Source: Myxococcales bacterium
Lineage (GTDB): Bacteria; Myxococcota; Myxococcia; Myxococcales; 40CM-4-68-19
Assembly: GCA_035261845.1 (NCBI GenBank)
Contig: DATFTN010000197.1
Span: 17,923-81,922 of the forward strand
Length of the DNA: 64,000 bases
Direction of reading: 5' to 3'
Shown: positions 1 through 64,000 of the stretch, piece after piece
How the letters are laid out: the number at the start of each line of letters is the position of its first letter
How positions within the stretch are numbered: the first letter of the stretch is position 1
Program-made: the position numbers and the translations under genes
The notes under the pieces: model-generated
Seen by the model: only the letters and a program-made list of their open reading frames with translations
Databases searched by the model: none
Told to the model about the DNA's origin: nothing

Positions 1-1028
1 TGCTCGGTGATGCAGCAGAACGCGCACCCAGCTGCGCACCCACGCATGATGGTCACGCTGAACCGGATCTGCTCCCACGCCGGGATCCTCGCCTCCCCGT
101 ACATCGGGTGCGGCAGGCGGGTGAAGGGAAGCTCGTATTCCCAGTCGACCATCTCGGTCGCGGGCGGCTGCGCGGGCGGGTTCACGTAGACGAGCTCGCC
201 GCCGTGTTTCTGCACCAGGATCCGCGCGTTGTCCGGGTTGTGCTCGAGGTGATAGAGGCGCGAGAACTCCGCGTACACCTGCTTGTCGGCGCAGATCTCC
301 TCGTACGAGGGGAGCCACACCTCCTCGCGATCCCGCTCGCCTGCGAGGGCGCGCCAGGACTGCTCCGGGTCGTCGCGGAAGCGCACCGCGGTGCCGCGCA
401 CGTCGGTCAGCCCGCAGACGTCCTCGCCCGAGGCGAGGCGGCGGGCGATCTCCAGCAGCGGGACCTCGCCCATCCCGTACACGAGCAGATCGGCCGGGCA
501 GTCGGCGAGGATGGACCGCCGGACGCGATCGCTCCAGTAGTCGTAGTGCGCCAGGCGCCGGAGCGAAGCCTCGACCCCTCCGATCACCACCGGCACCTCG
601 GGGAACAGCTTCTTCAGCCGGCGCGCGTAGACGGCGGTGGCGTAGTCGGGACGCCGGCCCGGCGCGGCGTCCGGCGTGTACGCATCGCTCGAGCGCCGCT
701 TCTTCGCGGCCGTGTAGTGGTTGACCATCGAGTCCATGTTGCCGCTGGAGACGCCGAAGAAGAGACGGGGCCGGCCGCAGGCGGCGAAGTCCTCCGCGAA
801 GCTCGCCTCGTCCCACCGGGGCTGCGAGACGATCCCCACCTTGAAGCCGCGGGCGGCCAGCACCCGGGCGAGGAGGGGCACGCCGAAGGTGGGGTGGTCG
901 ACGTACGCGTCGCCGTTCACCAGCACGACGTCGAGCCCTTGCCATCCGCGGGCGCGCGCCTCCGCCAGATTGGTGGGCAGGAAGGCATCCGCGCCGGGCC
1001 GCTTCCCGATCTGGACCAGTGGAGACAT
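1..1028 (-). CDS. ygiQ: YgiQ-family (UPF0313) radical SAM protein, N-terminal part; the 3' end lies beyond the window start
   Basis: Not in the ORF track because it runs off the edge. Manual reverse translation from the ATG at 1028 gives MSPLVQIGKRPGADAFLPTNLAEARARGWQGLDVVLVNGDAYVDHPTFG...IRFSVTIMRGCAAGCAFCCITEH, with a CxxxCxxC cluster. The front half of + ORF 108..2294 is its antisense shadow. Confidence 0.8.
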   Translation of the reverse strand, partial: MSPLVQIGKRPGADAFLPTNLAEARARGWQGLDVVLVNGDAYVDHPTFGVPLLARVLAARGFKVGIVSQPRWDEASFAEDFAACGRPRLFFGVSSGNMDSMVNHYTAAKKRRSSDAYTPDAAPGRRPDYATAVYARRLKKLFPEVPVVIGGVEASLRRLAHYDYWSDRVRRSILADCPADLLVYGMGEVPLLEIARRLASGEDVCGLTDVRGTAVRFRDDPEQSWRALAGERDREEVWLPSYEEICADKQVYAEFSRLYHLEHNPDNARILVQKHGGELVYVNPPAQPPATEMVDWEYELPFTRLPHPMYGEARIPAWEQIRFSVTIMRGCAAGCAFCCITE

Positions 1029-1148
1029 CGCGGAGGGTCTAACGCCGGGAGAGATGTGTGTAAATCCCACAGCCCAAAGCCAGGACGGTTTCTGCGGGGG
1101 CCCCGGCCCTCTCTGCTATGCTCCAGTCGAGGGGAGCTGTGTACTCGC

Positions 1149-2294
1149 ATGTCCGACGTCCGAGCCGATCCGCTGCCCGAGCAGCCGTCTCCCTCGTCAG
1201 ACTCTCCACCCGCCGCCCCCAAGCCGGATCCGCTCGCGGGCGACTGGTCGGAGGGCCTGCCGGGACCGGCCCGCGCCCACGGGCTGCCGGTGCCCACACG
1301 CATCGGCGATGCGAGCGAGGACAGCTGGGCGATGTCGCCCCCCGCGACCGAACCGCCGGCCGAGTCGGCCTGGGCTCCCCAAGCTCACGACGCCGGGTTC
1401 TCGGCCGTGCCTGCTCCCGCGGCCGAGGACTTCACCGCGCAGGGGAGCGAACCCGAGGCCTGGCAGGAAAAGGATCCTTCTCCCTGGGCGGCGCCCGCGC
1501 AGCCTGCCCAGGACTGGGACCCGACCGCACCGGCGACCACTTCCGCCGAAGAGCAGTGGTCTGCCCCAGCCGACCCGCCCGCGGTCCAGGAATGGCCGGC
1601 AGAGGAAGAGGGTCCGCGCGCCCTGGCCGAGGAGGAGACGGCGGTGCTCCTCGAGCCGGTCGAGGACGAGGAAGCAGCCAGGCTCTTGCGGCCAGTCGAT
1701 CAGGCGGCGAACGACGAGCCGCCCGGCGAGCCCATCTCGATCCTGCATCCACCGGGCAATCTCGATCCTGCGCTGCAGCCTGTCATGGACCCGACCCTGC
1801 AGCCGGTGACCGACGGCGAGTCGGTGGTGATGCTCAACCCGCACGACCACCCCGACCTGCTCGTCCCCGTGGACGAAGACGCGCCGCCGATGGCCTCGGG
1901 AGGTCCGGCGCCCGCGGGAAGCGTCGTCCCCGGCGAGCACCGGGTCGCGATCCACACCCGCGGGGGGCGCACCCGGCGGGGGAGCGTCACCGATCTGGAC
2001 CTGGGCAGGCCGCAGTTCGCGCTGCAGCCGCAGGGCGGCGGCTCGACGGAGCTGGTGCCGCACGCCGAGGTCAAGGCGATCTTCTTCATGCTGGCGCCCG
2101 GCGACGCGCCGGCCGCGCCGGACGGCGGCAAGATCCGCGTCACCTTCTCCGACGGCCGCAGCATCGAAGGCCACCGCGAAGGAGGCGACGGCCCGCAGGG
2201 CTTCTTCCTGGTGCCGCTGGACGCGCAGAAGACGAACACGAAGCGGATCTACGTGGCCCGGGCCGCGGTCGCCTCGCTCGTCGATCTGGTCTGA
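1149..2294 (+). CDS. Hypothetical protein: Pro/Glu/Ala/Trp-rich disordered region plus a compact C-terminal domain
   Basis: Distal part of track ORF 108..2294. The ATG at 1149 gives MSDVRADPLPEQ... About 250 aa are low complexity. The C-terminal domain reads GEHRVAIHTRGG...KAIFFMLAPGD...GFFLVPLDAQKTNTKRIYVARAAV. No family recognised. Confidence 0.6.
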   Translation: MSDVRADPLPEQPSPSSDSPPAAPKPDPLAGDWSEGLPGPARAHGLPVPTRIGDASEDSWAMSPPATEPPAESAWAPQAHDAGFSAVPAPAAEDFTAQGSEPEAWQEKDPSPWAAPAQPAQDWDPTAPATTSAEEQWSAPADPPAVQEWPAEEEGPRALAEEETAVLLEPVEDEEAARLLRPVDQAANDEPPGEPISILHPPGNLDPALQPVMDPTLQPVTDGESVVMLNPHDHPDLLVPVDEDAPPMASGGPAPAGSVVPGEHRVAIHTRGGRTRRGSVTDLDLGRPQFALQPQGGGSTELVPHAEVKAIFFMLAPGDAPAAPDGGKIRVTFSDGRSIEGHREGGDGPQGFFLVPLDAQKTNTKRIYVARAAVASLVDLV

Positions 2295-2296
2295 GC

Positions 2297-3037
2297 TCAG
2301 TGCAGGTACTTGTCCGACCCGCTGCGGCCCCGGCCCGGCAGGTCCTCCTCGCCGCGAACCACCCGTAGCCGGCGGCTGCGCAGCCGGCGATCGATCCACC
2401 ACACCCGCAGGCGGAGCAGGACTTGCTTCGGCGTGCGCACGCCACCCGCGAAGAGGACGCCCGCGCCCAGGCCGAAGAGCTGCGGCAGAAAGGGCACCGG
2501 TCCATAGAAGATCATGAACAGGACCGTGATCCCTGCCGAGATGGGGAGCAGGAGCCGCGCCTCGATGGGCAGGAAGTACAAGAAGATTCCAGCGCTGGGG
2601 AGCGAGACGGCGAATGCGGCCGCCAGAGCTTCAATCACCACCCAGTTCCCGAGGTACAGGAACCCCGCCACGCCGGGCCAGAAGATTCCGATGACAGCGG
2701 TGACCAGCGCCGCCAGCGCGGACGTGGCGAAGTAGAAGGTGACGAACCGCCGCGTCCCCCACATCGCCTCGAGCGAGCCGCCCATCAACCACAACCCCAG
2801 CCCGGCGAAGATCAGTCCCAGCGGGTCTGGGTTGACGAAGGTATAAGTGAACGGCTGCCAGACGTAGCCGCGCCGCAGCGCCGCCGGTATGAAGCCGAGC
2901 AGGATCTTGAGATTGTCCGCGCCGGTGAGCGGGACCAGGATGGAGATCGCAACCGTGGCGATGAGCAGCCACTTCACGCCGCGGGTGAAGGGCGGCAAGG
3001 CGAAGTTGCCCATCGGCATGGAGGATCGGGGAGACAT
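2297..3037 (-). CDS. Rhomboid-like polytopic membrane protein; catalytic Ser/His not evident
   Basis: Track ORF of 246 aa with multiple hydrophobic helices. It has a rhomboid-like signature (YVWQPFTYTFVN...GLWLMGGSLEAMWGTRRFVTFYF). There is no GxSG motif, and the only His is the last residue. Alternative starts at 3019 or 3013. Confidence 0.6.
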   Translation of the reverse strand: MSPRSSMPMGNFALPPFTRGVKWLLIATVAISILVPLTGADNLKILLGFIPAALRRGYVWQPFTYTFVNPDPLGLIFAGLGLWLMGGSLEAMWGTRRFVTFYFATSALAALVTAVIGIFWPGVAGFLYLGNWVVIEALAAAFAVSLPSAGIFLYFLPIEARLLLPISAGITVLFMIFYGPVPFLPQLFGLGAGVLFAGGVRTPKQVLLRLRVWWIDRRLRSRRLRVVRGEEDLPGRGRSGSDKYLH

Positions 3038-3054
3038 GGGAAGAGCCTAGGTCC

Positions 3055-3258
3055 TCAGGTCCGCGGACGCTCGCGGTAGAAGAGCGTGATGGTCAGGCAG
3101 TGGAACTCCTTGTCCGAGCTCTGGGTGACGATCTTGTCCACGATCTCGAGCGCAGCGTTGTCGTTCAGCCAGCGGGTGATGGTCTCTCCCATCACCTCGC
3201 GGTCGCGGGCCAGCGTGGTGGAGAAGATCTTCATGCCGGTGAACACGGGTGGGTTCAT
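3055..3258 (-). CDS. Small conserved-looking hypothetical protein (67 aa)
   Basis: Tail of shadow ORF 3055..4098: MNPPVFTGMKIFSTTLARDREVMGETITRWLNDNAALEIVDKIVTQSSDKEFHCLTITLFYRERPRT. Its ATG (3256-3258) overlaps the TGA (3255-3257) of the upstream synthase gene as ATGA. Confidence 0.55.
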   Translation of the reverse strand: MNPPVFTGMKIFSTTLARDREVMGETITRWLNDNAALEIVDKIVTQSSDKEFHCLTITLFYRERPRT

Positions 3259-4505
3259 GACCTTGCCTCGGGCCGCAGCTCCCGCACGAGCTGCAGCAGC
3301 TCCGCCTCGGTGAGCGTGCGCGGGGAAGCTTTTGCGCGCTGGAGGATCGCCTTGGCGAGCGGCTCGTCGGCGGGGATCTCGTGGCGGGCGAGCCAGTGCT
3401 TCACGTTGGAGAGCCCGCTCAAGGGACCGATCTCGATCCGCTGCTCCTTGCCGAACTCGCCGGCCGGCACGCCCGAGTAGATGCGGTCCGCCAGCCAGCG
3501 ATCGCCCTTGCGCTGCGCCTTGACGATCGCCGCCGCGTGCACTCCGGTGGCGGTGCGGAACGCGTCCTCCCCGACCACCGGATAGTTCACCGGCAGCGAG
3601 TGCCCGGTGACCCGCGCGGCCAACTCGACGAAACGCACCAGCCTGGTCATGTCCCGCCCTCCGTAGACGGGATGGCCGAGCAACTTGAGGTTCACCAGCA
3701 GCTGGTCCACCGCCGTGTTCCCCACCCGCTCGCCGATCCCCGCGGCGCAGCCGTGCAGGCGCGTCGCCCCCGCCGCCCCCGCCGCCAGCGCGTTGGCCAG
3801 CGCCAGCCCCCGGTCGTTGTGCCCGTGCCAGTCGAGCCCCACTTCCACGCCGGACTCCCGCACCACCTCCTGGGCGAATTTCACCAGCGCGGCGGTGCCC
3901 TGGGGAGTCGCGTGGCCCACGGTGTCGCAGAGGCACAGGCGGCGCGCGCCTGCCTCGATCGCGGCGAGGAACAGCCGGCGCAGATCGTCCGGCTTGCTCC
4001 GCGTGGTGTCCTCCGTGACGTAGGTGACCGCGAGGTTCTGCCGGGCGGCGAAGCGGATGGCCTCCACCGACTGCTTCTCGATGAAGGCGAGGTCCCATTC
4101 CTCCGCGTACTGCCGGATCGGCGAGGACCCGATGAACGCGTAGACTTCCAGGGGGAAGCCCGTCTCCTGCTGGACCTCGGCCGCGGGAGCGATGTCGCCG
4201 ACCACCGTGCGGCAGGCGACGTTGGCGCGGATCTTCAACCGCGCGTCCCGGATCTCCTCCACCAGCCGCTTCACCGCCGCGCGCTGGTTCGGGCCGGCGC
4301 CGGGCAGGCCGACGTCGAGCTGAACCACTCCCAGGTCGTCGAGCAGGTGCAGGATCTCGATCTTCTCCTCGATGCGCGGATCGACCGCGCTGGGGCTCTG
4401 GATGCCGTCGCGCAGCGTCTCGTCGAGGACCAGCGCCTCTCCCAGCCGATCCGGCGCCGCTTGCGCGGAGTTCCAGTCGAAGAAGAGGTCCTGCTCCGCG
4501 GCCAT
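3255..4505 (-). CDS. DRE-TIM metallolyase of the 2-isopropylmalate/citramalate/homocitrate synthase family (short LeuA3-like form, no C-terminal regulatory domain)
   Basis: Track ORF 3255..4556 trimmed to MAAEQDLFFDW. Motifs seen: LDETLRDGIQSP, HGHNDRGLALANALAA, TGVHAAAIVKA. Length is 416 aa, too short for a LeuA_dimer domain. Confidence 0.8.
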   Translation of the reverse strand: MAAEQDLFFDWNSAQAAPDRLGEALVLDETLRDGIQSPSAVDPRIEEKIEILHLLDDLGVVQLDVGLPGAGPNQRAAVKRLVEEIRDARLKIRANVACRTVVGDIAPAAEVQQETGFPLEVYAFIGSSPIRQYAEEWDLAFIEKQSVEAIRFAARQNLAVTYVTEDTTRSKPDDLRRLFLAAIEAGARRLCLCDTVGHATPQGTAALVKFAQEVVRESGVEVGLDWHGHNDRGLALANALAAGAAGATRLHGCAAGIGERVGNTAVDQLLVNLKLLGHPVYGGRDMTRLVRFVELAARVTGHSLPVNYPVVGEDAFRTATGVHAAAIVKAQRKGDRWLADRIYSGVPAGEFGKEQRIEIGPLSGLSNVKHWLARHEIPADEPLAKAILQRAKASPRTLTEAELLQLVRELRPEARS

Positions 4506-4518
4506 GGTTCCCCGGATC

Positions 4519-5715
4519 CTACGCCGACTCCAGGAGCAGCGCGATGCCTTGGCCACCGCCGATGCAGGCCGAGCCCACCCCGCGCTTCTTGCCCCGCCGT
4601 TTCAGCTCGTACAAGAGGTGCGCGGTGATGCGCGCACCGGAGGCGGCCAGCGGGTGCCCCACCGCGATGGCGCCGCCGTCGACGTTGGTGCGCTCGCGCG
4701 GCAGGCCCAGCTCCTTCTCCACGGCGAGGTACTGCGGGGCGAAGGCCTCGTTCACCTCGAACAGGTCGAAGTCGGAGAGCCTGGCCTCGTGCCGCTCGAA
4801 CGCGCGGCGGACGGCGGGCGCCGGGCCGATCCCCATGATCGATGGATCGCATCCGCTGATGCCCCAGCCGAGGAGCCGGCCGATCGGAGTCAGGCCCCGC
4901 TCTTGCGCGAACTGCCGGGTGGCGAGCACCAGCGCGCCGGCGCCGTCGCAGATGCCGCTCGCCGCGCCGGCGTGGATCACTCCGTCCTTCTTGAACACCT
5001 TGGGCAGCTTCGCCAGCCCTTCCACGGTGGTCTCCGGCCGGTTGTGCTCGTCCCGGGCGAACTGGACCACCGCTCCCTTCTTGCCCGGCAGGTCCATCGG
5101 AGCGATCTCCTCCGAAAGGCGTCCTGCCTCCTGCGCCGCGGCGAACCGCTTCTGGGAGAGCACGCTGTACTCGTCCACCTCGCGCTGGGAGATGCCGTAC
5201 TTCACCGCCAGGTTCTCCGCGGTCATCGCCATGGGGAGGCCGTTGTAGCTGTCGGTCAGCGCCTCCCAGAGAGCGTCCTCGAGCTTGGGAGACTTGCCCA
5301 GCCCGACTCCGAAGCGGAGCCCGCGGGCGACGTGCGGCGCCTGCGACATCGACTCGGTGCCGCCGACCAGCGCGCACTGGGAGTGGCCGGCGAGCATCTC
5401 GAGCGCGGCGTCCACCACCGCCTGGAACCCCGACCCGCACAGGCGGTTCACCGTCAACGCCGGGACCTGCTGCAGCAGGCCTGCCTTCAGTCCCACGTGG
5501 CGCGCCAGGTAGATCGCGTCCGGGCTGGTCTGCATCACGTTCCCGAACACCACGTTGTCGATTTGCTCGGGCTTCACCCGGCTCTGCGCGATCGCCGCCT
5601 TGGCCGCGTGCACGGCCAGATCGGTGGCGGAAACGTCCTTCAGAGCGCCGCCATAGGTGCCGAACGGAGTGCGCTTGGCGGAGAGGAACACCAGGTCGGT
5701 CGGGATCGGCTTCAT
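4519..5715 (-). CDS. Acetyl-CoA C-acetyltransferase (thiolase II)
   Basis: Track ORF 4519..5766 trimmed to MKPIPTDLVFLSAKRTPFG. Active-site contexts seen: VNRLCGSG, NEAFA, GGAIAVGHPLGASG-like and CIGGGQG. Confidence 0.9.
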   Translation of the reverse strand: MKPIPTDLVFLSAKRTPFGTYGGALKDVSATDLAVHAAKAAIAQSRVKPEQIDNVVFGNVMQTSPDAIYLARHVGLKAGLLQQVPALTVNRLCGSGFQAVVDAALEMLAGHSQCALVGGTESMSQAPHVARGLRFGVGLGKSPKLEDALWEALTDSYNGLPMAMTAENLAVKYGISQREVDEYSVLSQKRFAAAQEAGRLSEEIAPMDLPGKKGAVVQFARDEHNRPETTVEGLAKLPKVFKKDGVIHAGAASGICDGAGALVLATRQFAQERGLTPIGRLLGWGISGCDPSIMGIGPAPAVRRAFERHEARLSDFDLFEVNEAFAPQYLAVEKELGLPRERTNVDGGAIAVGHPLAASGARITAHLLYELKRRGKKRGVGSACIGGGQGIALLLESA

Positions 5716-5779
5716 GAGGTCTCCCAGTGAGGACCGAAGGATAACCCGCGCGGCCCGGCTTGACATGTGAGCAGTAGCA

Positions 5780-6922
5780 CTACCCTCTCCGGCCTCGAGA
5801 CGCTCTGGGAGACCGGGGAGTCGATGCCGATGCCGCAGCCGGCTGCCTGACCAGCCGTTCGATCCGGCCGAGCAGCTCGTTCCCGACCTGCTCGGTGGTC
5901 GAAGCCGGGCCGCCGAGCATCGGGACCAGGTCGGGCGTGTGCGCCCCTTCGGCGATCTGCTGCCGGACGGCCTCTTCCAAGAGGCGCGCTTCCGCGGGGT
6001 GGCCGAGGTGCTCCAGCATCAGCGCGCCGGAGAGCGCCATCGCCAGCGGATTCGCCTTGCCCTGTCCCGCGATGTCCGGCGCGCTGCCGTGCACCGGCTC
6101 GAACAGCGAGACCTGGCCCGGGTGGATGTTCCCGCTGGCGGCGATGCCCAGGCCGCCGGTCAAGGCCGCCCCCAGGTCGGTCAGGATGTCGCCGAACAGG
6201 TTGTTGGTGACGATCACGTCGTAGGCCTCGGGCGCCCGCACCAGGTCCATGGCCAGCGCGTCGACGAACATCGCCTTCGCCTCGATCGCCGGGTGCCGCC
6301 CGGCCACCTCCGCGAACACGCGCCGCCACAGTCCGTGCCCGTGCAGCAGGACGTTGGACTTGTCCGCCATGCACACGCGCTTCTTCCCGTTCGCCTCGGC
6401 CACCGCGAAGGCCGCCTCGCAGATGCGCTCCACACCCTTGCGGGTGTTGATCTCCACTTCCTGCGCAATCTCGTCGGGCGTCCCCTTCTTGAAGGTGCCG
6501 CCGGCGCCCGTGTACAGGCCTTCGGTGTTCTCGCGCACCACCACGAAGTCCAGCTCGCGCCGTCCCTTGCCCTTGAGCGGGCTCAGCCGGTCGTCGAGCA
6601 GCTGGCAAGGGCGCAGGTTGATGTAGAGGTCCAGCTCGAAGCGCATCGCCAGCAGGCTCCCCTTGGCGTGCTCGTTCCCGGGCACCCGCGGATCTCCCAC
6701 CGCGCCGAAGTACACGGCTGCGTAGTCGCGCCGGAGCGTGTCCATGAACCCGTCCGGCAGCACCGTTCCGTCGAGCAAGTACCGCTCGGCGCCGAAGTCG
6801 AACGAGTCGAACTGCAGCGCGAGCCCCCGCAGCTCGGCCAGCCGCGAGAGAAGCCGCACGCCGACGCGCGCCACCTCGGGGCCGATTCCGTCGCCGGGGA
6901 TGACGGCGATGCGCTGGGGCAT
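5780..6922 (-). CDS. Isocitrate/isopropylmalate dehydrogenase family enzyme (LeuB-like or tartrate/D-malate dehydrogenase-like)
   Basis: Track ORF 5780..6940 trimmed to MPQRIAVIPGDGIGPEV. Motifs seen: LYINLRPC, VVVRENTEGLY, NLFGDILTDLGA. Confidence 0.85.
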   Translation of the reverse strand: MPQRIAVIPGDGIGPEVARVGVRLLSRLAELRGLALQFDSFDFGAERYLLDGTVLPDGFMDTLRRDYAAVYFGAVGDPRVPGNEHAKGSLLAMRFELDLYINLRPCQLLDDRLSPLKGKGRRELDFVVVRENTEGLYTGAGGTFKKGTPDEIAQEVEINTRKGVERICEAAFAVAEANGKKRVCMADKSNVLLHGHGLWRRVFAEVAGRHPAIEAKAMFVDALAMDLVRAPEAYDVIVTNNLFGDILTDLGAALTGGLGIAASGNIHPGQVSLFEPVHGSAPDIAGQGKANPLAMALSGALMLEHLGHPAEARLLEEAVRQQIAEGAHTPDLVPMLGGPASTTEQVGNELLGRIERLVRQPAAASASTPRSPRASRGRRG

Positions 6923-6955
6923 GGCGGCGCAACCTAGCACGCCGCGCGGGAACTC

Positions 6956-7531
6956 CTACCGCCCCTTTCCGCGGAGCCAGTCGAGCACCTTCTGCGCGCT
7001 CTGGTCGGGAGGGAACACCGGGTAGAAGACGTGCTCCACCTCGCCCCGGAACAGCACCAGCGTGAGGCGCTTGAACAGCGTCATGCCCGCGACCTCGAAG
7101 GTGGGCAGCTTCAATGCCCGCCCGAAGCGCAGGTCCGCGTCGCTGAGCACCTCGAACGGCAGGTGCAGCCGCTCCGCCATCTCGCGCTGGTACTCCGTCG
7201 TCTGCGTGGACAGCCCGTAGACGGCCGCGGCCAGCCGGGCGAGCTCCGCGTGCGCGTCCCGGAACCCGCAGCTCTGCGGCGTGCACCCCCGCGCTCCGGG
7301 GATCGCATCCCATCCCGGCGGCAATTCCTGGTCCGGCCGGCCCGTTCGCGGATACGCGTACACCACCACCCGGCGCTCCTGCGACTCCTCCGCGAGGACC
7401 ACTTCGCGCCCCCGCGTCGAGGGCAGCGCGATGGGCGGCACCATCGCGTGCGGCAGATGCTTCGCCGCGCCGTCGTCGCCCGGAACCGGCAGCCCCGCGG
7501 GCAAGCGATGGAGATCGTCGCTGCGTGCCAT
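6956..7531 (-). CDS. Bcp/PrxQ-type peroxiredoxin (AhpC/TSA family)
   Basis: Track ORF of 191 aa with the motif PGARGCTPQSCGFRD and a thioredoxin-fold-like remainder. Confidence 0.8.
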   Translation of the reverse strand: MARSDDLHRLPAGLPVPGDDGAAKHLPHAMVPPIALPSTRGREVVLAEESQERRVVVYAYPRTGRPDQELPPGWDAIPGARGCTPQSCGFRDAHAELARLAAAVYGLSTQTTEYQREMAERLHLPFEVLSDADLRFGRALKLPTFEVAGMTLFKRLTLVLFRGEVEHVFYPVFPPDQSAQKVLDWLRGKGR

Positions 7532-7624
7532 GGCCGGACGATGCTCTCCGATCCGGCGCGCCGCCGCCAGATGCTAGAGTGCCGCTGCCGTCCGGGCCCC
7601 GCATCCCGCGACGTCCGCGCTGTG

Positions 7625-7654
7625 AAAAAGCGTAGCGCCGCCCTATCGGCGGCG
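7625..7654 (-). terminator. Hairpin just after the dehydratase stop, with a displaced U-run
   Basis: On the minus-strand RNA: CGCCGCC-GAUAG-GGCGGCG (7-bp GC stem, 5-nt loop), starting 2 nt after the stop at 7656-7658. UUUUU follows 6 nt later rather than being adjacent. Confidence 0.3.
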
Positions 7655-7655
7655 G

Positions 7656-9680
7656 CTAACCGGTCAGCTTCTCGAATACGGTGGTGCCGTGGTGCTGGAT
7701 GGCCGGGACGATGCCGCCCTCGCCGGCCAGGGCCTGGATGATCCGCGAGGGCTCTTCGGCCTGGAACTCCCGGCCCGCGACGCGCACGCGGCCGCGGGCG
7801 AGGTCCACCTCGATCCCGGCCCCTTCTCTGGCCGCCTGGTAGAAGGCGTCGTCGTGCACGACCAGGAAGGGGAGCGCTTCGTTCACCAGGTTGCGCTTGT
7901 GGATGAAGGCGTAGCTCTCGGCCACGATGGCCTCGATGCCGGCGCCCTTGAGCGCCAGCACCGCCTGCTCCCGCGAGCTGCCCGAGCCCCATCCCTCGCC
8001 GGCGACGATCACCGTGGCGCCTTCCTTCGCGCGCTGGACGAACTCCGGCCGGACGTAGTGGAACGCCTTCGCCCCCAGGTCGGCCAGCGAAGTGAGGTGG
8101 CAGAATTCGCCGGGGATGATGGCGTCGGTATCCACGTTGTCGTCGAAGCGCTGGATGCGCGACTTCACCGTCCGGCCCGGCGCAGCCGCGCGATCCGCGG
8201 CTCGCGCCGCCTTCGCAGAACGGGCCGGCCGCGCGGCCGCTCCCGCGGGCGCAAGGTGGGGCTGCGGCTCGACCACCTGCACCTCGGGAGCGCGCCTCGG
8301 CTTCCGCTCCCCGAGGATGCGCCGGTACCGGTCCTGGTCGACGAGCGCGAGCAACGGCCGCGGATCGGTCACCTTCATCTCCGCGGCGCTCGCCGCGACC
8401 GTGGCCGCGGAGGCGAGATGGGCCAGCGAGCCCTCCCCCATCCGGTTCTCGTAGTTGCGGTTCTGCGAGCTGAGCCACCTCTCGCCCCGCCCCGCCTTCT
8501 CGGAGGCGACGCCCAGGCACATCGAGCAGCCGGGCGGCCCGACGCGGAAGCCGCTGCGCTCGTAGACCTCCCACAGCCCGGCGCGGCGCAGATCTTCCTG
8601 GATGGACAGGTCCCCGGGCACCACCAGCTGTTTCGGCTGGGGCGGCCGCCGCGACTTTCCGGAGGTCTTCTTCTCCGCCGCCTCGAGCACCAGCGCGCCC
8701 AGGACCAGCTCCTCCTCCGTCGTGGTGCAGGCGCCGATGAACAGCCCCTCGAGCGGCATGCCGGCGACTTCGCTGACGCCCACCACGTTGTCGGGCGAGA
8801 ACGGCTTCGCCACCTGCGGCTCGAGCTCGTCCAGCGCGATCGGATGGCGCGCCACGTACGGCGCCTCCGGATCGGCGCGAAACGCGCGCATCGGCTGGAG
8901 CGCGGACGGATCGTCCTGGTCGGCCCGCCCAGCGAGCCACGCCGCGGTCACCTCGTCCGCCTCGAAGATGCCGTTCAACCCGCCGAACTCCGCGGTCATG
9001 TTGGCGATGGCGAAGCGGGAGTCGGTGGAGAGCTGCCGGACGCCCTCGCCCCGGTACTCGACGGACCGCTCCATGGCGACCGTGTTGCGGCCCAGGAGCG
9101 CCAGCGTGCGCAGGATGACCTCCTTGCCGCCGAACCCGAACGGGAGCTTCCCGCTGTACTCGACGCTGATCGCCTCCGGCACCTGGATCCAGGAGGTGCC
9201 GAGCACCATCGCCACCACGATGTCCGCGCCGCCCAGGCCGATGGACACCGCCCCCAGGCCGCCGTGCGACGAGGTGTGCGAATCGGCGCCCAGCACCAGG
9301 TCGTTGGGCCGCACCAGGTCCCGGTAGAACTTGGTGTGCAGGATGGTCTGGTTCGCGTCGTAGAAGTGACGGATGCCGCTCTCGCGGGCGAAGTTGCGCG
9401 AGAGCTGGACCAGCTTCTGCGCCCGCTTGTCGTTGGCCAGGGTGACGGGATCGACGGTGTGGTCCACGGCGAGGAAGAAGCGGTCCTTGTCGTGCAGCCG
9501 AGGCCGGCCCAGGAGGCCGTAAGTCCGCTCCATGCCGTTCCAGGCCAGCTCGCTGGCGATGGTCCAGTCGACCGAGACCTGCAAGACGTCGCCCGCCTGC
9601 ACCCACGGCCGCGGCAGGTTGCGCGCGTGCGCGGCCAGGATCTTCTGGGTGAGTGTCATGGGGCGGGGGGTCTGGGCCAT
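7656..9680 (-). CDS. Aconitase-family dehydratase, single-chain fusion of LeuC-like large and LeuD-like small subunits
   Basis: Track ORF of 674 aa. N-terminus is MTLTQKILAAHA. Large-subunit motifs: GADSHT and CSMCLG. An Ala/Arg/Pro-rich linker of about 60 aa follows. The small-subunit part carries NVDTDAIIP and GWGSGSSREQA. Confidence 0.85.
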   Translation of the reverse strand: MAQTPRPMTLTQKILAAHARNLPRPWVQAGDVLQVSVDWTIASELAWNGMERTYGLLGRPRLHDKDRFFLAVDHTVDPVTLANDKRAQKLVQLSRNFARESGIRHFYDANQTILHTKFYRDLVRPNDLVLGADSHTSSHGGLGAVSIGLGGADIVVAMVLGTSWIQVPEAISVEYSGKLPFGFGGKEVILRTLALLGRNTVAMERSVEYRGEGVRQLSTDSRFAIANMTAEFGGLNGIFEADEVTAAWLAGRADQDDPSALQPMRAFRADPEAPYVARHPIALDELEPQVAKPFSPDNVVGVSEVAGMPLEGLFIGACTTTEEELVLGALVLEAAEKKTSGKSRRPPQPKQLVVPGDLSIQEDLRRAGLWEVYERSGFRVGPPGCSMCLGVASEKAGRGERWLSSQNRNYENRMGEGSLAHLASAATVAASAAEMKVTDPRPLLALVDQDRYRRILGERKPRRAPEVQVVEPQPHLAPAGAAARPARSAKAARAADRAAAPGRTVKSRIQRFDDNVDTDAIIPGEFCHLTSLADLGAKAFHYVRPEFVQRAKEGATVIVAGEGWGSGSSREQAVLALKGAGIEAIVAESYAFIHKRNLVNEALPFLVVHDDAFYQAAREGAGIEVDLARGRVRVAGREFQAEEPSRIIQALAGEGGIVPAIQHHGTTVFEKLTG

Positions 9681-9788
9681 GAGGCCGCTCTATGTGCTTT
9701 CTTTCGCCCCGGCGCGCAACCGCTTGCCGCCGGACCCCTGGCGGCGGAGCCTGTTCATCGCCCCGATCTGTGACAAACTGGGCACGCC

Positions 9789-11219
9789 ATGGGTACCTGG
9801 TTCGAGCGGCTCAGCTCGCTGGATTCCCTCTTTCTCGAGCTGGAGGACCGCACCACCCACATGCACGTCGGCGCCGCCGCCGTGTTCGAGGGCAAGGCCC
9901 CGCCCTACCGGGACTTCTTGCGGCTCATCGAAGCCCGGTTGGGCCAGGTTCCCCGCTACCGGCAGCGCGTGCAGTTCGTGCCGTTCAAGCAGGGCCGGCC
10001 GGTCTGGATCGACGAATCCCAGTTCGACGTCGAGTACCACGTGCGCCACACCGCGCTGCCGCCGCCCGGCGGCGAGGAGGAGCTGAAACGGCTTGCCGGG
10101 CGGCTCTTCTCGCAGGCGCTCGACCGCGACAAGCCGCTCTGGGAGCTCTGGCTCGTCGAGGGACTCGGTAACGACCGTTTCGCGGTCATCTCCAAGACCC
10201 ATCACTGCATGCTGGACGGCATCTCGGGCGTGGACCTCGCCACCGTGCTGATGGATACCGAGCCCGCCACCGAGGCGCCCGCCGCGCCCGCCGAATGGGA
10301 GCCCCGGCCGGCGCCGAAGGCCTCCGAGCTGCTGGCCATCTCGCTCAAGGAGCAGTTCACCAATCCGATCCAGGTGGTGCGGGAGGCGCTGCACGCCAAC
10401 AGCGACGCTCGCAAGCTGCTGCGCGAGATCGCGGGCGGTGTGAAGCCGCTCCTCGGCCTCGCAGGCATGGGCCTGGCGCCCGAGTCCGCCCTGAACCGGC
10501 CGATCGGTCCGCACCGCCGGTTCGAGATGCTGGACCTGCACCTCCCGTCGATCCGCAAGATCCGCCGGGCGCTCCAGGGCACGGTCAACGACATCATCCT
10601 GTCGGTGGTGGCCGGGGCGCTGCAGCGATGGCTGCAGGCGCGGGGCGAGTTCTCGGGGCCCGATCTGCGCGCCCTGGTCCCGGTCAGCATGCGCGGCGCG
10701 CACGACCGCAACACGTTCGGCAACCAGATCTCGGCCGTGTTCTGTCCCCTCCCCGTGGGAGAGCCGAATCCGGTGGAGCGCCTGCGCAAGGTCCGCGAGG
10801 CGATGAAGGGGATCAAGGAGGGCGGCCAGGCGGTAGGCGCGGCCGCGCTGGCGTCGCTGGGCGACTTCGCCCCGCCCACGCTGCTCGCCCAGGCGGCGCG
10901 GCTGCAGGCCGTGACCCGCTTCTTCAACCTGCTCATCACCAACGTCCCCGGGCCGCAGTTCCCCCTCTATCTCCTCGGACGGGAGATGCGCGGGTGCTAT
11001 CCGCAGGTCCCGCTTGCCGCGCAGCAGAGCGTCGGGGTGGCGCTGCTCAGCTACCACGGGAAGGTCTGCGTGGGGCTCCTCGCCGATCTGGACGTCCGCG
11101 ATCTTCCCGCGCTGGGCGAGGCGATGCGCGACGCTCTGGAGGAGCTGCTCACCTGCGCCGAGGCAGGACCTGCGCCCGCGGACAAGCCTTCGGCGGCAGC
11201 GCCGGCTCCCCATCCCTGA
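9789..11219 (+). CDS. Wax ester synthase/diacylglycerol acyltransferase (WS/DGAT)
   Basis: Track ORF of 476 aa. The catalytic HHxxxDG motif is seen as HHCMLDG, and NVPGP lies near the C-terminus. Confidence 0.85.
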   Translation: MGTWFERLSSLDSLFLELEDRTTHMHVGAAAVFEGKAPPYRDFLRLIEARLGQVPRYRQRVQFVPFKQGRPVWIDESQFDVEYHVRHTALPPPGGEEELKRLAGRLFSQALDRDKPLWELWLVEGLGNDRFAVISKTHHCMLDGISGVDLATVLMDTEPATEAPAAPAEWEPRPAPKASELLAISLKEQFTNPIQVVREALHANSDARKLLREIAGGVKPLLGLAGMGLAPESALNRPIGPHRRFEMLDLHLPSIRKIRRALQGTVNDIILSVVAGALQRWLQARGEFSGPDLRALVPVSMRGAHDRNTFGNQISAVFCPLPVGEPNPVERLRKVREAMKGIKEGGQAVGAAALASLGDFAPPTLLAQAARLQAVTRFFNLLITNVPGPQFPLYLLGREMRGCYPQVPLAAQQSVGVALLSYHGKVCVGLLADLDVRDLPALGEAMRDALEELLTCAEAGPAPADKPSAAAPAPHP

Positions 11220-11583
11220 GACGGCGCAGCGGCGGAGGGGATGAGAGACTCGGCAGTCCCGAACTGGGCCTCATCCCGGCTTGAGGGTGTTACCCATGTC
11301 TCCGGTCTGACCGAGTCTCCCGGGGCGGATCGTGGTGTCGCATCTGAACTCGTCGCGAGATGAGTGAGCAGTCCTCTCGGCGGTTCAGCCGGTTGAACTG
11401 CGGCGTGGAGAACCACGCCGACGTCGCGTTCGACTCTCACCCGAAAAGCAAAAGAGACTGACCGCCCGTCGGGGGCTGCGTCCGATGGGAGGAACGACTC
11501 GATCTCGTCCCGGTTTGTGAGATGCGTTCTAGACTACCCCCCCGGCTCGGTCTCGTGCCTATCTTCCCGGCGGAGGTCACCCC

Positions 11584-12933
11584 ATGGACGGGCGCTACGC
11601 CGATCGAGCCGAGGCCGGGCGCGTGCTCGCCGAGAAGCTCAAGCCGCTGGCGGGGAGGCAGGACCTGGTGGTGCTGGCGTTGCCGCGGGGCGGCGTGCCG
11701 GTCGCGTACGAGATCGCGCGCCGGCTCGGCGCGCCCCTGGACGTCTTCGTCGTGCGCAAGCTGGGCGTGCCCGGGCACGAAGAGCTGGCGATGGGCGCGC
11801 TCGCCTCGGGAGGGGTCCGCGTCCTGAACGAGGACCTGATCGACGAGCTGGGCATCCCCGACCACCTGATCGAGCAGGCCACCGTCCGCGAGCAGAACGA
11901 GCTGGACCGGCGCGAGCGGGCCTACCGGGGCACCCGGCCCGCGCCTGACCTGCGCGGAAAGACGGTAGTGCTGGTCGACGACGGCCTGGCCACGGGGAAC
12001 ACCATGCGCGCCGCCGTGGAAGCGGTCCGGGCGCAGAGGCCGGCCCGCGTCATCGTGGCGGTCCCCGTCGCCGCGCGGGCGAGCTGCGAGGAGCTGGCCG
12101 AAGTCGCGGACGAGGTCGTCTGCGGGCGCACGCCGGAACCGTTCCGCGCCGTGGGGCTCTGGTACGACGATTTCGAGCAGACGACCGACGAGGAAGTCGG
12201 CGCGCTCCTCTCGCAGGCGCAGGACCGCGACGACGCCGCCCAGGCCGCCGCGAACAACGAAGGGGTGCTGGTCCGCATCGACGCAGGCGGCGTCCAGCTG
12301 GAAGGGGACCTCGCGCTGCCCTCGGGCCCGCGGGGGGTCGTCGTCTTCGCTCACGGAAGCGGATCGAGCCGGTTCAGTCCCCGCAACCGCGCCGTGGCCG
12401 CGGCGTTGCGGGCGGCGGGGCTGGGGACGCTCCTGGTCGACCTGCTTACCCGGGAAGAGGAGCGGGCCGACGCCCGGACGGGAAACCTGAGATTCGACAT
12501 CCGGCTGCTCGCGGTCCGGCTGGTCGCCTGCGTGGAGTGGCTCGCCAGGGGAGCGCGCACCTCGGACCTCCGCATCGGCTGCTTCGGCGCGTCGACCGGC
12601 GCCGCCGCGGCCCTGGTCGCCGCCGCCGTCCGCCCCGGGCTGGTCGCCGCGGTCGTGTCGCGCGGAGGCCGTCCCGACCTGGCCGGCCCGGTGCTCTCGC
12701 ACGTTCGCGCGCCCACGCTGCTCATCGTGGGCAGCCGGGACGAGGAGGTGCTCGAGCTCAACCGTCAGGCGCTAGAGAAGCTCCCGGGCGAGAAGGCGCT
12801 CGTCGTGGTCCCGGGAGCCACCCACCTCTTCGAGGAACCCGGCGCCCTGGAGCAAATTGCCGAGCTGGCCCGGCGTTGGTTCTTGCGCTGGCTGGCCGCC
12901 GAGGCGCTTCCCTCAGCTGCGCCGCCGATCTAG
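11584..12933 (+). CDS. Fusion protein: predicted phosphoribosyltransferase plus dienelactone-hydrolase-like alpha/beta hydrolase
   Basis: Track ORF of 449 aa. N-terminal half has the PRPP loop VVLVDDGLATGNT. C-terminal half has VVVFAHGSGSSRFSPRN, GCFGASTGAAAAL and a final GATHLFEE. Confidence 0.8.
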   Translation: MDGRYADRAEAGRVLAEKLKPLAGRQDLVVLALPRGGVPVAYEIARRLGAPLDVFVVRKLGVPGHEELAMGALASGGVRVLNEDLIDELGIPDHLIEQATVREQNELDRRERAYRGTRPAPDLRGKTVVLVDDGLATGNTMRAAVEAVRAQRPARVIVAVPVAARASCEELAEVADEVVCGRTPEPFRAVGLWYDDFEQTTDEEVGALLSQAQDRDDAAQAAANNEGVLVRIDAGGVQLEGDLALPSGPRGVVVFAHGSGSSRFSPRNRAVAAALRAAGLGTLLVDLLTREEERADARTGNLRFDIRLLAVRLVACVEWLARGARTSDLRIGCFGASTGAAAALVAAAVRPGLVAAVVSRGGRPDLAGPVLSHVRAPTLLIVGSRDEEVLELNRQALEKLPGEKALVVVPGATHLFEEPGALEQIAELARRWFLRWLAAEALPSAAPPI

Positions 12934-12945
12934 GGTTCGCCGCCT

Positions 12946-14382
12946 ATGGCGAACCCGACTCAGCAGGACAAAGCGGCTCCGGTGGACGACGCCGCGATCC
13001 AGAAGGCGCTCGCGGAGTACGAGAAGAACCAGCGGACCTATCTGGAGGAGCTGAAGAAGCTGGTCCGGATCCCCAGCGTCTCCTTCGAAGGATTCGACAA
13101 GCAGCAAGTGCGCAGAAGCGGGGAAGCCACCTGCGATCTGCTCCGCCGGATCGGCCTGGACAACGTCCAGCTGCTCGAGATGCCGAACGCGCACCCCTAC
13201 GCCTACGGCGAGTGGCTCAAGGCGCCGGGCCGGCCCACGCTGCTCCTCTATGCGCACCACGACGTCCAGCCCGCCGGAGACGAGGAGAAGTGGGCGACCA
13301 AGCCGTTCGAGCCGGTGGAGAAGGACGGCCGTCTCTGGGGGCGTGGCGCGGCCGACGACAAGGCAGGCATCCTGGTGCACGTCGCCGCCATCCAGTCCTG
13401 GCTGAAGACGGCCGGCTCGCTCCCGGTGAACGTGAAGATCATCATCGAGGGGGAGGAGGAGGCCGGCTCAGGCTCGTTGGGCGACTTCCTCCGCAAGCAC
13501 CGCAAGATGCTCCAAGCCGACGCGATCGTGCTCACGGACACGGGGAACTTCGAGACCGGCCTGCCAAGCATCACCACCGCCCTGCGCGGGATCGTGGTGG
13601 TGAACGTGGAGGTCAAAGCGCTCAAGCAACCGGTGCACAGCGGCATGTGGGGCGGCCCGGTGCCCGACGCCGCAATGGCGCTCGCGAAGATCCTCGCGCG
13701 CCTGGTGAATGACGACGGATCGATCGCCATCCCCGGCATCTACGAGAAGGTGAAGCCGCTCAGCGACTCGGAGCGCAAGAGCATCGCCTCGCTGCCTTCC
13801 GACGAGAAGCTCTTCCGCAAGCAGGCCGGGATGCTGGACGGGGTGAAGCTCCTCGGCGGCCGCCAACCTTGGGAGATGAACTGGCGGCAGCCTTCGCTGG
13901 CGGTCAACGCGATCCAGGCGAGCTCACGCAAGGACGCGCGAAACATCATCGTCGACAGCGCCTGGGCCCGGCTCGGGATCCGCACCGTCCCCGACATGGA
14001 TCCGAAGGACGTCGAGAAGCGCCTGATCGAGTCGCTGACCAGGGATCCCCCTTGGGGCGTGAAGGTGGAAGTCCACAAGGAAGGCGCGGGGAGCTGGTGG
14101 TACACGAGCACCGACGCGCCGGCGTTCAAGGCGGCGGTCAAGGCCCTGCGCGACGGCTACGGCGCCGAGCCGGTGACGGTCGGCTGCGGTGGATCCATCC
14201 CCTTCGTCGATCCGTTCAGCAAGGAGCTGGGCGGCGCCCCGGCACTCCTGATCGGCGTCGAGGATCCGTATACCAACGCGCACTCGGAGAACGAGAGCCT
14301 CCACCTGGGCGACTTCGTGAAAGCGACCCGGAGCGCGATCCGCCTCTACGCCGAGCTGGTCCGCGTCGGCGCCTCGAAATAG
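12946..14382 (+). CDS. M20-family dipeptidase/deacylase
   Basis: Track ORF of 478 aa. Motifs seen: LLLYAHHDVQP, GRGAADDKAG, IIIEGEEEAGS, ENESLHL. Confidence 0.85.
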   Translation: MANPTQQDKAAPVDDAAIQKALAEYEKNQRTYLEELKKLVRIPSVSFEGFDKQQVRRSGEATCDLLRRIGLDNVQLLEMPNAHPYAYGEWLKAPGRPTLLLYAHHDVQPAGDEEKWATKPFEPVEKDGRLWGRGAADDKAGILVHVAAIQSWLKTAGSLPVNVKIIIEGEEEAGSGSLGDFLRKHRKMLQADAIVLTDTGNFETGLPSITTALRGIVVVNVEVKALKQPVHSGMWGGPVPDAAMALAKILARLVNDDGSIAIPGIYEKVKPLSDSERKSIASLPSDEKLFRKQAGMLDGVKLLGGRQPWEMNWRQPSLAVNAIQASSRKDARNIIVDSAWARLGIRTVPDMDPKDVEKRLIESLTRDPPWGVKVEVHKEGAGSWWYTSTDAPAFKAAVKALRDGYGAEPVTVGCGGSIPFVDPFSKELGGAPALLIGVEDPYTNAHSENESLHLGDFVKATRSAIRLYAELVRVGASK

Positions 14383-14385
14383 CGC

Positions 14386-14922
14386 TCATCGGAACACGCG
14401 CACCAACTCCCCCTTGCGGCCCGCTTCGCGCAGAGGCGTCCCCGCCTGGGCCATCCGCGCCGCGGCCGGACCGACCAGGTAGATGACCCCCTTCACCGGA
14501 GAGCTGCGGCGGAAGCGCGACTTGACGGCCTCCTGCAGCTCGCGCACCGCGCGCAAGAAGCGCGAGGGCTTCCCGCCGATGCGCGACTGATCGCCACTGG
14601 TCTCGGTCTCCGCCCAGAAATACCCCGAGCGCAGCTGGCCCTCTTCGTCCAGCTGCGATCGGGAGAAGTAGACGACGGGCGATTTCACCTCGTCGATCTT
14701 CCAGCGGCCCCGGTTCTGCCCGCGCTTCACCGGGTAGCCGATCACGTCGCCGGCGGCCAGGTAGTAGGCAGGCTCGACGAGGCTGGTGTCCTCGCCGCAC
14801 AGAGGCGGGCTCTCTTGCGGATCGGTGAGCTCCGGCCACAGCTCGAGCCGCAAGTGCGCCAGGCGGCGGAGCACGTCCTGCTCGTCCCCGGGCGCCATGA
14901 AGAACGGGATGTGGAGCGCCAT
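14386..14922 (-). CDS. Hypothetical soluble protein (178 aa), no family recognised
   Basis: Inner part of track ORF 14386..15231. ATG at 14922 gives MALHIPFFMAPGDEQDVLRRL... It lies 16 nt downstream of the TerB-like stop, and GAGG sits 14 nt upstream. The sequence downstream of this Met has a natural composition. Confidence 0.55.
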   Translation of the reverse strand: MALHIPFFMAPGDEQDVLRRLAHLRLELWPELTDPQESPPLCGEDTSLVEPAYYLAAGDVIGYPVKRGQNRGRWKIDEVKSPVVYFSRSQLDEEGQLRSGYFWAETETSGDQSRIGGKPSRFLRAVRELQEAVKSRFRRSSPVKGVIYLVGPAAARMAQAGTPLREAGRKGELVRVFR

Positions 14923-14938
14923 GAACGGCGCTTGTACC

Positions 14939-15391
14939 TCAACGCGCTTCGGTGGGAGGCAGCGGCGCGTTCTCGCCGGCCAGCTCGTACAGCCGGGCCA
15001 CGTCGGCATCGTCCAGCTCGAACGTTTTCTGCAGCGCCTTGAGCAGCTCCAGCTCGGGGGGATGGGTGCGCCGGTCCGCCCAGGCCACCGAAGCCGCCAG
15101 CCCGAACGCCAGCTCTCGCGACGGCCGGTCCGGCAGCCGCTCGGAGATCGACTGGAGGATGACCGGCAGCTCTCCCACCTGGGCGACGTGTTGCGCGGCG
15201 CGAGAGATCGCCTGGCGCAGATCGTTCGCATGGATGCCGTGGAACTCGGGCCGCTCGAAGACGCGGCGGTAGATCTCCTCCACCTCGACCTTGCTGACGT
15301 CTCCGTCCGACCCGGCGGCGAGGATCATGATCTCGAAGAGCGCCGCCTGGCGCGTCTCGTCTGCGAAGTGGACCTGGCCGTTCTTGCCCAT
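14939..15391 (-). CDS. TerB-like (tellurite-resistance TerB family) protein
   Basis: Track ORF 14939..15469 trimmed to MGKNGQVHF, with GGAGG 6 nt upstream. Two TerB-like acidic helix motifs are present: ILAAGSDGDVSKVEVEEI and ASVAWADRRTHPPELELL. Confidence 0.65.
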   Translation of the reverse strand: MGKNGQVHFADETRQAALFEIMILAAGSDGDVSKVEVEEIYRRVFERPEFHGIHANDLRQAISRAAQHVAQVGELPVILQSISERLPDRPSRELAFGLAASVAWADRRTHPPELELLKALQKTFELDDADVARLYELAGENAPLPPTEAR

Positions 15392-15497
15392 GACTGGCCT
15401 CCGCAGCCACCACTCTGCCTCGTGGGCGGCGTCGCCGTCCACGGGCGGCCAGGCGCGCTCTCCCGACATCAGCCCCAGGAGGCCGTCAGGCGCGTAC

Positions 15498-16259
15498 TCA
15501 AGCGGTATACCGGACCAGCGCCACGGTAATGTTGTCCATGCCCCCGTTCGCGTTCGCCTCGCCGATCAGCCGGTTGCACGCCGCGGTCAGATCGCTCGTA
15601 GCCGCGAGGATCTCCGCGATCCGCGCCTCGGTGACCATGCCGGTGAGCCCGTCGCAGCAGAGCAGGCAGACGTCGCCGGGCGAGAGGTCCACCTGGGTCA
15701 CGTCGATCGCGGTCAGCTCGGCCATGCCCAGCGCCCGGGTGATGACGTTCTTGTGCTGGAAGTTGTCGATCTCGTCCTGGCTGAGCCGCCCGGTCTTGAC
15801 CATCTCGTTCAGCAGGGAGTGATCGCTGGTGGTCGGGTGCAGCTCGCCCCGGCGCCAGAAGTAGCCGCGGCTGTCCCCCACCCAGCCGAAGTACGCGCGC
15901 GCGCCGCGCACCAGGAGCCCCACGAAGGTGGTCCCCAGGCCCCGGCGAGCGCCGCTGCCCGCCTCCCCCGCCTCCCGGATGCGCTGGTTGGCCCACTGCG
16001 CCGCCACGTTCAGGAGGTTGGTGGGCTCGTCCTTCAGCCGGTCGTACCCGAAGGGCCAGGTGGCCTCGGGATCCCGCGCGAGCTCGAAGAACCGGCGGAC
16101 GGTCTCCACCCCGATTCCGCTCGCCACCTCGCCTGCCTGGTGACCGCCCATCCCGTCGCAGACCACCGCCAGGTCGAATTCCGGGAGGATGAGGAGGGCG
16201 TCCTCGTTGTGGTCCCGCTTGCGCCCGACGTCGGTCGCGCCGGCGAATTCGAGCGGCAT
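15498..16259 (-). CDS. PP2C-family Ser/Thr protein phosphatase
   Basis: Track ORF 15498..16592 trimmed to MPLEFAGATDVGRKRDHNEDA. Motifs seen: VCDGMGGHQAGEVAS, GDSRGY, CCDGLTG, NGGMDNITV. Confidence 0.85.
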   Translation of the reverse strand: MPLEFAGATDVGRKRDHNEDALLILPEFDLAVVCDGMGGHQAGEVASGIGVETVRRFFELARDPEATWPFGYDRLKDEPTNLLNVAAQWANQRIREAGEAGSGARRGLGTTFVGLLVRGARAYFGWVGDSRGYFWRRGELHPTTSDHSLLNEMVKTGRLSQDEIDNFQHKNVITRALGMAELTAIDVTQVDLSPGDVCLLCCDGLTGMVTEARIAEILAATSDLTAACNRLIGEANANGGMDNITVALVRYTA

Positions 16260-16709
16260 CCCGCGAGCATAGCTGAACCTCCCGGGGGCACTGTACGGCG
16301 GCGCCCTGCCACCGGAACCCGCGTTCAGCCATCGTCGACGCAACGCGGCGCGTTGCTCTTCCCGGGGTTGATCCCCGGCCACCCTGCTCCGCATCCTGAT
16401 CGCGCGCCGGTCGACGTAGCCGCCGCGGACCCGCCAGGTGGCCCCTCTTGCGCCTCGATCGCGCGTACGTGGACGGCGCGGTGGAGGTGCTCGCCTGCGG
16501 CGTCCTGGACGAGGGTGAGGCGCGGGAGGCGAGCGATCACCTGCCTCTGTGGCTCGATCTGGTGCCCCGCCAGCCCTCGTTCGGTTCTGCACGGCAGGCG
16601 AGCGTGCCGGCGCAGTAGCGGTGGCCGGGCGCGGTGCCTAGGTTGCCCGGCAGGCGCGGGCTGGAGGTCGTTCGGCACCCCCTTGCGCGCACTTTCGGAG
16701 GGTTCCCCC

Positions 16710-16922
16710 ATGGTCGATGTGGAGAAGTCCGGAAACGGTTTCGGCGCGGGCATCTTCGGCGACCTCAGCGCGCAGGACGCCCAGCGGATCGTGGAGCAGA
16801 CCAAGGCGGCGGTGGATCAGGCGGTCGACCAGGCCTCGGAGTTCATCCGCGAGCGGCCCATCGTCTGCCTCGCGGGCGCGCTGGCGCTCGGGTACTTGAT
16901 CGGAAAGATCGTCTCGCGCTGA
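16710..16922 (+). CDS. DUF883/ElaB-like small tail-anchored protein
   Basis: Tail of shadow ORF 15291..16922. ATG at 16710 follows GGAGGG. The 70-aa sequence is MVDVEKSG...AVDQAVDQASEFIRERPIVCLAGALALGYLIGKIVSR, with a C-terminal TM helix. Confidence 0.55.
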   Translation: MVDVEKSGNGFGAGIFGDLSAQDAQRIVEQTKAAVDQAVDQASEFIRERPIVCLAGALALGYLIGKIVSR

Positions 16923-16941
16923 AGTCGCGAAGGAGGACGAC

Positions 16942-17301
16942 GTGGCGATCGACAGGGAGCACCCGGCCTGTAGCGAGCACGACGGACAAGGCGAGGTGTT
17001 CGAGCACGCCAAGCGGGCGGTGGAAGAGGCCCGGGCGTTCGGCACCGCGGTCTCCGGTTCGGTGGAGAACCTGGGCCGCACCCTCGATTTGTGCGGCCGG
17101 GTGGACCGGCATCCCATCGGCATGATGTTCGCCGCCATGGGCGTCGGCTACGTGCTGGGTGGGGGGCTCTTCTCGCCGACCACGGCCCGGCTCCTCAAGA
17201 TCGGCGTCCGGCTGGCGCTGGTGCCGATCATCAAGAGCCAGATCGGCGCGCTCAGGGGAAACGGCGAAAGCGAGCGTACGTCCGGGAGCGGCGCGGTCTA
17301 G
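16942..17301 (+). CDS. Hypothetical membrane protein
   Basis: Track ORF of 119 aa. GTG start is preceded by AGGAGG. Hydrophobic segment: HPIGMMFAAMGVGYVLGGGLF. Confidence 0.5.
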   Translation: MAIDREHPACSEHDGQGEVFEHAKRAVEEARAFGTAVSGSVENLGRTLDLCGRVDRHPIGMMFAAMGVGYVLGGGLFSPTTARLLKIGVRLALVPIIKSQIGALRGNGESERTSGSGAV

Positions 17302-17394
17302 CGAGCGCATTGGCGCCGCGCGGCACAGTGCGGCGAGCGTGCGCAGATTCCGTGCGGAAGCGGACATCCCCTTTTGGGTTGAAGGAGGCGCGAC

Positions 17395-17694
17395 ATGGAC
17401 ATCAAGAAGAGCGGCCTGAAGGCGCTCAGGTACCTGCAGGACATCGATCGCGACGACGTCTTGGAGTCGCTCGGATTGCAGGAGCGCCGCAGCGCCCTCG
17501 CGACGACTCTGGGCAGCCTCGGCATCTTCGTCCTCGGCTGCCTGGTGGGCGCCGGCATCGGCCTGGCGTTCGCGCCGAAGTCCGGCGACGAGCTGCGCAG
17601 CGAGCTGGGCGATAAGGTCCGGCGCAAGGCGCAGGAGCTCCAGCAGCAGAACGAGTTCGGCGGCTCGAACCGTTCGCAGATGCCGATCACGTAG
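17395..17694 (+). CDS. YtxH-like stress protein
   Basis: Track ORF of 99 aa. ATG is preceded by GAAGGAGG. The motif GAGIGLAFAPKSGDELRSELGDKV is typical of YtxH. Confidence 0.65.
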   Translation: MDIKKSGLKALRYLQDIDRDDVLESLGLQERRSALATTLGSLGIFVLGCLVGAGIGLAFAPKSGDELRSELGDKVRRKAQELQQQNEFGGSNRSQMPIT

Positions 17695-18325
17695 TCGAAG
17701 CTTCTCCGGGTCGATCGAGCAACAAGGCGCGCCACAGCTCGTCCACGCCGAACTTCTCCTTGGCGGAGAAGCCGATCACGCGGTCTGGCGGAACTTCGAG
17801 GGTTGCGGCGATCTTCTGCAGCTGCGGCGCGCGGCGGGTGCGGCCCACCTTGTCCATTTTCGTAGCGACCGCCGCGATTCGCCTTCCCAGCGATCGTCCC
17901 CAGCGGACCATCTCGACGTCGCTGGGCTGCGCGCCCAGCTCGCCGTCGACCAGGACCACCAGCCCTGCGAGCGTCTCGCGCCCCGTGAGGTAGCGCTCGA
18001 TCATCGCCTTCCAGCGCTCCCGTTCCTCGCGAGGGCCGGAGGCGAAGCCGTACCCGGGCAGGTCCACCAGCCGGAGCCTGTGCTCGGCCCCGCGGCCTCC
18101 CGAGCGGGTGCGCTGGGCGACGCTCAGGTCGAAGAAGTTGATCAGCCGGGTCCGGCCGGGCGTCCGCGAGACGCGCGCCAGCTGCCTGCGGTTCGCCAGG
18201 GCGTTCAGGCAGCTCGACTTGCCCACGTTGCTGCGCCCGCAGAAGGCCACTTCGGGTCGGTCGGCCGCCGGCCACTGCTCCGGGGCCGTGGCCGACTTGA
18301 CGAACCCTGCCGAAAGAACGATCAC
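17687..18325 (-). CDS. engB: Ribosome-biogenesis GTPase EngB/YihA
   Basis: Track ORF 17687..18520 trimmed to the GTG at 18325 (VIVLSAGF...), which overlaps the ccsB stop as GTGA. Motifs seen: GRSNVGKSS, DLPGYG, TKMDK. Confidence 0.85.
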   Translation of the reverse strand: MIVLSAGFVKSATAPEQWPAADRPEVAFCGRSNVGKSSCLNALANRRQLARVSRTPGRTRLINFFDLSVAQRTRSGGRGAEHRLRLVDLPGYGFASGPREERERWKAMIERYLTGRETLAGLVVLVDGELGAQPSDVEMVRWGRSLGRRIAAVATKMDKVGRTRRAPQLQKIAATLEVPPDRVIGFSAKEKFGVDELWRALLLDRPGEASTT

Positions 18326-19839
18326 GCCGCCGCCCGCGCGCCCCCGCCGGGAGCCGGGACGCCCAGCGCCTGGCACAGCTCGTCGAACTCGCGCCCGAAC
18401 GCCTCCGCGTTGCGGTGGGCCGCGCCGCCCAGGGCGAGCTTGCCGTCGCGCAGCTGGGCCCAGACCCGCTTGTGCGAAGTGTAGAAGGCGATGCCGATCC
18501 CGATGAAGAGCAGGAAGCACCCGGAGTACACGACCGGCGTGGAGGGATCGCGAGCGATCTGCAAGCCGGTCGCGTAGAACTGGGTCAGGCGATCGAAGCG
18601 GAAGGCGAACCGGTCGTCCCGGTTGTCGCGATCGAAGTCGGGCCGCCGGGCGAACACCCAGAAGGAGCTGATCTTCGCGCCCTTCGAAGGCCGCATCCTG
18701 CCGTCCGGGCCCGCCTCGGGACGCGACCCGGGCGGCTCCTCGGCGCGCACCACTTGCACCGCCGGGCCCAGGCCGGCGAAGTCCTCCTGGTAGTCGACGA
18801 CCTGGTAGCTGAGGCCCTCGGCCGCCTCGATCGGCTCACCCGGAGCGGCCACCCGTTCCACCTCCGCGCCGGTCGCCTTGTCGAGGACCTTCACCCGGGC
18901 GCGCATGCCCTCCTCAAGCTGCTGGTAGCTGGCTTGATAGAAGGTGAGGCCCGCGTAGCGGAGCGGATGGTTGACGGTGATGGTCTCCCGTGCCAGCAGC
19001 TGGCCGGCGGTGCCGTCGGGCAGCTTGCGGAAGACGCGCAGGTCCGACTCGAACGCCTTGGGCCTGCCGGGCTCGAACTCCTTCAGGCGGAAGTCGTCGC
19101 ATTGGACGAGGAACGGCCGTCCGTCCCGGGCGACCAGCTTGTGGCGGAACTGGCTGCCGTCGGGCCGGCGCTCGACGAACGCGTCCACCTGGCCTCCGCC
19201 CTGCGGGACGTTGGCCACGCCCTCGAAGGCAGTGAGCCGGCCCACGATGCCGCCGCCCAGGATCAAGAGCAGCGAGAGGTGCACCACCCACACGCCGAAT
19301 CGCGCGTACCGGCCCTTCTCGGCGAAGAGGCCGTCGTCCGCCGCGCAGACGCGATACTTGCGGGCGCGGAGCTCTGCGGCGACGCCCTCCGCGGTGAGCT
19401 GCGTCTTGGCCGGGTCGGTGCGGAAGCGCAGCCCGACCACGTGGTCGAGGCGCGTCTCCGGGTAGCGCACCAGGTACCAGATGCGAGGCAGCCGCTCGAC
19501 GGAGCAGGCGATGAGGTTCAGCGCCAGCGAGACGAGCAGCAGGGTGAACCACCAGCTGTGGAACAAGTCGTACAGCTCGAACCAGCGGTACGCCCCCAGG
19601 ACCAGCGGCCGGTTGGCGAAGGCGCGCTCGATGTTCAGCAGCGAATCGTTCTGCGGATTGACGAAGGTGCCGGCGATCATCGAGAGGAACAGCAACAGCA
19701 GATTGGCCAGGGTGAGCCGGAGCGAGCAGAAGAACCGGAACACCTGCTCGACCGCGGCGTGCGACTCCTCTGGCGGGAGCTGCGCGACCTCGCTTACCGC
19801 TCCGGGAGGCGGGCCGGCCTGGACCAGCGCCTCGCTCAT
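18322..19839 (-). CDS. ccsB: ResB/CcsB cytochrome c biogenesis protein (system II)
   Basis: Track ORF 18322..20172 trimmed to MSEALVQAGPPP, whose ATG overlaps the cytochrome stop as ATGA. N-terminal helices are ResB-like (FFCSLRLTLANLLLLFLSMIAGTF, WWFTLLLVSLALNLIACS). Confidence 0.8.
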   Translation of the reverse strand: MSEALVQAGPPPGAVSEVAQLPPEESHAAVEQVFRFFCSLRLTLANLLLLFLSMIAGTFVNPQNDSLLNIERAFANRPLVLGAYRWFELYDLFHSWWFTLLLVSLALNLIACSVERLPRIWYLVRYPETRLDHVVGLRFRTDPAKTQLTAEGVAAELRARKYRVCAADDGLFAEKGRYARFGVWVVHLSLLLILGGGIVGRLTAFEGVANVPQGGGQVDAFVERRPDGSQFRHKLVARDGRPFLVQCDDFRLKEFEPGRPKAFESDLRVFRKLPDGTAGQLLARETITVNHPLRYAGLTFYQASYQQLEEGMRARVKVLDKATGAEVERVAAPGEPIEAAEGLSYQVVDYQEDFAGLGPAVQVVRAEEPPGSRPEAGPDGRMRPSKGAKISSFWVFARRPDFDRDNRDDRFAFRFDRLTQFYATGLQIARDPSTPVVYSGCFLLFIGIGIAFYTSHKRVWAQLRDGKLALGGAAHRNAEAFGREFDELCQALGVPAPGGGARAAA

Positions 19840-20354
19840 CGCCGCTCGCGCAGCCATGCGGCCAGCCGCGTGCTCTTCGTCCCCATCCCCGCGCGCGCCT
19901 GCCTCTTCGCGCGCTCGGCCGTCCAGTGATCGATCCGCTGCAGCGCCGCCTTGACGTCGAAGGGCTGCGCCGAAGGCGAGCCCGGCCCGTGGCAGGAAGC
20001 GCAGGTGGCGGCCGCCTCCTGCATTCCGAACAGCTTGGCCAGCTCCCGGTCGCGCATCACCACGGCGGGCTGGTAGTAGCGGCCGCCGCCATGGCAGCTC
20101 TCGCAGGACACGCCCGCCACCGGATCGGCGGGGTTCGACCGCTGCTCGTCGCGGGAGTGGCACGACAGGCACAGCGCCGAGCGGCGCTGGTCGGCGGTGA
20201 GGGAGTCGACGGCCCGGGCGTGCGGCCCTTGCGACCAGATGCGATACGCCTCCGCGTGGCAGGCGCGGCAGCTCTCCGGGCCCACCAGATCGGAGGCGGC
20301 GGCGGGCCCGGCCAGGGCGAGCACGGCGGCGGTGGCGGCGAAGGCGAGGCGCAT
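19836..20354 (-). CDS. Tetrahaem c-type cytochrome (secreted)
   Basis: Track ORF 19836..20396 trimmed to MRLAFAATAAVLALAGPAAA. Four CxxCH motifs are present: CRACH, CLSCH, CESCH, CASCH. Confidence 0.8.
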   Translation of the reverse strand: MRLAFAATAAVLALAGPAAASDLVGPESCRACHAEAYRIWSQGPHARAVDSLTADQRRSALCLSCHSRDEQRSNPADPVAGVSCESCHGGGRYYQPAVVMRDRELAKLFGMQEAAATCASCHGPGSPSAQPFDVKAALQRIDHWTAERAKRQARAGMGTKSTRLAAWLRERR

Positions 20355-20485
20355 CGAAGGGTTGCGGAACGTATCAGCGGGTCTACTGTGGCGCAACGCG
20401 GCGCTGCGCCGCGCGAGGCAGTCCGATAACCAACTCTCTGCGCTCTCTGCGTCCTCGGGCGGTGCAATCGCTTAGACTGAGTCTG

Positions 20486-21094
20486 GTGCGCGTCTTCGGT
20501 CTCACCGGCAACATCGGAACCGGCAAGAGCACGGTCGCCCGGCTCTTCGCGGAACACGGCATGCCGGTGATCGACGCCGACCAGGTCGCGCGAGAGGTGG
20601 TGGAGCCGGGTACGAAGGGCCTCGCGGAGGTGGCCGCCAGGTTCCCCGGCGTGCTCACCCCGCGGGGCGAGCTGGATCGCAAGACGCTCGCGGCCCGCGT
20701 CTTCGCCGACGCGCAGGAGAGGGCCGCGCTGAACGGCATCCTGCACCCGCTGATCGGCCGCGAGGTGCGGGCCCGCCTGGATCGGCTGGGAGCCCGGGGA
20801 CAGCCGTTCGCGATCTACGAAGCTGCTCTCATCGTCGAGAACGGCCTCCACCACGGCCTCGACGGACTGATCGTGGTCAACGCGCCGGTCGAGGAGCAGG
20901 TCCGCAGGCTGGCGGAGCGCGACGGCATGGCCGACTCCGAAGCCCGCGCGCGGATCGCCGCCCAGCTGCCCGCGCACGACAAGGCGAAGGCGGCCGACTT
21001 CCTGATCGAGAACACGGGCGCGCCGGAGCTCTTGCGGGCGCAGGTCGCGCGGGTGGTCGACGCCATCCGCGGCGGCTGGCAGCGAGGCGGGTGA
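20486..21094 (+). CDS. coaE: Dephospho-CoA kinase
   Basis: Track ORF 20462..21094 trimmed to the GTG at 20486 (MRVFGLTGNIGTGKST). The family-typical ILHPLI motif is present. Confidence 0.85.
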   Translation: MRVFGLTGNIGTGKSTVARLFAEHGMPVIDADQVAREVVEPGTKGLAEVAARFPGVLTPRGELDRKTLAARVFADAQERAALNGILHPLIGREVRARLDRLGARGQPFAIYEAALIVENGLHHGLDGLIVVNAPVEEQVRRLAERDGMADSEARARIAAQLPAHDKAKAADFLIENTGAPELLRAQVARVVDAIRGGWQRGG

Positions 21095-22149
21095 TGGACC
21101 ACGTCCTGGTCACCGGCTTTCCCAAGCTGCTCGCGCGCCGGATGGCGCTGCGCCTGCATGCGGGAGGCGCGGAGGTCTCGCTGCTGGTCCAGGAGAAGGA
21201 CGGTCCGCCGGCGCGCGAGTTCGCCCAAGGCGCGATGGACGTGCTGGTCGGCGACGCCTCGGCCATGCACCTGGGCCTCTCCACCTCCGAGTACCGGGAG
21301 CTGACCGCCGGCGTGACCGACGTCCTGCACGCGCACGAGCTGAGCGCGCTCGGCGCGCCCCGCGACGAGATGCGGCGGGTGAACCTGACCGGTACGCAGG
21401 CGGTCCTGGAGCTGGCCATCGACTGCCGCAATCTCCGGCGGTTCACGCACCTCTCCACCGTGTTCGTCTCCGGCGACCGGGTGGGGATCATCGCCGAGGA
21501 CGAGCTGGCCTGCGGGCAAGCCTTCCGCAATCCGTACGAGGAGACGAAATTCGAGGCCGAGATCCTGGTGCGGCGCGCGATGGGGCAGATCCCCACCACC
21601 GTGCTGCGGCCTTCGATCGTGGTGGGCGACACCAAGACGGGCGAGATCGACCGTTTCGAGGGCCCGTATGCGCTCGCCATCCTCCTGGTCACCAGCCCGC
21701 TGCAGGTCCCCGTGCCTCTCCCCGGCGACGGAGTCGCGCCGCTGAACGCGGTGCCCATCGACTACGTGGTGGACGCCTGCGCGGCGATCCACAAGGACCC
21801 CCGCGCGGTGGGACGCACCTTCCACCTGGTCGACCCGAATCCGTCGAGCGCGCGGCGCGTGTACGAGACGATCGCGCAGCGCAGCGGAAAGAAGCTGCCG
21901 CGCCTGTCGCTCGGGTACAAGCTGACCGACGTGCTGCTCAAGCTGCCCGGGCTGGAGCGGCTCACGCGCGAGCAGCGCGCCGCCATCGCCTACGTCAACC
22001 ATCTCAGCTTCTATTCCAGCCGGCACACCCTGGAGATCCTGGACGGGACCGGCATCCGCTGCCCGCCCATCGAGAGCTACCTGGACAACCTGATCGAGTA
22101 CGTCCGCGCGGAATACCGGCAGAAGGCGCCGCCGGCTGCGCGGCACTGA
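21094..22149 (+). CDS. Extended SDR / NAD-dependent epimerase or thioester-reductase-like protein with a degenerate glycine-rich loop
   Basis: Track ORF 21091..22149. The ATG at 21094 overlaps the coaE TGA by 1 nt. VLVTGFPKLLARR replaces the usual TGxxGxxG. YxxxK is retained (NPYEETKFEAE). Confidence 0.75.
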   Translation: MDHVLVTGFPKLLARRMALRLHAGGAEVSLLVQEKDGPPAREFAQGAMDVLVGDASAMHLGLSTSEYRELTAGVTDVLHAHELSALGAPRDEMRRVNLTGTQAVLELAIDCRNLRRFTHLSTVFVSGDRVGIIAEDELACGQAFRNPYEETKFEAEILVRRAMGQIPTTVLRPSIVVGDTKTGEIDRFEGPYALAILLVTSPLQVPVPLPGDGVAPLNAVPIDYVVDACAAIHKDPRAVGRTFHLVDPNPSSARRVYETIAQRSGKKLPRLSLGYKLTDVLLKLPGLERLTREQRAAIAYVNHLSFYSSRHTLEILDGTGIRCPPIESYLDNLIEYVRAEYRQKAPPAARH

Positions 22150-22185
22150 AGCGGCCCGGCGAGCCGGTCTGTTACACTCGGCCGC

Positions 22186-23376
22186 ATGGCGAACGAGGAC
22201 CTGGCCGAGCGGGCGCAGAAGGTGCTGTTCCAGAACTACCGGACGCAGCCGATCGCCCTGGTGCGCGGGCAAGGCACCTCCGTCTGGGACGCCGACGGAA
22301 AGAAGTACCTGGACTTCATCGGCGGGATCGCCACCGTGTCCGTCGGCCACGCGAATCCGCAAGTGCGCGAGGCGGTGATCGAGCAGACCCAGCTCCTCTG
22401 GCACGCGTCGAACCTCTACTTCACCGAGCCGCAGGTCCGGCTGGCCGAGAAGCTGATCCGCCTCTGCTTCGCGGACCGCGCCTTTTTCTGCAACAGCGGC
22501 ACCGAGGCGAACGAGGCGATGATCAAACTGGCCCGCCGCTGGCACGTCTCCAGGGGACACCCGGAGCGGATCGAGATCGTCTGCATGAACAACTCGTTCC
22601 ACGGGCGCACGCTGGGTTCCTTGGCGGCGACCGGACAGCCGAAGTACCAGCAGGGCTTCGGGCCCCTCCCGGCCGGCTTCCGCTTCGTGGAATTCGGCGA
22701 TCTGAAGCAGCTCGAGGACGCCGTCACGGACGCCACCTGCGCGGTCCTGCTCGAGCCGCTCCAGGGCGAGGCGGGAGTGATCACCGCGCCGGCCGGCTAC
22801 CTCAAGGCGGTGCGCGAGCTGTGCACCAGGCGCGGCGCGCTGATGCTGCTCGACGAGGTGCAGACGGGGATGGGGCGCACCGGGAAGATGTTTGCGCACC
22901 AGCACTCCGGGGTCGAACCGGACGCGATGAGCCTCGCCAAGGGCATCGCCGGGGGGCTTCCGCTCGGCGCCCTGCTGGCGACCGACGAGCTGGCGAAGGT
23001 CTTCACTCCCGGAACTCACGCCAGCACCTTCGGCGGCAATCCCGTGGCTACGGCCGCTGCGTGCATGGTGGTCGATCTGCTCGAAGGTGGGCTGCTCGAC
23101 CACGTCCGGCGCGTTTCGGAAGTCCTCCAGGCCCGGCTCGCCGCGCTGCCCCAGGCCTCACCCCGCGTCGCCTCCGAGCGCGGCCTGGGGCTCTTGCGCG
23201 GAGTCGTGCTGGCGGAAGACCTCGCCCCGCAGGTGGTCGCCAAGGCGCGCGAGCTGGGCCTCTTGGTGAACGCGATCGGCGATCGGGTGCTGCGCCTCGC
23301 ACCTCCGCTCACAGTGTCGGAAAGCGAGATCCACGAGGCGGCGAAGCTGCTCGCGCAGGCCGTCGCACAAGCTTGA
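22186..23376 (+). CDS. argD: Acetylornithine aminotransferase (class III PLP aminotransferase)
   Basis: Track ORF of 396 aa. Motifs seen: GGIATVSVGHANP, SNLYFTEPQ, FCNSGTEANE, LLDEVQTGMGRTG, TFGGNP. Confidence 0.85.
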   Translation: MANEDLAERAQKVLFQNYRTQPIALVRGQGTSVWDADGKKYLDFIGGIATVSVGHANPQVREAVIEQTQLLWHASNLYFTEPQVRLAEKLIRLCFADRAFFCNSGTEANEAMIKLARRWHVSRGHPERIEIVCMNNSFHGRTLGSLAATGQPKYQQGFGPLPAGFRFVEFGDLKQLEDAVTDATCAVLLEPLQGEAGVITAPAGYLKAVRELCTRRGALMLLDEVQTGMGRTGKMFAHQHSGVEPDAMSLAKGIAGGLPLGALLATDELAKVFTPGTHASTFGGNPVATAAACMVVDLLEGGLLDHVRRVSEVLQARLAALPQASPRVASERGLGLLRGVVLAEDLAPQVVAKARELGLLVNAIGDRVLRLAPPLTVSESEIHEAAKLLAQAVAQA

Positions 23377-23446
23377 TCCTGGCTTTGTCCGGTGACCCCG
23401 GTACGATACTGTTTTCGACGATTCGCGGCCGCTCGGCCGGAGGATC

Positions 23447-24394
23447 ATGGCGACCCCGTCCCCAGCCAGCGGAGGCACCGAGCTCCCCGAGGAATTGCAG
23501 AACGAGCTCCGCACGTTCGACGCCACCGGGCGGGACATCTCTCTCTACGATCTGCTGGGGATCGCTCCCGACTCGGACGGAGGCACGGTCCGGCGCGCCT
23601 ACCTCGACCGCTCGCGCCGCTACCATCCCGACGCCTGGTTTCGCAAGAACGTGGGCGAGTTCGGCCCGTTGCTGTCGCGTGCCTTCCAGAAGCTGTCGGC
23701 CGCCTACCAGGTGCTGTCCGACGAGGATGCGCGGGCCGAGTACGACCGCCAGCTCAAGAAACGCCTCTCCCACCGCGAGCGCGAGGCGATGGAGCGGCGG
23801 GCGCTCAGCCGCGAGGAGCAGGAGAGGCGCCAGCGGGAGAGCCGCGAGCGGCTGCTCCGAACCAAGGGATTCGCCCGGATCGGCGCGGCGCACAGGCTCT
23901 ACCAGGAGGCACTCGAGCTGGCGCTCAACGGCGAGCGGGCGCAGGCCATCGCCGGGCTCAAGGCCGCGCGCGAGCTGGACCCGCGCCGCACGGAGATCGC
24001 GCAGAAGCTCGCCGAGCTGGAGCGGGAGGCGACCCGGTCCCGCTCGCAGCTCGCGTTCAAGGCGGCGCACGCGGAGGAGGAGAAGGGGGCCGAGAAGGAG
24101 AACCTCCAGGCGGCCCTGAAGATCTACGCTCAGTCGTTCCAGATGGATCCCACCAACGCCCCCGCCGCGGCGGCCGCCGCCCGGTGCGCCACCGCGCTGG
24201 GCGATCACAAGCAGGCGAGCATCTTCGCGGCCCGCGCGGTCGAGGTCGCTCCCGACGACGTGGAGACCCGCTTCCTCCTGGCGAGCGCCTTCGTGACGCT
24301 CGGGCTCAAGGTGAAGGCGCGCGCCGAGCTCAAGCGCGTCCTCGAGGCGAAGTCCGATCATCAGGAGGCGCGCGCGCTGCTCAAGCGCGTCTGA
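23447..24394 (+). CDS. J-domain protein with C-terminal TPR-like repeats
   Basis: Track ORF of 315 aa. The J domain reads [30 protein letters not shown], with HPD present. Helical repeats follow. Confidence 0.8.
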
Positions 24395-24398
24395 AGCG

Positions 24399-26255
24399 AT
24401 GGCGGAACCGGTCATCGGCATCGATCTGGGCACCACCAACTCCGTCGTGGCCACGGTGCAGTCCGGCTCGCCGGTGGTGATTCCCAATCGCAGTGGGTAC
24501 CGGCTCACCCCCTCGGTGGTGGCGGTGGCCAAGAACGGCAAGAGGCTGGTGGGCGCGCTCGCCCGGCGGCAAGCCGTCACCAACGCCGAGCGGACCGTGG
24601 TCAGCGTCAAGCGCCTGATGGGGCGCAAGTGGTCGTCGCGCACCACCCAGGAAGCGCTGGCGCGCCTGCCCTACACGGTGGTGCCGCACGACAAGGAGCG
24701 GGACGACCTGCTCATCCAGCTCGGGGAATCGACCTATTCGCCCCCCGAGGTCAGCGCCATGGTGCTGGCCGAGCTGCGCCTCGACGCCGAGGCGTTCCTG
24801 GGGCAGCCGGTCACCAAGGCGGTGATCACCGTCCCCGCCTACTTCAACGACTCCCAGCGCAACGCCACCAAGGACGCGGGGCGGATCGCCGGGCTGGACG
24901 TGATCCGCATCATCAACGAGCCGACCAGCGCGTCGCTCGCGTACGGCTTCGGCAAGCAGATCGGCGAGAAGCAGATCTGCGTCTTCGACCTGGGCGGCGG
25001 CACCTTCGATTTCACCGTCCTCCACATGTACAAGGGCGTGTTCGAGGTCGAGGCCACCGGCGGCGACTCGCTCCTGGGCGGGGACGACTTCGACAACCGG
25101 GTCGTCGACTGGCTGGCGCAGCCCTTCCTGGAGAAGAACGGCATCGACCTGCGCAAGGAGAAGATGTCGCTGCAGCGGTTGCGCGATGCGGCCGAGAAGG
25201 CCAAGTGCGAGCTCTCCAGCACCAAGCAGGTGGAGATCAACCTGCCCTTCATCGCCAGCAAGCAGCCTGCGGGGCCGCTGCACCTGCAGGGCACCTTGAC
25301 CCGGCCCCAGCTGGAGGTGCTCACCCGCGACCTCGTCGACCGCTGCCTGAGCGTGTGCGAGCGGGTGATGGCCGAGGCGAAGGTGAAGCCCACCGAGCTG
25401 GGAGACGTGCTGCTGGTCGGCGGCCAGACGCGCATGCCGCTGATCCAGGCACGGGTGCGGCAGATGTTCGGCCGCGAGCCCTCCAAGGCCGTGAACCCCG
25501 ACGAGGCGGTGGCCCTGGGGGCGGCCATCCAGGGCGCGATGCTGCTCAACCCGGAGCAGGCGATGCTGCTCCTCGACGTGACGCCCCACTCGCTGGGCAT
25601 CGCCATCGCGGGCGGCTTCTTCCAGAGCATCATCCCGAAGAACACCACGGTGCCGACCAGCGCCCACCACGTCTTCACCACGGTGAAGGACGACCAGACC
25701 TCGGCGAAAATCACCGTGCTGCAGGGGGAGAGCGAGATCGCCGGCCAGAACGAGCTGTTGGGCGAGTTCATGATGACGGGGCTGCGCAAGGCCAAGCGCG
25801 GCGAGGTGGACATCGACGTCATCTTCGACATCAGCGCGGACGGCATCGTCTCCGTCTCGGCGCTCGACGTGCAGACCGGGCTGCGCCAGAGCATCACCGT
25901 CACCTCCAGCTCGGGCCTCACCGAGGAGGAGATCAAGACCGCCGCCAAGGCCAACGAAGAGTGGACGCTCGGGCAGAAGGAAGCTCCCGAGTTCCAGAAG
26001 CAGAAGGCGCGGGCGGAGGAGCTGTTCAAGCAGTTCGCCGAGCTGTGGCCGCGCCTCAAGCAGGCCGCGGCGAACGGGCTCGGCAACGAGCCGGTGGAGC
26101 GGGCGGAAGCGGCGCTCAGCGTCGCCAGGCTGCAAGTCCAGCAGAAGGAGTCGGCCGGGCTCGCCGGAAGCCTCGATCGGCTCGAGCGCATGCTCGGCGC
26201 GCTGCGCGGCGCGGTGGAGCGCGGACTGGTCTCGCCCCGCGGGGGCAAATCGTGA
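24399..26255 (+). CDS. Hsp70-family chaperone (DnaK paralog)
   Basis: Track ORF of 618 aa. Motifs seen: [34 protein letters not shown]. No grpE is adjacent. Confidence 0.9.
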
Positions 26256-27136
26256 GCGCCGCGCCGCCCAAGGAGAAGTTCTCCGCCCTCTTGCTGGAGG
26301 GGCTCGACCACTACCGCAAGGGCCGCATGATGGAGGCCGTGCGCGCCTGGGAAGAGGCGTACATGCTGGAGCCTTCCAACCTGCGCGCGCGCGAATTCCT
26401 GCGCAGCGCGCTGGAGCGGATCCATGCACACATGGCTCCGCCGGCGGCCCCGCAGCAGGCGGCGCATCCCTGGCTCCCCCTACCCGCCACGCAGCAACAG
26501 ATCCCGACGGACTCCGCCCGCAAGGCGGGCGCAAAGATCCCTTCCGATCCCCCTCCGTCGAAGAGGAAGGCCAAGGCGCCGCCGCAGGACAGCCCGTGGG
26601 ACGACGGTCCCTCCATGGCCATCCAGCAGGACACGCCGCCTCCCGGCGCGGAGGCCGAGGCGGGCGGCGCGTGGACCATCCACCAGGACCCGATGCCGCT
26701 GCCTCCCGCGGAGGACGAGGAGCTGTCGGCCTGGACCGCCGGAGCGCGCGAGCTGGTGGCGCTGAACGACTTCTCCGGCGCGCTGGAGCTCTTGGGGAAG
26801 ATCCTCGCCCGCAAGCCCCAGGACGAAGAGGCGCAGAAGCTCCACGCGACGTGCGAGGAGAACCTCACCCAGATGTACGAGAGCAAGATGGGCGCGATGG
26901 ACCGCATTCCCCGCGTCGTCCTGCCACCGGACGAGATCATCTGGCTGAACCTCGATCCCCGCGCCGGCTTCGTCCTGGCGCAGATCGACGGCGCGGTCAC
27001 CTTCGAAGATCTCTACGCGATCTGCGGCCTGCACCGCCTCGACACCGCCCGAATCCTCTCGCAGCTCCTGGAGGAGGGCGTGGTGTCGGTGGAAGGCAAG
27101 GCAGCCAAGGCCAAGCGCGCCTCACCGCGCGGATGA
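26252..27136 (+). CDS. Hypothetical protein: N-terminal TPR-like helix pair, Pro-rich linker, conserved-looking C-terminal domain
   Basis: Tail of shadow ORF 24629..27136. The GTG at 26252 overlaps the Hsp70 TGA as GTGA. Sequence: [37 protein letters not shown]...[32 protein letters not shown]. Confidence 0.65.
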
Positions 27137-27217
27137 GCCGGCGATCCGCCAGGTTGGCTCTCCGAGGGCACGGGTGCGTTTCGCGGCGAGCGCAGCGGCA
27201 AGCTGCAGGGTGTCGGA

Positions 27218-27472
27218 GTGGCGAGCGGCATTGCGGACCCGATGGCGCGCCGCAAGCAGGCGGACGCCGCCGCGCGGGAGAAACTCCAACCCAGCGTGGA
27301 CGCGCTGGCGCAAGCACTCTCGAAAATGGCCGAATCGGGACAGGCCAGCACCGTGGTCGCGATCGCGCACAAGGCTGCGGCTCAGGTGTACCCGATCCGC
27401 GATCACTTTGTGACGGCCCACGGGGACGAGCTCGCAGTCGCGGTCCTTGAGATCGACGAGTTCTGCAACTGA
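27218..27472 (+). CDS. Possible small hypothetical protein (84 aa, or 76 aa from the ATG at 27242)
   Basis: Track ORF. Third positions are mostly G/C and the composition looks natural (…VDALAQALSKMAESGQ…), but there is no clear RBS. Confidence 0.3.
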   Translation: MASGIADPMARRKQADAAAREKLQPSVDALAQALSKMAESGQASTVVAIAHKAAAQVYPIRDHFVTAHGDELAVAVLEIDEFCN

Positions 27473-27516
27473 CCGATGTGATCCGCTCCGCGATCGTGAA
27501 ACTGTGCCGATTCAAG

Positions 27517-28140
27517 ATGAGTGCTGCGCGCCAGCTCGAAATGAAATTGCCCACCCACGGAGGGAAGCGGAAGCGCGCTGGCCGCAAACCGACGGGTACG
27601 CGGGCGGGGGTGTCCCACGGATCGCGACCGCGCCTCTCGCCGCACCACCCGGTGCACGTCACGTGGCGCATGATGCCCCACGTCTGGAATTTGCGAAGCC
27701 GGCGGAGCTTCCGCGTGCTGTCGCGGGCGTTCGCCGGCGGATGCGATCGGCACGGGTTCCGGCTCGTCCACTACTCCGTCCAGGGAAACCATCTTCATCT
27801 CGTGGTCGAAGCGCCGGACGAGTCGAGCCTCGCGCGTGGGCTGCAGGGGCTCGCGGTGCGTATCGCGCGCGGGTTGAACCGGATGATGGGGCGCAAGGGG
27901 AAGGTGTTTGCGGACCGGTACCACGGGCACGTGCTGCGGACGCCGTCCGAGGTGGCGCGCTCCGTCGCGTACGTCCTCGGGAACTTCTTCGTACATACGA
28001 TGCGGCGAGGCGAGCGGATCGACGACGCGGAACCTGACGAGTACAGCTCCGCGATTGTCGTGGAGACCGGGCCGCCGCTGGTCGCTGCGGCGCGCACTTG
28101 GCTGCTCATGGTCGGATGGAGACGGGCCCGCGTTCCATAG
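27517..28140 (+). CDS. IS200/IS605-like Y1 (HUH) transposase family protein, RayT-like
   Basis: Track ORF 27478..28140; the start is uncertain (27478 or 27517). The HUH motif is seen as QGNHLHLVVEA. A catalytic Tyr context is present (SVAYVLGNFFVH), and the N-terminus is basic (GGKRKRAGRKP). Confidence 0.75.
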   Translation: MSAARQLEMKLPTHGGKRKRAGRKPTGTRAGVSHGSRPRLSPHHPVHVTWRMMPHVWNLRSRRSFRVLSRAFAGGCDRHGFRLVHYSVQGNHLHLVVEAPDESSLARGLQGLAVRIARGLNRMMGRKGKVFADRYHGHVLRTPSEVARSVAYVLGNFFVHTMRRGERIDDAEPDEYSSAIVVETGPPLVAAARTWLLMVGWRRARVP

Positions 28141-28160
28141 CGGCGGCGTAAGATGCTCCG

Positions 28161-29516
28161 CTACAGGATGTAGCGCGACAGGTCTTCGTCCTGCAGGACC
28201 TTGTCCAGCTTCTCCCGCACGTACGCCGCGTCGACCCGGATCGCGCGGCCGCGCAGCGATTCGGCCTGGAAGCTGACGTCCTCCAACACCTTCTCCACCA
28301 CGGTGTGCAGGCGGCGGGCGCCGATGTTCTGCGCCCGGTCGTTCATCACCTGGGCGACGCGCGCCAGCTCCTGGACGCCGCTCTCGTCGAAGGTGAGGTC
28401 GACCCCCTCGGTGGCGAGGAGCGCAGCGTACTGGCGGGTGATGGCGTTCTTGGGCTGGGTCAGGATCCGCACCAGGTCGGCCTGGGTGAGCGGCTCCAGC
28501 TCGACGCGGATGGGAAAGCGCCCCTGCAGCTCGGGCAACAGGTCGCTCACCTTCGCGACGTGGAACGCGCCCGCCGCGATGAACAGCACGTGGTCGGTCT
28601 TCACCGGCCCGTACTTGGTGTTCACGGTCGAGCCCTCGACCAGCGGCAACAGGTCGCGCTGGACGCCGCCCCGGGACACGTCCGGGCCGTGCTGGCCGCC
28701 GATCCCGCCGGGCCCGGCGACCTTGTCGATCTCGTCGATGAACACGATGCCGCTCGACTGCACCCGCTCGAGCGCCTCGCGCACCACCGCGTCGTTGTCG
28801 ACCAGCTTCTCCGCTTCCTGCTGCTCGAGCAGCCGGCGCGCCTCCGGGACCCGCAGCTTGCGCTTCTTCGTCTTCTTCCCGAACGGCAGGTTGCCCAGCA
28901 TCTCCTGCAGGTTGATGCCCATCTCCTCCATGCCTTGGGCGCCGAAGATCTGCATGTTGCCTTGGGGCCGCTCCTGGACGTCCACCTCCACCATCCGGTC
29001 GTCCAGTCCGCCGGCGCGCAGCATCCCGCGCAGCTTCTCCCGGGTGCCGCTGCGGTCGTTGGTAGCGAACCCCGCGGTGCCTTGCTGCGCGCTCTGCGGA
29101 AGCAGCAGGTCGAGCAGGCGATCCTCCACCATCTCCTCCGCCCGCCCCTGCACGGCGCGCTGCTGCTCCTCGCGCACCAGCTGCACTCCCTGCTCCATCA
29201 GGTCCCGCACCATCGAGTCGACGTCGCGGCCGACGTAGCCCACCTCGGTGAACTTGGACGCCTCCACCTTGACGAAGGGCGCCTGCGCGAGGCGCGCCAG
29301 GCGGCGGGCGATCTCCGTCTTTCCCACGCCCGTCGGTCCGACCAGGATGATGTTCTTCGGCATCACCTCGTCGCGCAGCTCGGGCGTGACGCGGAACCTT
29401 CGCCAGCGGTTGCGCAGCGCGATGGCCACCGCGCGCTTGGCCGCGTTCTGCCCGACGATGTACCGGTCGAGCTCCGAGACGATCTCGCTGGGGGTCAGGC
29501 TCCGCGGCTCCGCCAT
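28161..29516 (-). CDS. hslU: ATP-dependent protease ATPase subunit HslU
   Basis: Track ORF of 451 aa. Motifs seen: [41 protein letters not shown]. Confidence 0.95.
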
Positions 29517-29519
29517 CGG

Positions 29520-30050
29520 TCAGAGCTCCTCGAACGTGAGCTGATCGTTGGTGTAGATGCAGATGCGCGCCGCGGTGCGCAGCGCCTCTTCGCAGATCTG
29601 CCGGGCCGAGAGCGGGGAGTGCTTGAGCAGCGCGCTGGCCGCGGCCTGCGCGAACGGCCCGCCCGACCCGATGGCCGCGACGCCTTCGTCGGGCTCCACC
29701 ACGTCGCCGGTGCCGGAGAGGATCAGCGTGCGCTCCGCGTCGGCCACCACCAGGAGCGCCTCCAGCCGCCGCAGATATCGATCGGTCCGCCAGTCCTTGG
29801 CCAGCTCGACCGCCGCCCGCTGCAGGTTCTTCGCGTACTCCTTCAGCTTGCCCTCGAACTTCTCGAACAAGGTGAAGGCGTCGGCGGTGGCCCCCGCGAA
29901 GCCCGCCAGCACCTGGCCGTCGCCCAGGCGCCGCAGCTTCCTGGCGCCGTGCTTCAAGACCACCTTGTCCATCGTGACCTGACCGTCGGCGCCCATCGCG
30001 ACCTTGCCGTCGCGGCGGACGCAGACGACCGTGGTGGAGCGGACGCGCAC
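29520..30050 (-). CDS. hslV: ATP-dependent protease peptidase subunit HslV
   Basis: Track ORF 29520..30071 trimmed to the GTG at 30050, with GGAGG 6 nt upstream. This gives [15 protein letters not shown] (176 aa). The catalytic Thr is preceded by a short MRVRS extension. [11 protein letters not shown] is present. Confidence 0.9.
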
Positions 30051-30121
30051 ATCTACCTCCGAAAGGCGCACATGCTAACGCGCCGCGGGACGTTGCGCTC
30101 GTCTGCTATCCTGCAGCGGAC

Positions 30122-31240
30122 ATGCGCGACGTGGTGATCCTCTTCGGCGGTCCCTCCAGCGAACGCAAAGTTTCGGTGGCTTCGGCGCAGAACGTCGCCT
30201 CGGTGCTCGAGCAGGCGGAGGCCTGGTTCTGGGCACCGGATGGCGCCATCCACCGGGTGGAGCGCGCCGCCCTGCTCGGGCATGAGCGGGCGTTCGAGAA
30301 GGAATTCACGCCTGCCGGAGACCCCGCTTACCGCTCGTTGACGGAAGCGCTCGACGATCCGAGGTCGCTTGAGCTCACCTTCTTTCTCGCCCTGCACGGC
30401 ACGGGTGGCGAGGATGGCGCCGCGCAGAAGCTCTTCGAGGACCGCCGCATCGCCTTCACCGGCCCTGGCTCGGACGCCTCGGCGAAGGCATTCGACAAGG
30501 AATGGGCCAAGCAGCTCGCGACTGCCGCGGGCGTCCCGGTGGCCGAGTCGATGCATCTTCCCCGCGGCGACCAAGCGACGATCGGTAGCGCCCTGCTCGG
30601 CTTTCTCGGTCGACACGAGCGCATCGTGGCCAAGCCGGTCGCCAGCGGCTCCAGCGTCGGCCTGCACATCATCGGCAGCGTGGCCGATGCGCAGCGCGCA
30701 TCCGCCGCGATCGCCACCTCTCACGAAGAGTACCTGGTCGAGGCGTTCGTGAGCGGCACCGAGCTGACGGTGGCCGTGGTCGACGACGAGCGCGGTGTGC
30801 GCGCGCTGCCGGCCAGCGAGGTGCGCGTCGAGAAGGGACGAGCATTCGATTACGACGGCAAGTACCTGGGCAGGGGCATTCGGGAGATCACGCCCGCCGA
30901 GGTGCCGCCCAAGGTCTCGAAGGCAGCGCAGCGGGTCGCTCTCGCGGTGCACAAGGCGCTCGGCTGCGAGGGGTACTCACGCACCGACATCATCTGCAGC
31001 GCGAACGGCCCCGTGTTCCTCGAGATCAACACCCTCCCGGGCCTCACCCGCATGTCCTTCGTGCCGCAGCAGCTCGCCGCCGAAGGCACCTCCATGAAAT
31101 CCTTCCTCGAAGGCCAGATCGCGCTCGCCCGCCGCCGGCGCGACCGTCCCCAGGCGCAGACGATCGCGCCCGAAGTCGAGGAGGAAGCTGCGCCCAAGAT
31201 GAAGGTGGCGGTCCGGATCTCGGGCAAGAAGAGGACCTGA
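30122..31240 (+). CDS. ddl: D-alanine--D-alanine ligase family ATP-grasp enzyme
   Basis: Track ORF of 372 aa. Motifs seen: VVILFGGPSSERKVSVASA, LHGTGGEDG, EINTLPG. The C-terminal tail is basic. Confidence 0.8.
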   Translation: MRDVVILFGGPSSERKVSVASAQNVASVLEQAEAWFWAPDGAIHRVERAALLGHERAFEKEFTPAGDPAYRSLTEALDDPRSLELTFFLALHGTGGEDGAAQKLFEDRRIAFTGPGSDASAKAFDKEWAKQLATAAGVPVAESMHLPRGDQATIGSALLGFLGRHERIVAKPVASGSSVGLHIIGSVADAQRASAAIATSHEEYLVEAFVSGTELTVAVVDDERGVRALPASEVRVEKGRAFDYDGKYLGRGIREITPAEVPPKVSKAAQRVALAVHKALGCEGYSRTDIICSANGPVFLEINTLPGLTRMSFVPQQLAAEGTSMKSFLEGQIALARRRRDRPQAQTIAPEVEEEAAPKMKVAVRISGKKRT

Positions 31241-31241
31241 C

Positions 31242-32135
31242 TCAGCCCTGCCGCTTGGCGCGGGGGTGGGCGTCTTCGTAGATCTGGACCAGGTGCTCCG
31301 AAGAGACGTGGGTGTAGCGCTGCGTCGTCGACAATGAGGCGTGGCCGAGCAGCTCCTGGATGCCGCGGAGGTCGGCGCCCATGTCGAGCAGGTGGGTGGC
31401 GAAGCTGTGGCGCAGCGCGTGCGGGTGCACGTGCCGCTGCGTTCCGCAGATGAGCGCGTACCGGGCGAGGTGCCGGGCCACGCTGCGGGTGGTGAGCCGC
31501 CCGCCGCGGCGGTTGAGGAACAGCGCCGGCCCCGCACCCAGCTCGCCCCGCCGTGCCAGCCAGGCCTGCAGCGCCGCCTGCGCCTTCGCCACCAGCGGCA
31601 CCACCCGCTCCTTGCCGCCCTTTCCTCGGACGCGCACCGCCGTCGCCCCGTCCAGCAGGTCCGAAAGGTCCAGCCCCACCAGCTCGGAGACGCGCAATCC
31701 GGCGCCGTAGAGCAGCTCCAGCGCGCAGCGATCCCGCAGGCCCGAGGCGGTGCGCGCGCTGGGTGTTTCCAGCAGCGCGAACATGTCGTCCACCGAGACG
31801 ACGTTGGGGAGGGTCCGCCGGCGCCGCGGCGAGATCAGCCTGCGCGCCGGGCTGTCCGCCAGGTGACCCATCCGGACGCGGTGCTCGTAGTAGGCGCGCA
31901 GGCTGGCTTGCTTGCGCGCGAGCGTCGCCGGCTGATTCGCGCCGAATCTCGCCGCGAGGAAGGCGCGGAGGTCGTCGCGGCCTGCGCCGTCCAGCGACTT
32001 CCCCGACTCGCCCAGCCAGGCCGCCAGCTGCCGCAGATCGGACAGGTACGCGCGGCGCGTGTGCGGCGACGCGCGAGCGATGCGCGCCAGGTGCTCGGCG
32101 AAATCGGTCAGCTCCGGCGGATCCACCGCGCGCAT
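31242..32135 (-). CDS. xerC: Tyrosine recombinase XerC/XerD
   Basis: Track ORF of 297 aa. Motifs seen: LLYGAGLRVSE, HPHALRHSFATHLL, LLGHASLSTTQRYTH. Confidence 0.85.
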   Translation of the reverse strand: MRAVDPPELTDFAEHLARIARASPHTRRAYLSDLRQLAAWLGESGKSLDGAGRDDLRAFLAARFGANQPATLARKQASLRAYYEHRVRMGHLADSPARRLISPRRRRTLPNVVSVDDMFALLETPSARTASGLRDRCALELLYGAGLRVSELVGLDLSDLLDGATAVRVRGKGGKERVVPLVAKAQAALQAWLARRGELGAGPALFLNRRGGRLTTRSVARHLARYALICGTQRHVHPHALRHSFATHLLDMGADLRGIQELLGHASLSTTQRYTHVSSEHLVQIYEDAHPRAKRQG

Positions 32136-32163
32136 CCTGCCGCAGCTCGCGCCCCGATCAACT

Positions 32164-33780
32164 TCACGGAAGGTCGAGCAAGTACACTCCCGCCTGGCCC
32201 GCGCCCGCCATCGCGGCGTACACCATGCGCCGGCCGCGCGCGTCGACGAATCCGGAGCTCGGGTCGACCTCGGTTGCGAGCAGCTTCACCGCCGCGCCGG
32301 AGGGCGGCATCGCGCCTGCGTCCAGCACGGCCAGGTCCACCGCACGCGCCGCGCCGCGATGGGGCTTCTGTACCAACACGCGACCGGCATCCGCGGACAG
32401 CTCGAACCCGGCGACGTCCGCGGCGAGCAGCTGCGCAGCGCCCGAGCCGTCCGCGGGCGCCCGAAAGAGCGAGCAGCTCCGCGCACCCCCCGCGCAGCGC
32501 GCCTTCCAGAAGAGCTGCTTGCCGTCCGGAGTGAGCTGGTATCCGTAGACCCCGTCGTCCACCTTGCGCGCGGGAGCGGAGCCGTCCAGGGGCGCCGTCC
32601 ACAGCTCGATCTTGAAGTCGCCCTTCTGCGGCGCCTGCGCCAGGTACAGGAGGCGGTCTCCTTGGGCCGTGAAGCTCTGGGTCCGCTGGGCGATTTCGCG
32701 AGGAGGCTTCCCCGGCGCGGCTGCCGTCAGCGCTCCGGCTCGGGCCAGGGCGTCGTAGCGGGCGAGGAACACTAGATCTCCGCCCGGCGCGAAGCGGAAC
32801 TCGTTGACGCGCTCGCCGAGAGGCTCGGCGGCGCCTCCGGCCCGCGGCACGCGCGAGAGCGCGCCGAACGCTTCTCCAGGCTGCCGGTCGGTCGAGAGCA
32901 GCGCCACGTACCGATCGGAGACCGCGAAGGAAGTGGCGCGGCCGATCTCGCGCGGCTTGCCGTCGAACGTCGCCAGGACGCTGAGCGGGCGGTCGCCGCC
33001 CTTCGCTCCCGGGAGACCGAGCACGTACAGGGACCCATCGGCGCCGAAGGCGAAATCGGAGCTGGCTCTCGTCACCTCGCGCCGGCGGGCGGTCCGGACC
33101 TCCATCAGCTGCACGCGGCCGCCGATCGCGCCCGGCGCCCTGCCCGCGAGACGGTCAGCGCCCGGCGACCATGCGAAGCTCTGGACCTGATCGAGCGCCA
33201 GCGACGGCGACGCCGGCTCCTTCGATGCGTCGAGCACCATCAGCCTGCCGTGCGCAACGAACGCGACCAGCGACCCCGACGGAGCCCAGCCCATCGCCGA
33301 GACGCCGTTCGCCACCTTTCGCGCGGCGCCGGGCGGCCCTGCCAGCCACAGTTCCCCGTCGCCTACGCGAAACCGCCACCCGGCGAGGAAAGCGAGCCAC
33401 TCCCCGCCGGGCGAGAACGCCCGCGCTGCGGGGATCGTGGCTACGCCGCCACGGACGGGCTGCGCGGCCGAATCGCCGGAGGTGGAGGCAAGCATCAGCT
33501 CGCCGAGCAGAAGGTCCTCGGGCACCCCGCGGTCGTCGGGATGGTATGCCCCCTGGAGGAAGGCGACCATCCCGCCGCCCGGGGCGACGATCAGATCGCG
33601 TGCGAGGCCGGAGGCGAGCCTCCTTCCCTGCGGCGGCCCCTTGGTGCAAGCGGCGAGCGCTACGGCCGCGAGCGCTACGGCGGCGAGCGCGGCGCCGGCG
33701 CGGAGCGCGGCTCCCCGGAACGAAAAAAAATAATTTTTTTTTTGCCAGGCGGAGGCGCCGCCCCCTCCGGGGCTCCTCAC
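32164..33780 (-). CDS. Lipoprotein with TolB/WD40-like beta-propeller repeats
   Basis: C-terminal part of shadow ORF 32164..34545. The only in-frame start before the lipobox (LAAC) is the GTG at 33780, which overlaps the trmFO TGA as GTGA. Repeats of the type [18 protein letters not shown] and APGGDLVFL are present. Confidence 0.7.
33723..33743 (-). repeat. Pure A/T tract A10-TTA-T8 (coding strand) inside the lipoprotein signal-peptide region
   Basis: The plus strand reads A8-T-AA-T10 at 33723-33743. On the coding strand it is CAA AAA AAA AAT TAT TTT TTT TCG, encoding QKKNYFFS. Confidence 0.95.
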
Positions 33781-35216
33781 CGCGGGGTCTCGCTGGACGG
33801 CGCTGGCCGCGGGGTGTCGGAGGGGGGCAGTAGAGTGCGAGCTGGTGGAGATGGCACCCCGGCCGTGCGAGTCGGGAGTGGCGGCTCCGGGGAGAGGAGG
33901 ATGCCGCCCGCGCGCGCCCACTCCGCGAGATCGCGGCGCGCGCGGGCGAGCAGGCGCGCCTTCCGCTCGTGCTTGCGGTGCGGCTCCTCGAGGGGAGGGA
34001 ACAGGGCGAACACCACGTTCGTCGGTTGATATTCGTACCCGGGAGGATGGGCCTCGCCGGTCACGTGGCGCAAGAGCGCGCCGAGCGCGGTGGTGCCCGG
34101 CGGCGGCGCGAACTGCTCTCCGCGCAGCCTCGCCAGCACGCGGCGGGCCGCGATGTGGCCCGAGGCGGCGCTCTCCACGTAGCCCTCCACCCCGGTGATC
34201 TGCCCCGCGCAGAAGACGTGCGGCCGGGCGCGCAAGCTCCCGTCCGGCGCCAGCGAGCGAGGCGCGTCGAGGAACGTGTTGCGGTGCACCTGCCCCAGGC
34301 GAATCCACTCCGCCGAGCGGAGCCCCGGGATGCAACCGGAGAAGATCCGCTTCTGCTCGGGCCAGGTCAGCCTGGTCTGGAAACCGACCAGGTTCCAGGC
34401 CGTCCCGGCGCGGTCCTCGCGGCGCAGCTGCACCACGGCGTGCGGCCTGCGCCCCGTCCGCGGGTCGACCAGCCCGACCGGCTTCATGGGCCCGAAGGCG
34501 AGCGACTCGCGCCCCCGCGCCGCCATCACCTCGATGGGCAGGCACCCCTCGAAATAGCGCGGCTCCTCGAAGGCGTGCGGCTCGACCTTGCCGCCCGCCA
34601 GCAGCTCGTCGACGAACCGCTCGTACTCCTCCCGCGAGAGCGGCAGGTTCAGGTAGTCGTCGCCTCCGCCCTTTCCGTAGCGCGACTGGCGGAAGGCGAC
34701 CGACTGATCGACCGAGTCGCCCGCCACGATGGGCGCGATGGCGTCGTAGAAGGCCAGCGCGGAGTCGCCGACGGCCTGGGCGAGCGACCTGGCCAGCCCC
34801 TCGCCCGTGAGCGGCCCGGTGGCGACGATGCAGATCTGGTCGGGCAGCGCCGTCGCCTCTTCCTTGCGCAGCTCGATGTTCGGATGACCCGCGATGCGCC
34901 GGGTGAGCGCCTCGCTGAAGGCCACGCGGTCCACCGCCAGCGCGTCGCCCGCGGGAACGCGGGCACGATCCGCCTCTTCCAGGACAGCCGACCCGAGCCG
35001 TCGCAGCTCTTCGTGCAAGAGCCCGATGGCGTTCTCGGGATTGTCGGAGCGCAGCGAGTTCGAGCAGACCAGCTCGGCCAGCGCGTCCGACTTGTGCGCG
35101 GGAGATCGCCGCACCGGCTTCTGCTCGACCAGCAAGACGCGCACGCCCGCCCCGGCGACGAGGAGCGAGGCCTCCGAGCCGGCCAGCCCGCCTCCGATGA
35201 CGATCACCTGCTGCAC
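33777..35216 (-). CDS. trmFO: Methylenetetrahydrofolate--tRNA-(uracil-5-)-methyltransferase TrmFO (Gid)
   Basis: Track ORF of 479 aa. Motifs seen: [43 protein letters not shown]. Confidence 0.9.
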
Positions 35217-35279
35217 GCCCCCTGCCTACACGCGACTCCGCCCACCCGCAACCTTAGACCGGCCGGCGCGGAATTTTGA

Positions 35280-35969
35280 TCAGTCGTCGACGCTGATTTC
35301 CGAGCCGCCCGAAGTGGCCACCCTGGTCCGGGCTCCGCCCCGGACGTGCATCTCCGAGCCGCCGGACAGGGACCCGCGCACCTTCCCGCTCGCGCGCAGC
35401 TCGGCCACGGACCCGCCGCTGCCCTGCACGGCGACGTCCTTCGCCTCGAACTGCTGCGCGTCGAAGTGCGAACCGCCCGAGAGCTGCAGCGCGAGGCGAT
35501 CCGCGCGACCCGACACGTCGAGAACGGCCCCGCCCGAGCCCTCCACCGCGAGCGTCTGCGCGTCCACTCCGCGGACGTGCACCTCGCTGCCACCGCTCCC
35601 CGAGATCGCGCTTTCCGTTCCGCGGGTGAATTCGGCGCGCACGACCGCGCCGCCGCTGCCGGCGACCGCATGCAGCTCCGGCGTCTGGATCGACACCGTC
35701 ACCTCGCCCGTGTTCCACAGGTGCGACCGCGGCTTGAAGCCCACGTGCAGCGTCCCGTCTTCGACCCGCGTCTCGATCGTCTCCAGGACGTCCTTGTCGG
35801 CTTCCAGGTGCACCGGCTTGCGCGCCCCCACCTTCACCGTCGCGCGGATGCCCGAGGCGACGTGCACCGAGTCGAACGCCGGCACCTCGCGGTCCTCGGA
35901 GGCCGCCAGCGCCCCGCACGCTGCGAAGAGAACCCCTGAAAGAACGGCCACCTGCGTTCGCATGCGCAC
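35280..35969 (-). CDS. DUF2807-like (GIN/head-domain) lipoprotein
   Basis: Track ORF of 229 aa. Signal/lipobox is VLSGVLFAAC. Repeated GSGGxxV strands are present (GSGGAVV, GSGGSEV, GSGGAVL, LSGGSHF, GSGGSVA). Confidence 0.7.
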   Translation of the reverse strand: MRMRTQVAVLSGVLFAACGALAASEDREVPAFDSVHVASGIRATVKVGARKPVHLEADKDVLETIETRVEDGTLHVGFKPRSHLWNTGEVTVSIQTPELHAVAGSGGAVVRAEFTRGTESAISGSGGSEVHVRGVDAQTLAVEGSGGAVLDVSGRADRLALQLSGGSHFDAQQFEAKDVAVQGSGGSVAELRASGKVRGSLSGGSEMHVRGGARTRVATSGGSEISVDD

Positions 35970-36028
35970 CTCCCGCCAGCCGCGGATCTACGCGGCCCCA
36001 CGGAGGTGAATTTCGAGGCCCTGCGGTT

Positions 36029-38536
36029 TCAGCTCTGCGCGGCCGACTGTGGAGTGGCCTGCTCGCCGCCCGGCTCCGGAGCCTCGCGCCGGTAGCCGCA
36101 CTGTTTGTCGGGGCAGGCGATGTAGGGCCCCTCGCGCTTGGAGTACTTCGAGAGGAGGTAGGGCTTGCCGCACTGCGGGCACGGTCCCGGGATGGGCCGG
36201 TCCCACGCGGCGAACTTGCAGTTCGGGTAGTTCACGCAGCCGTAGAACGACTTGCCGAACCGGGTCCGCCGTTCGGCCAGGCCGCCGCCGTCGTCCGGGC
36301 AGACGACGTCCTTCAGGGTGATGGGCCGGGTGGTCTTGCAGTTCGGGTAGTCGCTGCAGGCGAGGAAGCGGCCGAACCGGCCCCGCTTGTTCACCATGGG
36401 CTTGCCGCAGGTGGGGCAGGTCTCCTCCGTGGGTATGTCCTCGACCACCTCGATCTTGCCATTCTTCTCGACGAAGTCCTTGGTGTTCTTGCAGTCGGGA
36501 TACCCGGAGCACGCCAGGAAGCGCCCCATCCGTCCCCACTTGATGACCATGGGCGAGCCGCACTTCTCGCAGATCAGGTCGGTGGGCTGCTCTTCGCGCT
36601 TCACGTCGCGCATGGTCTTTTCCGCTGCGTTGAGGCTCTTCTTGAACGGCCCGTAGAACTCCTCGAGGACCTTCACCCATTGCATCTTGCCTTCCTCGAC
36701 CTCGTCGAGCTCGTCCTCCATGTGCGCGGTGAACTCGACGTCGAGGATGCGCGGAAATGCATCGACCAGGAGCTCGTTGACGATCTTGCCCAGGTCGGTG
36801 GGGAAGAAGCGGTTCTCCTTCTTCTCCACGTACTCCTTGTCTTGGATGGTGGAGAGGATGGACGCGTAGGTGGAGGGGCGCCCGATGCCCTTCTCTTCCA
36901 GCTCCTTCACCAGCGACGCTTCCGTGAAGCGGGGCGGCGGCTGGGTGAAGTGTTGCTCCGGGATGAGCTGCACCAGCTCCAGGCGCTGGCCCTCCTCGAG
37001 CGGCGGGAGCTGGCGCGCGACGTCGCCCTTCTCCTCGTCCTCCCCCTCCATCTTCTCGGCGCCCGCCTCCGGCTCCTCGGGCACCACCGCGCCGTACACC
37101 GCGAGGTAGCCGGGGAACTTCAAGGTCTGCCCCGTGGCGCGGAAGAGGAACGACCGCGGCTCCTTGCTCGCGACGCGCAGCGCCGCAGCGCGCTCGGCCG
37201 GATGCTTCGGCAAGTCGGGCGCCGGGCGCTTGGCCTCGATGTCGGCGGTGGTCTGATCGAACACGGCCGGCACCATCTGGCAGGCGATGAACCGATTCCA
37301 GATCAGCTCGTAGAGCCGGAAGATGTCCCGCTCGAGGTGCTTCTGCACCGAGCTCGGCTCGTACTCCATGCTGGTCGGCCGGATCGCCTCGTGGGCGTCC
37401 TGCGCGCTCTTCTTGGTCTTGAACTGGACGGGCTCCGGCGGCAGGTAGTCCTTGCCGAACTTGGCCGCCACGTACTCGCGCGCGGCGCCGATCGCGTCGG
37501 GTGAGAGCCGGACGGAGTCGGTGCGCATATAAGTGATGAGCGCGACCTGGCCCTCGTCGCCCAGCTCCACGCCTTCGTAGAGCCGCTGGGCGAGGGTCAT
37601 CGTCTTCTTCGCCGAGAAGCCCAGCCGGTTGGCCGCCTCCTGCTGCAGCTTGCTGGTGATGAAGGGAGCGGGCGCGTTGCGCCGGCGCTCCTTCTTCTGC
37701 ACCGACTGCACGGTGAAGGGGAGCTTCTCCAGCTCGTCGACGAGGGGTTGGGTCACCTCCCGCGAGGGGAGCTCGATCTTCTCGCCGTCCAGCTTGATCA
37801 GCTTGGCGCGGAACTGCGGAGGAAGCGCGGCCTTGAGGTCCGCCTCGATGGACCAGTACTCGACCGGGACGAAGGCCGCGATCTCGTTCTCGCGCTCGAC
37901 GATCAGGCGGACCGCCACGCTCTGCACCCGCCCGGCGGAGAGCCCGCGGCGCACCTTCTTCCAGAGGATGGGCGAGATCTTGTAGCCCACCAGCCGATCC
38001 AGCACGCGCCGCGCCTGCTGCGCGTCGTACATGTCCCGGTTCAGCTCCAGCGGGTTCTTGATCGCCTCCTGGATGGCCTTCTTGGTGATCTCGTTGAAGA
38101 GCACCCGCTGGGCGGGCAGCCGGCGGGCGACCTGCTGCTTCACGTGCCAGGCGATGGCCTCGCCTTCGCGGTCCGGGTCGGTGGCGAGCAGCACGCGGTC
38201 GGCGTTCTTGGCGGCGGCCCGCAGCTCGGTGACCACCTTCTGCTTGCCCTTGATCACCTCGTAGACCGGCTCGAATCCGTTCTCGACGTCCACCCCGATC
38301 TTCGACTTCGGCAGATCCAGGATGTGGCCCACCGAGGCCTTCACCGTGTATCCGGAGCCCAGGTACTTCTTGATGGTCTTCGCCTTGGCCGGCGACTCCA
38401 CGACCACCAGCGTGTTGCGGAAGACCTTCGGCGCGCCGGACGAGGGGCCCTTCCCCTTGCGTCCGTCGGCCTTGAGGGTGGCCTTCTTGGGTGCTGTCTT
38501 GGGTGCTGTCTTGGGTGCTGTCTTGGCGCTTGCCAT
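36029..38536 (-). CDS. topA: DNA topoisomerase I
   Basis: Track ORF of 835 aa. The Toprim start is [18 protein letters not shown]. Four C-terminal zinc-ribbon motifs are present. A Lys/Ala/Pro N-terminal extension is also present. Confidence 0.95.
38489..38524 (-). repeat. 12-bp tandem repeat x3 encoding (KTAP)3 in the topA N-terminal extension
   Basis: The plus strand reads gggtgctgtctt three times in a row (38489-38500, 38501-38512, 38513-38524). Confidence 0.9.
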
Positions 38537-38554
38537 GATCTCCCTGGGGCGGCT

Positions 38555-39832
38555 CTAGATGCCGGCACTCCCGTTTCGGTTCACGACCAAACCTGGGCAG
38601 CGGACGAAAACCTTCCCGGGTTTCTGGTGGATGAGTCCCTTTATCTCCAGCTCCGTCAGCCAGCGGAGCGCCTCGTGGGCAGGAAGCTGCGCCCGCGCGG
38701 CCAGGGCGTCCACGTGCAAGGGCCGCCCTCCGTCGAAAAGCTCCCAGACCCGCCGGGCCGGCCCGTCGAGCGGCTGCTCGATCGGCCTCGGCGCAGGAGC
38801 GCGACCGGCCGGCTTCCCGGAAGGAAGGACGGCGCTCTCGCGAGCAGCGTGGGGACCGCGCTGCGACCAGCCGAGCAGCTCCACGATCTCCCCGGCGCAG
38901 CTGACGGGCGAGGCGGCGCCGGCGGCCAGCAGGCGATGCGGGCCGGCCGCGAGGGGATCCGCTCCTTCTCCCGGCACGGCAAAGATCGGCCTGCCCAACG
39001 CTGCCGCATGCTTCGCGGTGATGAGCGCGCCGGAAGCGGCCGCGGCTCGGACGACCACCGTGGCGTGGGATAGACCCGCGATCGTCCGGTTGCGGCGGGG
39101 AAAGTTCGGGGGCGCCGCGGGAGTCCCCGGTGGCAGCTCGCTCACCACTGCTCCGCCGGCGGAGGCGATGCGCTCGAACAGGGCTTCGTTCTCCGGCGGG
39201 TACGGCATGTCGATGCCGCTCCCCAGCACGGCGACGGTGCGGCCCGCGCCCCACAGGGCACCCGCGTGCGCCTCCGCGTCCACGCCGCGCGCCCCGCCCG
39301 AGACCACCTCGACGCCCGCGGTGGCAAGACCTTCGGCGAGCTCTCGCGAGAGACGAAGCGCCGGTTCGTCGGCGGCGCGCGCGCCGACCAGGGCGACGCG
39401 CCGGGCGACGGCCGGCAGCTCGCCGCGCACGAAGAGCACCGGCGGCGGCTTTCCGATGCATCGGAGCAGCTCGGGATACGACTCGTCCCGCGGCGTGATC
39501 ACCCGGGCCCCGACAGCCTTGGCCGCGGAGATCGCCCAGGCGCCCAGCGCCTGCAGATCTGGCCGCTGCGCGAGAAACTCGCGCGTCCTGCGCCCCAGCC
39601 GCAGCTCCGCCGCCTTCGATGCGAGGGCGCCCGGCCCTGCCTGGAGAGCTCCGGCCGGCGATCCGAAGGCCTGCGCCAGGCGCTCCACCGATCCCGCGCC
39701 CATCCCGGGAACACAGGCGAGCGCGCAGACGGCGACGACCTCCCGCTCAGGGTCGTGCGCGCCTCCCGCCGCCGTCTGGATTGTTTCCGTCACCGCCGAC
39801 GCCCTCCCGCGAGGTGCTGCGTCAAGCCACAT
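38555..39832 (-). CDS. dprA: DNA processing protein DprA (Smf)
   Basis: Track ORF 38555..40258 trimmed to MWLDAAPRG. Motifs seen: VALVGARAA, VVSGGARGVDAEAH, FPRRNRTIAGLS. A winged-helix-like C-terminus is present. Confidence 0.85.
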   Translation of the reverse strand: MWLDAAPRGRASAVTETIQTAAGGAHDPEREVVAVCALACVPGMGAGSVERLAQAFGSPAGALQAGPGALASKAAELRLGRRTREFLAQRPDLQALGAWAISAAKAVGARVITPRDESYPELLRCIGKPPPVLFVRGELPAVARRVALVGARAADEPALRLSRELAEGLATAGVEVVSGGARGVDAEAHAGALWGAGRTVAVLGSGIDMPYPPENEALFERIASAGGAVVSELPPGTPAAPPNFPRRNRTIAGLSHATVVVRAAAASGALITAKHAAALGRPIFAVPGEGADPLAAGPHRLLAAGAASPVSCAGEIVELLGWSQRGPHAARESAVLPSGKPAGRAPAPRPIEQPLDGPARRVWELFDGGRPLHVDALAARAQLPAHEALRWLTELEIKGLIHQKPGKVFVRCPGLVVNRNGSAGI

Positions 39833-39858
39833 CCCGGCCGGAGGGTCAAGCGGCCTTC

Positions 39859-41430
39859 TTACGGACCGCCCGATCCCTGGAGGCGCATTTCGACCACATC
39901 GCCCTTCCGAAGCTCCTTCACGCTCCTCACCACCACCGCGGTGCTGAGCCGGTCCTTCACGTCCACCACCAGCAGCAGGCCCACGCTCTCGTAAGGCACG
40001 GCGACGCCGGCCGCCCGCGAGCCGGTCGCGCCCATGTTGTAGGCCTCGCCGTACACGGCCAAATCGTGCAGGCCGTCGCCCTTGCGGACCACCGCGAAGG
40101 TGTTGCCCACCTCCACGCCGTCCCTCTCGCCCTTGTCGATGAACACCTCGTTGGACTCGCCCAAGGTGGTCAGCCCCCGGCGCACCGCCGAGACGATGAC
40201 GCCCCGCATCTCCTTCGAGTTCGGCTTGGGCGCCACCCTGAGGTCCTGATCCGTCCACGGCCGGGCCAGGTCGCCGCGCTCGATCTCCTCCCAGGTGCGG
40301 GTGATCTGCACGGTGGCCAGCCGGCCGTCGACCGAGATCACCTTGGCCTCGCCCATGCTGCGGGTCTGCGTGCCGAGCCGCCGGCCGGTCACCGGCTGCA
40401 CGATGTCGCCTTCGGGCCGGAAGAGGATGATCCGGTCGCCGATGTTCACCTCCGCTCCGCGGGGGAACCGCACGTAGGCGGTGTCGAAGGTCGAGAGCAT
40501 GTCCTTCTCCTCGAAGGACGCGTCCAGCGAGCCGGCCTGCCGCATCTCCTCGGGAGTGACCAGGCCGCTGTCGTGCACGGTCAGCACGGGAGGCGGCTTG
40601 AATGCGAGCTTGCCACTGACCGAAACCGTGTTGCCCGACTGGTCGAATTCGCGGCTGCCCTTGCGCACCACCGCGAGGTCAGCCGCCTCGGGCGGCGAGG
40701 TGTCCACCTGGTTGGCGATCTCCGACTGCGGGCGCTCGTCCTCCGGCTCGACCTGCGTCGGGGCCTGCGGACCCTGGCCGGGGATGAGCTTCAGCTTGTT
40801 GCCCGGATAGATCCAGTGCGGGTTCTCGATGTACGCGTTGAGGCTCCAGATCTTCGGCCAGTACCAGGGGTTGTTGAGGAACTTCTGCGACAGGTCCCAC
40901 AGCGTGTCGCCCTTCACGATGACGTAGATCTCGGGAGTGTCGGGCTGGATCTGCATGCCCTTCTCCTCGGCGGATTTGGGCATCACCAGCCTGCCCTCCG
41001 GACCCTCGCTCGTCAGCGGAGGCTCGGGCTGCATCACGCGCTGCGGGCGCGTCTCGCCGTGCGCGACGGCCTCGTCCTGCTGCGCGGCCTCGCTGGAGGG
41101 CGACGGGACCGTCGCCGGCGCCGCATCGGTTTTCGCGGGACCCTTCCCCTTGCGCCGGCGCTTCGGCTTGGCCAGGGCTTCCGCCCGGGCCGGACCTTCC
41201 AGCGCCGGCGGCGCCTCGACCCGGCTGGGCCCTTCGAGGTCGTTGGGTGCGGCCGCGGGGTTGGCAGCGCCGGCGGAGTCGGGCGCGGCCGCGGGAGCAG
41301 GCGCGGGGGGCGGAGCGGCCAGGCGGCTGGGGCCCTCCAGCTCCTCCGCGCGGGACGGCCAGACGAACGCGGCCGCGGCGGCGGCGGCGAGCGCCGCCCT
41401 GCGCAACCGAGAGATGGTCTTGGTCCGCAT
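39859..41430 (-). CDS. Secreted LysM-domain protein
   Basis: C-terminal part of shadow ORF 39859..43200. The ATG at 41430 gives MRTKTISRLRRAALAAAAAAAF. The LysM domain reads YVIVKGDTLWDLSQKFLNNPWYWPKIW. The motif LEGPSR/LEGPAR occurs three times. Confidence 0.8.
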   Translation of the reverse strand: MRTKTISRLRRAALAAAAAAAFVWPSRAEELEGPSRLAAPPPAPAPAAAPDSAGAANPAAAPNDLEGPSRVEAPPALEGPARAEALAKPKRRRKGKGPAKTDAAPATVPSPSSEAAQQDEAVAHGETRPQRVMQPEPPLTSEGPEGRLVMPKSAEEKGMQIQPDTPEIYVIVKGDTLWDLSQKFLNNPWYWPKIWSLNAYIENPHWIYPGNKLKLIPGQGPQAPTQVEPEDERPQSEIANQVDTSPPEAADLAVVRKGSREFDQSGNTVSVSGKLAFKPPPVLTVHDSGLVTPEEMRQAGSLDASFEEKDMLSTFDTAYVRFPRGAEVNIGDRIILFRPEGDIVQPVTGRRLGTQTRSMGEAKVISVDGRLATVQITRTWEEIERGDLARPWTDQDLRVAPKPNSKEMRGVIVSAVRRGLTTLGESNEVFIDKGERDGVEVGNTFAVVRKGDGLHDLAVYGEAYNMGATGSRAAGVAVPYESVGLLLVVDVKDRLSTAVVVRSVKELRKGDVVEMRLQGSGGP

Positions 41431-42257
41431 CAGTGCCTCCCCGAGTCGATGTCGAGACTCATCAGGAGCTGGCGGGCAGCGCCCCCTTCCACGCCCTCCG
41501 GGTGCTCCCGCACGATCTTCGCGAACAGCTCGCGCGCCTCGTCCTTGCGCTGCATCCTGGTCAGGCAGCGGCCCTTCTCCACCATCGAGGCCAGCACGGC
41601 GTCGCCGGCCGGGTACGTCAGCGGCACCCGCTCGAACAGCGCCACGGCGCCGGCGCAGTCGCCGTTGTGCTCGCGGATGAGCCCGGCCAGGTAGAGCGCG
41701 TTGTCGGCGGCCGTGTGGCGCGGGTGCTCGCCGGCGAAGGCGAGCAGCTCGGTCTCGGCGGCCTCCAGCTCGCCCCGGTTGAGCTTGCCGACGGCTTGCG
41801 CGAAGGCGTGATCGGCGTCCAGCTCGGCCCGGATGCCCGGATCGACTGCCGCCGCTTCGAGGCGCTCGAGCGTCTCCTGGTCGGGCTCCTTGATCGAGAT
41901 GGAGTTGGGGATGTTCGGCGCGCGGTCGACCGGGTTGTAGTCGCGGCGCCGGCGGCGGCCCTCGCCGAGCTTGACCGTCTTCAGCTTCGGCCGCGGGTCG
42001 TGCGCGGGAGCGGCGACCGGCGCGGAAGCAGGCGCCGGCTTTTCGGCACGGGCCGCGGCCGCCTGCTTCGCGTCGGCGCGAGCCGCCAGGGCGGCGAGCT
42101 TCACTTCCAGGTCCTCGATCCGGCGCTGCTGCGCGGCGACCTGCGCGGATTGCGCGGCGAGCTGCCCCTTCAGCTCGAGCAGCGCGTCCTCGCGCACCTG
42201 TGCGCCCGCGCAAGCAGCGCACGACGCGAGGGCGAGGATCGGCTGCCAAAAACGCAA
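41430..42257 (-). CDS. YbgF/CpoB-like lipoprotein (coiled coil plus TPR-like C-terminus)
   Basis: Track ORF of 275 aa. The TTG start follows GGAGGA. Lipobox is ALASC. The coiled-coil region is Ala/Gln-rich. The C-terminus reads DNALYLAGLIREHNGDCAGAVALFERV. Confidence 0.6.
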   Translation of the reverse strand: MRFWQPILALASCAACAGAQVREDALLELKGQLAAQSAQVAAQQRRIEDLEVKLAALAARADAKQAAAARAEKPAPASAPVAAPAHDPRPKLKTVKLGEGRRRRRDYNPVDRAPNIPNSISIKEPDQETLERLEAAAVDPGIRAELDADHAFAQAVGKLNRGELEAAETELLAFAGEHPRHTAADNALYLAGLIREHNGDCAGAVALFERVPLTYPAGDAVLASMVEKGRCLTRMQRKDEARELFAKIVREHPEGVEGGAARQLLMSLDIDSGRH

Positions 42258-42338
42258 GGGATTCCTCCGTTAAGCAGGCGGATCTGCTCAGCATGATGGC
42301 GGCCGCTCCAGGGAGTGTCAAAGAATCGCGAAGGGATT

Positions 42339-43169
42339 TCAGAGGGCGCGCGAGGCGATGAAAGCCAAGTGTCTTCCGGTAGTTCCGCGATCGCGCCGGT
42401 GGCTGAAACAGGCGGAGATGTCGCACGATGTGCACCCGCCGGCGTGCTCGATCCGCTCTTGTCGTACACCCGCCGACCGCAGCGCGGATTCTACGCAAAA
42501 GCGCAGATCGAGGTGCGGCTTCGCGGTGGTCTGCGGGTCGTCGGCGGCCTGGGGCCCGAAGAGCGAGCGGAAGAGCGCGGCCAGGTCCTTGCCGACTTCG
42601 TAGCAGCAGCGCTCGATGCACGGGCCCACCGCGGCGAGCATCCGCGCGGGCTCCGCGCGCGAGACGTGCTGCATGGCCCGCACCCCGCGCCCGGCGATCG
42701 CGGCGCGCGCTCCGCGCCATCCGGAGTGGACGGCAGCCGCGAGACCACGGTCCGGCGCGTAGAGCAGCACCGGGACGCAGTCGGCGACGCGCACCGCGGC
42801 AGCCACGCCGGGCCCCAGCGCGATCACGGCGTCGGCGCGCACCGCTCCATCCGTCTCCGGGCCGGCTTCGGCCTCGCTTCCGGAGCTCGGCGGGAAGATC
42901 TCGGTCAGGGGCGCCCCGCGCGTCGCGCCGACCACCCGATCCCCGTGCACCTGGTGCGCGGAGGCGAAGGCTTGCGGCCCCTCGAGCCCGGCGGCCTCCG
43001 CCAGCCGGCGCAGGTTCTCTTGCACGGCCGCCGGATCGTCTCCCACGCCGCGTCCCAGATTCAGCGACTCGTATGGTCCGCGGGACACCCCGCCGGTCCG
43101 CACCGAAAACCCGTGCACGACGCCTTCCGCCGACAGGAGCCGCGAGGTGAGAAAGAGCCGCTCGCCCAT
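42339..43169 (-). CDS. pgeF: PgeF/YfiH family (laccase-domain) purine nucleoside phosphorylase-like protein
   Basis: Track ORF of 276 aa. Motifs seen: VVHGFSVRTGGVS, QVHGDRVV, ADCVPVLL, HSGWRG, CTSCD..FSHRRD. Confidence 0.85.
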   Translation of the reverse strand: MGERLFLTSRLLSAEGVVHGFSVRTGGVSRGPYESLNLGRGVGDDPAAVQENLRRLAEAAGLEGPQAFASAHQVHGDRVVGATRGAPLTEIFPPSSGSEAEAGPETDGAVRADAVIALGPGVAAAVRVADCVPVLLYAPDRGLAAAVHSGWRGARAAIAGRGVRAMQHVSRAEPARMLAAVGPCIERCCYEVGKDLAALFRSLFGPQAADDPQTTAKPHLDLRFCVESALRSAGVRQERIEHAGGCTSCDISACFSHRRDRGTTGRHLAFIASRAL

Positions 43170-43243
43170 CCTGCCATTGTAGCGGCTTCAAGCGTTTCAC
43201 GCGGAGAGCGCGGAGGAAAAGGAGAGAGCGCGGAGATTCGTGG

Positions 43244-43837
43244 CTAGAGATCCTGGGTGAGGGTGGGGCCGTCGCTGGGGCGGGACTGCTCGATGGCGGG
43301 ATCGAGGGGCTGCGGGCCGCGGACGGGGCCGCGTTGCATCAGCACGATGCGCTCGCCGCTCGCGTCACCCACGTCGTCGCCGCCCGGACCCAGATCGCGC
43401 AGGCCCTCCAGCACCAGCCGGTCGCCGATCCTGCGCACCCTGTAGGCGGTGCGCGCGCCGTCGCTGCGGCCGTCGCCGAGCAAGAAGACGTCCTCCTTCA
43501 GCTCCCAGCTGCACGAGCGGTCGGAGATGCCCGGCTCCTCGCCGTCGACGGAGACGGCCAGCGCCAGCCTGCAGGCGCCGCCCGCCGAGAGGGTGAGCGC
43601 GCCGCGCTCGGTGAGCACGTGCTCGGCGCCCGAGGCGTCGAGGAGCCGCGTGCCGGACTCGGTGATCTCGACCAGGCGCTCCACGCCGTCGAGCGTGGCG
43701 CGCGAGCGGATCGACTCGACCTGGTACTGGCCGGCCGCGAGCATCGGCCGATCCGACCGTCCCGCCCCGGAGCCGTGCGCGCAGGCGACGCCCAAGGCCA
43801 CCGCCGCCAGGACCGCCACCCTCGACCCGCTCGCCAT
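43244..43837 (-). CDS. Hypothetical lipoprotein (197 aa)
   Basis: C-terminal part of shadow ORF 43244..44692. The ATG at 43837 gives MASGSRVAVLAAVALGVACAHG, which contains a lipobox. Confidence 0.55.
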   Translation of the reverse strand: MASGSRVAVLAAVALGVACAHGSGAGRSDRPMLAAGQYQVESIRSRATLDGVERLVEITESGTRLLDASGAEHVLTERGALTLSAGGACRLALAVSVDGEEPGISDRSCSWELKEDVFLLGDGRSDGARTAYRVRRIGDRLVLEGLRDLGPGGDDVGDASGERIVLMQRGPVRGPQPLDPAIEQSRPSDGPTLTQDL

Positions 43838-43898
43838 GGCCTTTCCCGCCCCGTGCCCGGCGCCGCTCCAGCGCGGCGCGACCGCCCCCTCCGGGTTT

Positions 43899-43914
43899 TG
43901 CACGAGGCTTGCCA
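43899..43914 (-). promoter_or_regulatory. Candidate sigma-54 promoter (-24/-12)
   Basis: The minus strand reads TGGCAAGCCTCGTGCA. GG and GC have the consensus spacing of TGGCAC-N5-TTGCA. It lies about 60 nt upstream of the lipoprotein ATG at 43837. Confidence 0.3.
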
Positions 43915-43940
43915 GCTTGCCGCCCGGATCCTTGGTTTCC

Positions 43941-43964
43941 GGATGGGAAAGCGCGTTCCCATCC
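43941..43964 (-). terminator. Perfect 9-bp hairpin downstream of dedA (no U-tract)
   Basis: GGATGGGAA-N6-TTCCCATCC, 20 nt after the dedA stop at 43984. Confidence 0.35.
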
Positions 43965-43983
43965 AGGCCGGGGGCGTGTCCCG

Positions 43984-44622
43984 CTACGGTCCGCCGGTGG
44001 CCCGCGTCGTCTGGCGGCGCGAGGTCTGCTTCCAGACGAAGTACGCGATGCCCGCGACGATGAGGACCCCGATGACGATGTCCGCGCGGTGGAACCAGGC
44101 CGTGAGCAGCTCGCGGTTCTCGCCCACCTTCATGCCGACCCAGCCGAGGCCCAGGCACCAGGGGAACGAACCGACGAAGGTGTAGACGATGAACTTGCCC
44201 ATCGGCATCCGGGCGACGCCGGCGGGAAAGGCGATGAAGGTCCTGACCACGGGCAGGAGCCGGGCGATCAAGACGGTGATGTGCCCCCGGCGGACGAAGA
44301 ACCGCTCTCCCCAGTCGAGGTGCTCGGCGTTCATCAGGAAGTACTTTCCGTAGCGGAGCACCAGCGCGCGCCCGCCGTACATGCCGGCGTAGTAAGCGGG
44401 GATGGAGCCCAGGACGCAGCCGATGGCTCCCGCCAGCGCGATGCCCCACAGGGTGAAGCGCCCGGTCGCCACCAGCCAGCCGGCGAACGGCATGATCATC
44501 TCGCTGGGGAGCGGGATGCAGCAGCTCTCGATGGCCATCAGCAGGGCGACGCCGGGATAGCCCATCGCCGAGATGACCCCCGAGATCCAGGTGAAGAGGG
44601 CTTCGAGAAAGCGGGTGATCAT
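43984..44622 (-). CDS. dedA: DedA-family membrane protein
   Basis: Track ORF of 212 aa. Motifs seen: GYPGVALLMAIESCCIPLPSE, RLLPVVRTFIAFPAGVARM. Its ATG overlaps the kamA TGA as ATGA. Confidence 0.85.
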   Translation of the reverse strand: MITRFLEALFTWISGVISAMGYPGVALLMAIESCCIPLPSEMIMPFAGWLVATGRFTLWGIALAGAIGCVLGSIPAYYAGMYGGRALVLRYGKYFLMNAEHLDWGERFFVRRGHITVLIARLLPVVRTFIAFPAGVARMPMGKFIVYTFVGSFPWCLGLGWVGMKVGENRELLTAWFHRADIVIGVLIVAGIAYFVWKQTSRRQTTRATGGP

Positions 44623-45830
44623 CCGGGGGTCCCTCGCAGCACGCGCAGCCGCGGCGCGGCGGCGGCCGCGCCGGGGTAGAAGACCTCGTCATAGGGGACC
44701 GAGCAATCCGTCTCGGCCGGCTCGGGATAACGGTACTGCTCGCCCCGGTAGTTGCGCAGGACCGTCTCCGAGGCCGACCGCTCCACCACGTAGTCCGGCT
44801 GCAGCGTCACCTTCCCGCCGCCGCCCGGCAGATCGACCGCCAGGTGCGGCACCGCCAGACCGGTGGTCCAGCCGCGCAGGCCCTGCAGGATCTCGATCCC
44901 CTTGGCGAGCGGGGTGCGCAGGTGCTCCAGCCCCTCGGCGACGTCCATCTGGTGGAGGTAGTACGGACGGACCCGCATCGTCAGGCACTTCTGCATCAGG
45001 TCGCGGATGGCCCTGACCGAGGAGTTCAGCCGGCGCATCAGCACCGCCTGGTTCTCCACCGGGATGCCGTGGTCGACGAGTTGCTCGCAGGCTTCCCGTG
45101 CCTCGGGGGTGATCTCCTTGGCGTGGTTGAAGTGCGTGACGACGTACAGCGGGGCGAAGCGGCGCAGCGCGCGGCACAGCTCGCCGTCGACGCGCATGGG
45201 CAGGCAGACCGGAATGCGAGTGCCGATGCGGACGATCTCTACGTGGGGGACCGCGCGGATCCCGTCGAGCAGATCGGCCAGCCGCTCCGTGGAGAGGAGC
45301 AGCGGATCGCCTCCGGAGACGAGCACGTCCCGCACCTCGGGATGCGCGCGCAGGTACCCGAGGGCCTCCTGAAGCTCCTCGCGGGTGATCCCGCCCTCGT
45401 CGCCGCTGGTGATCCGCCGCCGGGTGCAGTGCCGGCAGTAGACGCTGCAGTGGTCGAGGGCGAGCAGGAGGACGCGGTCGGGGTACTTGTGGACGATGGC
45501 GCGCACCGGGCGGTGCAGGTCCTCGCCGAGCGGGTCGCGGAGCTCGCCTTCGTGCTTGGCGGCTTCCGCGCGCACGGGGATCGCTTGCATGCGCACCGGG
45601 CAGAAGGGGTGGGCCGGGTCGATGAGCGACAGGTAGTAGGGCGAGATGCCCAGCCGGAAGATGCCGCGCGTGTCGACGCAGCCGCGCCGCTCGTCCTCGG
45701 TGAGCGGAACGCAGCGCTCCAGCTCGTCGAGAGAGCGCACGGAATGGCGCAGCTGCCAGCGCCAGTCGCGCCACTGCGCATCGGTCGCCTCGGGAAAAAG
45801 GCGCTTCCAGCTCGGCGAAGTGCTCTGCAT
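44619..45830 (-). CDS. kamA: Lysine 2,3-aminomutase (KamA/AblA-type radical SAM, PLP)
   Basis: Track ORF 44619..45890 trimmed to MQSTSPSWKRLFPEATDAQWRDWRWQL. Motifs seen: CSVYCRHCTRRR, SGGDPLL, HQMDVAEGLEHLRT, AVDLPGGGGK. Confidence 0.85.
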   Translation of the reverse strand: MQSTSPSWKRLFPEATDAQWRDWRWQLRHSVRSLDELERCVPLTEDERRGCVDTRGIFRLGISPYYLSLIDPAHPFCPVRMQAIPVRAEAAKHEGELRDPLGEDLHRPVRAIVHKYPDRVLLLALDHCSVYCRHCTRRRITSGDEGGITREELQEALGYLRAHPEVRDVLVSGGDPLLLSTERLADLLDGIRAVPHVEIVRIGTRIPVCLPMRVDGELCRALRRFAPLYVVTHFNHAKEITPEAREACEQLVDHGIPVENQAVLMRRLNSSVRAIRDLMQKCLTMRVRPYYLHQMDVAEGLEHLRTPLAKGIEILQGLRGWTTGLAVPHLAVDLPGGGGKVTLQPDYVVERSASETVLRNYRGEQYRYPEPAETDCSVPYDEVFYPGAAAAAPRLRVLRGTPG

Positions 45831-45962
45831 GCGTCCGGAGGGGAACCCGCGGGGGCGCGGGAAGATGCCGCCCGCCCGGGCCGGCGTCAAGCCAGGAAGC
45901 GAGCGAGCACGTCCGCGACCCGGGAGGGAAGCGGGCGCGTCCTCGGCCCTGAGGCTTTACAC

Positions 45963-47999
45963 CTAGCCCGTCGTTCCCGGCGCGAACAAACCCTTGAACG
46001 CACGCGTGCTGCTGACGCCGTTGGCGTTGGTGACCGTCACGGGCACCTGGAAGGATTTCGACCCGAACTGGTCAGGGCCCGGAGCGCAACCGGTTCCCGT
46101 GGTGCTCGCTGGTGCGGTGGGCTTGGCCGTCGTGTTCTGGACCACCAGGATGCCCCCGCCGCCCGCGCTGAAGAAGTGGAAGGCGAGCCTCTCGACGCAC
46201 GCCGCGCCATTGGCGATGTCGCACGCTTTCGTGTTCACCAGGGCCGAGACGCGCACCCAGTCGAAGTCCATCGACCCGAAGGTCTCGAGGGGCGTTCCGG
46301 GAAGGCTCAGGCCGGTCGTGGTCAGCGCACTCGACGAAGGGTTCCCGATGGAGGTCGAGAATCCGGCAGACGGCGTGTTCAACCAGCGATCGGAGACGAA
46401 GATGGGTGCCGTGACGGTCGAGCTGTGGTTCGCCACGAAGGCATCCTTGTAGTCCGCGCAGGCCGGCGCCGCGGCCCCTGTGAAGTCGCTGGCCGGTTCC
46501 GCCACGCCGGCCGGCGCCGTCCTGGCCGAGCCGGGCCCGGTGAAGACCACCCAGGTGGGCTTCCAGATGACCGTGTCCGCGTCCCACACGCCGTTGGGGC
46601 CGTGGTACGTAGAGCAGTCCGCGTTCAGCCCGCAGAACCGCACCTCTGCGAGGCCGCCGCTGAGCGTCGCGTCATAGGCGTTGTTGTCGTTCGCGTCGAC
46701 GAAGGGGTCGCCCTGGTCGATGAAGACCTCGCCAGGATCGAGAAGGCCGTTGTGGTTGGCGTCCTCGAACGCCTCCTCGCCACGGGTCATCGCGATGATC
46801 GTCACCAGCTGGTCGCGCGGGTTCAGAGTCAGCTGCCCGTCCGTCGTCGACGGTTCGGGATTGGCCAGGTCCCACGGGAACTGTCCGGCGGTCACGGCCA
46901 GCGGCGCGACGTCGGCCGGCGAGCTCCCGTTGCCCATGTCGGTGGTGAAAGTCACGGTCGCGGTGCCCTCGGTGGGGTTGTCGGGGGTCTTGGGATCGAA
47001 TCCCTTCGTAGTCACGCTGGCGGCGATCGCGCCCGCCTCGGTCGCGAAGTTCACCACCGTCGGGATTCCGACGCGGTTTCCGAAACGGTCGGTCAGCCGG
47101 ACCGTGCAGGCCGTCTTCTCGTACTCCATCACCGTGGTGTAGACGGGCAGCGAGGCGTTCGCGCAGCGGAAATAGAAGCCGTTCGCCGACGGCTTCGCCC
47201 CGCGCACCGCGACGGGTTGCAACACGAAGGCGCCCGTGGTCGGGATGGTGGCGGTAATGGCGGTGACGCCGACCTCCGCGCCCGACGTGTAGCCCTCCGT
47301 CACCACGCCGTTCAGGTCGCTCACCGCGCTCGTCTTGAGCAGCGTGATGCCGAGCGTCGGCGCCTGGAGGGCGAAGTTCACGGTGATGCCCGGAGCGGGA
47401 ACTCCCAGCGAGTCGGTGACCAGGTACGCGATCGTGCCGCGCTCCTGGATACCGGAACCCTTGAGCCCGAGCACGGGCGGGTTCGAGGCGGTCACGGCGA
47501 TGTTGGTCGGCGGCCCGGGAGGCGTCCCAACGGGTGGGGGAGGCGTGCCGCCGCCGCCTGGAGGAGGAGGCGGGGTGCCGCCGCCCGGCGCGACGTTGCT
47601 CACGGTCAGCGTCAAGGTCTTGCCGGCCGACGACCAGCTGCCGGAGACGAACACGTTCCCCGCGACGCAGCGCGAGTCGACCGCGACGTTGCAGGAGTAG
47701 TTGATCGTCCCGGTGCCGTCGGTCGCGAGGGTCACCGTATTGGCCGGCGCGCCGCCCGAGTCGGTCAGGGTGCCGAAGGGGGCGACGAAGGTGACGGTGC
47801 CCGAGCCGGGAGTGCCGGCCGCGTTCACGGCCCTTGCGAGGATCGACACCGGAGTGCCGTCGTTGCGCACCGATGTGGCCGAGGGCAGGAGCGTCAAGGA
47901 AGCGGTGGGGCCGCTTCCCGCGCTCGAACCGGAGCAGGCGTAGAGCCCTGCCACCGCGGCGGCAACGAGGATGCGAGCTGAGGCACGAAACGAGGTCAC
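45963..47999 (-). CDS. Large lipoprotein with bacterial Ig-like (Big) domains and a Pro/Gly linker
   Basis: Track ORF 45963..48086 trimmed to the GTG at 47999 (VTSFRASARILVAAAVAGLYAC), with GGAGGA upstream. Ig-like segments are Thr/Ser/Gly/Val-rich. The linker reads GGTPPPPPGGGGTPPPPVGTPPGPP. Confidence 0.65.
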   Translation of the reverse strand: MTSFRASARILVAAAVAGLYACSGSSAGSGPTASLTLLPSATSVRNDGTPVSILARAVNAAGTPGSGTVTFVAPFGTLTDSGGAPANTVTLATDGTGTINYSCNVAVDSRCVAGNVFVSGSWSSAGKTLTLTVSNVAPGGGTPPPPPGGGGTPPPPVGTPPGPPTNIAVTASNPPVLGLKGSGIQERGTIAYLVTDSLGVPAPGITVNFALQAPTLGITLLKTSAVSDLNGVVTEGYTSGAEVGVTAITATIPTTGAFVLQPVAVRGAKPSANGFYFRCANASLPVYTTVMEYEKTACTVRLTDRFGNRVGIPTVVNFATEAGAIAASVTTKGFDPKTPDNPTEGTATVTFTTDMGNGSSPADVAPLAVTAGQFPWDLANPEPSTTDGQLTLNPRDQLVTIIAMTRGEEAFEDANHNGLLDPGEVFIDQGDPFVDANDNNAYDATLSGGLAEVRFCGLNADCSTYHGPNGVWDADTVIWKPTWVVFTGPGSARTAPAGVAEPASDFTGAAAPACADYKDAFVANHSSTVTAPIFVSDRWLNTPSAGFSTSIGNPSSSALTTTGLSLPGTPLETFGSMDFDWVRVSALVNTKACDIANGAACVERLAFHFFSAGGGGILVVQNTTAKPTAPASTTGTGCAPGPDQFGSKSFQVPVTVTNANGVSSTRAFKGLFAPGTTG

Positions 48000-48070
48000 T
48001 GGTCCTCCAACCCGGGCAAGTCGCGCGGGAGACGTGGTGTGGGCACATTGGCAAGCGCTCCCGCGGGGGG

Positions 48071-48085
48071 TCAAAAGTTTTGCCA
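48071..48085 (-). promoter_or_regulatory. Weak sigma-54-like element in an AT-rich patch upstream of the Ig-like lipoprotein gene
   Basis: The minus strand reads TGGCAAAACTTTTGA. The -24 TGGCA and the spacing are correct, but the -12 element is TTGA instead of TTGC. It is directly abutted by ATTTGCGAA (plus-strand TTCGCAAAT at 48090-48098). Confidence 0.2.
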
Positions 48086-48143
48086 AACTTTCGCAAATCC
48101 AGATGTAAGTCGCGCCGCGCGAATGTGCGGAACGCGGCGGCGA

Positions 48144-49190
48144 TTACCGAGTCAGGGGTCCCAGTTCGGGATCGTCGGAGACGGCCCCGGTCGGGGCGCC
48201 GGCCTCGAGCGCCCGCTTCAGCCAGTTCAGCGCGCGCTCGCGCTCGCCCGCGCGCAGGTTGGCGCGCGCGGCCACCACCGCCGCGTCGGGAGTCTGCCAG
48301 AGCGTGTAGCTGTGGCCCGCGTGCAGCCCCGCGGCCTGGTAGTCGCCGCGCGAAAGCTCGACTCCGGCGCGGATGCGCAGGCCGGCCGCCTGCCGGTACG
48401 GGCCTTCTCCGTCCTCGAGCGCCCGCGCGGAGGCGAGCGCCGTATCCACGTCGGAGGTGAGGAGCGCGGCGCGGGCGCGGGACAGCTCGCGGTCGACGTC
48501 CTCCCGCTCGGCGTCGCGCACCTGCCCAGCGGCGGGCGGGGGCACCGCGCTTTCCTGCTTCGCCAGCCTGGCGCGAGTGACGTTCTGGAAGGCGAAGAGC
48601 CCGAACCAGATGGCGATGTACGGCTGGCCAAACAGACGCCAGGCGGCGAGCGCGATGCACCCGGCCAGGACGGCCGAGATCCAACTCGCCAGCGCCGCGC
48701 TCGGCTTGCGCCTCACGCCCTCGATCACCGCCTGCAGCACATGCCCGCCGTCGAGCGGGATCACCGGCAGGAGGTTCAGCACGGCCCAGTAGATGCTGGT
48801 CCACTTGAACAGCGACACGATCACGGCGGCGGGCGAGCCAGGGTCGGGCGGCAGCAGGCTGCCCAGCCCCCAAGCGGCGGCGCCCAGGCCCAGGCCGGCC
48901 AAGGGACCCGCTACCGAGAGCACGATCTGTTTCCCCACCGAGGGGCGCTGCGGAAGGCGAGGAAAGGTCACTCCGCCGAATCCCTCGAGGCGGATCTCCG
49001 GCCGCCCGCCATAGGCGAGCGCCACCGCGGCGTGCCCCAGCTCGTGCACGAGCACGCTGACGAAGACGACTCCGATCCAGAGGAGGAGCGTCGCCCAGTC
49101 GTCCATCGAGACGTAGCCGAGCAGCGCCGCCGCGACCAGGAAGGACGGGTAGACGGCGACGGGGAGTGAGCCGAGCCGGAACCGGAGCAC
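48144..49190 (-). CDS. M50-family (site-2 protease type) zinc metalloprotease with a C-terminal TPR-like region
   Basis: Track ORF 48144..49310 trimmed to the GTG at 49190 (VLRFRLGSLPVAVYPSFLV). Motifs seen: HELGH and NLLPVIPLDGGH. Confidence 0.75.
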   Translation of the reverse strand: MLRFRLGSLPVAVYPSFLVAAALLGYVSMDDWATLLLWIGVVFVSVLVHELGHAAVALAYGGRPEIRLEGFGGVTFPRLPQRPSVGKQIVLSVAGPLAGLGLGAAAWGLGSLLPPDPGSPAAVIVSLFKWTSIYWAVLNLLPVIPLDGGHVLQAVIEGVRRKPSAALASWISAVLAGCIALAAWRLFGQPYIAIWFGLFAFQNVTRARLAKQESAVPPPAAGQVRDAEREDVDRELSRARAALLTSDVDTALASARALEDGEGPYRQAAGLRIRAGVELSRGDYQAAGLHAGHSYTLWQTPDAAVVAARANLRAGERERALNWLKRALEAGAPTGAVSDDPELGPLTR

Positions 49191-49308
49191 GCCGGCGTAG
49201 TCTACAGCGCATTGCGTGGCTTGCCGCACGATGGAACGCAGGCGACTTCGCCTTGACCCCGGCCTCCCGCCGCCTGTAGGAACTTCGCTGGAGGTCCAGG
49301 CGCCCGAC

Positions 49309-50670
49309 ATGAAGAGAAAACCAGCCTCGCGCAGGGAGAGCGCCGACCAGCCTTTCCAGTACCCGCTCGAGCGGGCCTACGCCGAGCCCGACTGGACCCG
49401 GCTGCCGGGGTACCGCAAGGTCACGCCGGCGGAGTGGGAGAGCGCGCTCTGGCAGCGGAAGAACACTGTCAAGAACCTGGCCGAGCTGAAGGAAGTGCTG
49501 GGGCGCCTCCTGCCCGACGAGCTGGTGGAGAGCATCGAGCGGGACCAGCGCGAGCGCGCCACCATGTCGCTCTTGATCACCCCGCACATGATCAACACGC
49601 TCGACGAGCGCGATCTGTGGGCGGACCCGCTCCGGCGCTACATGCTGCCCGCGTTCGACGACCGACGGACCGACTGGCCCAGCCACCCGCGCGCTTCCCG
49701 CGACTCGCTGCACGAGGCGGAGATGTGGGTGGTGGAGGGGCTCACGCACCGCTACCCGACCAAGGTTCTGGCGGAGATGCTCTCCACCTGCCCCCAGTAC
49801 TGCGGCCACTGCACGCGGATGGACCTGGTGGGCAACTCGGTGCCGCAAGTGCAAAAGCTGCGTTTTGCGCTGGCGCCGAAGGATCGGTATTCGCAAATGT
49901 TGGAGTATTTGCGAAGCAATCCGTCGGTGCGCGACGTGGTGGTCTCGGGCGGGGACGTGGCCAACCTGCCCATCGAGCAGCTGGAGCAGTTCGTCTCGGC
50001 GCTGCTCGACATCCCCAACATCCGTGACGTCCGGCTGGCCTCGAAGGGCCTGATGGGGATCCCGCAGCACTTCCTGCAGGACAAGATCCTTCAGGCGCTG
50101 GACCGGCTGGCGCGCAAGGCGTTCGAGCGCGGCGTGTCGCTCGCGCTGCATACGCACGTGAACCACGCCAACCAGGTGACGCCGCTGCTGGGCCGCGCGG
50201 CGAAGAAGCTGCTGGAGCTGGGCTTCCGCGACGTCCGCAACCAGGGCGTGCTGCTGCGGGGGGTCAACGACTCGCAAAAGTCGCTCCTGGAGCTGTGCTT
50301 CATGCTCCAGGACCATGCCAACATCCTGCCGTACTACTTCTACATGTGCGACATGATCCCCAACTCGGAGCACTGGCGCACCAGCGTGGCCGAGGCGCAG
50401 GCGCTGCAGCACGACATCATGGGGTACCTGCCCGGATTCGCCACCCCGCGGATCGTCTGCGACGTTCCTTTCGTGGGGAAGCGCTGGGTGCACCAGGTGG
50501 CCGAGTACGACCGGGAGAAGGGCATCTCCTACTGGACCAAGAACTACCGGACCGGCATCGAGGTGAACGACCCGGACGCGCTCGAGCGGCGCTACGAGTA
50601 CTACGACCCGATCTACCTCCTTCCGGAGTCGGGCCAGCGCTGGTGGCGCGAGCAGGCCCGCGCGGCTTAG
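49309..50670 (+). CDS. KamA-family radical SAM aminomutase paralog (lysine 2,3-aminomutase-related, substrate unassigned)
   Basis: Track ORF 49216..50670 trimmed to MKRKPASRRESADQPF. Motifs seen: CPQYCGHCTRMD, SGGDVANL, YMCDMIPNSEHWRT, VCDVPFVGKRW. Confidence 0.8.
   Translation: MKRKPASRRESADQPFQYPLERAYAEPDWTRLPGYRKVTPAEWESALWQRKNTVKNLAELKEVLGRLLPDELVESIERDQRERATMSLLITPHMINTLDERDLWADPLRRYMLPAFDDRRTDWPSHPRASRDSLHEAEMWVVEGLTHRYPTKVLAEMLSTCPQYCGHCTRMDLVGNSVPQVQKLRFALAPKDRYSQMLEYLRSNPSVRDVVVSGGDVANLPIEQLEQFVSALLDIPNIRDVRLASKGLMGIPQHFLQDKILQALDRLARKAFERGVSLALHTHVNHANQVTPLLGRAAKKLLELGFRDVRNQGVLLRGVNDSQKSLLELCFMLQDHANILPYYFYMCDMIPNSEHWRTSVAEAQALQHDIMGYLPGFATPRIVCDVPFVGKRWVHQVAEYDREKGISYWTKNYRTGIEVNDPDALERRYEYYDPIYLLPESGQRWWREQARAA
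49890..49915. repeat. Perfect 9-bp AT-rich inverted repeat TTCGCAAAT-N8-ATTTGCGAA inside the kamA-paralog CDS
   Basis: Read directly at 49890-49898 and 49907-49915. A second hairpin, GCAAAA-N6-TTTTGC, lies at 49851-49868. Both are built from codons that are rare for this genome. Confidence 0.9.
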
Positions 50671-51039
50671 CCGGAATCCACCTCCTCCGGAACGATCACG
50701 TCCACGATCGGTTCGTGATGCGCCTGACGAGCAGCGCCTCGACGATACGTGCCCATTGGTGGCAGACGGCTTCATCCCGCTCGCGCGGCACGCGCCGAGG
50801 AAGGAGCGCGACCACGCCCGCGAGCGCATCCCAGGGGACCGGCACGTTCAGGAGAGCTACTTCCACGAAGCGATCGTAGCAGCCCCGAGAACGCCTGGAA
50901 CGGGGGAAGATACCCCCAGACCTGACATGTACCAGCTGTACAGGGCCGCGGACCGGACCTCTCCCCCGCTGCGCCGGTGATTACACAAGCGGGGCGCACG
51001 CGCGGCCTCAAACTGATCGTGCGCCCGAAGCGCGCCGGG

Positions 51040-51966
51040 TCAGATGTGGTCGAGCAGCGCGAACCCGGCGGAAGAGCCGGCGCGGGGGAGCTTCACCTCG
51101 GGCCGCAGGGCCGCGACCATGGCCAGCGCGGTCGTCCGCGGCTGTGAGCGGAAAACGCCGCGGAGCTGGTGCGCCGGCCACAGGCGCAGGCGCGAGCGGC
51201 CGCTGCGCAGCAGGAAGTCGCGCAGCGCGGCGAACAGCGGCTCGCGCAACGAGGCGGCGGTCCAGCCAGCGTCCAGGACCTCCACCGCCTCGCGCGACAG
51301 GCGCAGCATGGCGGCCGCCTCTGCGCCGTCCCGGCCGATGTGGATTCCCCACTCCGGCTCGCCCATCCCCCGCGCCTTGGCCAGCTCGCGCAGCCGGCGG
51401 AGCTGGAAGGAGAGGACCCAGCCGTCGCGGGCCAGCGCCAGCTCGTCGGCGGCGGTGCGGGCGCGGGCGAAGACGCGCACCAGCACCTCCTCGTCGCGGG
51501 CGACGACGTGCGCGGTGCCGCCGCGCGGCAGCTCGTCCGCCTCGGCGGTGCATTCCTCGCTTTCCAACGCGCGGAACCCCAGCCGCTCGTAGTACTCGCC
51601 GCCGATGTCGCTGAAGAGCACCGCCGCGTCGTAGCCGCGCGAGCGATGCTCGGAGAGGGCGAGCTCGAGCATCCGGCGGGCGTGGCCGCGGCGGCGGAGG
51701 GCGGGCGGGGTGAAGACGGCGCCGATGCCGAACATGCGGAGCGGCGCGCCCGCGTAGCTGCCGCGCAGTTCGTAGCCCTTCATCGCGGAGAGGAGCCGGT
51801 CCCCGTCGAACAGCCCGAGCAGGTGGTACCGTTCTCCCGCTTCGCGCGAGTCGGCGAGCCGGCGCTGGAAGGCGATGAACCTCTCCGGGTTCAGCCCGCC
51901 GCCCCAGATGGGCTGGACCCCGCGGAAGTAGTCGTCGCGCTCGTGTTCGTTGAGCAGGCGGAACAC
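51040..51966 (-). CDS. GNAT-family N-acetyltransferase with C-terminal extension (Eis-like architecture)
   Basis: C-terminal part of shadow ORF 51040..52401. GTG at 51966 gives VFRLLNEHERDDYF; the start is uncertain. GNAT motif A is seen as PALRRRGHARRMLELAL. Confidence 0.65.
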   Translation of the reverse strand: MFRLLNEHERDDYFRGVQPIWGGGLNPERFIAFQRRLADSREAGERYHLLGLFDGDRLLSAMKGYELRGSYAGAPLRMFGIGAVFTPPALRRRGHARRMLELALSEHRSRGYDAAVLFSDIGGEYYERLGFRALESEECTAEADELPRGGTAHVVARDEEVLVRVFARARTAADELALARDGWVLSFQLRRLRELAKARGMGEPEWGIHIGRDGAEAAAMLRLSREAVEVLDAGWTAASLREPLFAALRDFLLRSGRSRLRLWPAHQLRGVFRSQPRTTALAMVAALRPEVKLPRAGSSAGFALLDHI

Positions 51967-52072
51967 GCCGCGCTTCTTAGCACGTCGCCGGGCGGCCGGC
52001 CCTCTCACGCGGACGCTTTCGTCGTCTCCGGGGCAGCTTGATCTCGCCGTCGCGTCGTGTACGTTTGCCGCC

Positions 52073-52525
52073 GTGGAAGGCCTGCCGCAAGTCCGCTTCT
52101 TCTCTCTGCGCGAGGCGAACGCGCTGGTCGCCACTTTGCAAGACCAGTTCGAGCAGGCACGCGAGCTGCGCGACGAGCTCTCGGCGGTCCAGTCCCAGCT
52201 GGCCGACGCGGGGCACCCGCTCACCGAGCCCGACGTGGAGGTGGACAAGACCGCGCCGCCCCCGGTGCAGCGGCTCCAGCGCGCCGCCTCCCGCATCCTG
52301 GACGAGCTGCGCGGCGTCCTCCGCGGCGTCGCCGAGCTGGGCGTCGAAGTGAAGGCCGCCGACGGCCTGGTCGACTTCCGCACCCGCCTCCACGGCCGCA
52401 CCGTCTTGCTCTGCTGGCGCTACGGCGAGGAGCGCATCACCCACTACCACGAACTCGAGACCGGCTTCGCCAGCCGGCGGCCCCTACCGGACGACGGCGA
52501 CTTCATCGGCGACCTGCTGCACTAG
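52073..52525 (+). CDS. DUF2203-family protein
   Basis: Track ORF 51950..52525 trimmed to the GTG at 52073. Sequence: ...RFFSLREANALVATLQDQFEQ...GVEVKAADGLVDFRTRLHGRTVLLCWRYGEERITHYHE. Confidence 0.6.
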   Translation: MEGLPQVRFFSLREANALVATLQDQFEQARELRDELSAVQSQLADAGHPLTEPDVEVDKTAPPPVQRLQRAASRILDELRGVLRGVAELGVEVKAADGLVDFRTRLHGRTVLLCWRYGEERITHYHELETGFASRRPLPDDGDFIGDLLH

Positions 52526-55095
52526 CGACAATTCGTATACGAGTTGTTGCCGGAGTTGCAGTTGTCGAACCCAACCCGCGGCCAGTTCGTACTGACGGTC
52601 GGCACAGCGGCGCCACCAGAGTCGGTTATCAAGGCATACACGTTCCCGTTGTCTGCGCCGAAATAGAGAACACCGTTGGTGTCAATCGTGGGTTCGGACC
52701 CCGGGCCCGCAAACGTCAGATTCGACGCACCAGCTCCTACGCTTGTTCCAATGAATCGCCAAACCAAGGTCGTCGAAGGGGACGGCGGCTTGGTGTACCG
52801 AACCGCAGCCAGTTCATTCAGTCCGCTGTCCGAAAAATAGATGACCTTGTCGAGTCCCATTGCAACTGGTGATGGCGCTCCGATGCTGCTCGTTCCCGCA
52901 TAGTCCACCGCCAGCGCACCGGTTCCGAGATCAAAACCCCGAAGGTGCCCGTCGCTCAAGGTGGCAGCCCCGAATACCAATGCATCTGCTACAACTGGCG
53001 GCGCCGTAACGGCGGTCGCCATAGCGCCAGCTCCCGCCCCTGTCCAAGACTGGGAAGCGAGATCGACGGGGCTAATGGAGTGGTAGGTCTTGTTCTCGCC
53101 GTAAAACACGTTACCTACGAGGGCCACTGAACCAAAGACGACTTGAGTTAAGTCGTGCTTCGTCGGCATACCGAATCCAGCATTCGAATCGAACGAAACC
53201 TTTGCGAGTCCGGTATCGCCGTATGCAAAGTATACCGTACCACCGTCACTCACTGGCGGTCCGACGGTTGCTGGGCCGGCGGCGCCGACAAGCAAGGACG
53301 TGACTTGGTTTAGATCGCACGCCCCGCCACTGCCACCAACAGCCCACATTTTGTCGTTTCCGGAGTTCGCGACCAGCATTCGCTCGCTCGCAGCGGCTGT
53401 TCCAATGACTGCCGGCGCCCCATTTGTTTGGCCGCCGACCGCACAAACGAACTCGGAAGCGAACCCGGTGAGCGAAATTGAGAACCCATAAGCATTTCCG
53501 GCGCTCTGCTGGACAACAAATAAACGGTTTGTCAGAGCGCTGTAAGCCATATTTGCAGTTACGCTCGTGATGGCGGGCGAAACGGAGTGTCCCGTGGACC
53601 CGATAATGGTGCCGAGTCCGTCAAGAGCAACAATTGGATCGCTTGCACCGTTCGTGCCGGCGATCAAGATGAGTCTCTTTCCGCCTACCGGAGGGGTAAG
53701 GATAGGGCTACCCCGAATGTTTGTTATGGCGGAGAATTGCCGGACCCATTTTACTCGCGTGATCTTTATTGGAACAGCGGCAGAAGTCGCTTGATTGCCA
53801 ACATTATCTCTAGCCGAAACAGTCACCGATACGACCCCTTCGCCGTTGTCGTCAGTGTTATTAGGAGTGATCGAAGAGCCGCTAGTCAGGGTGGCGGTTG
53901 AGGGCATGATGTTGAATGCGTAGCTGAGGGCTGTTCCGCTCACGAGAACTCCAGCGGCTGGCGTGCAAGTGTTCCCGGGAATGTTGCACGACATGCCGTT
54001 CAGCGCGTTCGCGCCGCTACCGCCGGCCCCGTCGTCTGCGGTGAACGCGAGTGCGGCCCCGTCGTCGCCCGCGCGCCAGAAGTGACCGCCATCGTGTCCA
54101 CACACGATGCCTGGGCCTGCTGCACAGCCAGCGCCGGCCGTAGGATACGTCGGGGTGAACGAGACAGTCGGCGCCTGTCCGTCGATCCCAACCGAGCCGG
54201 AGCCGCTGTTCGAGCCGGAATCTGCCTGGCGTGGGTGGCCCAGCACGTCTGAGGCCGATACGGAGAATGCGATTAGCGCTTGCGCGCCGCCAAGGACAGG
54301 CACGCCGATGCGCGCGACCTTGAAGTGGTAATTGTCCGTCCCCGCATCGCGCGTGACGGTCCCCTTATCGATCCGGGTAGCGCCCTGCATGAGCATGACC
54401 GTCGTGATGTTCACTCCGGTCCCGGGGTCCACGATGGTGGCCTTCACGTCGATGTCCCCAGCCGCCGTCTGGTTGAACCAGGGGACGGTCGAGACCGTCG
54501 CCTGCGGCGCCGATATGGTGGCGTCCACGGCGACGCTGCGGACCACCGGCCCCGCGTCGTCGACCTTCAAGCCGGCGGTGGGCGTGATCTGGGTCTGGTT
54601 GCTGGACGCGTCGGTAGCGGTGACCTGGAAGAGATAGGGGCCGTCCGTCCCCGCGGGCGTATCGAGCGTCGGCACGGAGAAGTTGTACGTGGTGATGGCC
54701 CCGGCGGTGCTGGTGGTGGTGGCGTCGATCCGGGTGCCGTTGACCGTCAGGAAGACCGACGCGATCTGACCGCCGAAGCCGGCGCCGACGTCCACGCTGA
54801 CAGGGATCAAGTTGCCCCCCGTGCGCGCGTAGAAGCCGTTGAGCCCGGGCGCCGGGTTGTCGGTGACCCGCACCGCCTGGATCACCGGCCCGGTCGAGAC
54901 GCACTGCGAGTTCGCGCACGTCTGGTTCGCCCCGCAGACCGGGTCGCACGCCGAGAGGCAGACGTGCGGATCCACCGTCTGGTCGCAGGTGAGGCCCGTC
55001 TTGCAGTCCGAATTCTGCGAGCAGGTCCCGTTCAGGTCGACCTTGCAGGCCGACGTGCCACACACGACGAGCAACGCAGCGAACAGGCGCTTCAT
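52522..55095 (-). CDS. Large lipoprotein: Cys-rich N-terminus, Ig-like region, PQQ/BamB-like beta-propeller C-terminal part
   Basis: Track ORF 52522..55152 trimmed to MKRLFAALLVVCGTSAC. The Cys-rich segment reads CSQNSDCKTGLTCD...CLSACDPVCGANQTCANSQC. Propeller repeats are present (GTVYFAYGD, KVIYFSDSG, GVLYFGADNGNVYAL). Confidence 0.7.
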   Translation of the reverse strand: MKRLFAALLVVCGTSACKVDLNGTCSQNSDCKTGLTCDQTVDPHVCLSACDPVCGANQTCANSQCVSTGPVIQAVRVTDNPAPGLNGFYARTGGNLIPVSVDVGAGFGGQIASVFLTVNGTRIDATTTSTAGAITTYNFSVPTLDTPAGTDGPYLFQVTATDASSNQTQITPTAGLKVDDAGPVVRSVAVDATISAPQATVSTVPWFNQTAAGDIDVKATIVDPGTGVNITTVMLMQGATRIDKGTVTRDAGTDNYHFKVARIGVPVLGGAQALIAFSVSASDVLGHPRQADSGSNSGSGSVGIDGQAPTVSFTPTYPTAGAGCAAGPGIVCGHDGGHFWRAGDDGAALAFTADDGAGGSGANALNGMSCNIPGNTCTPAAGVLVSGTALSYAFNIMPSTATLTSGSSITPNNTDDNGEGVVSVTVSARDNVGNQATSAAVPIKITRVKWVRQFSAITNIRGSPILTPPVGGKRLILIAGTNGASDPIVALDGLGTIIGSTGHSVSPAITSVTANMAYSALTNRLFVVQQSAGNAYGFSISLTGFASEFVCAVGGQTNGAPAVIGTAAASERMLVANSGNDKMWAVGGSGGACDLNQVTSLLVGAAGPATVGPPVSDGGTVYFAYGDTGLAKVSFDSNAGFGMPTKHDLTQVVFGSVALVGNVFYGENKTYHSISPVDLASQSWTGAGAGAMATAVTAPPVVADALVFGAATLSDGHLRGFDLGTGALAVDYAGTSSIGAPSPVAMGLDKVIYFSDSGLNELAAVRYTKPPSPSTTLVWRFIGTSVGAGASNLTFAGPGSEPTIDTNGVLYFGADNGNVYALITDSGGAAVPTVSTNWPRVGFDNCNSGNNSYTNCR

Positions 55096-55108
55096 CGATT
55101 CTCCGGGA

Positions 55109-56281
55109 TCAGAACGCGAACGTGAGGACAAGGCCCGAGGCCGCCAGGGCACCGCCGACGATGAACAGTATGTTCGCCGCGTTCGCGGCGCTGTGCGCGG
55201 ACGAAATCGTCGCCAGGTCCTGCTGGGTGTAAGCGCCGTTGGCGGCGTAACGGCTGTTGGCGTCGTTGGCGAGGCTCTTGCTGTGCAGCCCCTCGTAGGT
55301 GGCGATGCCGGCCGCGACGACCCCGACGGCGGCCATGGTCATGCCGACGTTCCTGGTCCACTTGGTCGGGGTGGGCCGCACGCTGGGCGCGACGCTGGGT
55401 TTCCCGTCGATGCCGCGCGGCGCCTCCGCGGGAGACATGAGAGCCAGCGCCTCTTCGTGCTCGCGCGCATACAGCGTCACGCCCGGCGAGGGCTGCCGCG
55501 AGACCAGCAGCGGCCGCTCCAGCGAGGTGCGCTTGTCCACCGCGATCCGCACCCGGTGCACCCCGACCGGAAGCCGCAGGCGCTCCGGCCGGCTGGAAGT
55601 GCGCGAGATCGGCTCGCCGTCGACCAGGATCTTGATCTCCGGCAGGTCGGCGTCGACCAGCACTTCGCCGATGCACTCCTGACCCATCAGCAGCTTGCAG
55701 CCCAGCGACTCGGCCCAGACCTGCACTTCGGACGCGGTCTGCGAGGCGATCACCTGGTCCTTGTCGCCCAGCACCCTCTCGCCGCGCGTGTCGACCAGCT
55801 TCACGCGCAGGATGAGGCCGTTCTCCGTCTTGGTCAGATCGCCTGCGAAGACCTCGTCCACTCCCTGCAGGCCGCCCAGGCTGGCCAGGCAGGGCACGTT
55901 GAGGCCGCAGCCCTGCTTCTCGGCCGGCTCGGGCAGCGGGACGACCGACTGGTAACGCCTCGAGGCGTCCGCGACCAGGCGGAACGCATCGTCGACCGCC
56001 TTCAGCAGCGGGTCGGTCTCGCCCTTGCGAACCAGCCGGTACAACCCGAGCGTCGTTCCCGCACCCTTCGGCTTCGACGCCGGCAGCGCGGGCTGCGTGC
56101 TGGGCAGCGGCGGCGCCGGCTGCGCGGTCGGCGCGGCGGGAGTCGCCGGCACCGGCGCCGGGGGCGGAGGCGGCTCGAGCTGCTGTTGCTGCTTGGGCTT
56201 CGACTTCTTGCGCGACGACTGGGCGACGGCCGGCATCGAGGCCATCGAGAACACGACGAGCGCGGCCAGGAGCCGGTGCAT
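55109..56281 (-). CDS. Secreted PEGA-like domain protein with a C-terminal membrane anchor
   Basis: C-terminal part of shadow ORF 55109..56989. The ATG at 56281 follows GGAGG and gives MHRLLAALVVFSMASMPAVAQ. A PEGA-like stretch is present (EIKILVDGEPISRT...LPVGVHRVRIAV). The C-terminal TM is ILFIVGGALAASGLVLTFAF. Confidence 0.6.
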   Translation of the reverse strand: MHRLLAALVVFSMASMPAVAQSSRKKSKPKQQQQLEPPPPPAPVPATPAAPTAQPAPPLPSTQPALPASKPKGAGTTLGLYRLVRKGETDPLLKAVDDAFRLVADASRRYQSVVPLPEPAEKQGCGLNVPCLASLGGLQGVDEVFAGDLTKTENGLILRVKLVDTRGERVLGDKDQVIASQTASEVQVWAESLGCKLLMGQECIGEVLVDADLPEIKILVDGEPISRTSSRPERLRLPVGVHRVRIAVDKRTSLERPLLVSRQPSPGVTLYAREHEEALALMSPAEAPRGIDGKPSVAPSVRPTPTKWTRNVGMTMAAVGVVAAGIATYEGLHSKSLANDANSRYAANGAYTQQDLATISSAHSAANAANILFIVGGALAASGLVLTFAF

Positions 56282-56367
56282 GAAGACCTCCCCCGCCCGC
56301 CAATAACACCGGCGCTGCTGAACGAGCAAGCTACCGCTCGTAGCCGATCGGCGGCCCGACCGCGGCG

Positions 56368-56751
56368 CTACTTGCGAACCGCGATCAAATCGATCTCGAC
56401 GCGTGCGCCTTTCGGCAGGGCCGCGACCTGCACGGTCGACCGCGCTGGAGGCGCGGACGGGAACCGCTTCCCGTAGACCTCGTTGACCGTCGCGAATTCG
56501 TTCAAATCGACGAGGAAAATGCTCGCCTTCACCACGTCGCCGAAACCGACGCCCGCCACAGACAGGACGGCGGCGAGGTTGTCCATCACCCGCTCGGCCT
56601 GGGCGCGCACGTCGCCCTGCACCATTTGCTGCGTCTTCGGGTCGAGGGGGATCTGGCCGCTCAAGAAGACCAACCCGCCGGCCACGATCCCCTGCGAGTA
56701 CGGACCGATCGCCTTCGGCGCGTTGTCGGTGGACAGGACCTGGTTGGGCAT
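56368..56751 (-). CDS. ridA: RidA/YjgF-family reactive intermediate deaminase
   Basis: Track ORF 56368..56787 trimmed to MPNQVLSTDNAPKAIGPYSQG. Motifs seen: FLSGQIPLDP and PARSTVQVAALPKGARVEID. Confidence 0.85.
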   Translation of the reverse strand: MPNQVLSTDNAPKAIGPYSQGIVAGGLVFLSGQIPLDPKTQQMVQGDVRAQAERVMDNLAAVLSVAGVGFGDVVKASIFLVDLNEFATVNEVYGKRFPSAPPARSTVQVAALPKGARVEIDLIAVRK

Positions 56752-56813
56752 CCGCGAGATCCTCCTGCGAAAGTGGGCGCGCCACACTGCGGACTCCGGC
56801 CGCGCCGGTCAAG

Positions 56814-58043
56814 TCACGCGCCGATGTCCGCTCTATTGACGACATGAGGAGGTCGCCGACCGGCTGACCGACGCAGGTCGCGGGCGAGATTTCCTCGGGA
56901 GCCGACGGCCACGCTCGCAAGCCCCAACCAGGCGGCCCACTCCCGCAGCTCGGCCGCCAGTGCCGGCGCGACTGCGGCGCGGTCCGCACGAGCCTCGAGC
57001 CAGGCGCCGGGCACCAGCAGCCGGCGCGCCGCCCGATCGGACTTCAGGTCGACCCGCGCGACCAGCCGATCGCCGAGCAAAAAGGGCAGGACGTACGCTC
57101 CCCACCGGCGCTTCCCGGCAGGCACGAAGATCTCGAACCGGTAGTCGAACCCGAACAGCCGCCGCGTCCGCGGGCGGAACCAGACGACCGGGTCGAACGG
57201 CGACAGCAGGCTGCGCGCCTCGATCCGCGCCGGTTGCGCCTCCGGATGCAAGTACGCCGGCTCGCGCCACCCTTCGACGCGCGCCTCGCGCAGCGCGCCT
57301 GAGGCGAGAAGCTCCACCAGCCTGGGCCGGGCATTGCGCACCGGCATCCGGAAGTAGTCAGCGAGGTCGGCCGCCGTGCCCACTCCATGGGCGCGCGCCG
57401 CCTGCAGCAGGAGCTGCCGCTGCGATTCCTCGCGCTCCACCTCCCGCCGGTGGTGCTCGGCGGGGACGACGCGCTCGGCCAGATCGTACCGCCTGGCGAA
57501 ATCGGCTTCCCGCGCGGCGATGGCAAGGGCCCCCCGACCAAAGTGCGATTCCAGCACCGCACGAGGCACCGAACGGAACCAGGCGTGCTCCAGCTCGTTC
57601 GACGCTCCAGAAAAGAGCGGCAGCTCGTCCGCGCGAAGCGGCCCGCGCGAGCGCACCTCCTCCAGCACCCGCGCCACGTACGCCGGGTTCTTGCGGAGGA
57701 ACCTCTCGAATCCCCACGGCCGCACGCGGTGCTCGTCGCGCCGATAGCGGAGGAGCGGCCACGTCTCGGTGGGCACGATGGACGCCTCGTGCGCCCAGTG
57801 CTCGGTGAACTCGCCGCTGCCGTAGACGAGCTTGTCGAGCAGCGCGCGGCGGTAGGGACCCAGCCGTGAAAACGGCACCTGGTAGTGCGACGGCACCAGC
57901 ACGTTCACGTAGTCGAGCTGCACCAGCGCGATCCGCCGGATGGTCCGCGCCAGGTCGCGGATGGTGACGTGTTGCGGCCGCGGCCGGTCGAATCCCTGCG
58001 CCGCGAGCGCGATGCGGCGCGCCTCGGCAAGCGAGAGCTTCAT
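56814..58043 (-). CDS. Winged-helix DNA-binding protein of the YcaQ/AlkZ-like (DUF1006) family
   Basis: Track ORF of 409 aa. Motifs seen: AEARRIALAAQGF, VQLDYVNVLVPSHY, FGFDYRFEIFVPAGKRRWGAYVLPFL. Confidence 0.7.
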   Translation of the reverse strand: MKLSLAEARRIALAAQGFDRPRPQHVTIRDLARTIRRIALVQLDYVNVLVPSHYQVPFSRLGPYRRALLDKLVYGSGEFTEHWAHEASIVPTETWPLLRYRRDEHRVRPWGFERFLRKNPAYVARVLEEVRSRGPLRADELPLFSGASNELEHAWFRSVPRAVLESHFGRGALAIAAREADFARRYDLAERVVPAEHHRREVEREESQRQLLLQAARAHGVGTAADLADYFRMPVRNARPRLVELLASGALREARVEGWREPAYLHPEAQPARIEARSLLSPFDPVVWFRPRTRRLFGFDYRFEIFVPAGKRRWGAYVLPFLLGDRLVARVDLKSDRAARRLLVPGAWLEARADRAAVAPALAAELREWAAWLGLASVAVGSRGNLARDLRRSAGRRPPHVVNRADIGA

Positions 58044-58050
58044 GGGGCGG

Positions 58051-60231
58051 CTAGACCCGCTCGACCGAGTGCACGCCCGGGATCCGGCCGATGGCGCGCA
58101 CCACGTCGTTGAGCTGCTTCACGTCGACGATCTCGATCTCGAACGTGGAGACCGCTCCCTGCTCGCCGTTGGAGCGCGCGTTGGCCTGCAAGATGTTCAC
58201 CCCCACGTCGGCGAAGGTCTCGCTCATCTTGGCGAGCAGGCCCTTGCGGTCGTCGGACCGGACTCTGAGATTTACGGCCCGCTTGAACTCGCCGTGGACG
58301 TCCCAGGTCACCTCGACGCGGCGCTCCGGGTCCGTCTCCAGGGCCTTGGTGCACGCGCGGGTGTGCACGGTGACACCACGCCCGCGGGTGATGAACCCGA
58401 CGATCTGGTCGCCCGGCACCGGGCTGCAACAGCGGGCGTAGCGGACCAGCACGTCGTCAATTCCACCGATGCGCACGCCGCCTGCAGTGCGCGATCGCTG
58501 CGCGACCTTGCGGAAGAGCTGCGTCAGCCGGCTCTGGTGCTCGACGCTGTCGCCGTCCGCTCCGTCCCCCTTCTTCTGCGCCAGCCGCTCGGGCGGCAGG
58601 AGCCGCTGCAGGACGTTGGCCGGCGAGAGCTTCCCGTACCCCACCGCGCTGACCAGGTCGTCGGCGCGCGAGTGCCCGTAGTCGTTGGCGAGCTTCACGA
58701 ACTCGGGCGTCTTGACCATCTTGGTGAAGGCCAGGTCGAAGCGGCGGAACTCGCGCTCGAGCAGATCGCGGCCGATCTCCAGCGACCTGTCCCGCTGCTG
58801 CTGCTTGATGAACTGCCGGATCTTCGCCTGCGCGCGGGAGGTCTTCACGAACCCCAGCCAGTCCTTGTTGGGCCGGACGTTCGCGTTGGTCAGGATCTCC
58901 ACCGAGTCGCCGTTCTTCAGCTTGGACCGCAGCGGCACCATCTTCCCGTTCACCTTGGCGCCGGCGCAGTGCGCGCCCACCTCGGAGTGGATGGCGTAGG
59001 CGAAGTCGATCGGGCAGCTCCCCTGGGGCAGGCTGCGCACGTCGCCCTTCGGGGTGAAGACGAACACCTCGTCGGTGAAGAGGTCGACCTTCACCGTCTC
59101 CAGGAACTCGCGCGGGTCCTTGAGGTCCTGCTGCCACTCCATCAGCTGGCGCAGCCAGGCGAACTTCTGCTCGTCGCGCCCGCCCGACTTGCCCTCCTTG
59201 TAGACCCAGTGGGCCGCGATGCCTTCCTCGGCGATGCGGTGCATCTCCTCCGTGCGCATCTGGATTTCGATGCGCTCCCCGGTGGGCCCGATCACCGTGG
59301 TGTGCAGCGACTGGTACATGTTGGGCTTGGGGATCGCGATGTAGTCCTTGAAGCGCCCCGGCACCGGTTTCCACAGCGAGTGGATGAGGCCCAGCGCCTC
59401 GTAGCAGGCGGGCACCGACTTCAAGAGCAAGCGGAAGGCGACGATGTCGTGCAGCTGCGACACCGAATTGAGCCCGTTCTTCCGCATCTTCTTCCAGATC
59501 GAATAGAGGTGCTTGGGGCGGCCCTGCACTTCCGCGTCGAGCCCCGCCTCCTTCAGCTTGCTCTGGAGGAGCTGCACGACGTCGGCGATGAACTTCGCCC
59601 GGTCCTTCTGCGTCTGCGCGACCTGCTGCTCGACGTCGGCGTACTCGGCCGCCTTGAGGTAGCGGAAGGCGAGGTCTTCCAGCTCGATCTTGATCCACTG
59701 GATCCCGAGCCGATGCGCCAGGGGCGCGTAGATGTCGAGCGTCTCCTGCGCGATGCGCTGCTGCGCCTCCGGCTTCATGTATGCCAGGGTGCGCATGTTG
59801 TGGGTGCGGTCGGCGAGCTTGACCAGGATGACCCGGATGTCCTTGGCCATCGCCACCAGCATCTTGCGGAAATTCTCCGCCTGCTTCTCTTCCTGGGTGG
59901 TGGGGCCGTGGGAGAAGGTGCCCAGCTTGGTCACCCCTTCGACCAGCGCCAGCACCTCGGGCCCGAACAAGTCGTGGATCTCCTCGGGCTTGGCGAGGGT
60001 GTCCTCGATCGTGTCGTGGAGCAGGCCGGCGATGATGCTGGCCTCGTCCAGCTTCAGCTCCGCGAGCAGGCCGGCGACCTCCAGGGGGTGGACGAGGTAG
60101 GGCTCCCCCGACTTCCGGATCTGCCCCTGGTGGACCTTGGCGCTGTAGACGTAGGCCTTCTTGATCAGGTCCAGATCCGCTTCCGGCCTGTAGGTATTGA
60201 CCCGCTCGAGGATGTCGTTGAGCCGGATCAT
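58051..60231 (-). CDS. rel: Bifunctional (p)ppGpp synthetase/hydrolase (RelA/SpoT homolog)
   Basis: Track ORF 58051..60276 trimmed to MIRLNDILERV. The HD motif is LLHDTIEDT. The synthetase region contains YQSLHTTV. TGS and ACT-like C-terminal regions are present. Confidence 0.9.
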   Translation of the reverse strand: MIRLNDILERVNTYRPEADLDLIKKAYVYSAKVHQGQIRKSGEPYLVHPLEVAGLLAELKLDEASIIAGLLHDTIEDTLAKPEEIHDLFGPEVLALVEGVTKLGTFSHGPTTQEEKQAENFRKMLVAMAKDIRVILVKLADRTHNMRTLAYMKPEAQQRIAQETLDIYAPLAHRLGIQWIKIELEDLAFRYLKAAEYADVEQQVAQTQKDRAKFIADVVQLLQSKLKEAGLDAEVQGRPKHLYSIWKKMRKNGLNSVSQLHDIVAFRLLLKSVPACYEALGLIHSLWKPVPGRFKDYIAIPKPNMYQSLHTTVIGPTGERIEIQMRTEEMHRIAEEGIAAHWVYKEGKSGGRDEQKFAWLRQLMEWQQDLKDPREFLETVKVDLFTDEVFVFTPKGDVRSLPQGSCPIDFAYAIHSEVGAHCAGAKVNGKMVPLRSKLKNGDSVEILTNANVRPNKDWLGFVKTSRAQAKIRQFIKQQQRDRSLEIGRDLLEREFRRFDLAFTKMVKTPEFVKLANDYGHSRADDLVSAVGYGKLSPANVLQRLLPPERLAQKKGDGADGDSVEHQSRLTQLFRKVAQRSRTAGGVRIGGIDDVLVRYARCCSPVPGDQIVGFITRGRGVTVHTRACTKALETDPERRVEVTWDVHGEFKRAVNLRVRSDDRKGLLAKMSETFADVGVNILQANARSNGEQGAVSTFEIEIVDVKQLNDVVRAIGRIPGVHSVERV

Positions 60232-60341
60232 TCTCTTCAAAAAATCAAGCCTAGCCCACGGACGGGCAGGCGGCAAACCTCCTCTGAGTGGATTTGACGC
60301 GTCGTGGCGACAAATGATTCAACCCCTTGACAAGCCTGCGA

Positions 60342-60371
60342 TTGACCCCTCGCCGGGCTGCCCTTTAGACT
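60342..60371 (+). promoter_or_regulatory. Possible sigma-70-type promoter for the FHA gene
   Basis: TTGACC (60342-60347), N18, TAGACT (60366-60371), about 35 nt upstream of the ATG at 60408. A second TTGACA lies 15 nt upstream (60327-60332). Confidence 0.2.
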
Positions 60372-60407
60372 CGATCGACGCTGGTTTTGCCCCGGGGATT
60401 CCTCATC

Positions 60408-62021
60408 ATGGCGATCACGTGCCCCAGCTGCGGCATGGACAACTCGGACGCGGCCACCGAGTGCCGTCGCTGCAGGGCGCCGTTCGCGGAGGCCCCGGCG
60501 GAGGACCTCTCCGCCTCGCTCGGGGTGATCTGTCAGAGGTGCGAGGCCTACAACGCGCCGGGCGTCGCCCGCTGCACCACCTGCGGCTACAAACTGGATG
60601 AGGCGCCGCAGCCGGCCGCGGCGCACGCGCCGGCGCCATCCCTCACACCGGTCGCGACCTCCGAGACGACCCTCTCGGAGGAATTGAGCGCGCTGGCGAT
60701 CAGCGCGGAAGAAGCGGCTGATGCCGGGCTGGAGGTGACGAACGGCGCAGGCGCGGCACCTCCGTCTTCTGAAGCCACTCCCGCCGCACCTGGTCCGGCG
60801 GGCGTTCGCCGCGGCTGGGCAGCCGTCGACGCGGCATTGGGCGGCAGCGTGAGCCTGCGCGATCCCGTGGCGGACAAGGCACGCCAGATGCGCGAGGCGC
60901 TCGCGGCCCTCAAGACCTGCCAGAGCTGTGCGGCGGAAAACCCGCCGGCCGCGAAATTCTGCTACGAGTGCGGCACTCCGTTCGCGAATGCGCCGCAGTC
61001 CTCTGCGCGGAAGGCGAAAGCGGAGCCACCTCCGACGGTCTCGGTCCAGATGGACGAGATGGGGATCGAGGAGCCTGGCCCGGAGGAGGCGCAGGCCCCG
61101 GCGGTGACCGCCGAGGAGCCGCCCGCCGACGACGCGCCCGAGGCCTGGGCGGCGAGCACCGATCCCACCGCCCGTCCCTACGGCGCCGTTCCGGAGACCT
61201 CGCCGATCAACCTTCAGGATCCCTCCCCCGAGCCGCTCGGCTGGGAGGAGCCGGGTGCGGAGAACGCGCCGGCGGCGGTTCCGGTGGACGTGGTCGCGGA
61301 GGTGGCCGACGGCGCGGCCGTCGCGATCACCGATCCCTTGGCGGAAGAGGCGCCGCCCGCCGGCGAGCCCGCGCCGCCCTACCAGGCCTCGCTGGTCGTG
61401 GAGCGGGGCAGCGCGACCGGCACCACCTACGTGCTGGGGCAGATCGAGAACGTGGTGGGCACCGACGGCGCGGCGGTCGAGCTGGCCGACCCGCACCTGG
61501 CGCCGCGCCATGCCGCCATCGTCTTCGACGAGCAACGCCTGCTGGTCCGCGACGAGGGCTCCGCCAACGGGGTCTACGTCAAGGTGCGCCAATCGGCCGC
61601 GATCGAGCCCGGCGACTACTTCCTCGCCGGCGAGCGCTTGCTGCGCTTCGACGGCCCCTGCGAGCTCCCCGTCGGCGAGCCGGGAGACACGCCCTACCTC
61701 GGCTCGCCCCGCCCGCAAGGAACGGTGGTGCAGGTGACCGAGGTCCTCCGCGGCGGGAAGACAGGGCGGACCTGCTTTCGCGCCGGACCGGCGATCGCGG
61801 TGGGACGCACGGGCTGCGACCTGAACTTCGCTTCCGACGCGCAGCTCGCCCCGCGCCACGCGGAGGTGCGGATCGCGCCCGACGGATCGGCCACCCTGGT
61901 CGACCTCGAGGCAGCGCCAGGCGGGGTCTTCCTGCGCCTGCGACCGCAGCAGTGGCTCGAGCTGCAAGCGGGCGACGTTCTCCAGGTCGGCGATCAGGTG
62001 CTGCGGCTCGACGTCGGTTGA
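60408..62021 (+). CDS. Triple zinc-ribbon, double FHA-domain protein
   Basis: Track ORF 60387..62021 trimmed to MAITCPSCG. Three CxxC...CxxC ribbons are present. The two FHA-like cores are ...PHLAPRHAAIVFDEQRLLVRDEGSANGVYV... and ...AQLAPRHAEVRIAPDGSATLVDLEAAPGGVFL... Confidence 0.8.
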   Translation: MAITCPSCGMDNSDAATECRRCRAPFAEAPAEDLSASLGVICQRCEAYNAPGVARCTTCGYKLDEAPQPAAAHAPAPSLTPVATSETTLSEELSALAISAEEAADAGLEVTNGAGAAPPSSEATPAAPGPAGVRRGWAAVDAALGGSVSLRDPVADKARQMREALAALKTCQSCAAENPPAAKFCYECGTPFANAPQSSARKAKAEPPPTVSVQMDEMGIEEPGPEEAQAPAVTAEEPPADDAPEAWAASTDPTARPYGAVPETSPINLQDPSPEPLGWEEPGAENAPAAVPVDVVAEVADGAAVAITDPLAEEAPPAGEPAPPYQASLVVERGSATGTTYVLGQIENVVGTDGAAVELADPHLAPRHAAIVFDEQRLLVRDEGSANGVYVKVRQSAAIEPGDYFLAGERLLRFDGPCELPVGEPGDTPYLGSPRPQGTVVQVTEVLRGGKTGRTCFRAGPAIAVGRTGCDLNFASDAQLAPRHAEVRIAPDGSATLVDLEAAPGGVFLRLRPQQWLELQAGDVLQVGDQVLRLDVG

Positions 62022-62023
62022 GA

Positions 62024-63535
62024 CTACCGGGTGCGCCCCTCCCAGTTGTCGAGGATGCGCGCGACGCTTTCGCCGTAGTGGACGGGGTCGAGCCTGCGGC
62101 TGGTCTCGTACTCGGCGCGCGCCCGGACCGGATTCTTGTCGAGGAGCAGCGTCGCCAGCCGGTAATGCGCCTCCGCGTTGTCCGGATCGGCCGTCAGGGC
62201 GGCCTCGAGCAGATCGCGCGCGGCGGCCAGGTTCCCTGCCTGCTCGCGCTCGCCTGACTGCAACATCAGGGTCCGCGCGAGCGCTGCATCGCGCGATGCC
62301 GTGGGCCCGGCGGGCGCAGCGGGACCGCGCGGCGGCTGGCGCCGTATCGCCGCCGTCACGGCCAGGATGGCCAGCACGACCGTCGCGATCCCCGCGATCC
62401 AGAGCCCGCGCCAGGTCCGGCGCGGCGCCTGGAGCGGCCCGCCCCCACCTGGCACGGGGGTGGTGCTCCGGCTGGGAGTCGTCGCCCGCGCCGCCGAGCG
62501 CGCCTGGTCGGGAACGGCCAGCAGCTCGTCCCGGAACTGCTCCGCCGTCTGCGGCCGCTTCGCCGGGTCCTTCTCCAGGGCGCGGAGGATGAGGCGCTCC
62601 ATGGCCTCGCTGATGGGCGCGTCGGGCTGCCTCTGCCGCGGCGGCACCGGCGCCTCGTTCACGTGCCGGGTGAGCACTTCCATCGCGCCCGCACCGTCGA
62701 ACGGCAAGTGCCCGGTGGTCATCTGGTAGAGGATCACGCCCACCGCGTACAGGTCGCAGCGCTCGTCCAGTGCGGACCCGGTTGCCTGCTCGGGCGCCAT
62801 GTACTGCGGAGTCCCGCAGACCACGTCGTGCCTGGTCAGACCGGGCTGATCGCCCTCCGCGACACGGACGGCGCCCTGCCGGGGCAAGGCCGGGACGTCC
62901 GGGCCGAGGATCTTCGCGATGCCGAAGTCGAGCACCTTCACGTGATCGGGCTGGTCGCGGCGGGCCTCGACCATGACATTCTCGGGCTTCAGATCGCGGT
63001 GGATCACGTCGTTGACGTGCGCCTCGCCCAGCGCGGAGCAGACCTGCGCCATGATGTTGCAGAGGCGCTCCTCGGCCAGGGGCCAGTCGTCGCGCAGCAC
63101 CAGTCGCAGATCCTTGCCCTGCACGTGCTCCATCACGATGTACAGCGTGCCGTCGTTTTCCAGGCGTCCGAAGTCCAGCACCTGGATCACGTTCGGGTGG
63201 TTCAGCCGGCTGGCCGCCTTGGCTTCCCGCTCGAAGCGGCCCACCAGGGTGGGATCCTCGAGCAGCTGCGGCTTGAGCATCTTGAGGACGATGGTCCGGT
63301 CCAGCGCGAGGTGGCGCGCGCGGTACACCTTTCCCATGCCACCCTGGCCGATCAGATCGTCGACGCGGAACCGCCCTGAGATCACCGTTCCCACCAGCGG
63401 GTCGGTGGCCGACAACATCGGTGGCCTGAACCCTGGGTCGGTCGTGCCGCGGACCAGCGGAGCTCCGCAGTAGACGCACAGGCGCGTGGCGGCGGGCGGA
63501 AGCGCGCGCTGGCAGCGTGGGCAGGACTTCGGCAC
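62024..63535 (-). CDS. Ser/Thr protein kinase with N-terminal zinc ribbon, one TM helix and C-terminal TPR
   Basis: Track ORF 62024..63682. The likely start is the GTG at 63535 (VPKSCPRCQ), preceded by GGAGAGGGAG. Kinase motifs seen: GQGGMGKVYRA, HRDLKPEN, DFGIAK, APE. Confidence 0.85.
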   Translation of the reverse strand: MPKSCPRCQRALPPAATRLCVYCGAPLVRGTTDPGFRPPMLSATDPLVGTVISGRFRVDDLIGQGGMGKVYRARHLALDRTIVLKMLKPQLLEDPTLVGRFEREAKAASRLNHPNVIQVLDFGRLENDGTLYIVMEHVQGKDLRLVLRDDWPLAEERLCNIMAQVCSALGEAHVNDVIHRDLKPENVMVEARRDQPDHVKVLDFGIAKILGPDVPALPRQGAVRVAEGDQPGLTRHDVVCGTPQYMAPEQATGSALDERCDLYAVGVILYQMTTGHLPFDGAGAMEVLTRHVNEAPVPPRQRQPDAPISEAMERLILRALEKDPAKRPQTAEQFRDELLAVPDQARSAARATTPSRSTTPVPGGGGPLQAPRRTWRGLWIAGIATVVLAILAVTAAIRRQPPRGPAAPAGPTASRDAALARTLMLQSGEREQAGNLAAARDLLEAALTADPDNAEAHYRLATLLLDKNPVRARAEYETSRRLDPVHYGESVARILDNWEGRTR

Positions 63536-63682
63536 TGCTCCCTCTCCAGGGCCGGGCAGTGCCCCTGGATGGCCAGGTACGTTGGCACAGGTGCAGCGCT
63601 TCTTCCAATGTAGGAACGCGGGGCTTTCCGAGGGGGTGCGGCGCCTTGACCCTTCTTCGGGGCGGGGACTACAACCGGCCAC

Positions 63683-64000
63683 ATGGACTGCCCGAAGTGC
63701 GGCGCCTACAACGAGACCGAGGTGGGCTCGTGCCTCTCGTGCGGGGCGTCCCTGGCGGCCGAGGACGCCGCCGCCCCGACCATGATGAAGAAGCCGGCGC
63801 CGCGGCCTCCGGCGCAGAGACTCCAGCAGCCCGGAGGGCCGCCCAAGCAGTGCCCGAACTGCATGACGCTGAACGCCGCGAGCTTCAAGTTCTGCGCGCG
63901 GTGCGGCACGCCGCTGACGCCGAGCGCCGCCGCCCCGCCACCGAAAGTGGCAGGGTGGCCGGCAGCGAAAGTCGACGCGAAACCTGCCGCCGCCGCGGGA
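63683..64000 (+). CDS. Zinc-ribbon protein, N-terminal part (runs off the window end)
   Basis: Not in the track because there is no stop in the window. The ATG at 63683 gives MDCPKCGAYNETEVGSCLSCGASL...QCPNCMTLNAASFKFCARCGTPL. It is open to position 64000 with G/C-rich third positions. Confidence 0.6.
   Translation, partial: MDCPKCGAYNETEVGSCLSCGASLAAEDAAAPTMMKKPAPRPPAQRLQQPGGPPKQCPNCMTLNAASFKFCARCGTPLTPSAAAPPPKVAGWPAAKVDAKPAAAAG

Follow-up and report, generated by a model that had tools for sequence, protein, structure and literature searches.

The locus analysed here raises the question of what two aminomutase genes of the KamA family do so close to each other in a myxococcal genome, and whether the genes around them take part in it. 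Enzymes of this family use a CxxxCxxC [4Fe-4S] cluster to cleave SAM, yielding a 5′-deoxyadenosyl radical that removes H-3 of the lysine-PLP aldimine. Migration of the amino group proceeds via an azacyclopropylcarbinyl radical, after which the hydrogen is given back.

A first-pass annotation of the 64,000-nt stretch of DNA studied here (from here: the window) had described both genes and taken the coupling of one of them, KamA-1, to a DedA membrane protein as a sign of an envelope pathway that it could not assign. Such a pair is already known from Myxococcus xanthus, where MXAN_4699 (456 aa) and MXAN_4698 form one operon annotated with two putative aminomutases (bioRxiv 10.64898/2026.05.15.725110). 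The comparative analysis reported here suggests that both KamA genes probably encode L-lysine 2,3-aminomutases making β-lysine, and that the pair is a Myxococcota module to which lineage-specific neighbours such as DedA and M50 have been added.

The two KamA genes in the window

All genes named in the first-pass annotation were found in place (Table 1), among them the two KamA-family genes, 3.5 kb apart, whose family assignment and motifs had been read correctly. The window was searched for epmA, efp, kdd, kamD/E and kal and none was found, in line with the earlier statement that known partners are lacking there.

Table 1. Features of the KamA locus in window coordinates
Feature	Position	Strand	Remarks
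Small lipoprotein	about 43244-43837	-	~197 aa; downstream of DedA
Predicted sigma-54-type -24/-12 element TGGCAAGCCTCGTGCA	43899-43914	-	77 nt upstream of small lipoprotein; GG-N10-GC spacing
DedA/VTT-family membrane protein	43984-44622	-	212 aa; PF09335 (VTT_dom) 74 bits
KamA-1, predicted lysine 2,3-aminomutase (radical SAM/PLP)	44619-45830	-	403 aa; canonical clade
Ig-like lipoprotein	45963-48086	-	707 aa; between KamA-1 and M50
M50-family intramembrane metalloprotease	48144-49190 (or 49310)	-	about 348 aa; PF02163 58.9 bits
KamA-2, predicted lysine 2,3-aminomutase	49309-50670	+	453 aa; divergent clade; PLP-lysine loop DVPFVGK
GNAT acetyltransferase (Acetyltransf_9)	51040-52020	-	PF13527 58.8 bits; convergent with KamA-2

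KamA-1 contains the motifs CSVYCRHCTRRR, HQMDVAEG and AVDLPGGGGK and aligns without gaps over 364 residues to residues 7–370 of the lysine 2,3-aminomutase (LAM) of Clostridium subterminale (PDB 2A5H; 415 bits). It scores 328.6 bits against the KamA-family model TIGR00238, above the cut-off of 199.2, and 453 bits against the NCBIfam AblA model, under the cut-off of 525. In the tree it clusters with C. subterminale LAM at 83–89% bootstrap. Judged by its sequence, KamA-1 is a canonical-clade, near-canonical LAM without any feature suggesting another product.

KamA-2, with the motifs CPQYCGHCTR, YMCDMIP and VCDVPFVGKRW, falls into a separate clade (100% bootstrap). It reaches 172 bits against the KamA-family HMM, under the cut-off of 199, stays under every other NCBIfam cut-off and has no Pfam match; the lysine model scores it higher than those for arginine and glutamate aminomutases. 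In a PDB sequence search 2A5H was the sole match (163 bits), and the same structure was the best and only strong PDB match in a fold search (TM 0.63/0.69, E 2e-22) with a model of moderate confidence (mean pLDDT 68, low near the cluster loop and the C-terminus). Compared with C. subterminale LAM, KamA-2 has a PLP-lysine loop shorter by one residue, two insertions and a longer N-terminus.

The CxxxCxxC cluster, R134, D293, D330 and the loop lysine of the C. subterminale enzyme are common to both window proteins, within GGGGK in KamA-1, and the three named residues and the lysine are conserved throughout the KamA-2 clade. Two features of that enzyme are missing from both paralogs, the Zn-site cysteines (C268, which is Ser in KamA-1, and C375/377/380) and a complete C-terminal tetramerisation domain. 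The standard radical-SAM/PLP mechanism would apply to both, and the earlier view that the substrate of KamA-2 is a basic amino acid, and not glutamate, is in our judgement correct.

The pair across the Myxococcota

Of the 23 Myxococcota loci examined, 22 have the two paralogs no more than 10 kb apart, a recurrence that chance linkage does not explain. In the Myxococcaceae (Myxococcus, Archangium, Cystobacter, Hyalangium), KamA-2 and KamA-1 are arranged in tandem on one strand. The M. xanthus operon holds the same two paralog types as the window, one divergent of roughly 456 aa and one canonical. In the window, by contrast, the two genes are transcribed divergently and separated by 3.5 kb that contain the M50 and lipoprotein genes. 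KamA-2 is the predicted counterpart of MXAN_4699 and KamA-1 that of MXAN_4698, with orthology traced via other Myxococcus species (L019, L071) rather than the DK1622 sequence itself. We read the two genes as a module that is conserved in the Myxococcota and corresponds to the M. xanthus operon.

Within 10 kb of the pair, downstream catabolic genes were found in none of the Myxococcota loci, nor did efp or epmA adjoin either KamA gene in any of them. Unlinked candidates exist: M. xanthus has a lysine 5,6-aminomutase (MXAN4388), and the Myxococcaceae encode an EpmA that shares 39% identity with the E. coli enzyme over its whole length and is not linked to a kamA gene.

Genes adjoining the pair

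The reported overlap of the KamA-1 stop with the DedA start as ATGA was confirmed by reading the sequence (minus strand ...CCC GGA TGA TCA CCC...). A 4-nt overlap or abutment also occurs in L001, L002, L010 and L012, which together with the window make up five of the six window-lineage loci covering this position. DedA is missing in the sixth (L014) and in all 17 Myxococcaceae-type loci, where KamA-2 adjoins KamA-1; the overlap is thus conserved only in the narrow lineage of the window. Since the coupling is real and present in five related loci, a local functional link with DedA may still exist. The best NCBIfam match of this DedA protein is UptA, whose cut-off of 250 bits it does not reach (145.6 bits).

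The small lipoprotein matched nothing in Pfam or NCBIfam and has orthologs of 58–61% identity in L001, L002, L010, L012 and L014. The sigma-54-like promoter proposed for it is present as a predicted element, and a TGGC-N8-TGCA element occurs at comparable distance in L001, L002, L010 and L012. With its own conserved predicted promoter, the gene would constitute a separate transcription unit.

The M50 protease has HELGH and NLLPVIPLDG motifs, four hydrophobic segments and a helical C-terminal tail, and it is divergent from KamA-2, as had been described. The 118-nt spacer given for the two genes holds if M50 starts at the GTG at 49190, which is favoured by ortholog lengths of 344–353 aa; with the ATG of the longest open reading frame at 49310 there is no spacer and the start overlaps the KamA-2 ATG (CATG). 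Across the Myxococcota loci, M50 adjoins KamA-2 only in the window lineage. The Ig-like lipoprotein, with a weak match to Big_1 (21 bits, below threshold), is missing in L002, L010 and L012, has three other genes in its place in L001 and is 44% identical in L011.

By this distribution, the DedA, M50 and lipoprotein neighbours are lineage-specific local rearrangements and probably not functional partners. In the window lineage, the KamA pair would have been split and inverted around the M50 gene, variable lipoprotein genes would have entered the interval from KamA-1 to M50, and DedA would have come to lie behind KamA-1.

KamA-2 orthologs in other phyla

Orthologs of KamA-2 are 68–84% identical across Myxococcota, Acidobacteriota, Gemmatimonadota, Actinomycetota and others, and were found in at least 80 species-level genomes of several phyla among 598 pattern-positive relatives; the taxon labels of MAGs are those of the submitters and some may be mis-binned. 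The first-pass annotation had seen no pairing with known partners, and it is outside the Myxococcota that such pairings appear. In Actinomycetota, KamA-2 orthologs lie divergent to an Lrp gene and open operons with the order kamA-kdd-amidohydrolase-kamD-kamE-kal, complete in L067, L079, L080 and L082 and cut by contig ends in L068, L069 and L087. Here kdd is translationally coupled to KamA-2 orthologs of about 70% identity, and the NCBIfam scores exceed the cut-offs for Kdd (228 > 200 bits), KamD (753 > 600), KamE (325 > 280) and Kal (181 > 160). Kdd, KamD, KamE and Kal act on β-lysine and its C6 products.

These four genes are shared with the lysine-fermentation cluster kamA-kamDE-kdd-kce-kal of the Fusobacterium/Clostridium type, but the aminomutase is of the KamA-2 type instead of the canonical one, an amidohydrolase gene stands between kdd and kamD, and Kce was not seen in the loci. 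The genes of that cluster are missing within 10 kb in the window and in all Myxococcota loci. In eight Gemmatimonadota-type loci, KamA-2 is divergent to a GntR gene and followed by a class-III aminotransferase gene, with genes for CoA-transferase A/B subunits upstream in six. The kamA (yodO) operon of Bacillus subtilis likewise combines kamA with an aminotransferase (yodT) and a CoA-transferase (yodR/yodS); its enzyme is a canonical LAM, unlike KamA-2, and its partner genes are all missing from the window.

A literature search found no enzyme of the KamA-2 clade with a reported assay, and it is gene context, not biochemistry, that defines the clade as putative lysine 2,3-aminomutases. In other phyla the clade is predicted to supply the first step of lysine catabolism via β-lysine.

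Proposed function and alternatives

From these contexts and the retained lysine-binding residues we infer β-lysine as the product of both window enzymes, which would most likely enter the unlinked KamDE/Kdd catabolic route and may also feed the unlinked EpmA for EF-P β-lysylation. The low KamA-family score, the missing Pfam match and the shorter PLP loop of KamA-2 count against this reading, as do the loss of the Zn-site cysteines in both proteins, the lack of catabolic genes around the pair in the Myxococcota loci and the retention of two side-by-side aminomutases, for which it gives no reason. One alternative is a division of labour, in which one paralog is the Myxococcota EpmB, providing (R)-β-lysine to EpmA for Lys34 of EF-P, and the other makes (S)-β-lysine for KamDE catabolism. 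We regard this as possible but somewhat doubtful. The EpmA of the Myxococcaceae is genuine, a published survey classed Myxococcota members as lysine-EpmAB type, and genomes with YjeK-type and LAM-type paralogs together are documented. The sister clade of KamA-2 (P0266, P0293) is coupled to or overlaps EpmA-like genes, an EpmB-clade gene divergent from KamA-2 in L070, L077 and L084 holds the position that KamA-1 has in Myxococcota, and EpmA-adjacent aminomutases are spread over four or more clades, one of them the LAM clade (L098). E. coli EpmB (YjeK) belongs to the same family and catalyses the same reaction, with (R)-β-lysine as product; however, it has 342 aa and falls into a separate clade at 99–100% bootstrap, whereas both window paralogs are longer than YjeK-type enzymes, which typically have about 340 aa. 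They are under the EpmB cut-off (231 and 135 against 369 bits) and have Asp at 293 and 330; one of these two residues is Glu in E. coli EpmB and likewise in the sister clade of KamA-2 (P0266, P0293, P0296). Neither adjoins efp or epmA, and the evidence does not single out either one as EpmB.

The other two explanations are both improbable. That KamA-1 and the coupled DedA, perhaps with M50 and the lipoproteins, supply the envelope with a β-amino acid, through export or by modifying lipids or the cell wall, as first proposed, is consistent with the recurring overlap, with the UptA match of DedA, DedA proteins being lipid or carrier-lipid transporters, and with the envelope-related genes nearby (PgeF, a LysM protein, a CpoB-like TPR protein and lipoproteins). 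Against it stand the absence of DedA from L014 and the Myxococcaceae-type loci, the lineage-specific or variable M50 and Ig-like lipoprotein genes, the separate predicted promoter of the small lipoprotein and the near-canonical character of KamA-1; the proposal is contradicted on two points, by the narrow conservation of the overlap and by the partners found elsewhere, namely kdd-kamD-kamE-kal, the EpmA-like genes of the sister clade, and unlinked MXAN4388 and EpmA. Another basic substrate for KamA-2, ornithine or arginine, so that the paralogs would differ in substrate and not in role, would fit its scores under every equivalog cut-off, its altered loop, insertions and N-terminus, and the uninformative context of many Acidobacteriota loci. 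It is hard to reconcile with about 70% identical orthologs that have the same active-site residues and immediately precede Kdd, KamD, KamE and Kal, with retained R134, D293 and D330, or with the lower scores of the arginine and glutamate models.

Neither ablB nor any other NCBIfam model matched the GNAT acetyltransferase at E ≤ 1e-5. It is conserved only in the window lineage, in L001, L010, L011, L012 and L014, and is replaced in L002.

KamA-1 and KamA-2 as probable lysine 2,3-aminomutases

The two KamA-family genes of the window most likely both encode lysine 2,3-aminomutases (LAMs), for which the conversion of L-lysine to β-lysine is predicted. KamA-1 carries the CxxxCxxC [4Fe-4S]/SAM motif as CSVYCRHC, and its PLP loop, DLPGGGGK, is an exact match to D-x-P-G-G-G-G-K, which contains K337 of the Clostridium subterminale LAM (PDB entry 2A5H, the reference for residue numbering). 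The gapless alignment of KamA-1 to residues 7–370 of 2A5H (415 bits) suffices to predict the LAM fold. In neighbour-joining trees with 200 bootstraps, KamA-1 clusters with the Clostridium enzyme (83–89% support). Its score against the KamA-family model TIGR00238 is 328.6 bits (cut-off 199.2), while the closest NCBIfam model, AblA (TIGR03820), gives 453.4 bits, under its equivalog cut-off of 525.4. KamA-1 is a near-canonical enzyme.

In KamA-2, the cluster motif reads CPQYCGHC and is invariant across the alignments of its clade. The PLP loop, DVP-FVGK, is one residue shorter, with a lysine that is likewise invariant. Scores of 172.3 bits against TIGR00238 and 182.3 bits against TIGR03820 stay under the same cut-offs, as they do for every NCBIfam model, and there is no Pfam match at all, neither to Radical_SAM nor to LAM_C. 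The only PDB sequence match is 2A5H, which is also the top fold match of the AlphaFold model (E 2e-22, TM 0.63/0.69), followed by RlmN (TM 0.27/0.33). The model is of moderate quality (mean pLDDT 68), and its geometry is of low confidence over residues 385–442, the PLP-loop region, where pLDDT drops below 50. KamA-2, too, is predicted to have the LAM fold. The family-level reading of the first-pass annotation was right.

The lysine-binding residues R134, D293 and D330 are kept in both proteins and in the KamA-2 orthologs. Neither has the Zn-site cysteines or the full C-terminal tetramerisation domain: C268 is Ser in both, and the CxCxxC motif (C375/C377/C380) is absent from both C-termini. KamA-1 covers just positions 2–60 of the 127-position LAM_C model.

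Organization of the locus

The window has a G+C content of ~70% and its closest protein relatives are from Myxococcota. All genes described in the first-pass annotation were recovered (see the table), the motifs quoted there occur in the translations, and the KamA-1 stop overlaps the DedA start as ATGA.

Features of the window (window coordinates)
Feature	Position	Strand	Remark
TopA, DprA, LysM protein, CpoB-like TPR protein, PgeF	36029–43187		upstream flank
Small lipoprotein	about 43244–43837	minus	
Sigma-54-type −24/−12 element	43899–43975 region	minus	TGGC-N8-TGCA
DedA/VTT membrane protein	43984–44622	minus	
KamA-1	44619–45830	minus	403 aa
Ig-like lipoprotein	45963–48086	minus	707 aa
M50 metalloprotease	48144–49190 or 49310	minus	
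KamA-2	49309–50670	plus	453 aa
GNAT (Acetyltransf_9) and DUF2203 genes	51040–52525		divergent pair
Segment with a G+C drop over 52–54 kb	52000–55200		
Secreted Ig-like protein	52522–55152	minus	876 aa
RidA, AlkZ-like glycosylase	56368–60318		downstream flank

The 118-nt spacer reported between KamA-2 and the M50 gene holds only if the latter starts at the GTG at 49190. This start is favoured by the ortholog lengths of 344–353 aa. The ATG of the longest M50 reading frame and that of KamA-2 lie within one CATG palindrome (49308–49311), which is probably a coincidence, as the orthologs favour the downstream GTG.

The DedA protein has a VTT domain (74 bits) and scores 145.6 bits against the UptA equivalog NF052604 (cut-off 250). 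By these models it is a DedA-family member, assigned at the family level. The M50 protein matches PF02163 (58.9 bits) and has the HExxH and NxxPxxxxDG motifs as HELGH at residue 49 and NLLPVIPLDG at residue 139, together with four hydrophobic segments. Against the RseP equivalog it reaches 26.9 bits, below the cut-off of 147.6.

The sigma-54-like element described 5′ of the small lipoprotein gene is real, and four related loci (L001, L002, L010 and L012) have TGGC-N8-TGCA at about the same distance. A TTCCC...GGGAA-like inverted repeat, GGATGGGAACGCGCTTTCCCATCC in the window, lies about 30–45 nt further upstream and could be either an enhancer-binding-protein site or the terminator of DedA. 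A scan for sigma-70 promoters and terminators over 43–52.6 kb gave nothing beyond shuffle expectation, and Rfam searches of the whole window at gathering thresholds found no lysine riboswitch or other known RNA family.

Conservation of the aminomutase pair

Within the lineage of the window, four loci (L001, L002, L010 and L012) keep the lipoprotein, DedA and KamA-1 genes, followed by the M50 gene divergent from KamA-2. The Ig-like lipoprotein gene varies: L002, L010 and L012 lack it, L001 has three other genes in its place, and L011 has it. DedA is missing in L014. A different arrangement without nearby DedA or M50 genes was found in 17 loci from Myxococcus, Archangium, Cystobacter, Hyalangium and other Myxococcaceae or Myxococcota. 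Here, KamA-1 follows KamA-2 on the same strand after 50–200 nt in 16 of the 17, the other (L013) having a ~2.7 kb insert between the two, and most have a Ser/Thr kinase gene ahead of the pair. Altogether, 22 of 23 Myxococcota loci have KamA-1 at most 10 kb away from KamA-2, and no locus of another phylum does. Hence it is the two aminomutases that are conserved as a pair, not their pairing with DedA or M50.

The first-pass annotation had taken the KamA-1/DedA coupling as a sign of a β-amino acid destined for the envelope. The translational coupling implies that the two genes are co-expressed in the window lineage. The envelope hypothesis is nevertheless unlikely, since it rests on neighbours that are not conserved. 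A literature search for a KamA-DedA link returned nothing relevant. The envelope idea can be dropped, and two suspicious-looking genes become what are predicted to be ordinary β-lysine synthases.

In Cystobacter fuscus strain NCWS (L022, 11425–12544), the KamA-1 ortholog appears as three tblastn segments in different frames, representing either a pseudogene or frameshift errors of the assembly.

A large KamA-2 clade in soil bacteria

Pattern scanning across GTDB, with each species represented by one genome, yielded 598 confirmed relatives of KamA-2. The best 80 of these are 68–84% identical over the full length and carry submitter labels that include Myxococcota, Acidobacteriota, Gemmatimonadota, Actinomycetota, Elusimicrobiota and Bdellovibrionota, some of which may be wrong for metagenome-assembled genomes. 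The precomputed Pfam field was empty in all 120 KamA-2 relatives listed. KamA-2 belongs to a large, strongly conserved aminomutase clade whose members are missed or under-scored by standard domain and family models; it merits its own family model and one biochemical characterization.

The clade has 100% bootstrap support. Its sister (95–98%) is a more divergent short-loop clade of three relatives (P0266, P0293 and P0296), and the clade of E. coli EpmB is separate from both KamA-1 and KamA-2. Branching inside the KamA-2 clade is out of step with the phyla; for instance, the Myxococcaceae copy groups with one from Gemmatimonadales (97% bootstrap) and not with that of the window. Together with the high identity across phyla, this suggests that KamA-2 spread horizontally among soil bacteria.

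Catabolic gene contexts of KamA-2 orthologs

A search for conserved neighbours of KamA-2 across the 80 genome loci gave phylum-specific contexts only, with no cluster in more than 14 loci. The contexts of P0242 (59% identical) and P0296 were uninformative or the contig was too short. In Actinomycetota, a divergent Lrp-type regulator precedes the KamA-2 ortholog, whose end overlaps the start of the gene for L-erythro-3,5-diaminohexanoate dehydrogenase (kdd; 228 bits, cut-off 200). A conserved amidohydrolase comes after kdd. Then follow the two subunits of lysine 5,6-aminomutase, alpha at 753 bits (cut-off 600) and beta at 325 (cut-off 280), and the operon ends with 3-aminobutyryl-CoA ammonia lyase (kal; 181 bits, cut-off 160). 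All of it is present in L067, L079, L080 and L082, and contig ends truncate it in L068, L069 and L087. Judged by its genes, this is the lysine-fermentation-type pathway, whose aminomutase must supply β-lysine.

The kamDE/kdd/kal association of Actinomycetota has a counterpart of the class-III aminotransferase/CoA-transferase type in Gemmatimonadota. In eight loci of the latter type, a GntR gene is divergent from KamA-2, which is followed by a class-III aminotransferase gene; CoA-transferase genes lie upstream in six. Two Actinomycetota loci combine such elements. This context resembles the kamA operon of Bacillus subtilis. In several soil phyla, gene context links the KamA-2 clade to lysine catabolism, and the KamA-2 type is their predicted catabolic aminomutase.

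A conserved amidohydrolase-superfamily gene of 510–590 aa directly follows kdd or KamA-2 in eight loci (L067, L068, L075, L079, L080, L082, L083 and L087) and is common to the two kinds of lysine-catabolic cluster of Actinomycetota. The eight loci showed no 3-keto-5-aminohexanoate cleavage enzyme.

A possible role in EF-P modification

The window has none of the partner genes epmA, efp, kdd, kamD/E or kal. Nor do any of the Myxococcota loci have β-lysine-consuming genes (kamDE/kdd/kal, ablB) within 10 kb of the KamA genes, and efp and epmA are absent from all 23. It is an attractive possibility that one of the two paralogs serves EpmA/EF-P. Members of the Myxococcota were counted among lineages of the lysine-EpmAB type in a 2024 survey, and some genomes were already known in 2010 to carry a YjeK-type as well as a LAM-type paralog. 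However, both proteins fall short of EpmB. Their scores of 230.8 (KamA-1) and 135.5 bits (KamA-2) are below the TIGR03821 cut-off of 369.3, they lie outside the EpmB clade (bootstrap 99–100%), and they are longer than the truncated EpmB of ~340 aa. The Myxococcaceae EpmA, 39% identical to the E. coli protein, adjoins a pyrophosphatase gene and not kamA. Three loci (L070, L077 and L084) have an EpmB-clade gene divergent from KamA-2.

Both paralogs do have EpmA-linked relatives. In the KamA-2 sister clade, P0266 and P0293 each overlap a downstream class-II synthetase-like gene of 336–339 aa; the sole one scorable, next to P0266 (L004), matched EpmA best (246 bits, cut-off 287) and is 32% identical to E. 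coli EpmA. Among metagenome loci around EpmA (L090–L169), aminomutases stand beside epmA/efp in at least four separate KamA-family clades. One is of the E. coli type and one of an alphaproteobacterial-like type; further ones are the short-loop clade and the canonical LAM clade (L098), to which KamA-1 belongs. It therefore seems that the EpmB role was taken on more than once, and clade membership alone does not reveal it; given these four or more clades, KamA-1 or KamA-2 could possibly play it. A Myxococcota EpmA alignment, used to scan metagenome contigs, picked up mostly distant EpmAs (≤61% identity) and no linkage of the Myxococcota type.

The M. xanthus counterparts and division of labour

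The pair is a phylum-wide feature that has been annotated before. In M. xanthus, the counterparts of KamA-2 and KamA-1 form the MXAN_4699/MXAN_4698 operon and share 23% identity (2026 preprint, bioRxiv 10.64898/2026.05.15.725110). Polar disruption of MXAN_4699 weakened an evolved predatory-swarming phenotype, and disrupting just MXAN_4698 changed little on most prey (bioRxiv 10.64898/2026.05.15.725110). M. xanthus also has kamD, unlinked to the kamA genes, so a β-lysine-consuming enzyme does exist in Myxococcus at another place.

What retains our interest is the under-modelled KamA-2 clade and the division of labour between the paralogs. A comprehensive reading, which we consider improbable as a whole, would make the Myxococcota aminomutases an obligate, non-redundant module. 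Its most likely form has them yield opposite β-lysine enantiomers, the (S) form going to KamDE catabolism and the (R) form to EpmA/EF-P; in an alternative form, they would build a KamA-1/KamA-2 heteromer. The module would influence predatory behaviour, as hinted by the MXAN_4699 phenotype. As a separate part of this reading, the clade of KamA-2 would constitute a major LAM subfamily that has gone unrecognised because it escapes Pfam and NCBIfam thresholds, and it would run a radical-SAM/B12 lysine pathway in soil Actinomycetota, Gemmatimonadota and Acidobacteriota that are presumably aerobic. Why myxobacteria keep two adjacent aminomutases, and which of them, if either, supplies EF-P modification, is testable in M. 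xanthus, for which mutants of the orthologous operon exist.

Flanking genes

The GNAT/DUF2203 pair just downstream of KamA-2 is kept in five loci of the window lineage (L001, L010, L011, L012 and L014), while L002 has a radical-SAM gene in its place. The GNAT was considered as an AblB and rejected, because it matches neither AblB nor any other NCBIfam model and another gene is found instead in L002. The flanks consist of housekeeping genes in the same order in L001 and L002, and a large gene at ~58–60.3 kb occupies the position held by RelA/SpoT in L001. Between 52 and 54 kb, the G+C content falls to 0.61, compared with ~0.70 elsewhere in the window. The secreted Ig-like protein encoded in this low-G+C segment is missing at the syntenic position of L001 and may be a surface protein that was acquired recently or is variable.

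Follow-up and report, generated by a model that had tools for sequence, protein, structure and literature searches.

Comparison of related loci in uncultured Myxococcales indicates that the 3' part of a lipoprotein gene, here its AT-richer last two-thirds, is an allelic cassette exchanged among relatives by recombination. The cassette has low GC3, a trait that the cassette pool keeps stably and that does not mark recent foreign origin; the compositional oddity is maintained across the whole protein family. The gene encodes 857 aa at 52522..55095 (-) of the window, the 64-kb stretch of DNA analysed here. WIN denotes the window's own copy, and labels of the L001-L051 type denote the related loci used in comparisons.

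The extent of the gene follows from its ORF and translation and from identical 857-aa gene calls in L041-L045. Because these independent calls agree and GTG 55152 overlaps the upstream gene, ATG 55095 is likely the start. From the N to the C terminus, the product carries a signal peptide with a Cys (probable lipobox), a Cys-rich module, Ig-like domains with weak Pfam matches, a beta/Cys-rich module with a CGHDG motif, an eight-bladed beta-propeller, and a conserved Cys-containing tail (mean pLDDT of the AF2 model, 75.7). Lys occupies position +2 relative to the Cys that is likely lipidated; in Myxococcus xanthus, Lys at this position favours inner-membrane retention, a point against surface exposure. 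The C-terminus reads ...NWPRVGFDNCNSGNNSYTNCR and has no hydrophobic or basic tail. The locus ends 3' at a CTAG (52522..52525), where the lipoprotein gene (-) meets the convergent DUF2203 gene (+) with overlapping stop codons, as the earlier note had correctly read.

Residues 1-265 (54301..55095, -) form a conserved scaffold of native codon composition (GC3 0.94), delimited by the GC3 change point and by identity to L046. Codon-by-codon comparison and identity change points place a crossover zone at residues 241-260 (RIDKGTVTRDAGTDNYHFKV; 54316..54375, -), which is kept in all close relatives and holds zero nucleotide differences between WIN and L046; identity drops sharply right 3' of it. The exchanged block opens with the beta/Cys-rich module (residues ~266-444; 53764..54300, -) and its invariant CGHDG..FWR motif, where GC3 is intermediate, at ~0.77 as far as nt 53970 and below this value further 3'. 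The hypervariable eight-bladed BamB/PQQ-like beta-propeller follows (residues ~445-830; 52606..53763, -; GC3 ~0.60). Its fold, suspected from the first inspection of the sequence, is backed by the structure model and by PDB matches to BamB (TM 0.67-0.72, 12-15% identity). Pfam gives no match on the propeller part of the window's protein, and PQQ_2 (PF13360) is matched by two family members, P0008 and P0029. Residues 801-857 (52525..52695, -), which hold the final propeller strands together with the tail WPRVGFDNCNSGNNSYTNCR, form a conserved C-terminal part, as seen in the tail alignment; this part has column identity of 0.54-0.70 and GC3 of 0.73-0.82 in the family and is likely a 3' homology arm for cassette exchange.

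A conserved partner gene of 390 aa (55109..56281, -) lies 13 nt upstream of the lipoprotein gene, with native GC3 of 0.92-0.95. The ORF at 55092..56309 (-) was rejected as the upstream gene, its frame being wrong and its translation Arg/Ala/Gly-rich. The partner protein comprises a signal peptide, a disordered Pro-rich linker, an alpha/beta domain with a beta-sandwich, and a C-terminal hydrophobic helical hairpin; its model matches the folds of TolB-N, PelC, LpoB and FlgT, and it has no Pfam match. In every locus a partner gene of native composition (GC3 0.85-0.96) stands directly upstream of the lipoprotein gene, and the convergent downstream DUF2203 gene is kept in relatives. The nearest neighbours are DUF2203, a GNAT acetyltransferase, the partner gene, L-PSP, and an AlkZ-like gene. 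The two-gene module matches no Pfam or NCBIfam family, every database name for it is 'hypothetical', and PADLOC and PHROGs searches returned no matches. A likeness to polymorphic toxin proteins had been proposed, but neighbour genes, Pfam, PADLOC and PHROGs indicate no toxin or immunity gene: a toxin with its immunity protein of the SitA/SitI, Rhs or CDI type is not found, the C-terminus being a propeller and the downstream gene the convergent DUF2203. The neighbours likewise include no immunity ORF or reverse transcriptase, in agreement with the first inspection.

The window is 70.0% GC (300-nt windows: mean 0.70, sd 0.038), and 52400-53800 is its longest low-GC tract, at GC 0.53-0.62. A single maximum-likelihood change point falls at codon 265 of the 857-aa protein, nt 54300, where GC3 drops from 0.94 to 0.63 (chi-square p 9e-21; log-likelihood ratio 53, with no value above 8.9 among 300 codon shuffles). 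This is exactly the boundary that the earlier note had drawn between a GC-rich 5' part and a low-GC 3' part. Along the ORF used in that note, GC3 is 0.92-0.98 over codons 1-240, ~0.72-0.80 over codons 250-400, and 0.48-0.72 later; a two-step fit places the changes at nt 54384 and 53970, with GC3 of 0.95, 0.77 and 0.60. Other window genes have a mean GC3 of 0.91 (sd 0.069; 275 windows of 100 codons), and the lipoprotein gene has nine consecutive 100-codon windows at 0.53-0.68. Fourfold sites in the low part are near-uniform (A.23, C.28, G.28, T.21), many codons absent from the scaffold are used in the block, including TTA, ATA and AGA, and GC3 recovers partly over the final ~57 codons, to 0.70-0.76. 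The low-GC part had been equated with the propeller region. The propeller is indeed included, but the low-GC3 block is larger: it starts ~180 codons ahead of the propeller and also spans the beta/Cys-rich module at residues 265-445.

Amino-acid composition is rejected as the cause of the step, since GC1 and GC2 barely shift while GC3 falls by 0.3. An overlapping gene in another frame is improbable (the block has no high-GC codon position; frame open over 590 codons). Two further low-GC patches of the window, at 36.4-36.95 kb and 60.05-60.45 kb, have GC3 of 0.92-0.96, and their low GC stems from amino-acid composition.

Exchange is seen against the closest relative, L046. Upstream, WIN and L046 share 92-97% DNA identity in three genes (AlkZ-like, L-PSP and partner), and this continues through the lipoprotein gene's first 800 nt, with 88-97% over the scaffold part 54301..55095; from nt ~54300 on, they are unalignable (about 40%). 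Protein identity is 93% over residues 20-260, 48% over 270-440, and ~30% beyond. The earlier note's proposal that a C-terminal cassette had been replaced by recombination on an N-terminal scaffold is thus upheld by this pair, and further mosaics bear it out. L007 and L018 are identical over 7 kb and then fall to 60-78%, with divergence beginning at the pair's own GC3 step; their C-part has dN 0.19 and dS 0.85, with zero upstream. In L029/L032, flanks of 92-93% identity on both sides enclose an unalignable core, and identity returns ~250 nt before the stop. L008/L017 show flanks of 86% and 94.6% around an unalignable core. L013 agrees with L002 at 94% in the N-part, but in the middle part its identity is 85-88% with WIN/L014 and only ~44-52% with L002. 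L017/L019 present the reverse case, with an N-part 74% and a C-part 90% identical. The pair L032/L035 was rejected as a mosaic, its divergence being only apparent and due to a frameshift or indel in L035.

Across loci, N-part and C-part identity correlate weakly (Spearman 0.35), and pairs with N-parts 80-85% identical have C-parts only 27-30% identical. Identity change points, such as residues 261 (WIN/L046), 263 (L002/L013) and 268 (L001/L002), cluster at residues ~261-268 or ~453-477, and clade-specific GC3 change points fall at 238-291 or 455-483; each identity breakpoint coincides with the GC3 step of its own clade. The segment phylogeny is incongruent with the rest of the gene or genome in L013, L017/L019, L007/L034 and WIN/L046. 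The locus is orthologous among these relatives: its flanks are conserved, and one segment exists in deeply diverged allele classes. The earlier note had held that a low-GC 3' part present in all relatives, with the phylogeny of the 5' part, would speak against a mosaic; such a 3' part does occur in all relatives, but its phylogeny differs from that of the 5' part. Silent partial copies of the variable part, as used in intragenomic cassette (gene-conversion) antigenic variation of the pilE/pilS or vlsE kind, were looked for across the 64 kb and in the regions flanking related loci, and none was found there.

The composition step is not peculiar to the window. A scan of GTDB genomes and 241 million metagenome records with GC-neutral peptide patterns recovered about 40 loci, and the same GC3 valley is present in about 50 related loci, down to 30% protein identity, all from uncultured Myxococcales of 61-72% GC. 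The valley survives synonymous divergence from 0.9 to saturation inside these high-GC hosts. WIN and L051, which belong to a common allele class, have dN/dS of 0.05 at dS 0.91 and GC3 of 0.62 and 0.66, which indicates no amelioration within the class. Gross dN/dS lies well below 1 and so gives no sign of positive selection. The gene carries no SNP across six independent assemblies of the window's strain, and the low GC3 is present in them too. Alleles that are divergent over the whole gene (L047, L048 and L050) keep an N-part GC3 of 0.83-0.85, so divergence alone does not yield the full drop. A recent foreign insert is ruled out by a valley that is family-wide and stable. A reading of the composition as the mark of recent foreign acquisition is accordingly not supported: the valley is in every family member, there is no sign of amelioration, and no lower-GC donor lineage appears among the about 50 loci.

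Repeated import from an unsampled lineage of ~55% GC, with low GC3 as un-ameliorated donor composition, would account for GC3 steps that are sharp and located at recombination breakpoints and for near-uniform fourfold sites, which suit such a donor; the within-class divergence could have accrued in that reservoir. It is nevertheless distinctly unlikely. The about 40 scanned loci all have a native-GC3 partner (0.85-0.96), an N-part GC3 of at least 0.75 and flank GC never below 0.61, and none is uniformly low in GC3. Polarised synonymous changes (22 from G/C to A/T, 11 from A/T to G/C) hold no excess toward G/C, and when the C-part by itself was used to look for homologues beyond these taxa, only five fragments came back, all of the same family. 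Selection might instead retain A/T-ending rare codons or AT-rich DNA in the block; candidate purposes are slower translation for propeller folding or export, expression that is lower or conditional, and a site to which a nucleoid-associated silencer binds. A low GC3 that persists while strong purifying selection acts on the protein, and that is conserved family-wide, fits such a function, as do the many codons that the scaffold never has. Yet residues 265-445, the same protein module in all clades, have GC3 of 0.87-0.95 as scaffold versus 0.64-0.80 as exchanged block, so composition tracks exchange status and not domain. The depth of the drop also differs widely among alleles (C-part GC3 0.57-0.79), and conserved and variable columns of the C-region are alike (0.628 and 0.649), making low GC3 regional and not a per-site property. 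Functional AT-richness is unlikely on these grounds, and site-level selection for translational accuracy (Akashi-type) is rejected, since conserved and variable columns are equal in GC3 within each region.

In-place local hypermutation that also drives sites toward A/T, whether DGR-like, by a deaminase or through error-prone repair, would explain why extreme divergence is limited to one part of one gene. It is very improbable given a gene free of SNPs in six independent strain assemblies, dN/dS of 0.05-0.22 with high dS, typical of old alleles, and alleles common to different backgrounds. At fourfold sites A is close to T and C to G, leaving no strand-specific or adenine-specific signature; with no template copy of the block anywhere in the 64-kb window and an allele stable in six assemblies, strand-biased deamination and a DGR are rejected. 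The immediately adjacent genes include no reverse transcriptase. DGR variable regions are about ten times shorter than the 1.2-1.8 kb block. Assembly is a further concern: all relatives are metagenome contigs or MAGs, and the swaps might be chimeric contigs or comparisons of paralogues, with a fast-evolving C-terminal domain that is inherited vertically. Single mosaic pairs (L046, L007/L018) could be chimeras joined at a conserved stretch, contigs of L007, L013, L046, L047, L049 and L050 end inside the variable block, and L038 holds two copies. This account is quite improbable, because compared loci have common flanking genes on both sides and the genome scan finds one locus per MAG. Moreover, L008/L017, L029/L032 and WIN/L048 would each require a double chimera, L017/L019 and L013 have C- or middle parts more alike than their N-parts, and the low GC3 itself is seen in the window and in the six independent assemblies.

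Judged from sequence and structure model, the gene probably encodes a polymorphic, likely surface-exposed envelope lipoprotein with cassette exchange, a candidate recognition receptor in uncultured soil Myxococcales, and we hold this reading with moderate confidence. As the comparison shows, the cassette extends from codon ~265 in the window's clade and from codon ~455 in other clades. Many deeply diverged allele classes are traded between related genomes by homologous recombination, with one crossover in the short conserved intragenic stretch and the other in the conserved C-terminal end or the downstream flank. Frequency-dependent selection acting on a recognition surface, such as one used in phage adsorption or in cell-cell or prey recognition, probably maintains the polymorphism.

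More tentatively, the GC3 valley might be a population-genetic footprint, in which, within one transcription unit, a segment that cannot recombine between classes relaxes to mutational equilibrium. Alleles of different classes would be too unlike to recombine within the block, and each class would form a small sub-population. The weak push toward G/C that acts on synonymous sites in the rest of these genomes, and that could be GC-biased gene conversion or weak codon selection, would then be ineffective in the block, while strong selection on the protein would persist. The block would thereby settle at GC3 of ~0.55-0.65 with near-uniform fourfold sites, and the recombining scaffold and partner would stay at 0.9-0.95. 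In most bacteria studied, recombining genes have higher GC3 (PMC4450053). On direct precedents for a GC3 valley inside one polymorphic gene of a bacterium, the literature searched yielded general background only.

The TraA/TraB system offers the nearest comparison within the same order. The phylogeny of its variable domain is at odds with the rest and has been ascribed to allele shuffling or horizontal gene transfer (PMC6372800). Both systems are two-gene modules of a polymorphic envelope protein and a conserved partner, with one highly polymorphic domain of discordant phylogeny on a conserved Cys-containing scaffold. The variable domain of TraA is N-terminal and PA14-like, whereas that of the window's lipoprotein is the C-terminal eight-bladed propeller; PA14 (PF07691) has no Pfam match in the lipoprotein even at E<=1. 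MYXO-CTERM is also absent (no NCBIfam match), and the protein has a lipoprotein-type signal peptide and a Cys-loop end instead. TraB is an outer-membrane barrel with an OmpA domain, and the window's partner is TolB-N/PelC-like with a helical hairpin. TraA is linked to homotypic binding and outer-membrane exchange, while the window's lipoprotein is described here from sequence and model. To our knowledge, no GC3 valley has been reported for traA.

Borrelia OspC and Neisseria fHbp and TbpB are mosaic antigenic surface lipoproteins under balancing selection. They fall into discrete old allele classes, invariant blocks flanking their variable segments act as crossover sites, alleles are traded between otherwise similar genomes, and selection within a class is purifying. 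The window's family has the same pattern of allele classes, crossover blocks, exchange and purifying selection. It differs in that its host is a free-living soil bacterium, with no adaptive immunity as the selecting agent, in its fold and family, and in a much longer variable block (1.2-1.8 kb). In work from 2005, Smith and colleagues reportedly found unusual codon usage and lower GC in those loci of a GC-rich genome that are most divergent and selected for diversity. O-antigen clusters and the variable regions of pilin and flagellin are a like case, debated as foreign in origin or as a locally maintained state. In contrast to these, the window's compositional contrast lies inside a single ORF, beside a native half and a co-oriented partner, and is traceable family-wide, with breakpoints that match the composition step. 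BamB shares the C-terminal fold (TM 0.67-0.72) and a lipoprotein signal peptide. However, the window's lipoprotein has ~445 extra N-terminal residues (Cys-rich, Ig-like; 857 aa versus ~390), and BamB is a conserved housekeeping protein, whereas the lipoprotein is hypervariable, shares 12-15% identity with it and has another genomic context.

The lipoprotein and its partner constitute an uncharacterised two-gene envelope module specific to Myxococcales. Few segments seen in these genomes are as polymorphic as its propeller, which moves between backgrounds that are otherwise nearly identical. In bacteria noted for recognising kin and for predation, this makes the propeller a candidate recognition determinant; kin, prey or a phage receptor may be the target. 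The family also cautions that an intragenic compositional step need not signal recent transfer from a low-GC donor. The contrast is sharp, within the same mRNA and context (GC3 0.94 versus 0.60), its step tracks the breakpoints, and it bears on the old question of what keeps GC-rich bacterial genomes GC-rich. If the valley does reflect relaxation to mutational equilibrium, the family would be a natural within-gene experiment on Myxococcota GC3. The extreme GC3 of Myxococcota would then depend on recombination, through GC-biased gene conversion or a recombination-dependent efficacy of weak selection, and not on expression-linked codon selection, and a GC3 valley could flag long-term balanced polymorphism in GC-rich bacteria from sequence alone.

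The window has a GC content of 70.0% (300-nt windows: mean 0.70, sd 0.038), and its longest low-GC tract spans 52400-53800 (0.53-0.62 on the same scale). Along the lipoprotein gene (52522-55095, minus strand), GC at third codon positions (GC3) drops from 0.94 to 0.63; a model with one change point fits best when the break is at codon 265, nt 54300 (chi-square p 9e-21; log-likelihood ratio 53 versus at most 8.9 among 300 shuffles). The fit confirms a low-GC 3' part that the earlier note had flagged by eye, and its boundary. Two-step fitting gives GC3 values of 0.95, 0.77 and 0.60, with breaks at nt 54384 and 53970. GC1 and GC2 are almost flat along the gene, base use at fourfold sites of the low-GC3 part is close to uniform, and the remaining genes of the window average a GC3 of 0.91 (sd 0.069, 100-codon windows). 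The overlap of the gene's stop codon with that of its convergent neighbour in the sequence CTAG, also described earlier, is correct. Two further low-GC patches (0.58-0.62), at 36400-36950 in an 842-aa ORF and at 60050-60450 in the RelA/SpoT gene, reflect amino-acid composition (GC2 0.32-0.39; GC3 normal, 0.92-0.96) and are unconnected with the lipoprotein gene.

The composition step is shared by the whole family and does not mark a recent insert. Searching at the protein level returned 29 full-length homologues, each from Myxococcales or an unnamed metagenome protein; a further 37 loci came from pattern scans of GTDB genomes and JGI metagenomes, and still more from looking up genomic context. 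All relatives compared are metagenomic sequences. Nearly all family members show the same GC3 drop, on contigs of 61-72% GC. In the window's residue numbering, family mean GC3 is 0.83-0.90 at residues 1-240, declines to 0.60-0.65 at 480-760 and climbs to 0.82 at the extreme C-terminal end. Within each region GC3 is equal in conserved and variable alignment columns, marking the drop as regional and excluding translational-accuracy selection that acts site by site. Proteins of a second size class, about 1200 aa long (L005, L009, L020, L021; P0004-P0006, P0014-P0017), carry an extra insert in the scaffold and the same drop over the propeller, at times shallower (for example 0.88 to 0.45-0.70 in L021).

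The lipoprotein gene lies in an ORF at 52522-55152 (minus strand) with a GTG at 55152. The start is most likely the ATG at 55095, giving 857 aa with the N-terminus MKRLFAALLVVCGTSAC, because the GTG overlaps the gene before it and 857 aa is also the length in five independent gene calls. Pfam yields weak Ig-like matches in the N-terminal half only and no match anywhere in the C-terminal half; NCBIfam, PADLOC and PHROGs offered nothing useful for the gene. An AlphaFold2 model (mean pLDDT 75.7) places a signal helix, a small Cys-rich module, Ig-like sandwiches and a second beta/Cys-rich module around an invariant CGHDG..FWR motif, followed by an eight-bladed propeller from residue ~445 to ~830. 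The top PDB matches of the propeller are BamB structures (TM 0.67-0.72, identity 12-15%), which bears out, as far as the fold goes, an earlier description of this region as BamB-like. Low GC3 sets in ~180 codons ahead of the propeller.

The signal peptide (residues 1-18, window 55095-55045) contains two cysteines, C12 and C17; should lipidation occur at C17, Lys occupies position +2, a place taken by Asn or Ser elsewhere in the family. Lys at +2 favours inner-membrane retention in Myxococcus xanthus. Since the +2 residue varies among family members, the final location of the lipoprotein may differ between alleles. The C-terminal tail (residues ~836-857, window 52525-52590) is almost invariant across all family loci, with the pattern W-P-[RK]-x-G-[FY]-D-N-C-N-S-x-N-x-x-[FY]-x-(x)-C-[QRH]-stop and two cysteines. 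It is modelled with low confidence (pLDDT <50), matches none of the known sorting tags tested, and may serve as a sorting signal, as a contact site for the partner or as a disulfide loop.

Lipoprotein gene and partner form a conserved two-gene module. The partner gene (55109-56281, minus strand, 390 aa) lies 13 nt upstream and has native GC3 (0.92-0.95). Its product comprises a signal peptide, a 65-residue disordered Pro-rich linker, an alpha/beta domain with a beta-sandwich, and a hairpin of two long hydrophobic helices ending ...LTFAF; it carries four invariant cysteines, has no Pfam family, and has a fold akin to the TolB N-domain, PelC, LpoB and FlgT. Partner homologues form about 50 clusters (34-93% identity), exclusively from soil metagenomes or Myxococcales MAGs. 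At every related locus with upstream DNA except L009, the partner gene sits directly 5' of the lipoprotein gene. Partner-gene GC3 is 0.85-0.96 across all loci. The neighbours are ordinary core genes (RelA/SpoT, an AlkZ-like glycosylase, L-PSP, DUF2203, a GNAT acetyltransferase and an M50 peptidase) in an order that is syntenic in close relatives. No transposase, reverse transcriptase, toxin or immunity gene lies around the locus, leaving a suggested likeness to polymorphic toxins unsupported, and no second copy of the block occurs within the 64-kb window. The window's strain, an uncultured Myxococcales bacterium from soil, is present in >23 contigs, and the lipoprotein gene is SNP-free among six of its assemblies.

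Region-wise Nei-Gojobori comparison, BLASTN and sliding identity reveal mosaic pairs of loci. The window and its closest relative, L046, share 92-97% DNA identity across AlkZ, L-PSP, the partner gene and the first ~800 nt of the lipoprotein gene; the partner is 93% identical, and protein identity over lipoprotein residues 20-260 is 93%. From nt ~54300 to the contig end DNA identity is about 40%, which is unalignable, and protein identity is 48% at residues 270-440 and about 30% further on. The 20 codons immediately before the switch (residues 241-260, nt 54316-54375) show no nucleotide difference. L007 and L018 are identical over 7 kb, then 60-78% identical in DNA from codon ~475. L029 and L032 match at 92-93% on both sides of an unalignable core of about 560 nt; for L008 and L017 the core spans about 1.3 kb, with matches of 86% upstream and 94.6% downstream. 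Between the window and L048 the flanks are 80-90% identical and the whole lipoprotein gene is divergent.

Alleles reassort. The N-part of L013 clusters with L002 (94%), and its middle part with the window and L014 (85-88%, versus about 44-52% to L002); for L017 and L019, identity rises from 74% over the N-part to 90% over the C-part. N- and C-part identities are weakly correlated (Spearman 0.35, 253 pairs), and C-part identity reaches as low as 27-30% in pairs with 80-85% N-part identity. Pairwise identity shifts at residues 261-268 within the window's clade and at 453-477 within the other clades, and the GC3 change points of these sequences lie at 238-291 and 455-483, respectively. Because the two coincide by clade, composition tracks exchange status. 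Across residues 265-445, the module's GC3 is 0.87-0.95 as scaffold versus 0.64-0.80 as part of a cassette. Together, the comparisons demonstrate, at the sequence level, cassette-like allelic exchange with breakpoints at the GC3 step, supporting the recombination reading of the earlier note.

Several contigs show further irregularities. Many stop inside the lipoprotein gene (L007, L013, L046, L047, L049, L050), often within the variable block or at its edge, as expected if coexisting alleles in one sample disrupt the assembly graph; full-length alleles are consequently under-sampled. L035 is ~99-100% identical to L032 except for a local indel/frameshift at about 7540-7690 (L032:3750-3900) that ends its ORF early at 644 aa; it stems either from faulty sequencing or assembly or from a mutation that naturally inactivated the gene within the variable block. 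L038, a 5.3-kb contig with 62% GC flanks, holds two oppositely oriented family copies (133-1361, minus; 3124-5245, plus), one broken by frameshifts, and is the only contig compared that hints at cassettes existing in several copies or as pseudogenes.

The composition of the low-GC3 part is stable. The window and L051 represent one allele class with 91% protein identity, a dS of 0.91, a dN of 0.044 and GC3 of 0.62-0.66 in both. Their dN/dS is 0.05. Within a class the protein experiences strong purifying selection, so the gene is neither decaying nor hypermutating. In the deeper class members L001 and L014, synonymous sites are saturated and C-part GC3 is still near 0.6. Synonymous changes polarised by two outgroups, a small count, comprise 22 from G/C to A/T versus 11 from A/T to G/C, contrary to amelioration.

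Cassettes might instead be drawn from a foreign lower-GC reservoir, yet no such lineage appears among about 50 loci and an amelioration signal is absent; the step being family-wide and stable, the horizontal acquisition proposed earlier is unsupported. Were AT-rich codons or DNA functional in the block, low GC3 might be expected to follow the domain, but it follows exchange status. Targeted mutagenesis of the block sits poorly with alleles being shared, with low dN/dS, with a balanced use of bases and with the absence of SNPs among assemblies. Mosaics might be mimicked by chimeric assembly or by paralogy, but some cases have two conserved flanks and each MAG scanned has one locus.

We infer that the locus encodes a polymorphic recognition protein whose diversity is held by frequency-dependent selection. 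The protein is predicted to be surface-exposed, and phage, kin or prey recognition might be the selecting agent. Allele classes would not recombine inside the block, each forming a small sub-population; there the weak GC-favouring force of other regions, either GC-biased gene conversion or weak codon selection, would be lost while selection on the protein remains, producing the GC3 valley. Recombining genes have higher GC3 in most bacteria, which bears on GC-biased gene conversion (PMC4450053). The family GC3 profile is U-shaped and lowest mid-propeller, consistent with a recombination gradient away from the conserved arms. Alleles divergent over the whole gene retain fairly high N-part GC3, and divergence alone does not fully explain the drop.

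By analogy, the lipoprotein/partner locus may work similarly to myxobacterial TraA/TraB, and the lipoprotein locus to the mosaic lipoprotein antigens OspC and fHbp. The lipoprotein is not TraA itself, as the PA14 domain and MYXO-CTERM are absent and the partner differs; identity as a polymorphic toxin, a DGR target or BamB was likewise rejected. Odd composition of hyper-polymorphic loci in GC-rich genomes, such as the pyoverdine locus and O-antigen, is familiar and unexplained. Here, in contrast, it is resolved inside one ORF, and the evolutionary question behind the GC3 valley is testable.
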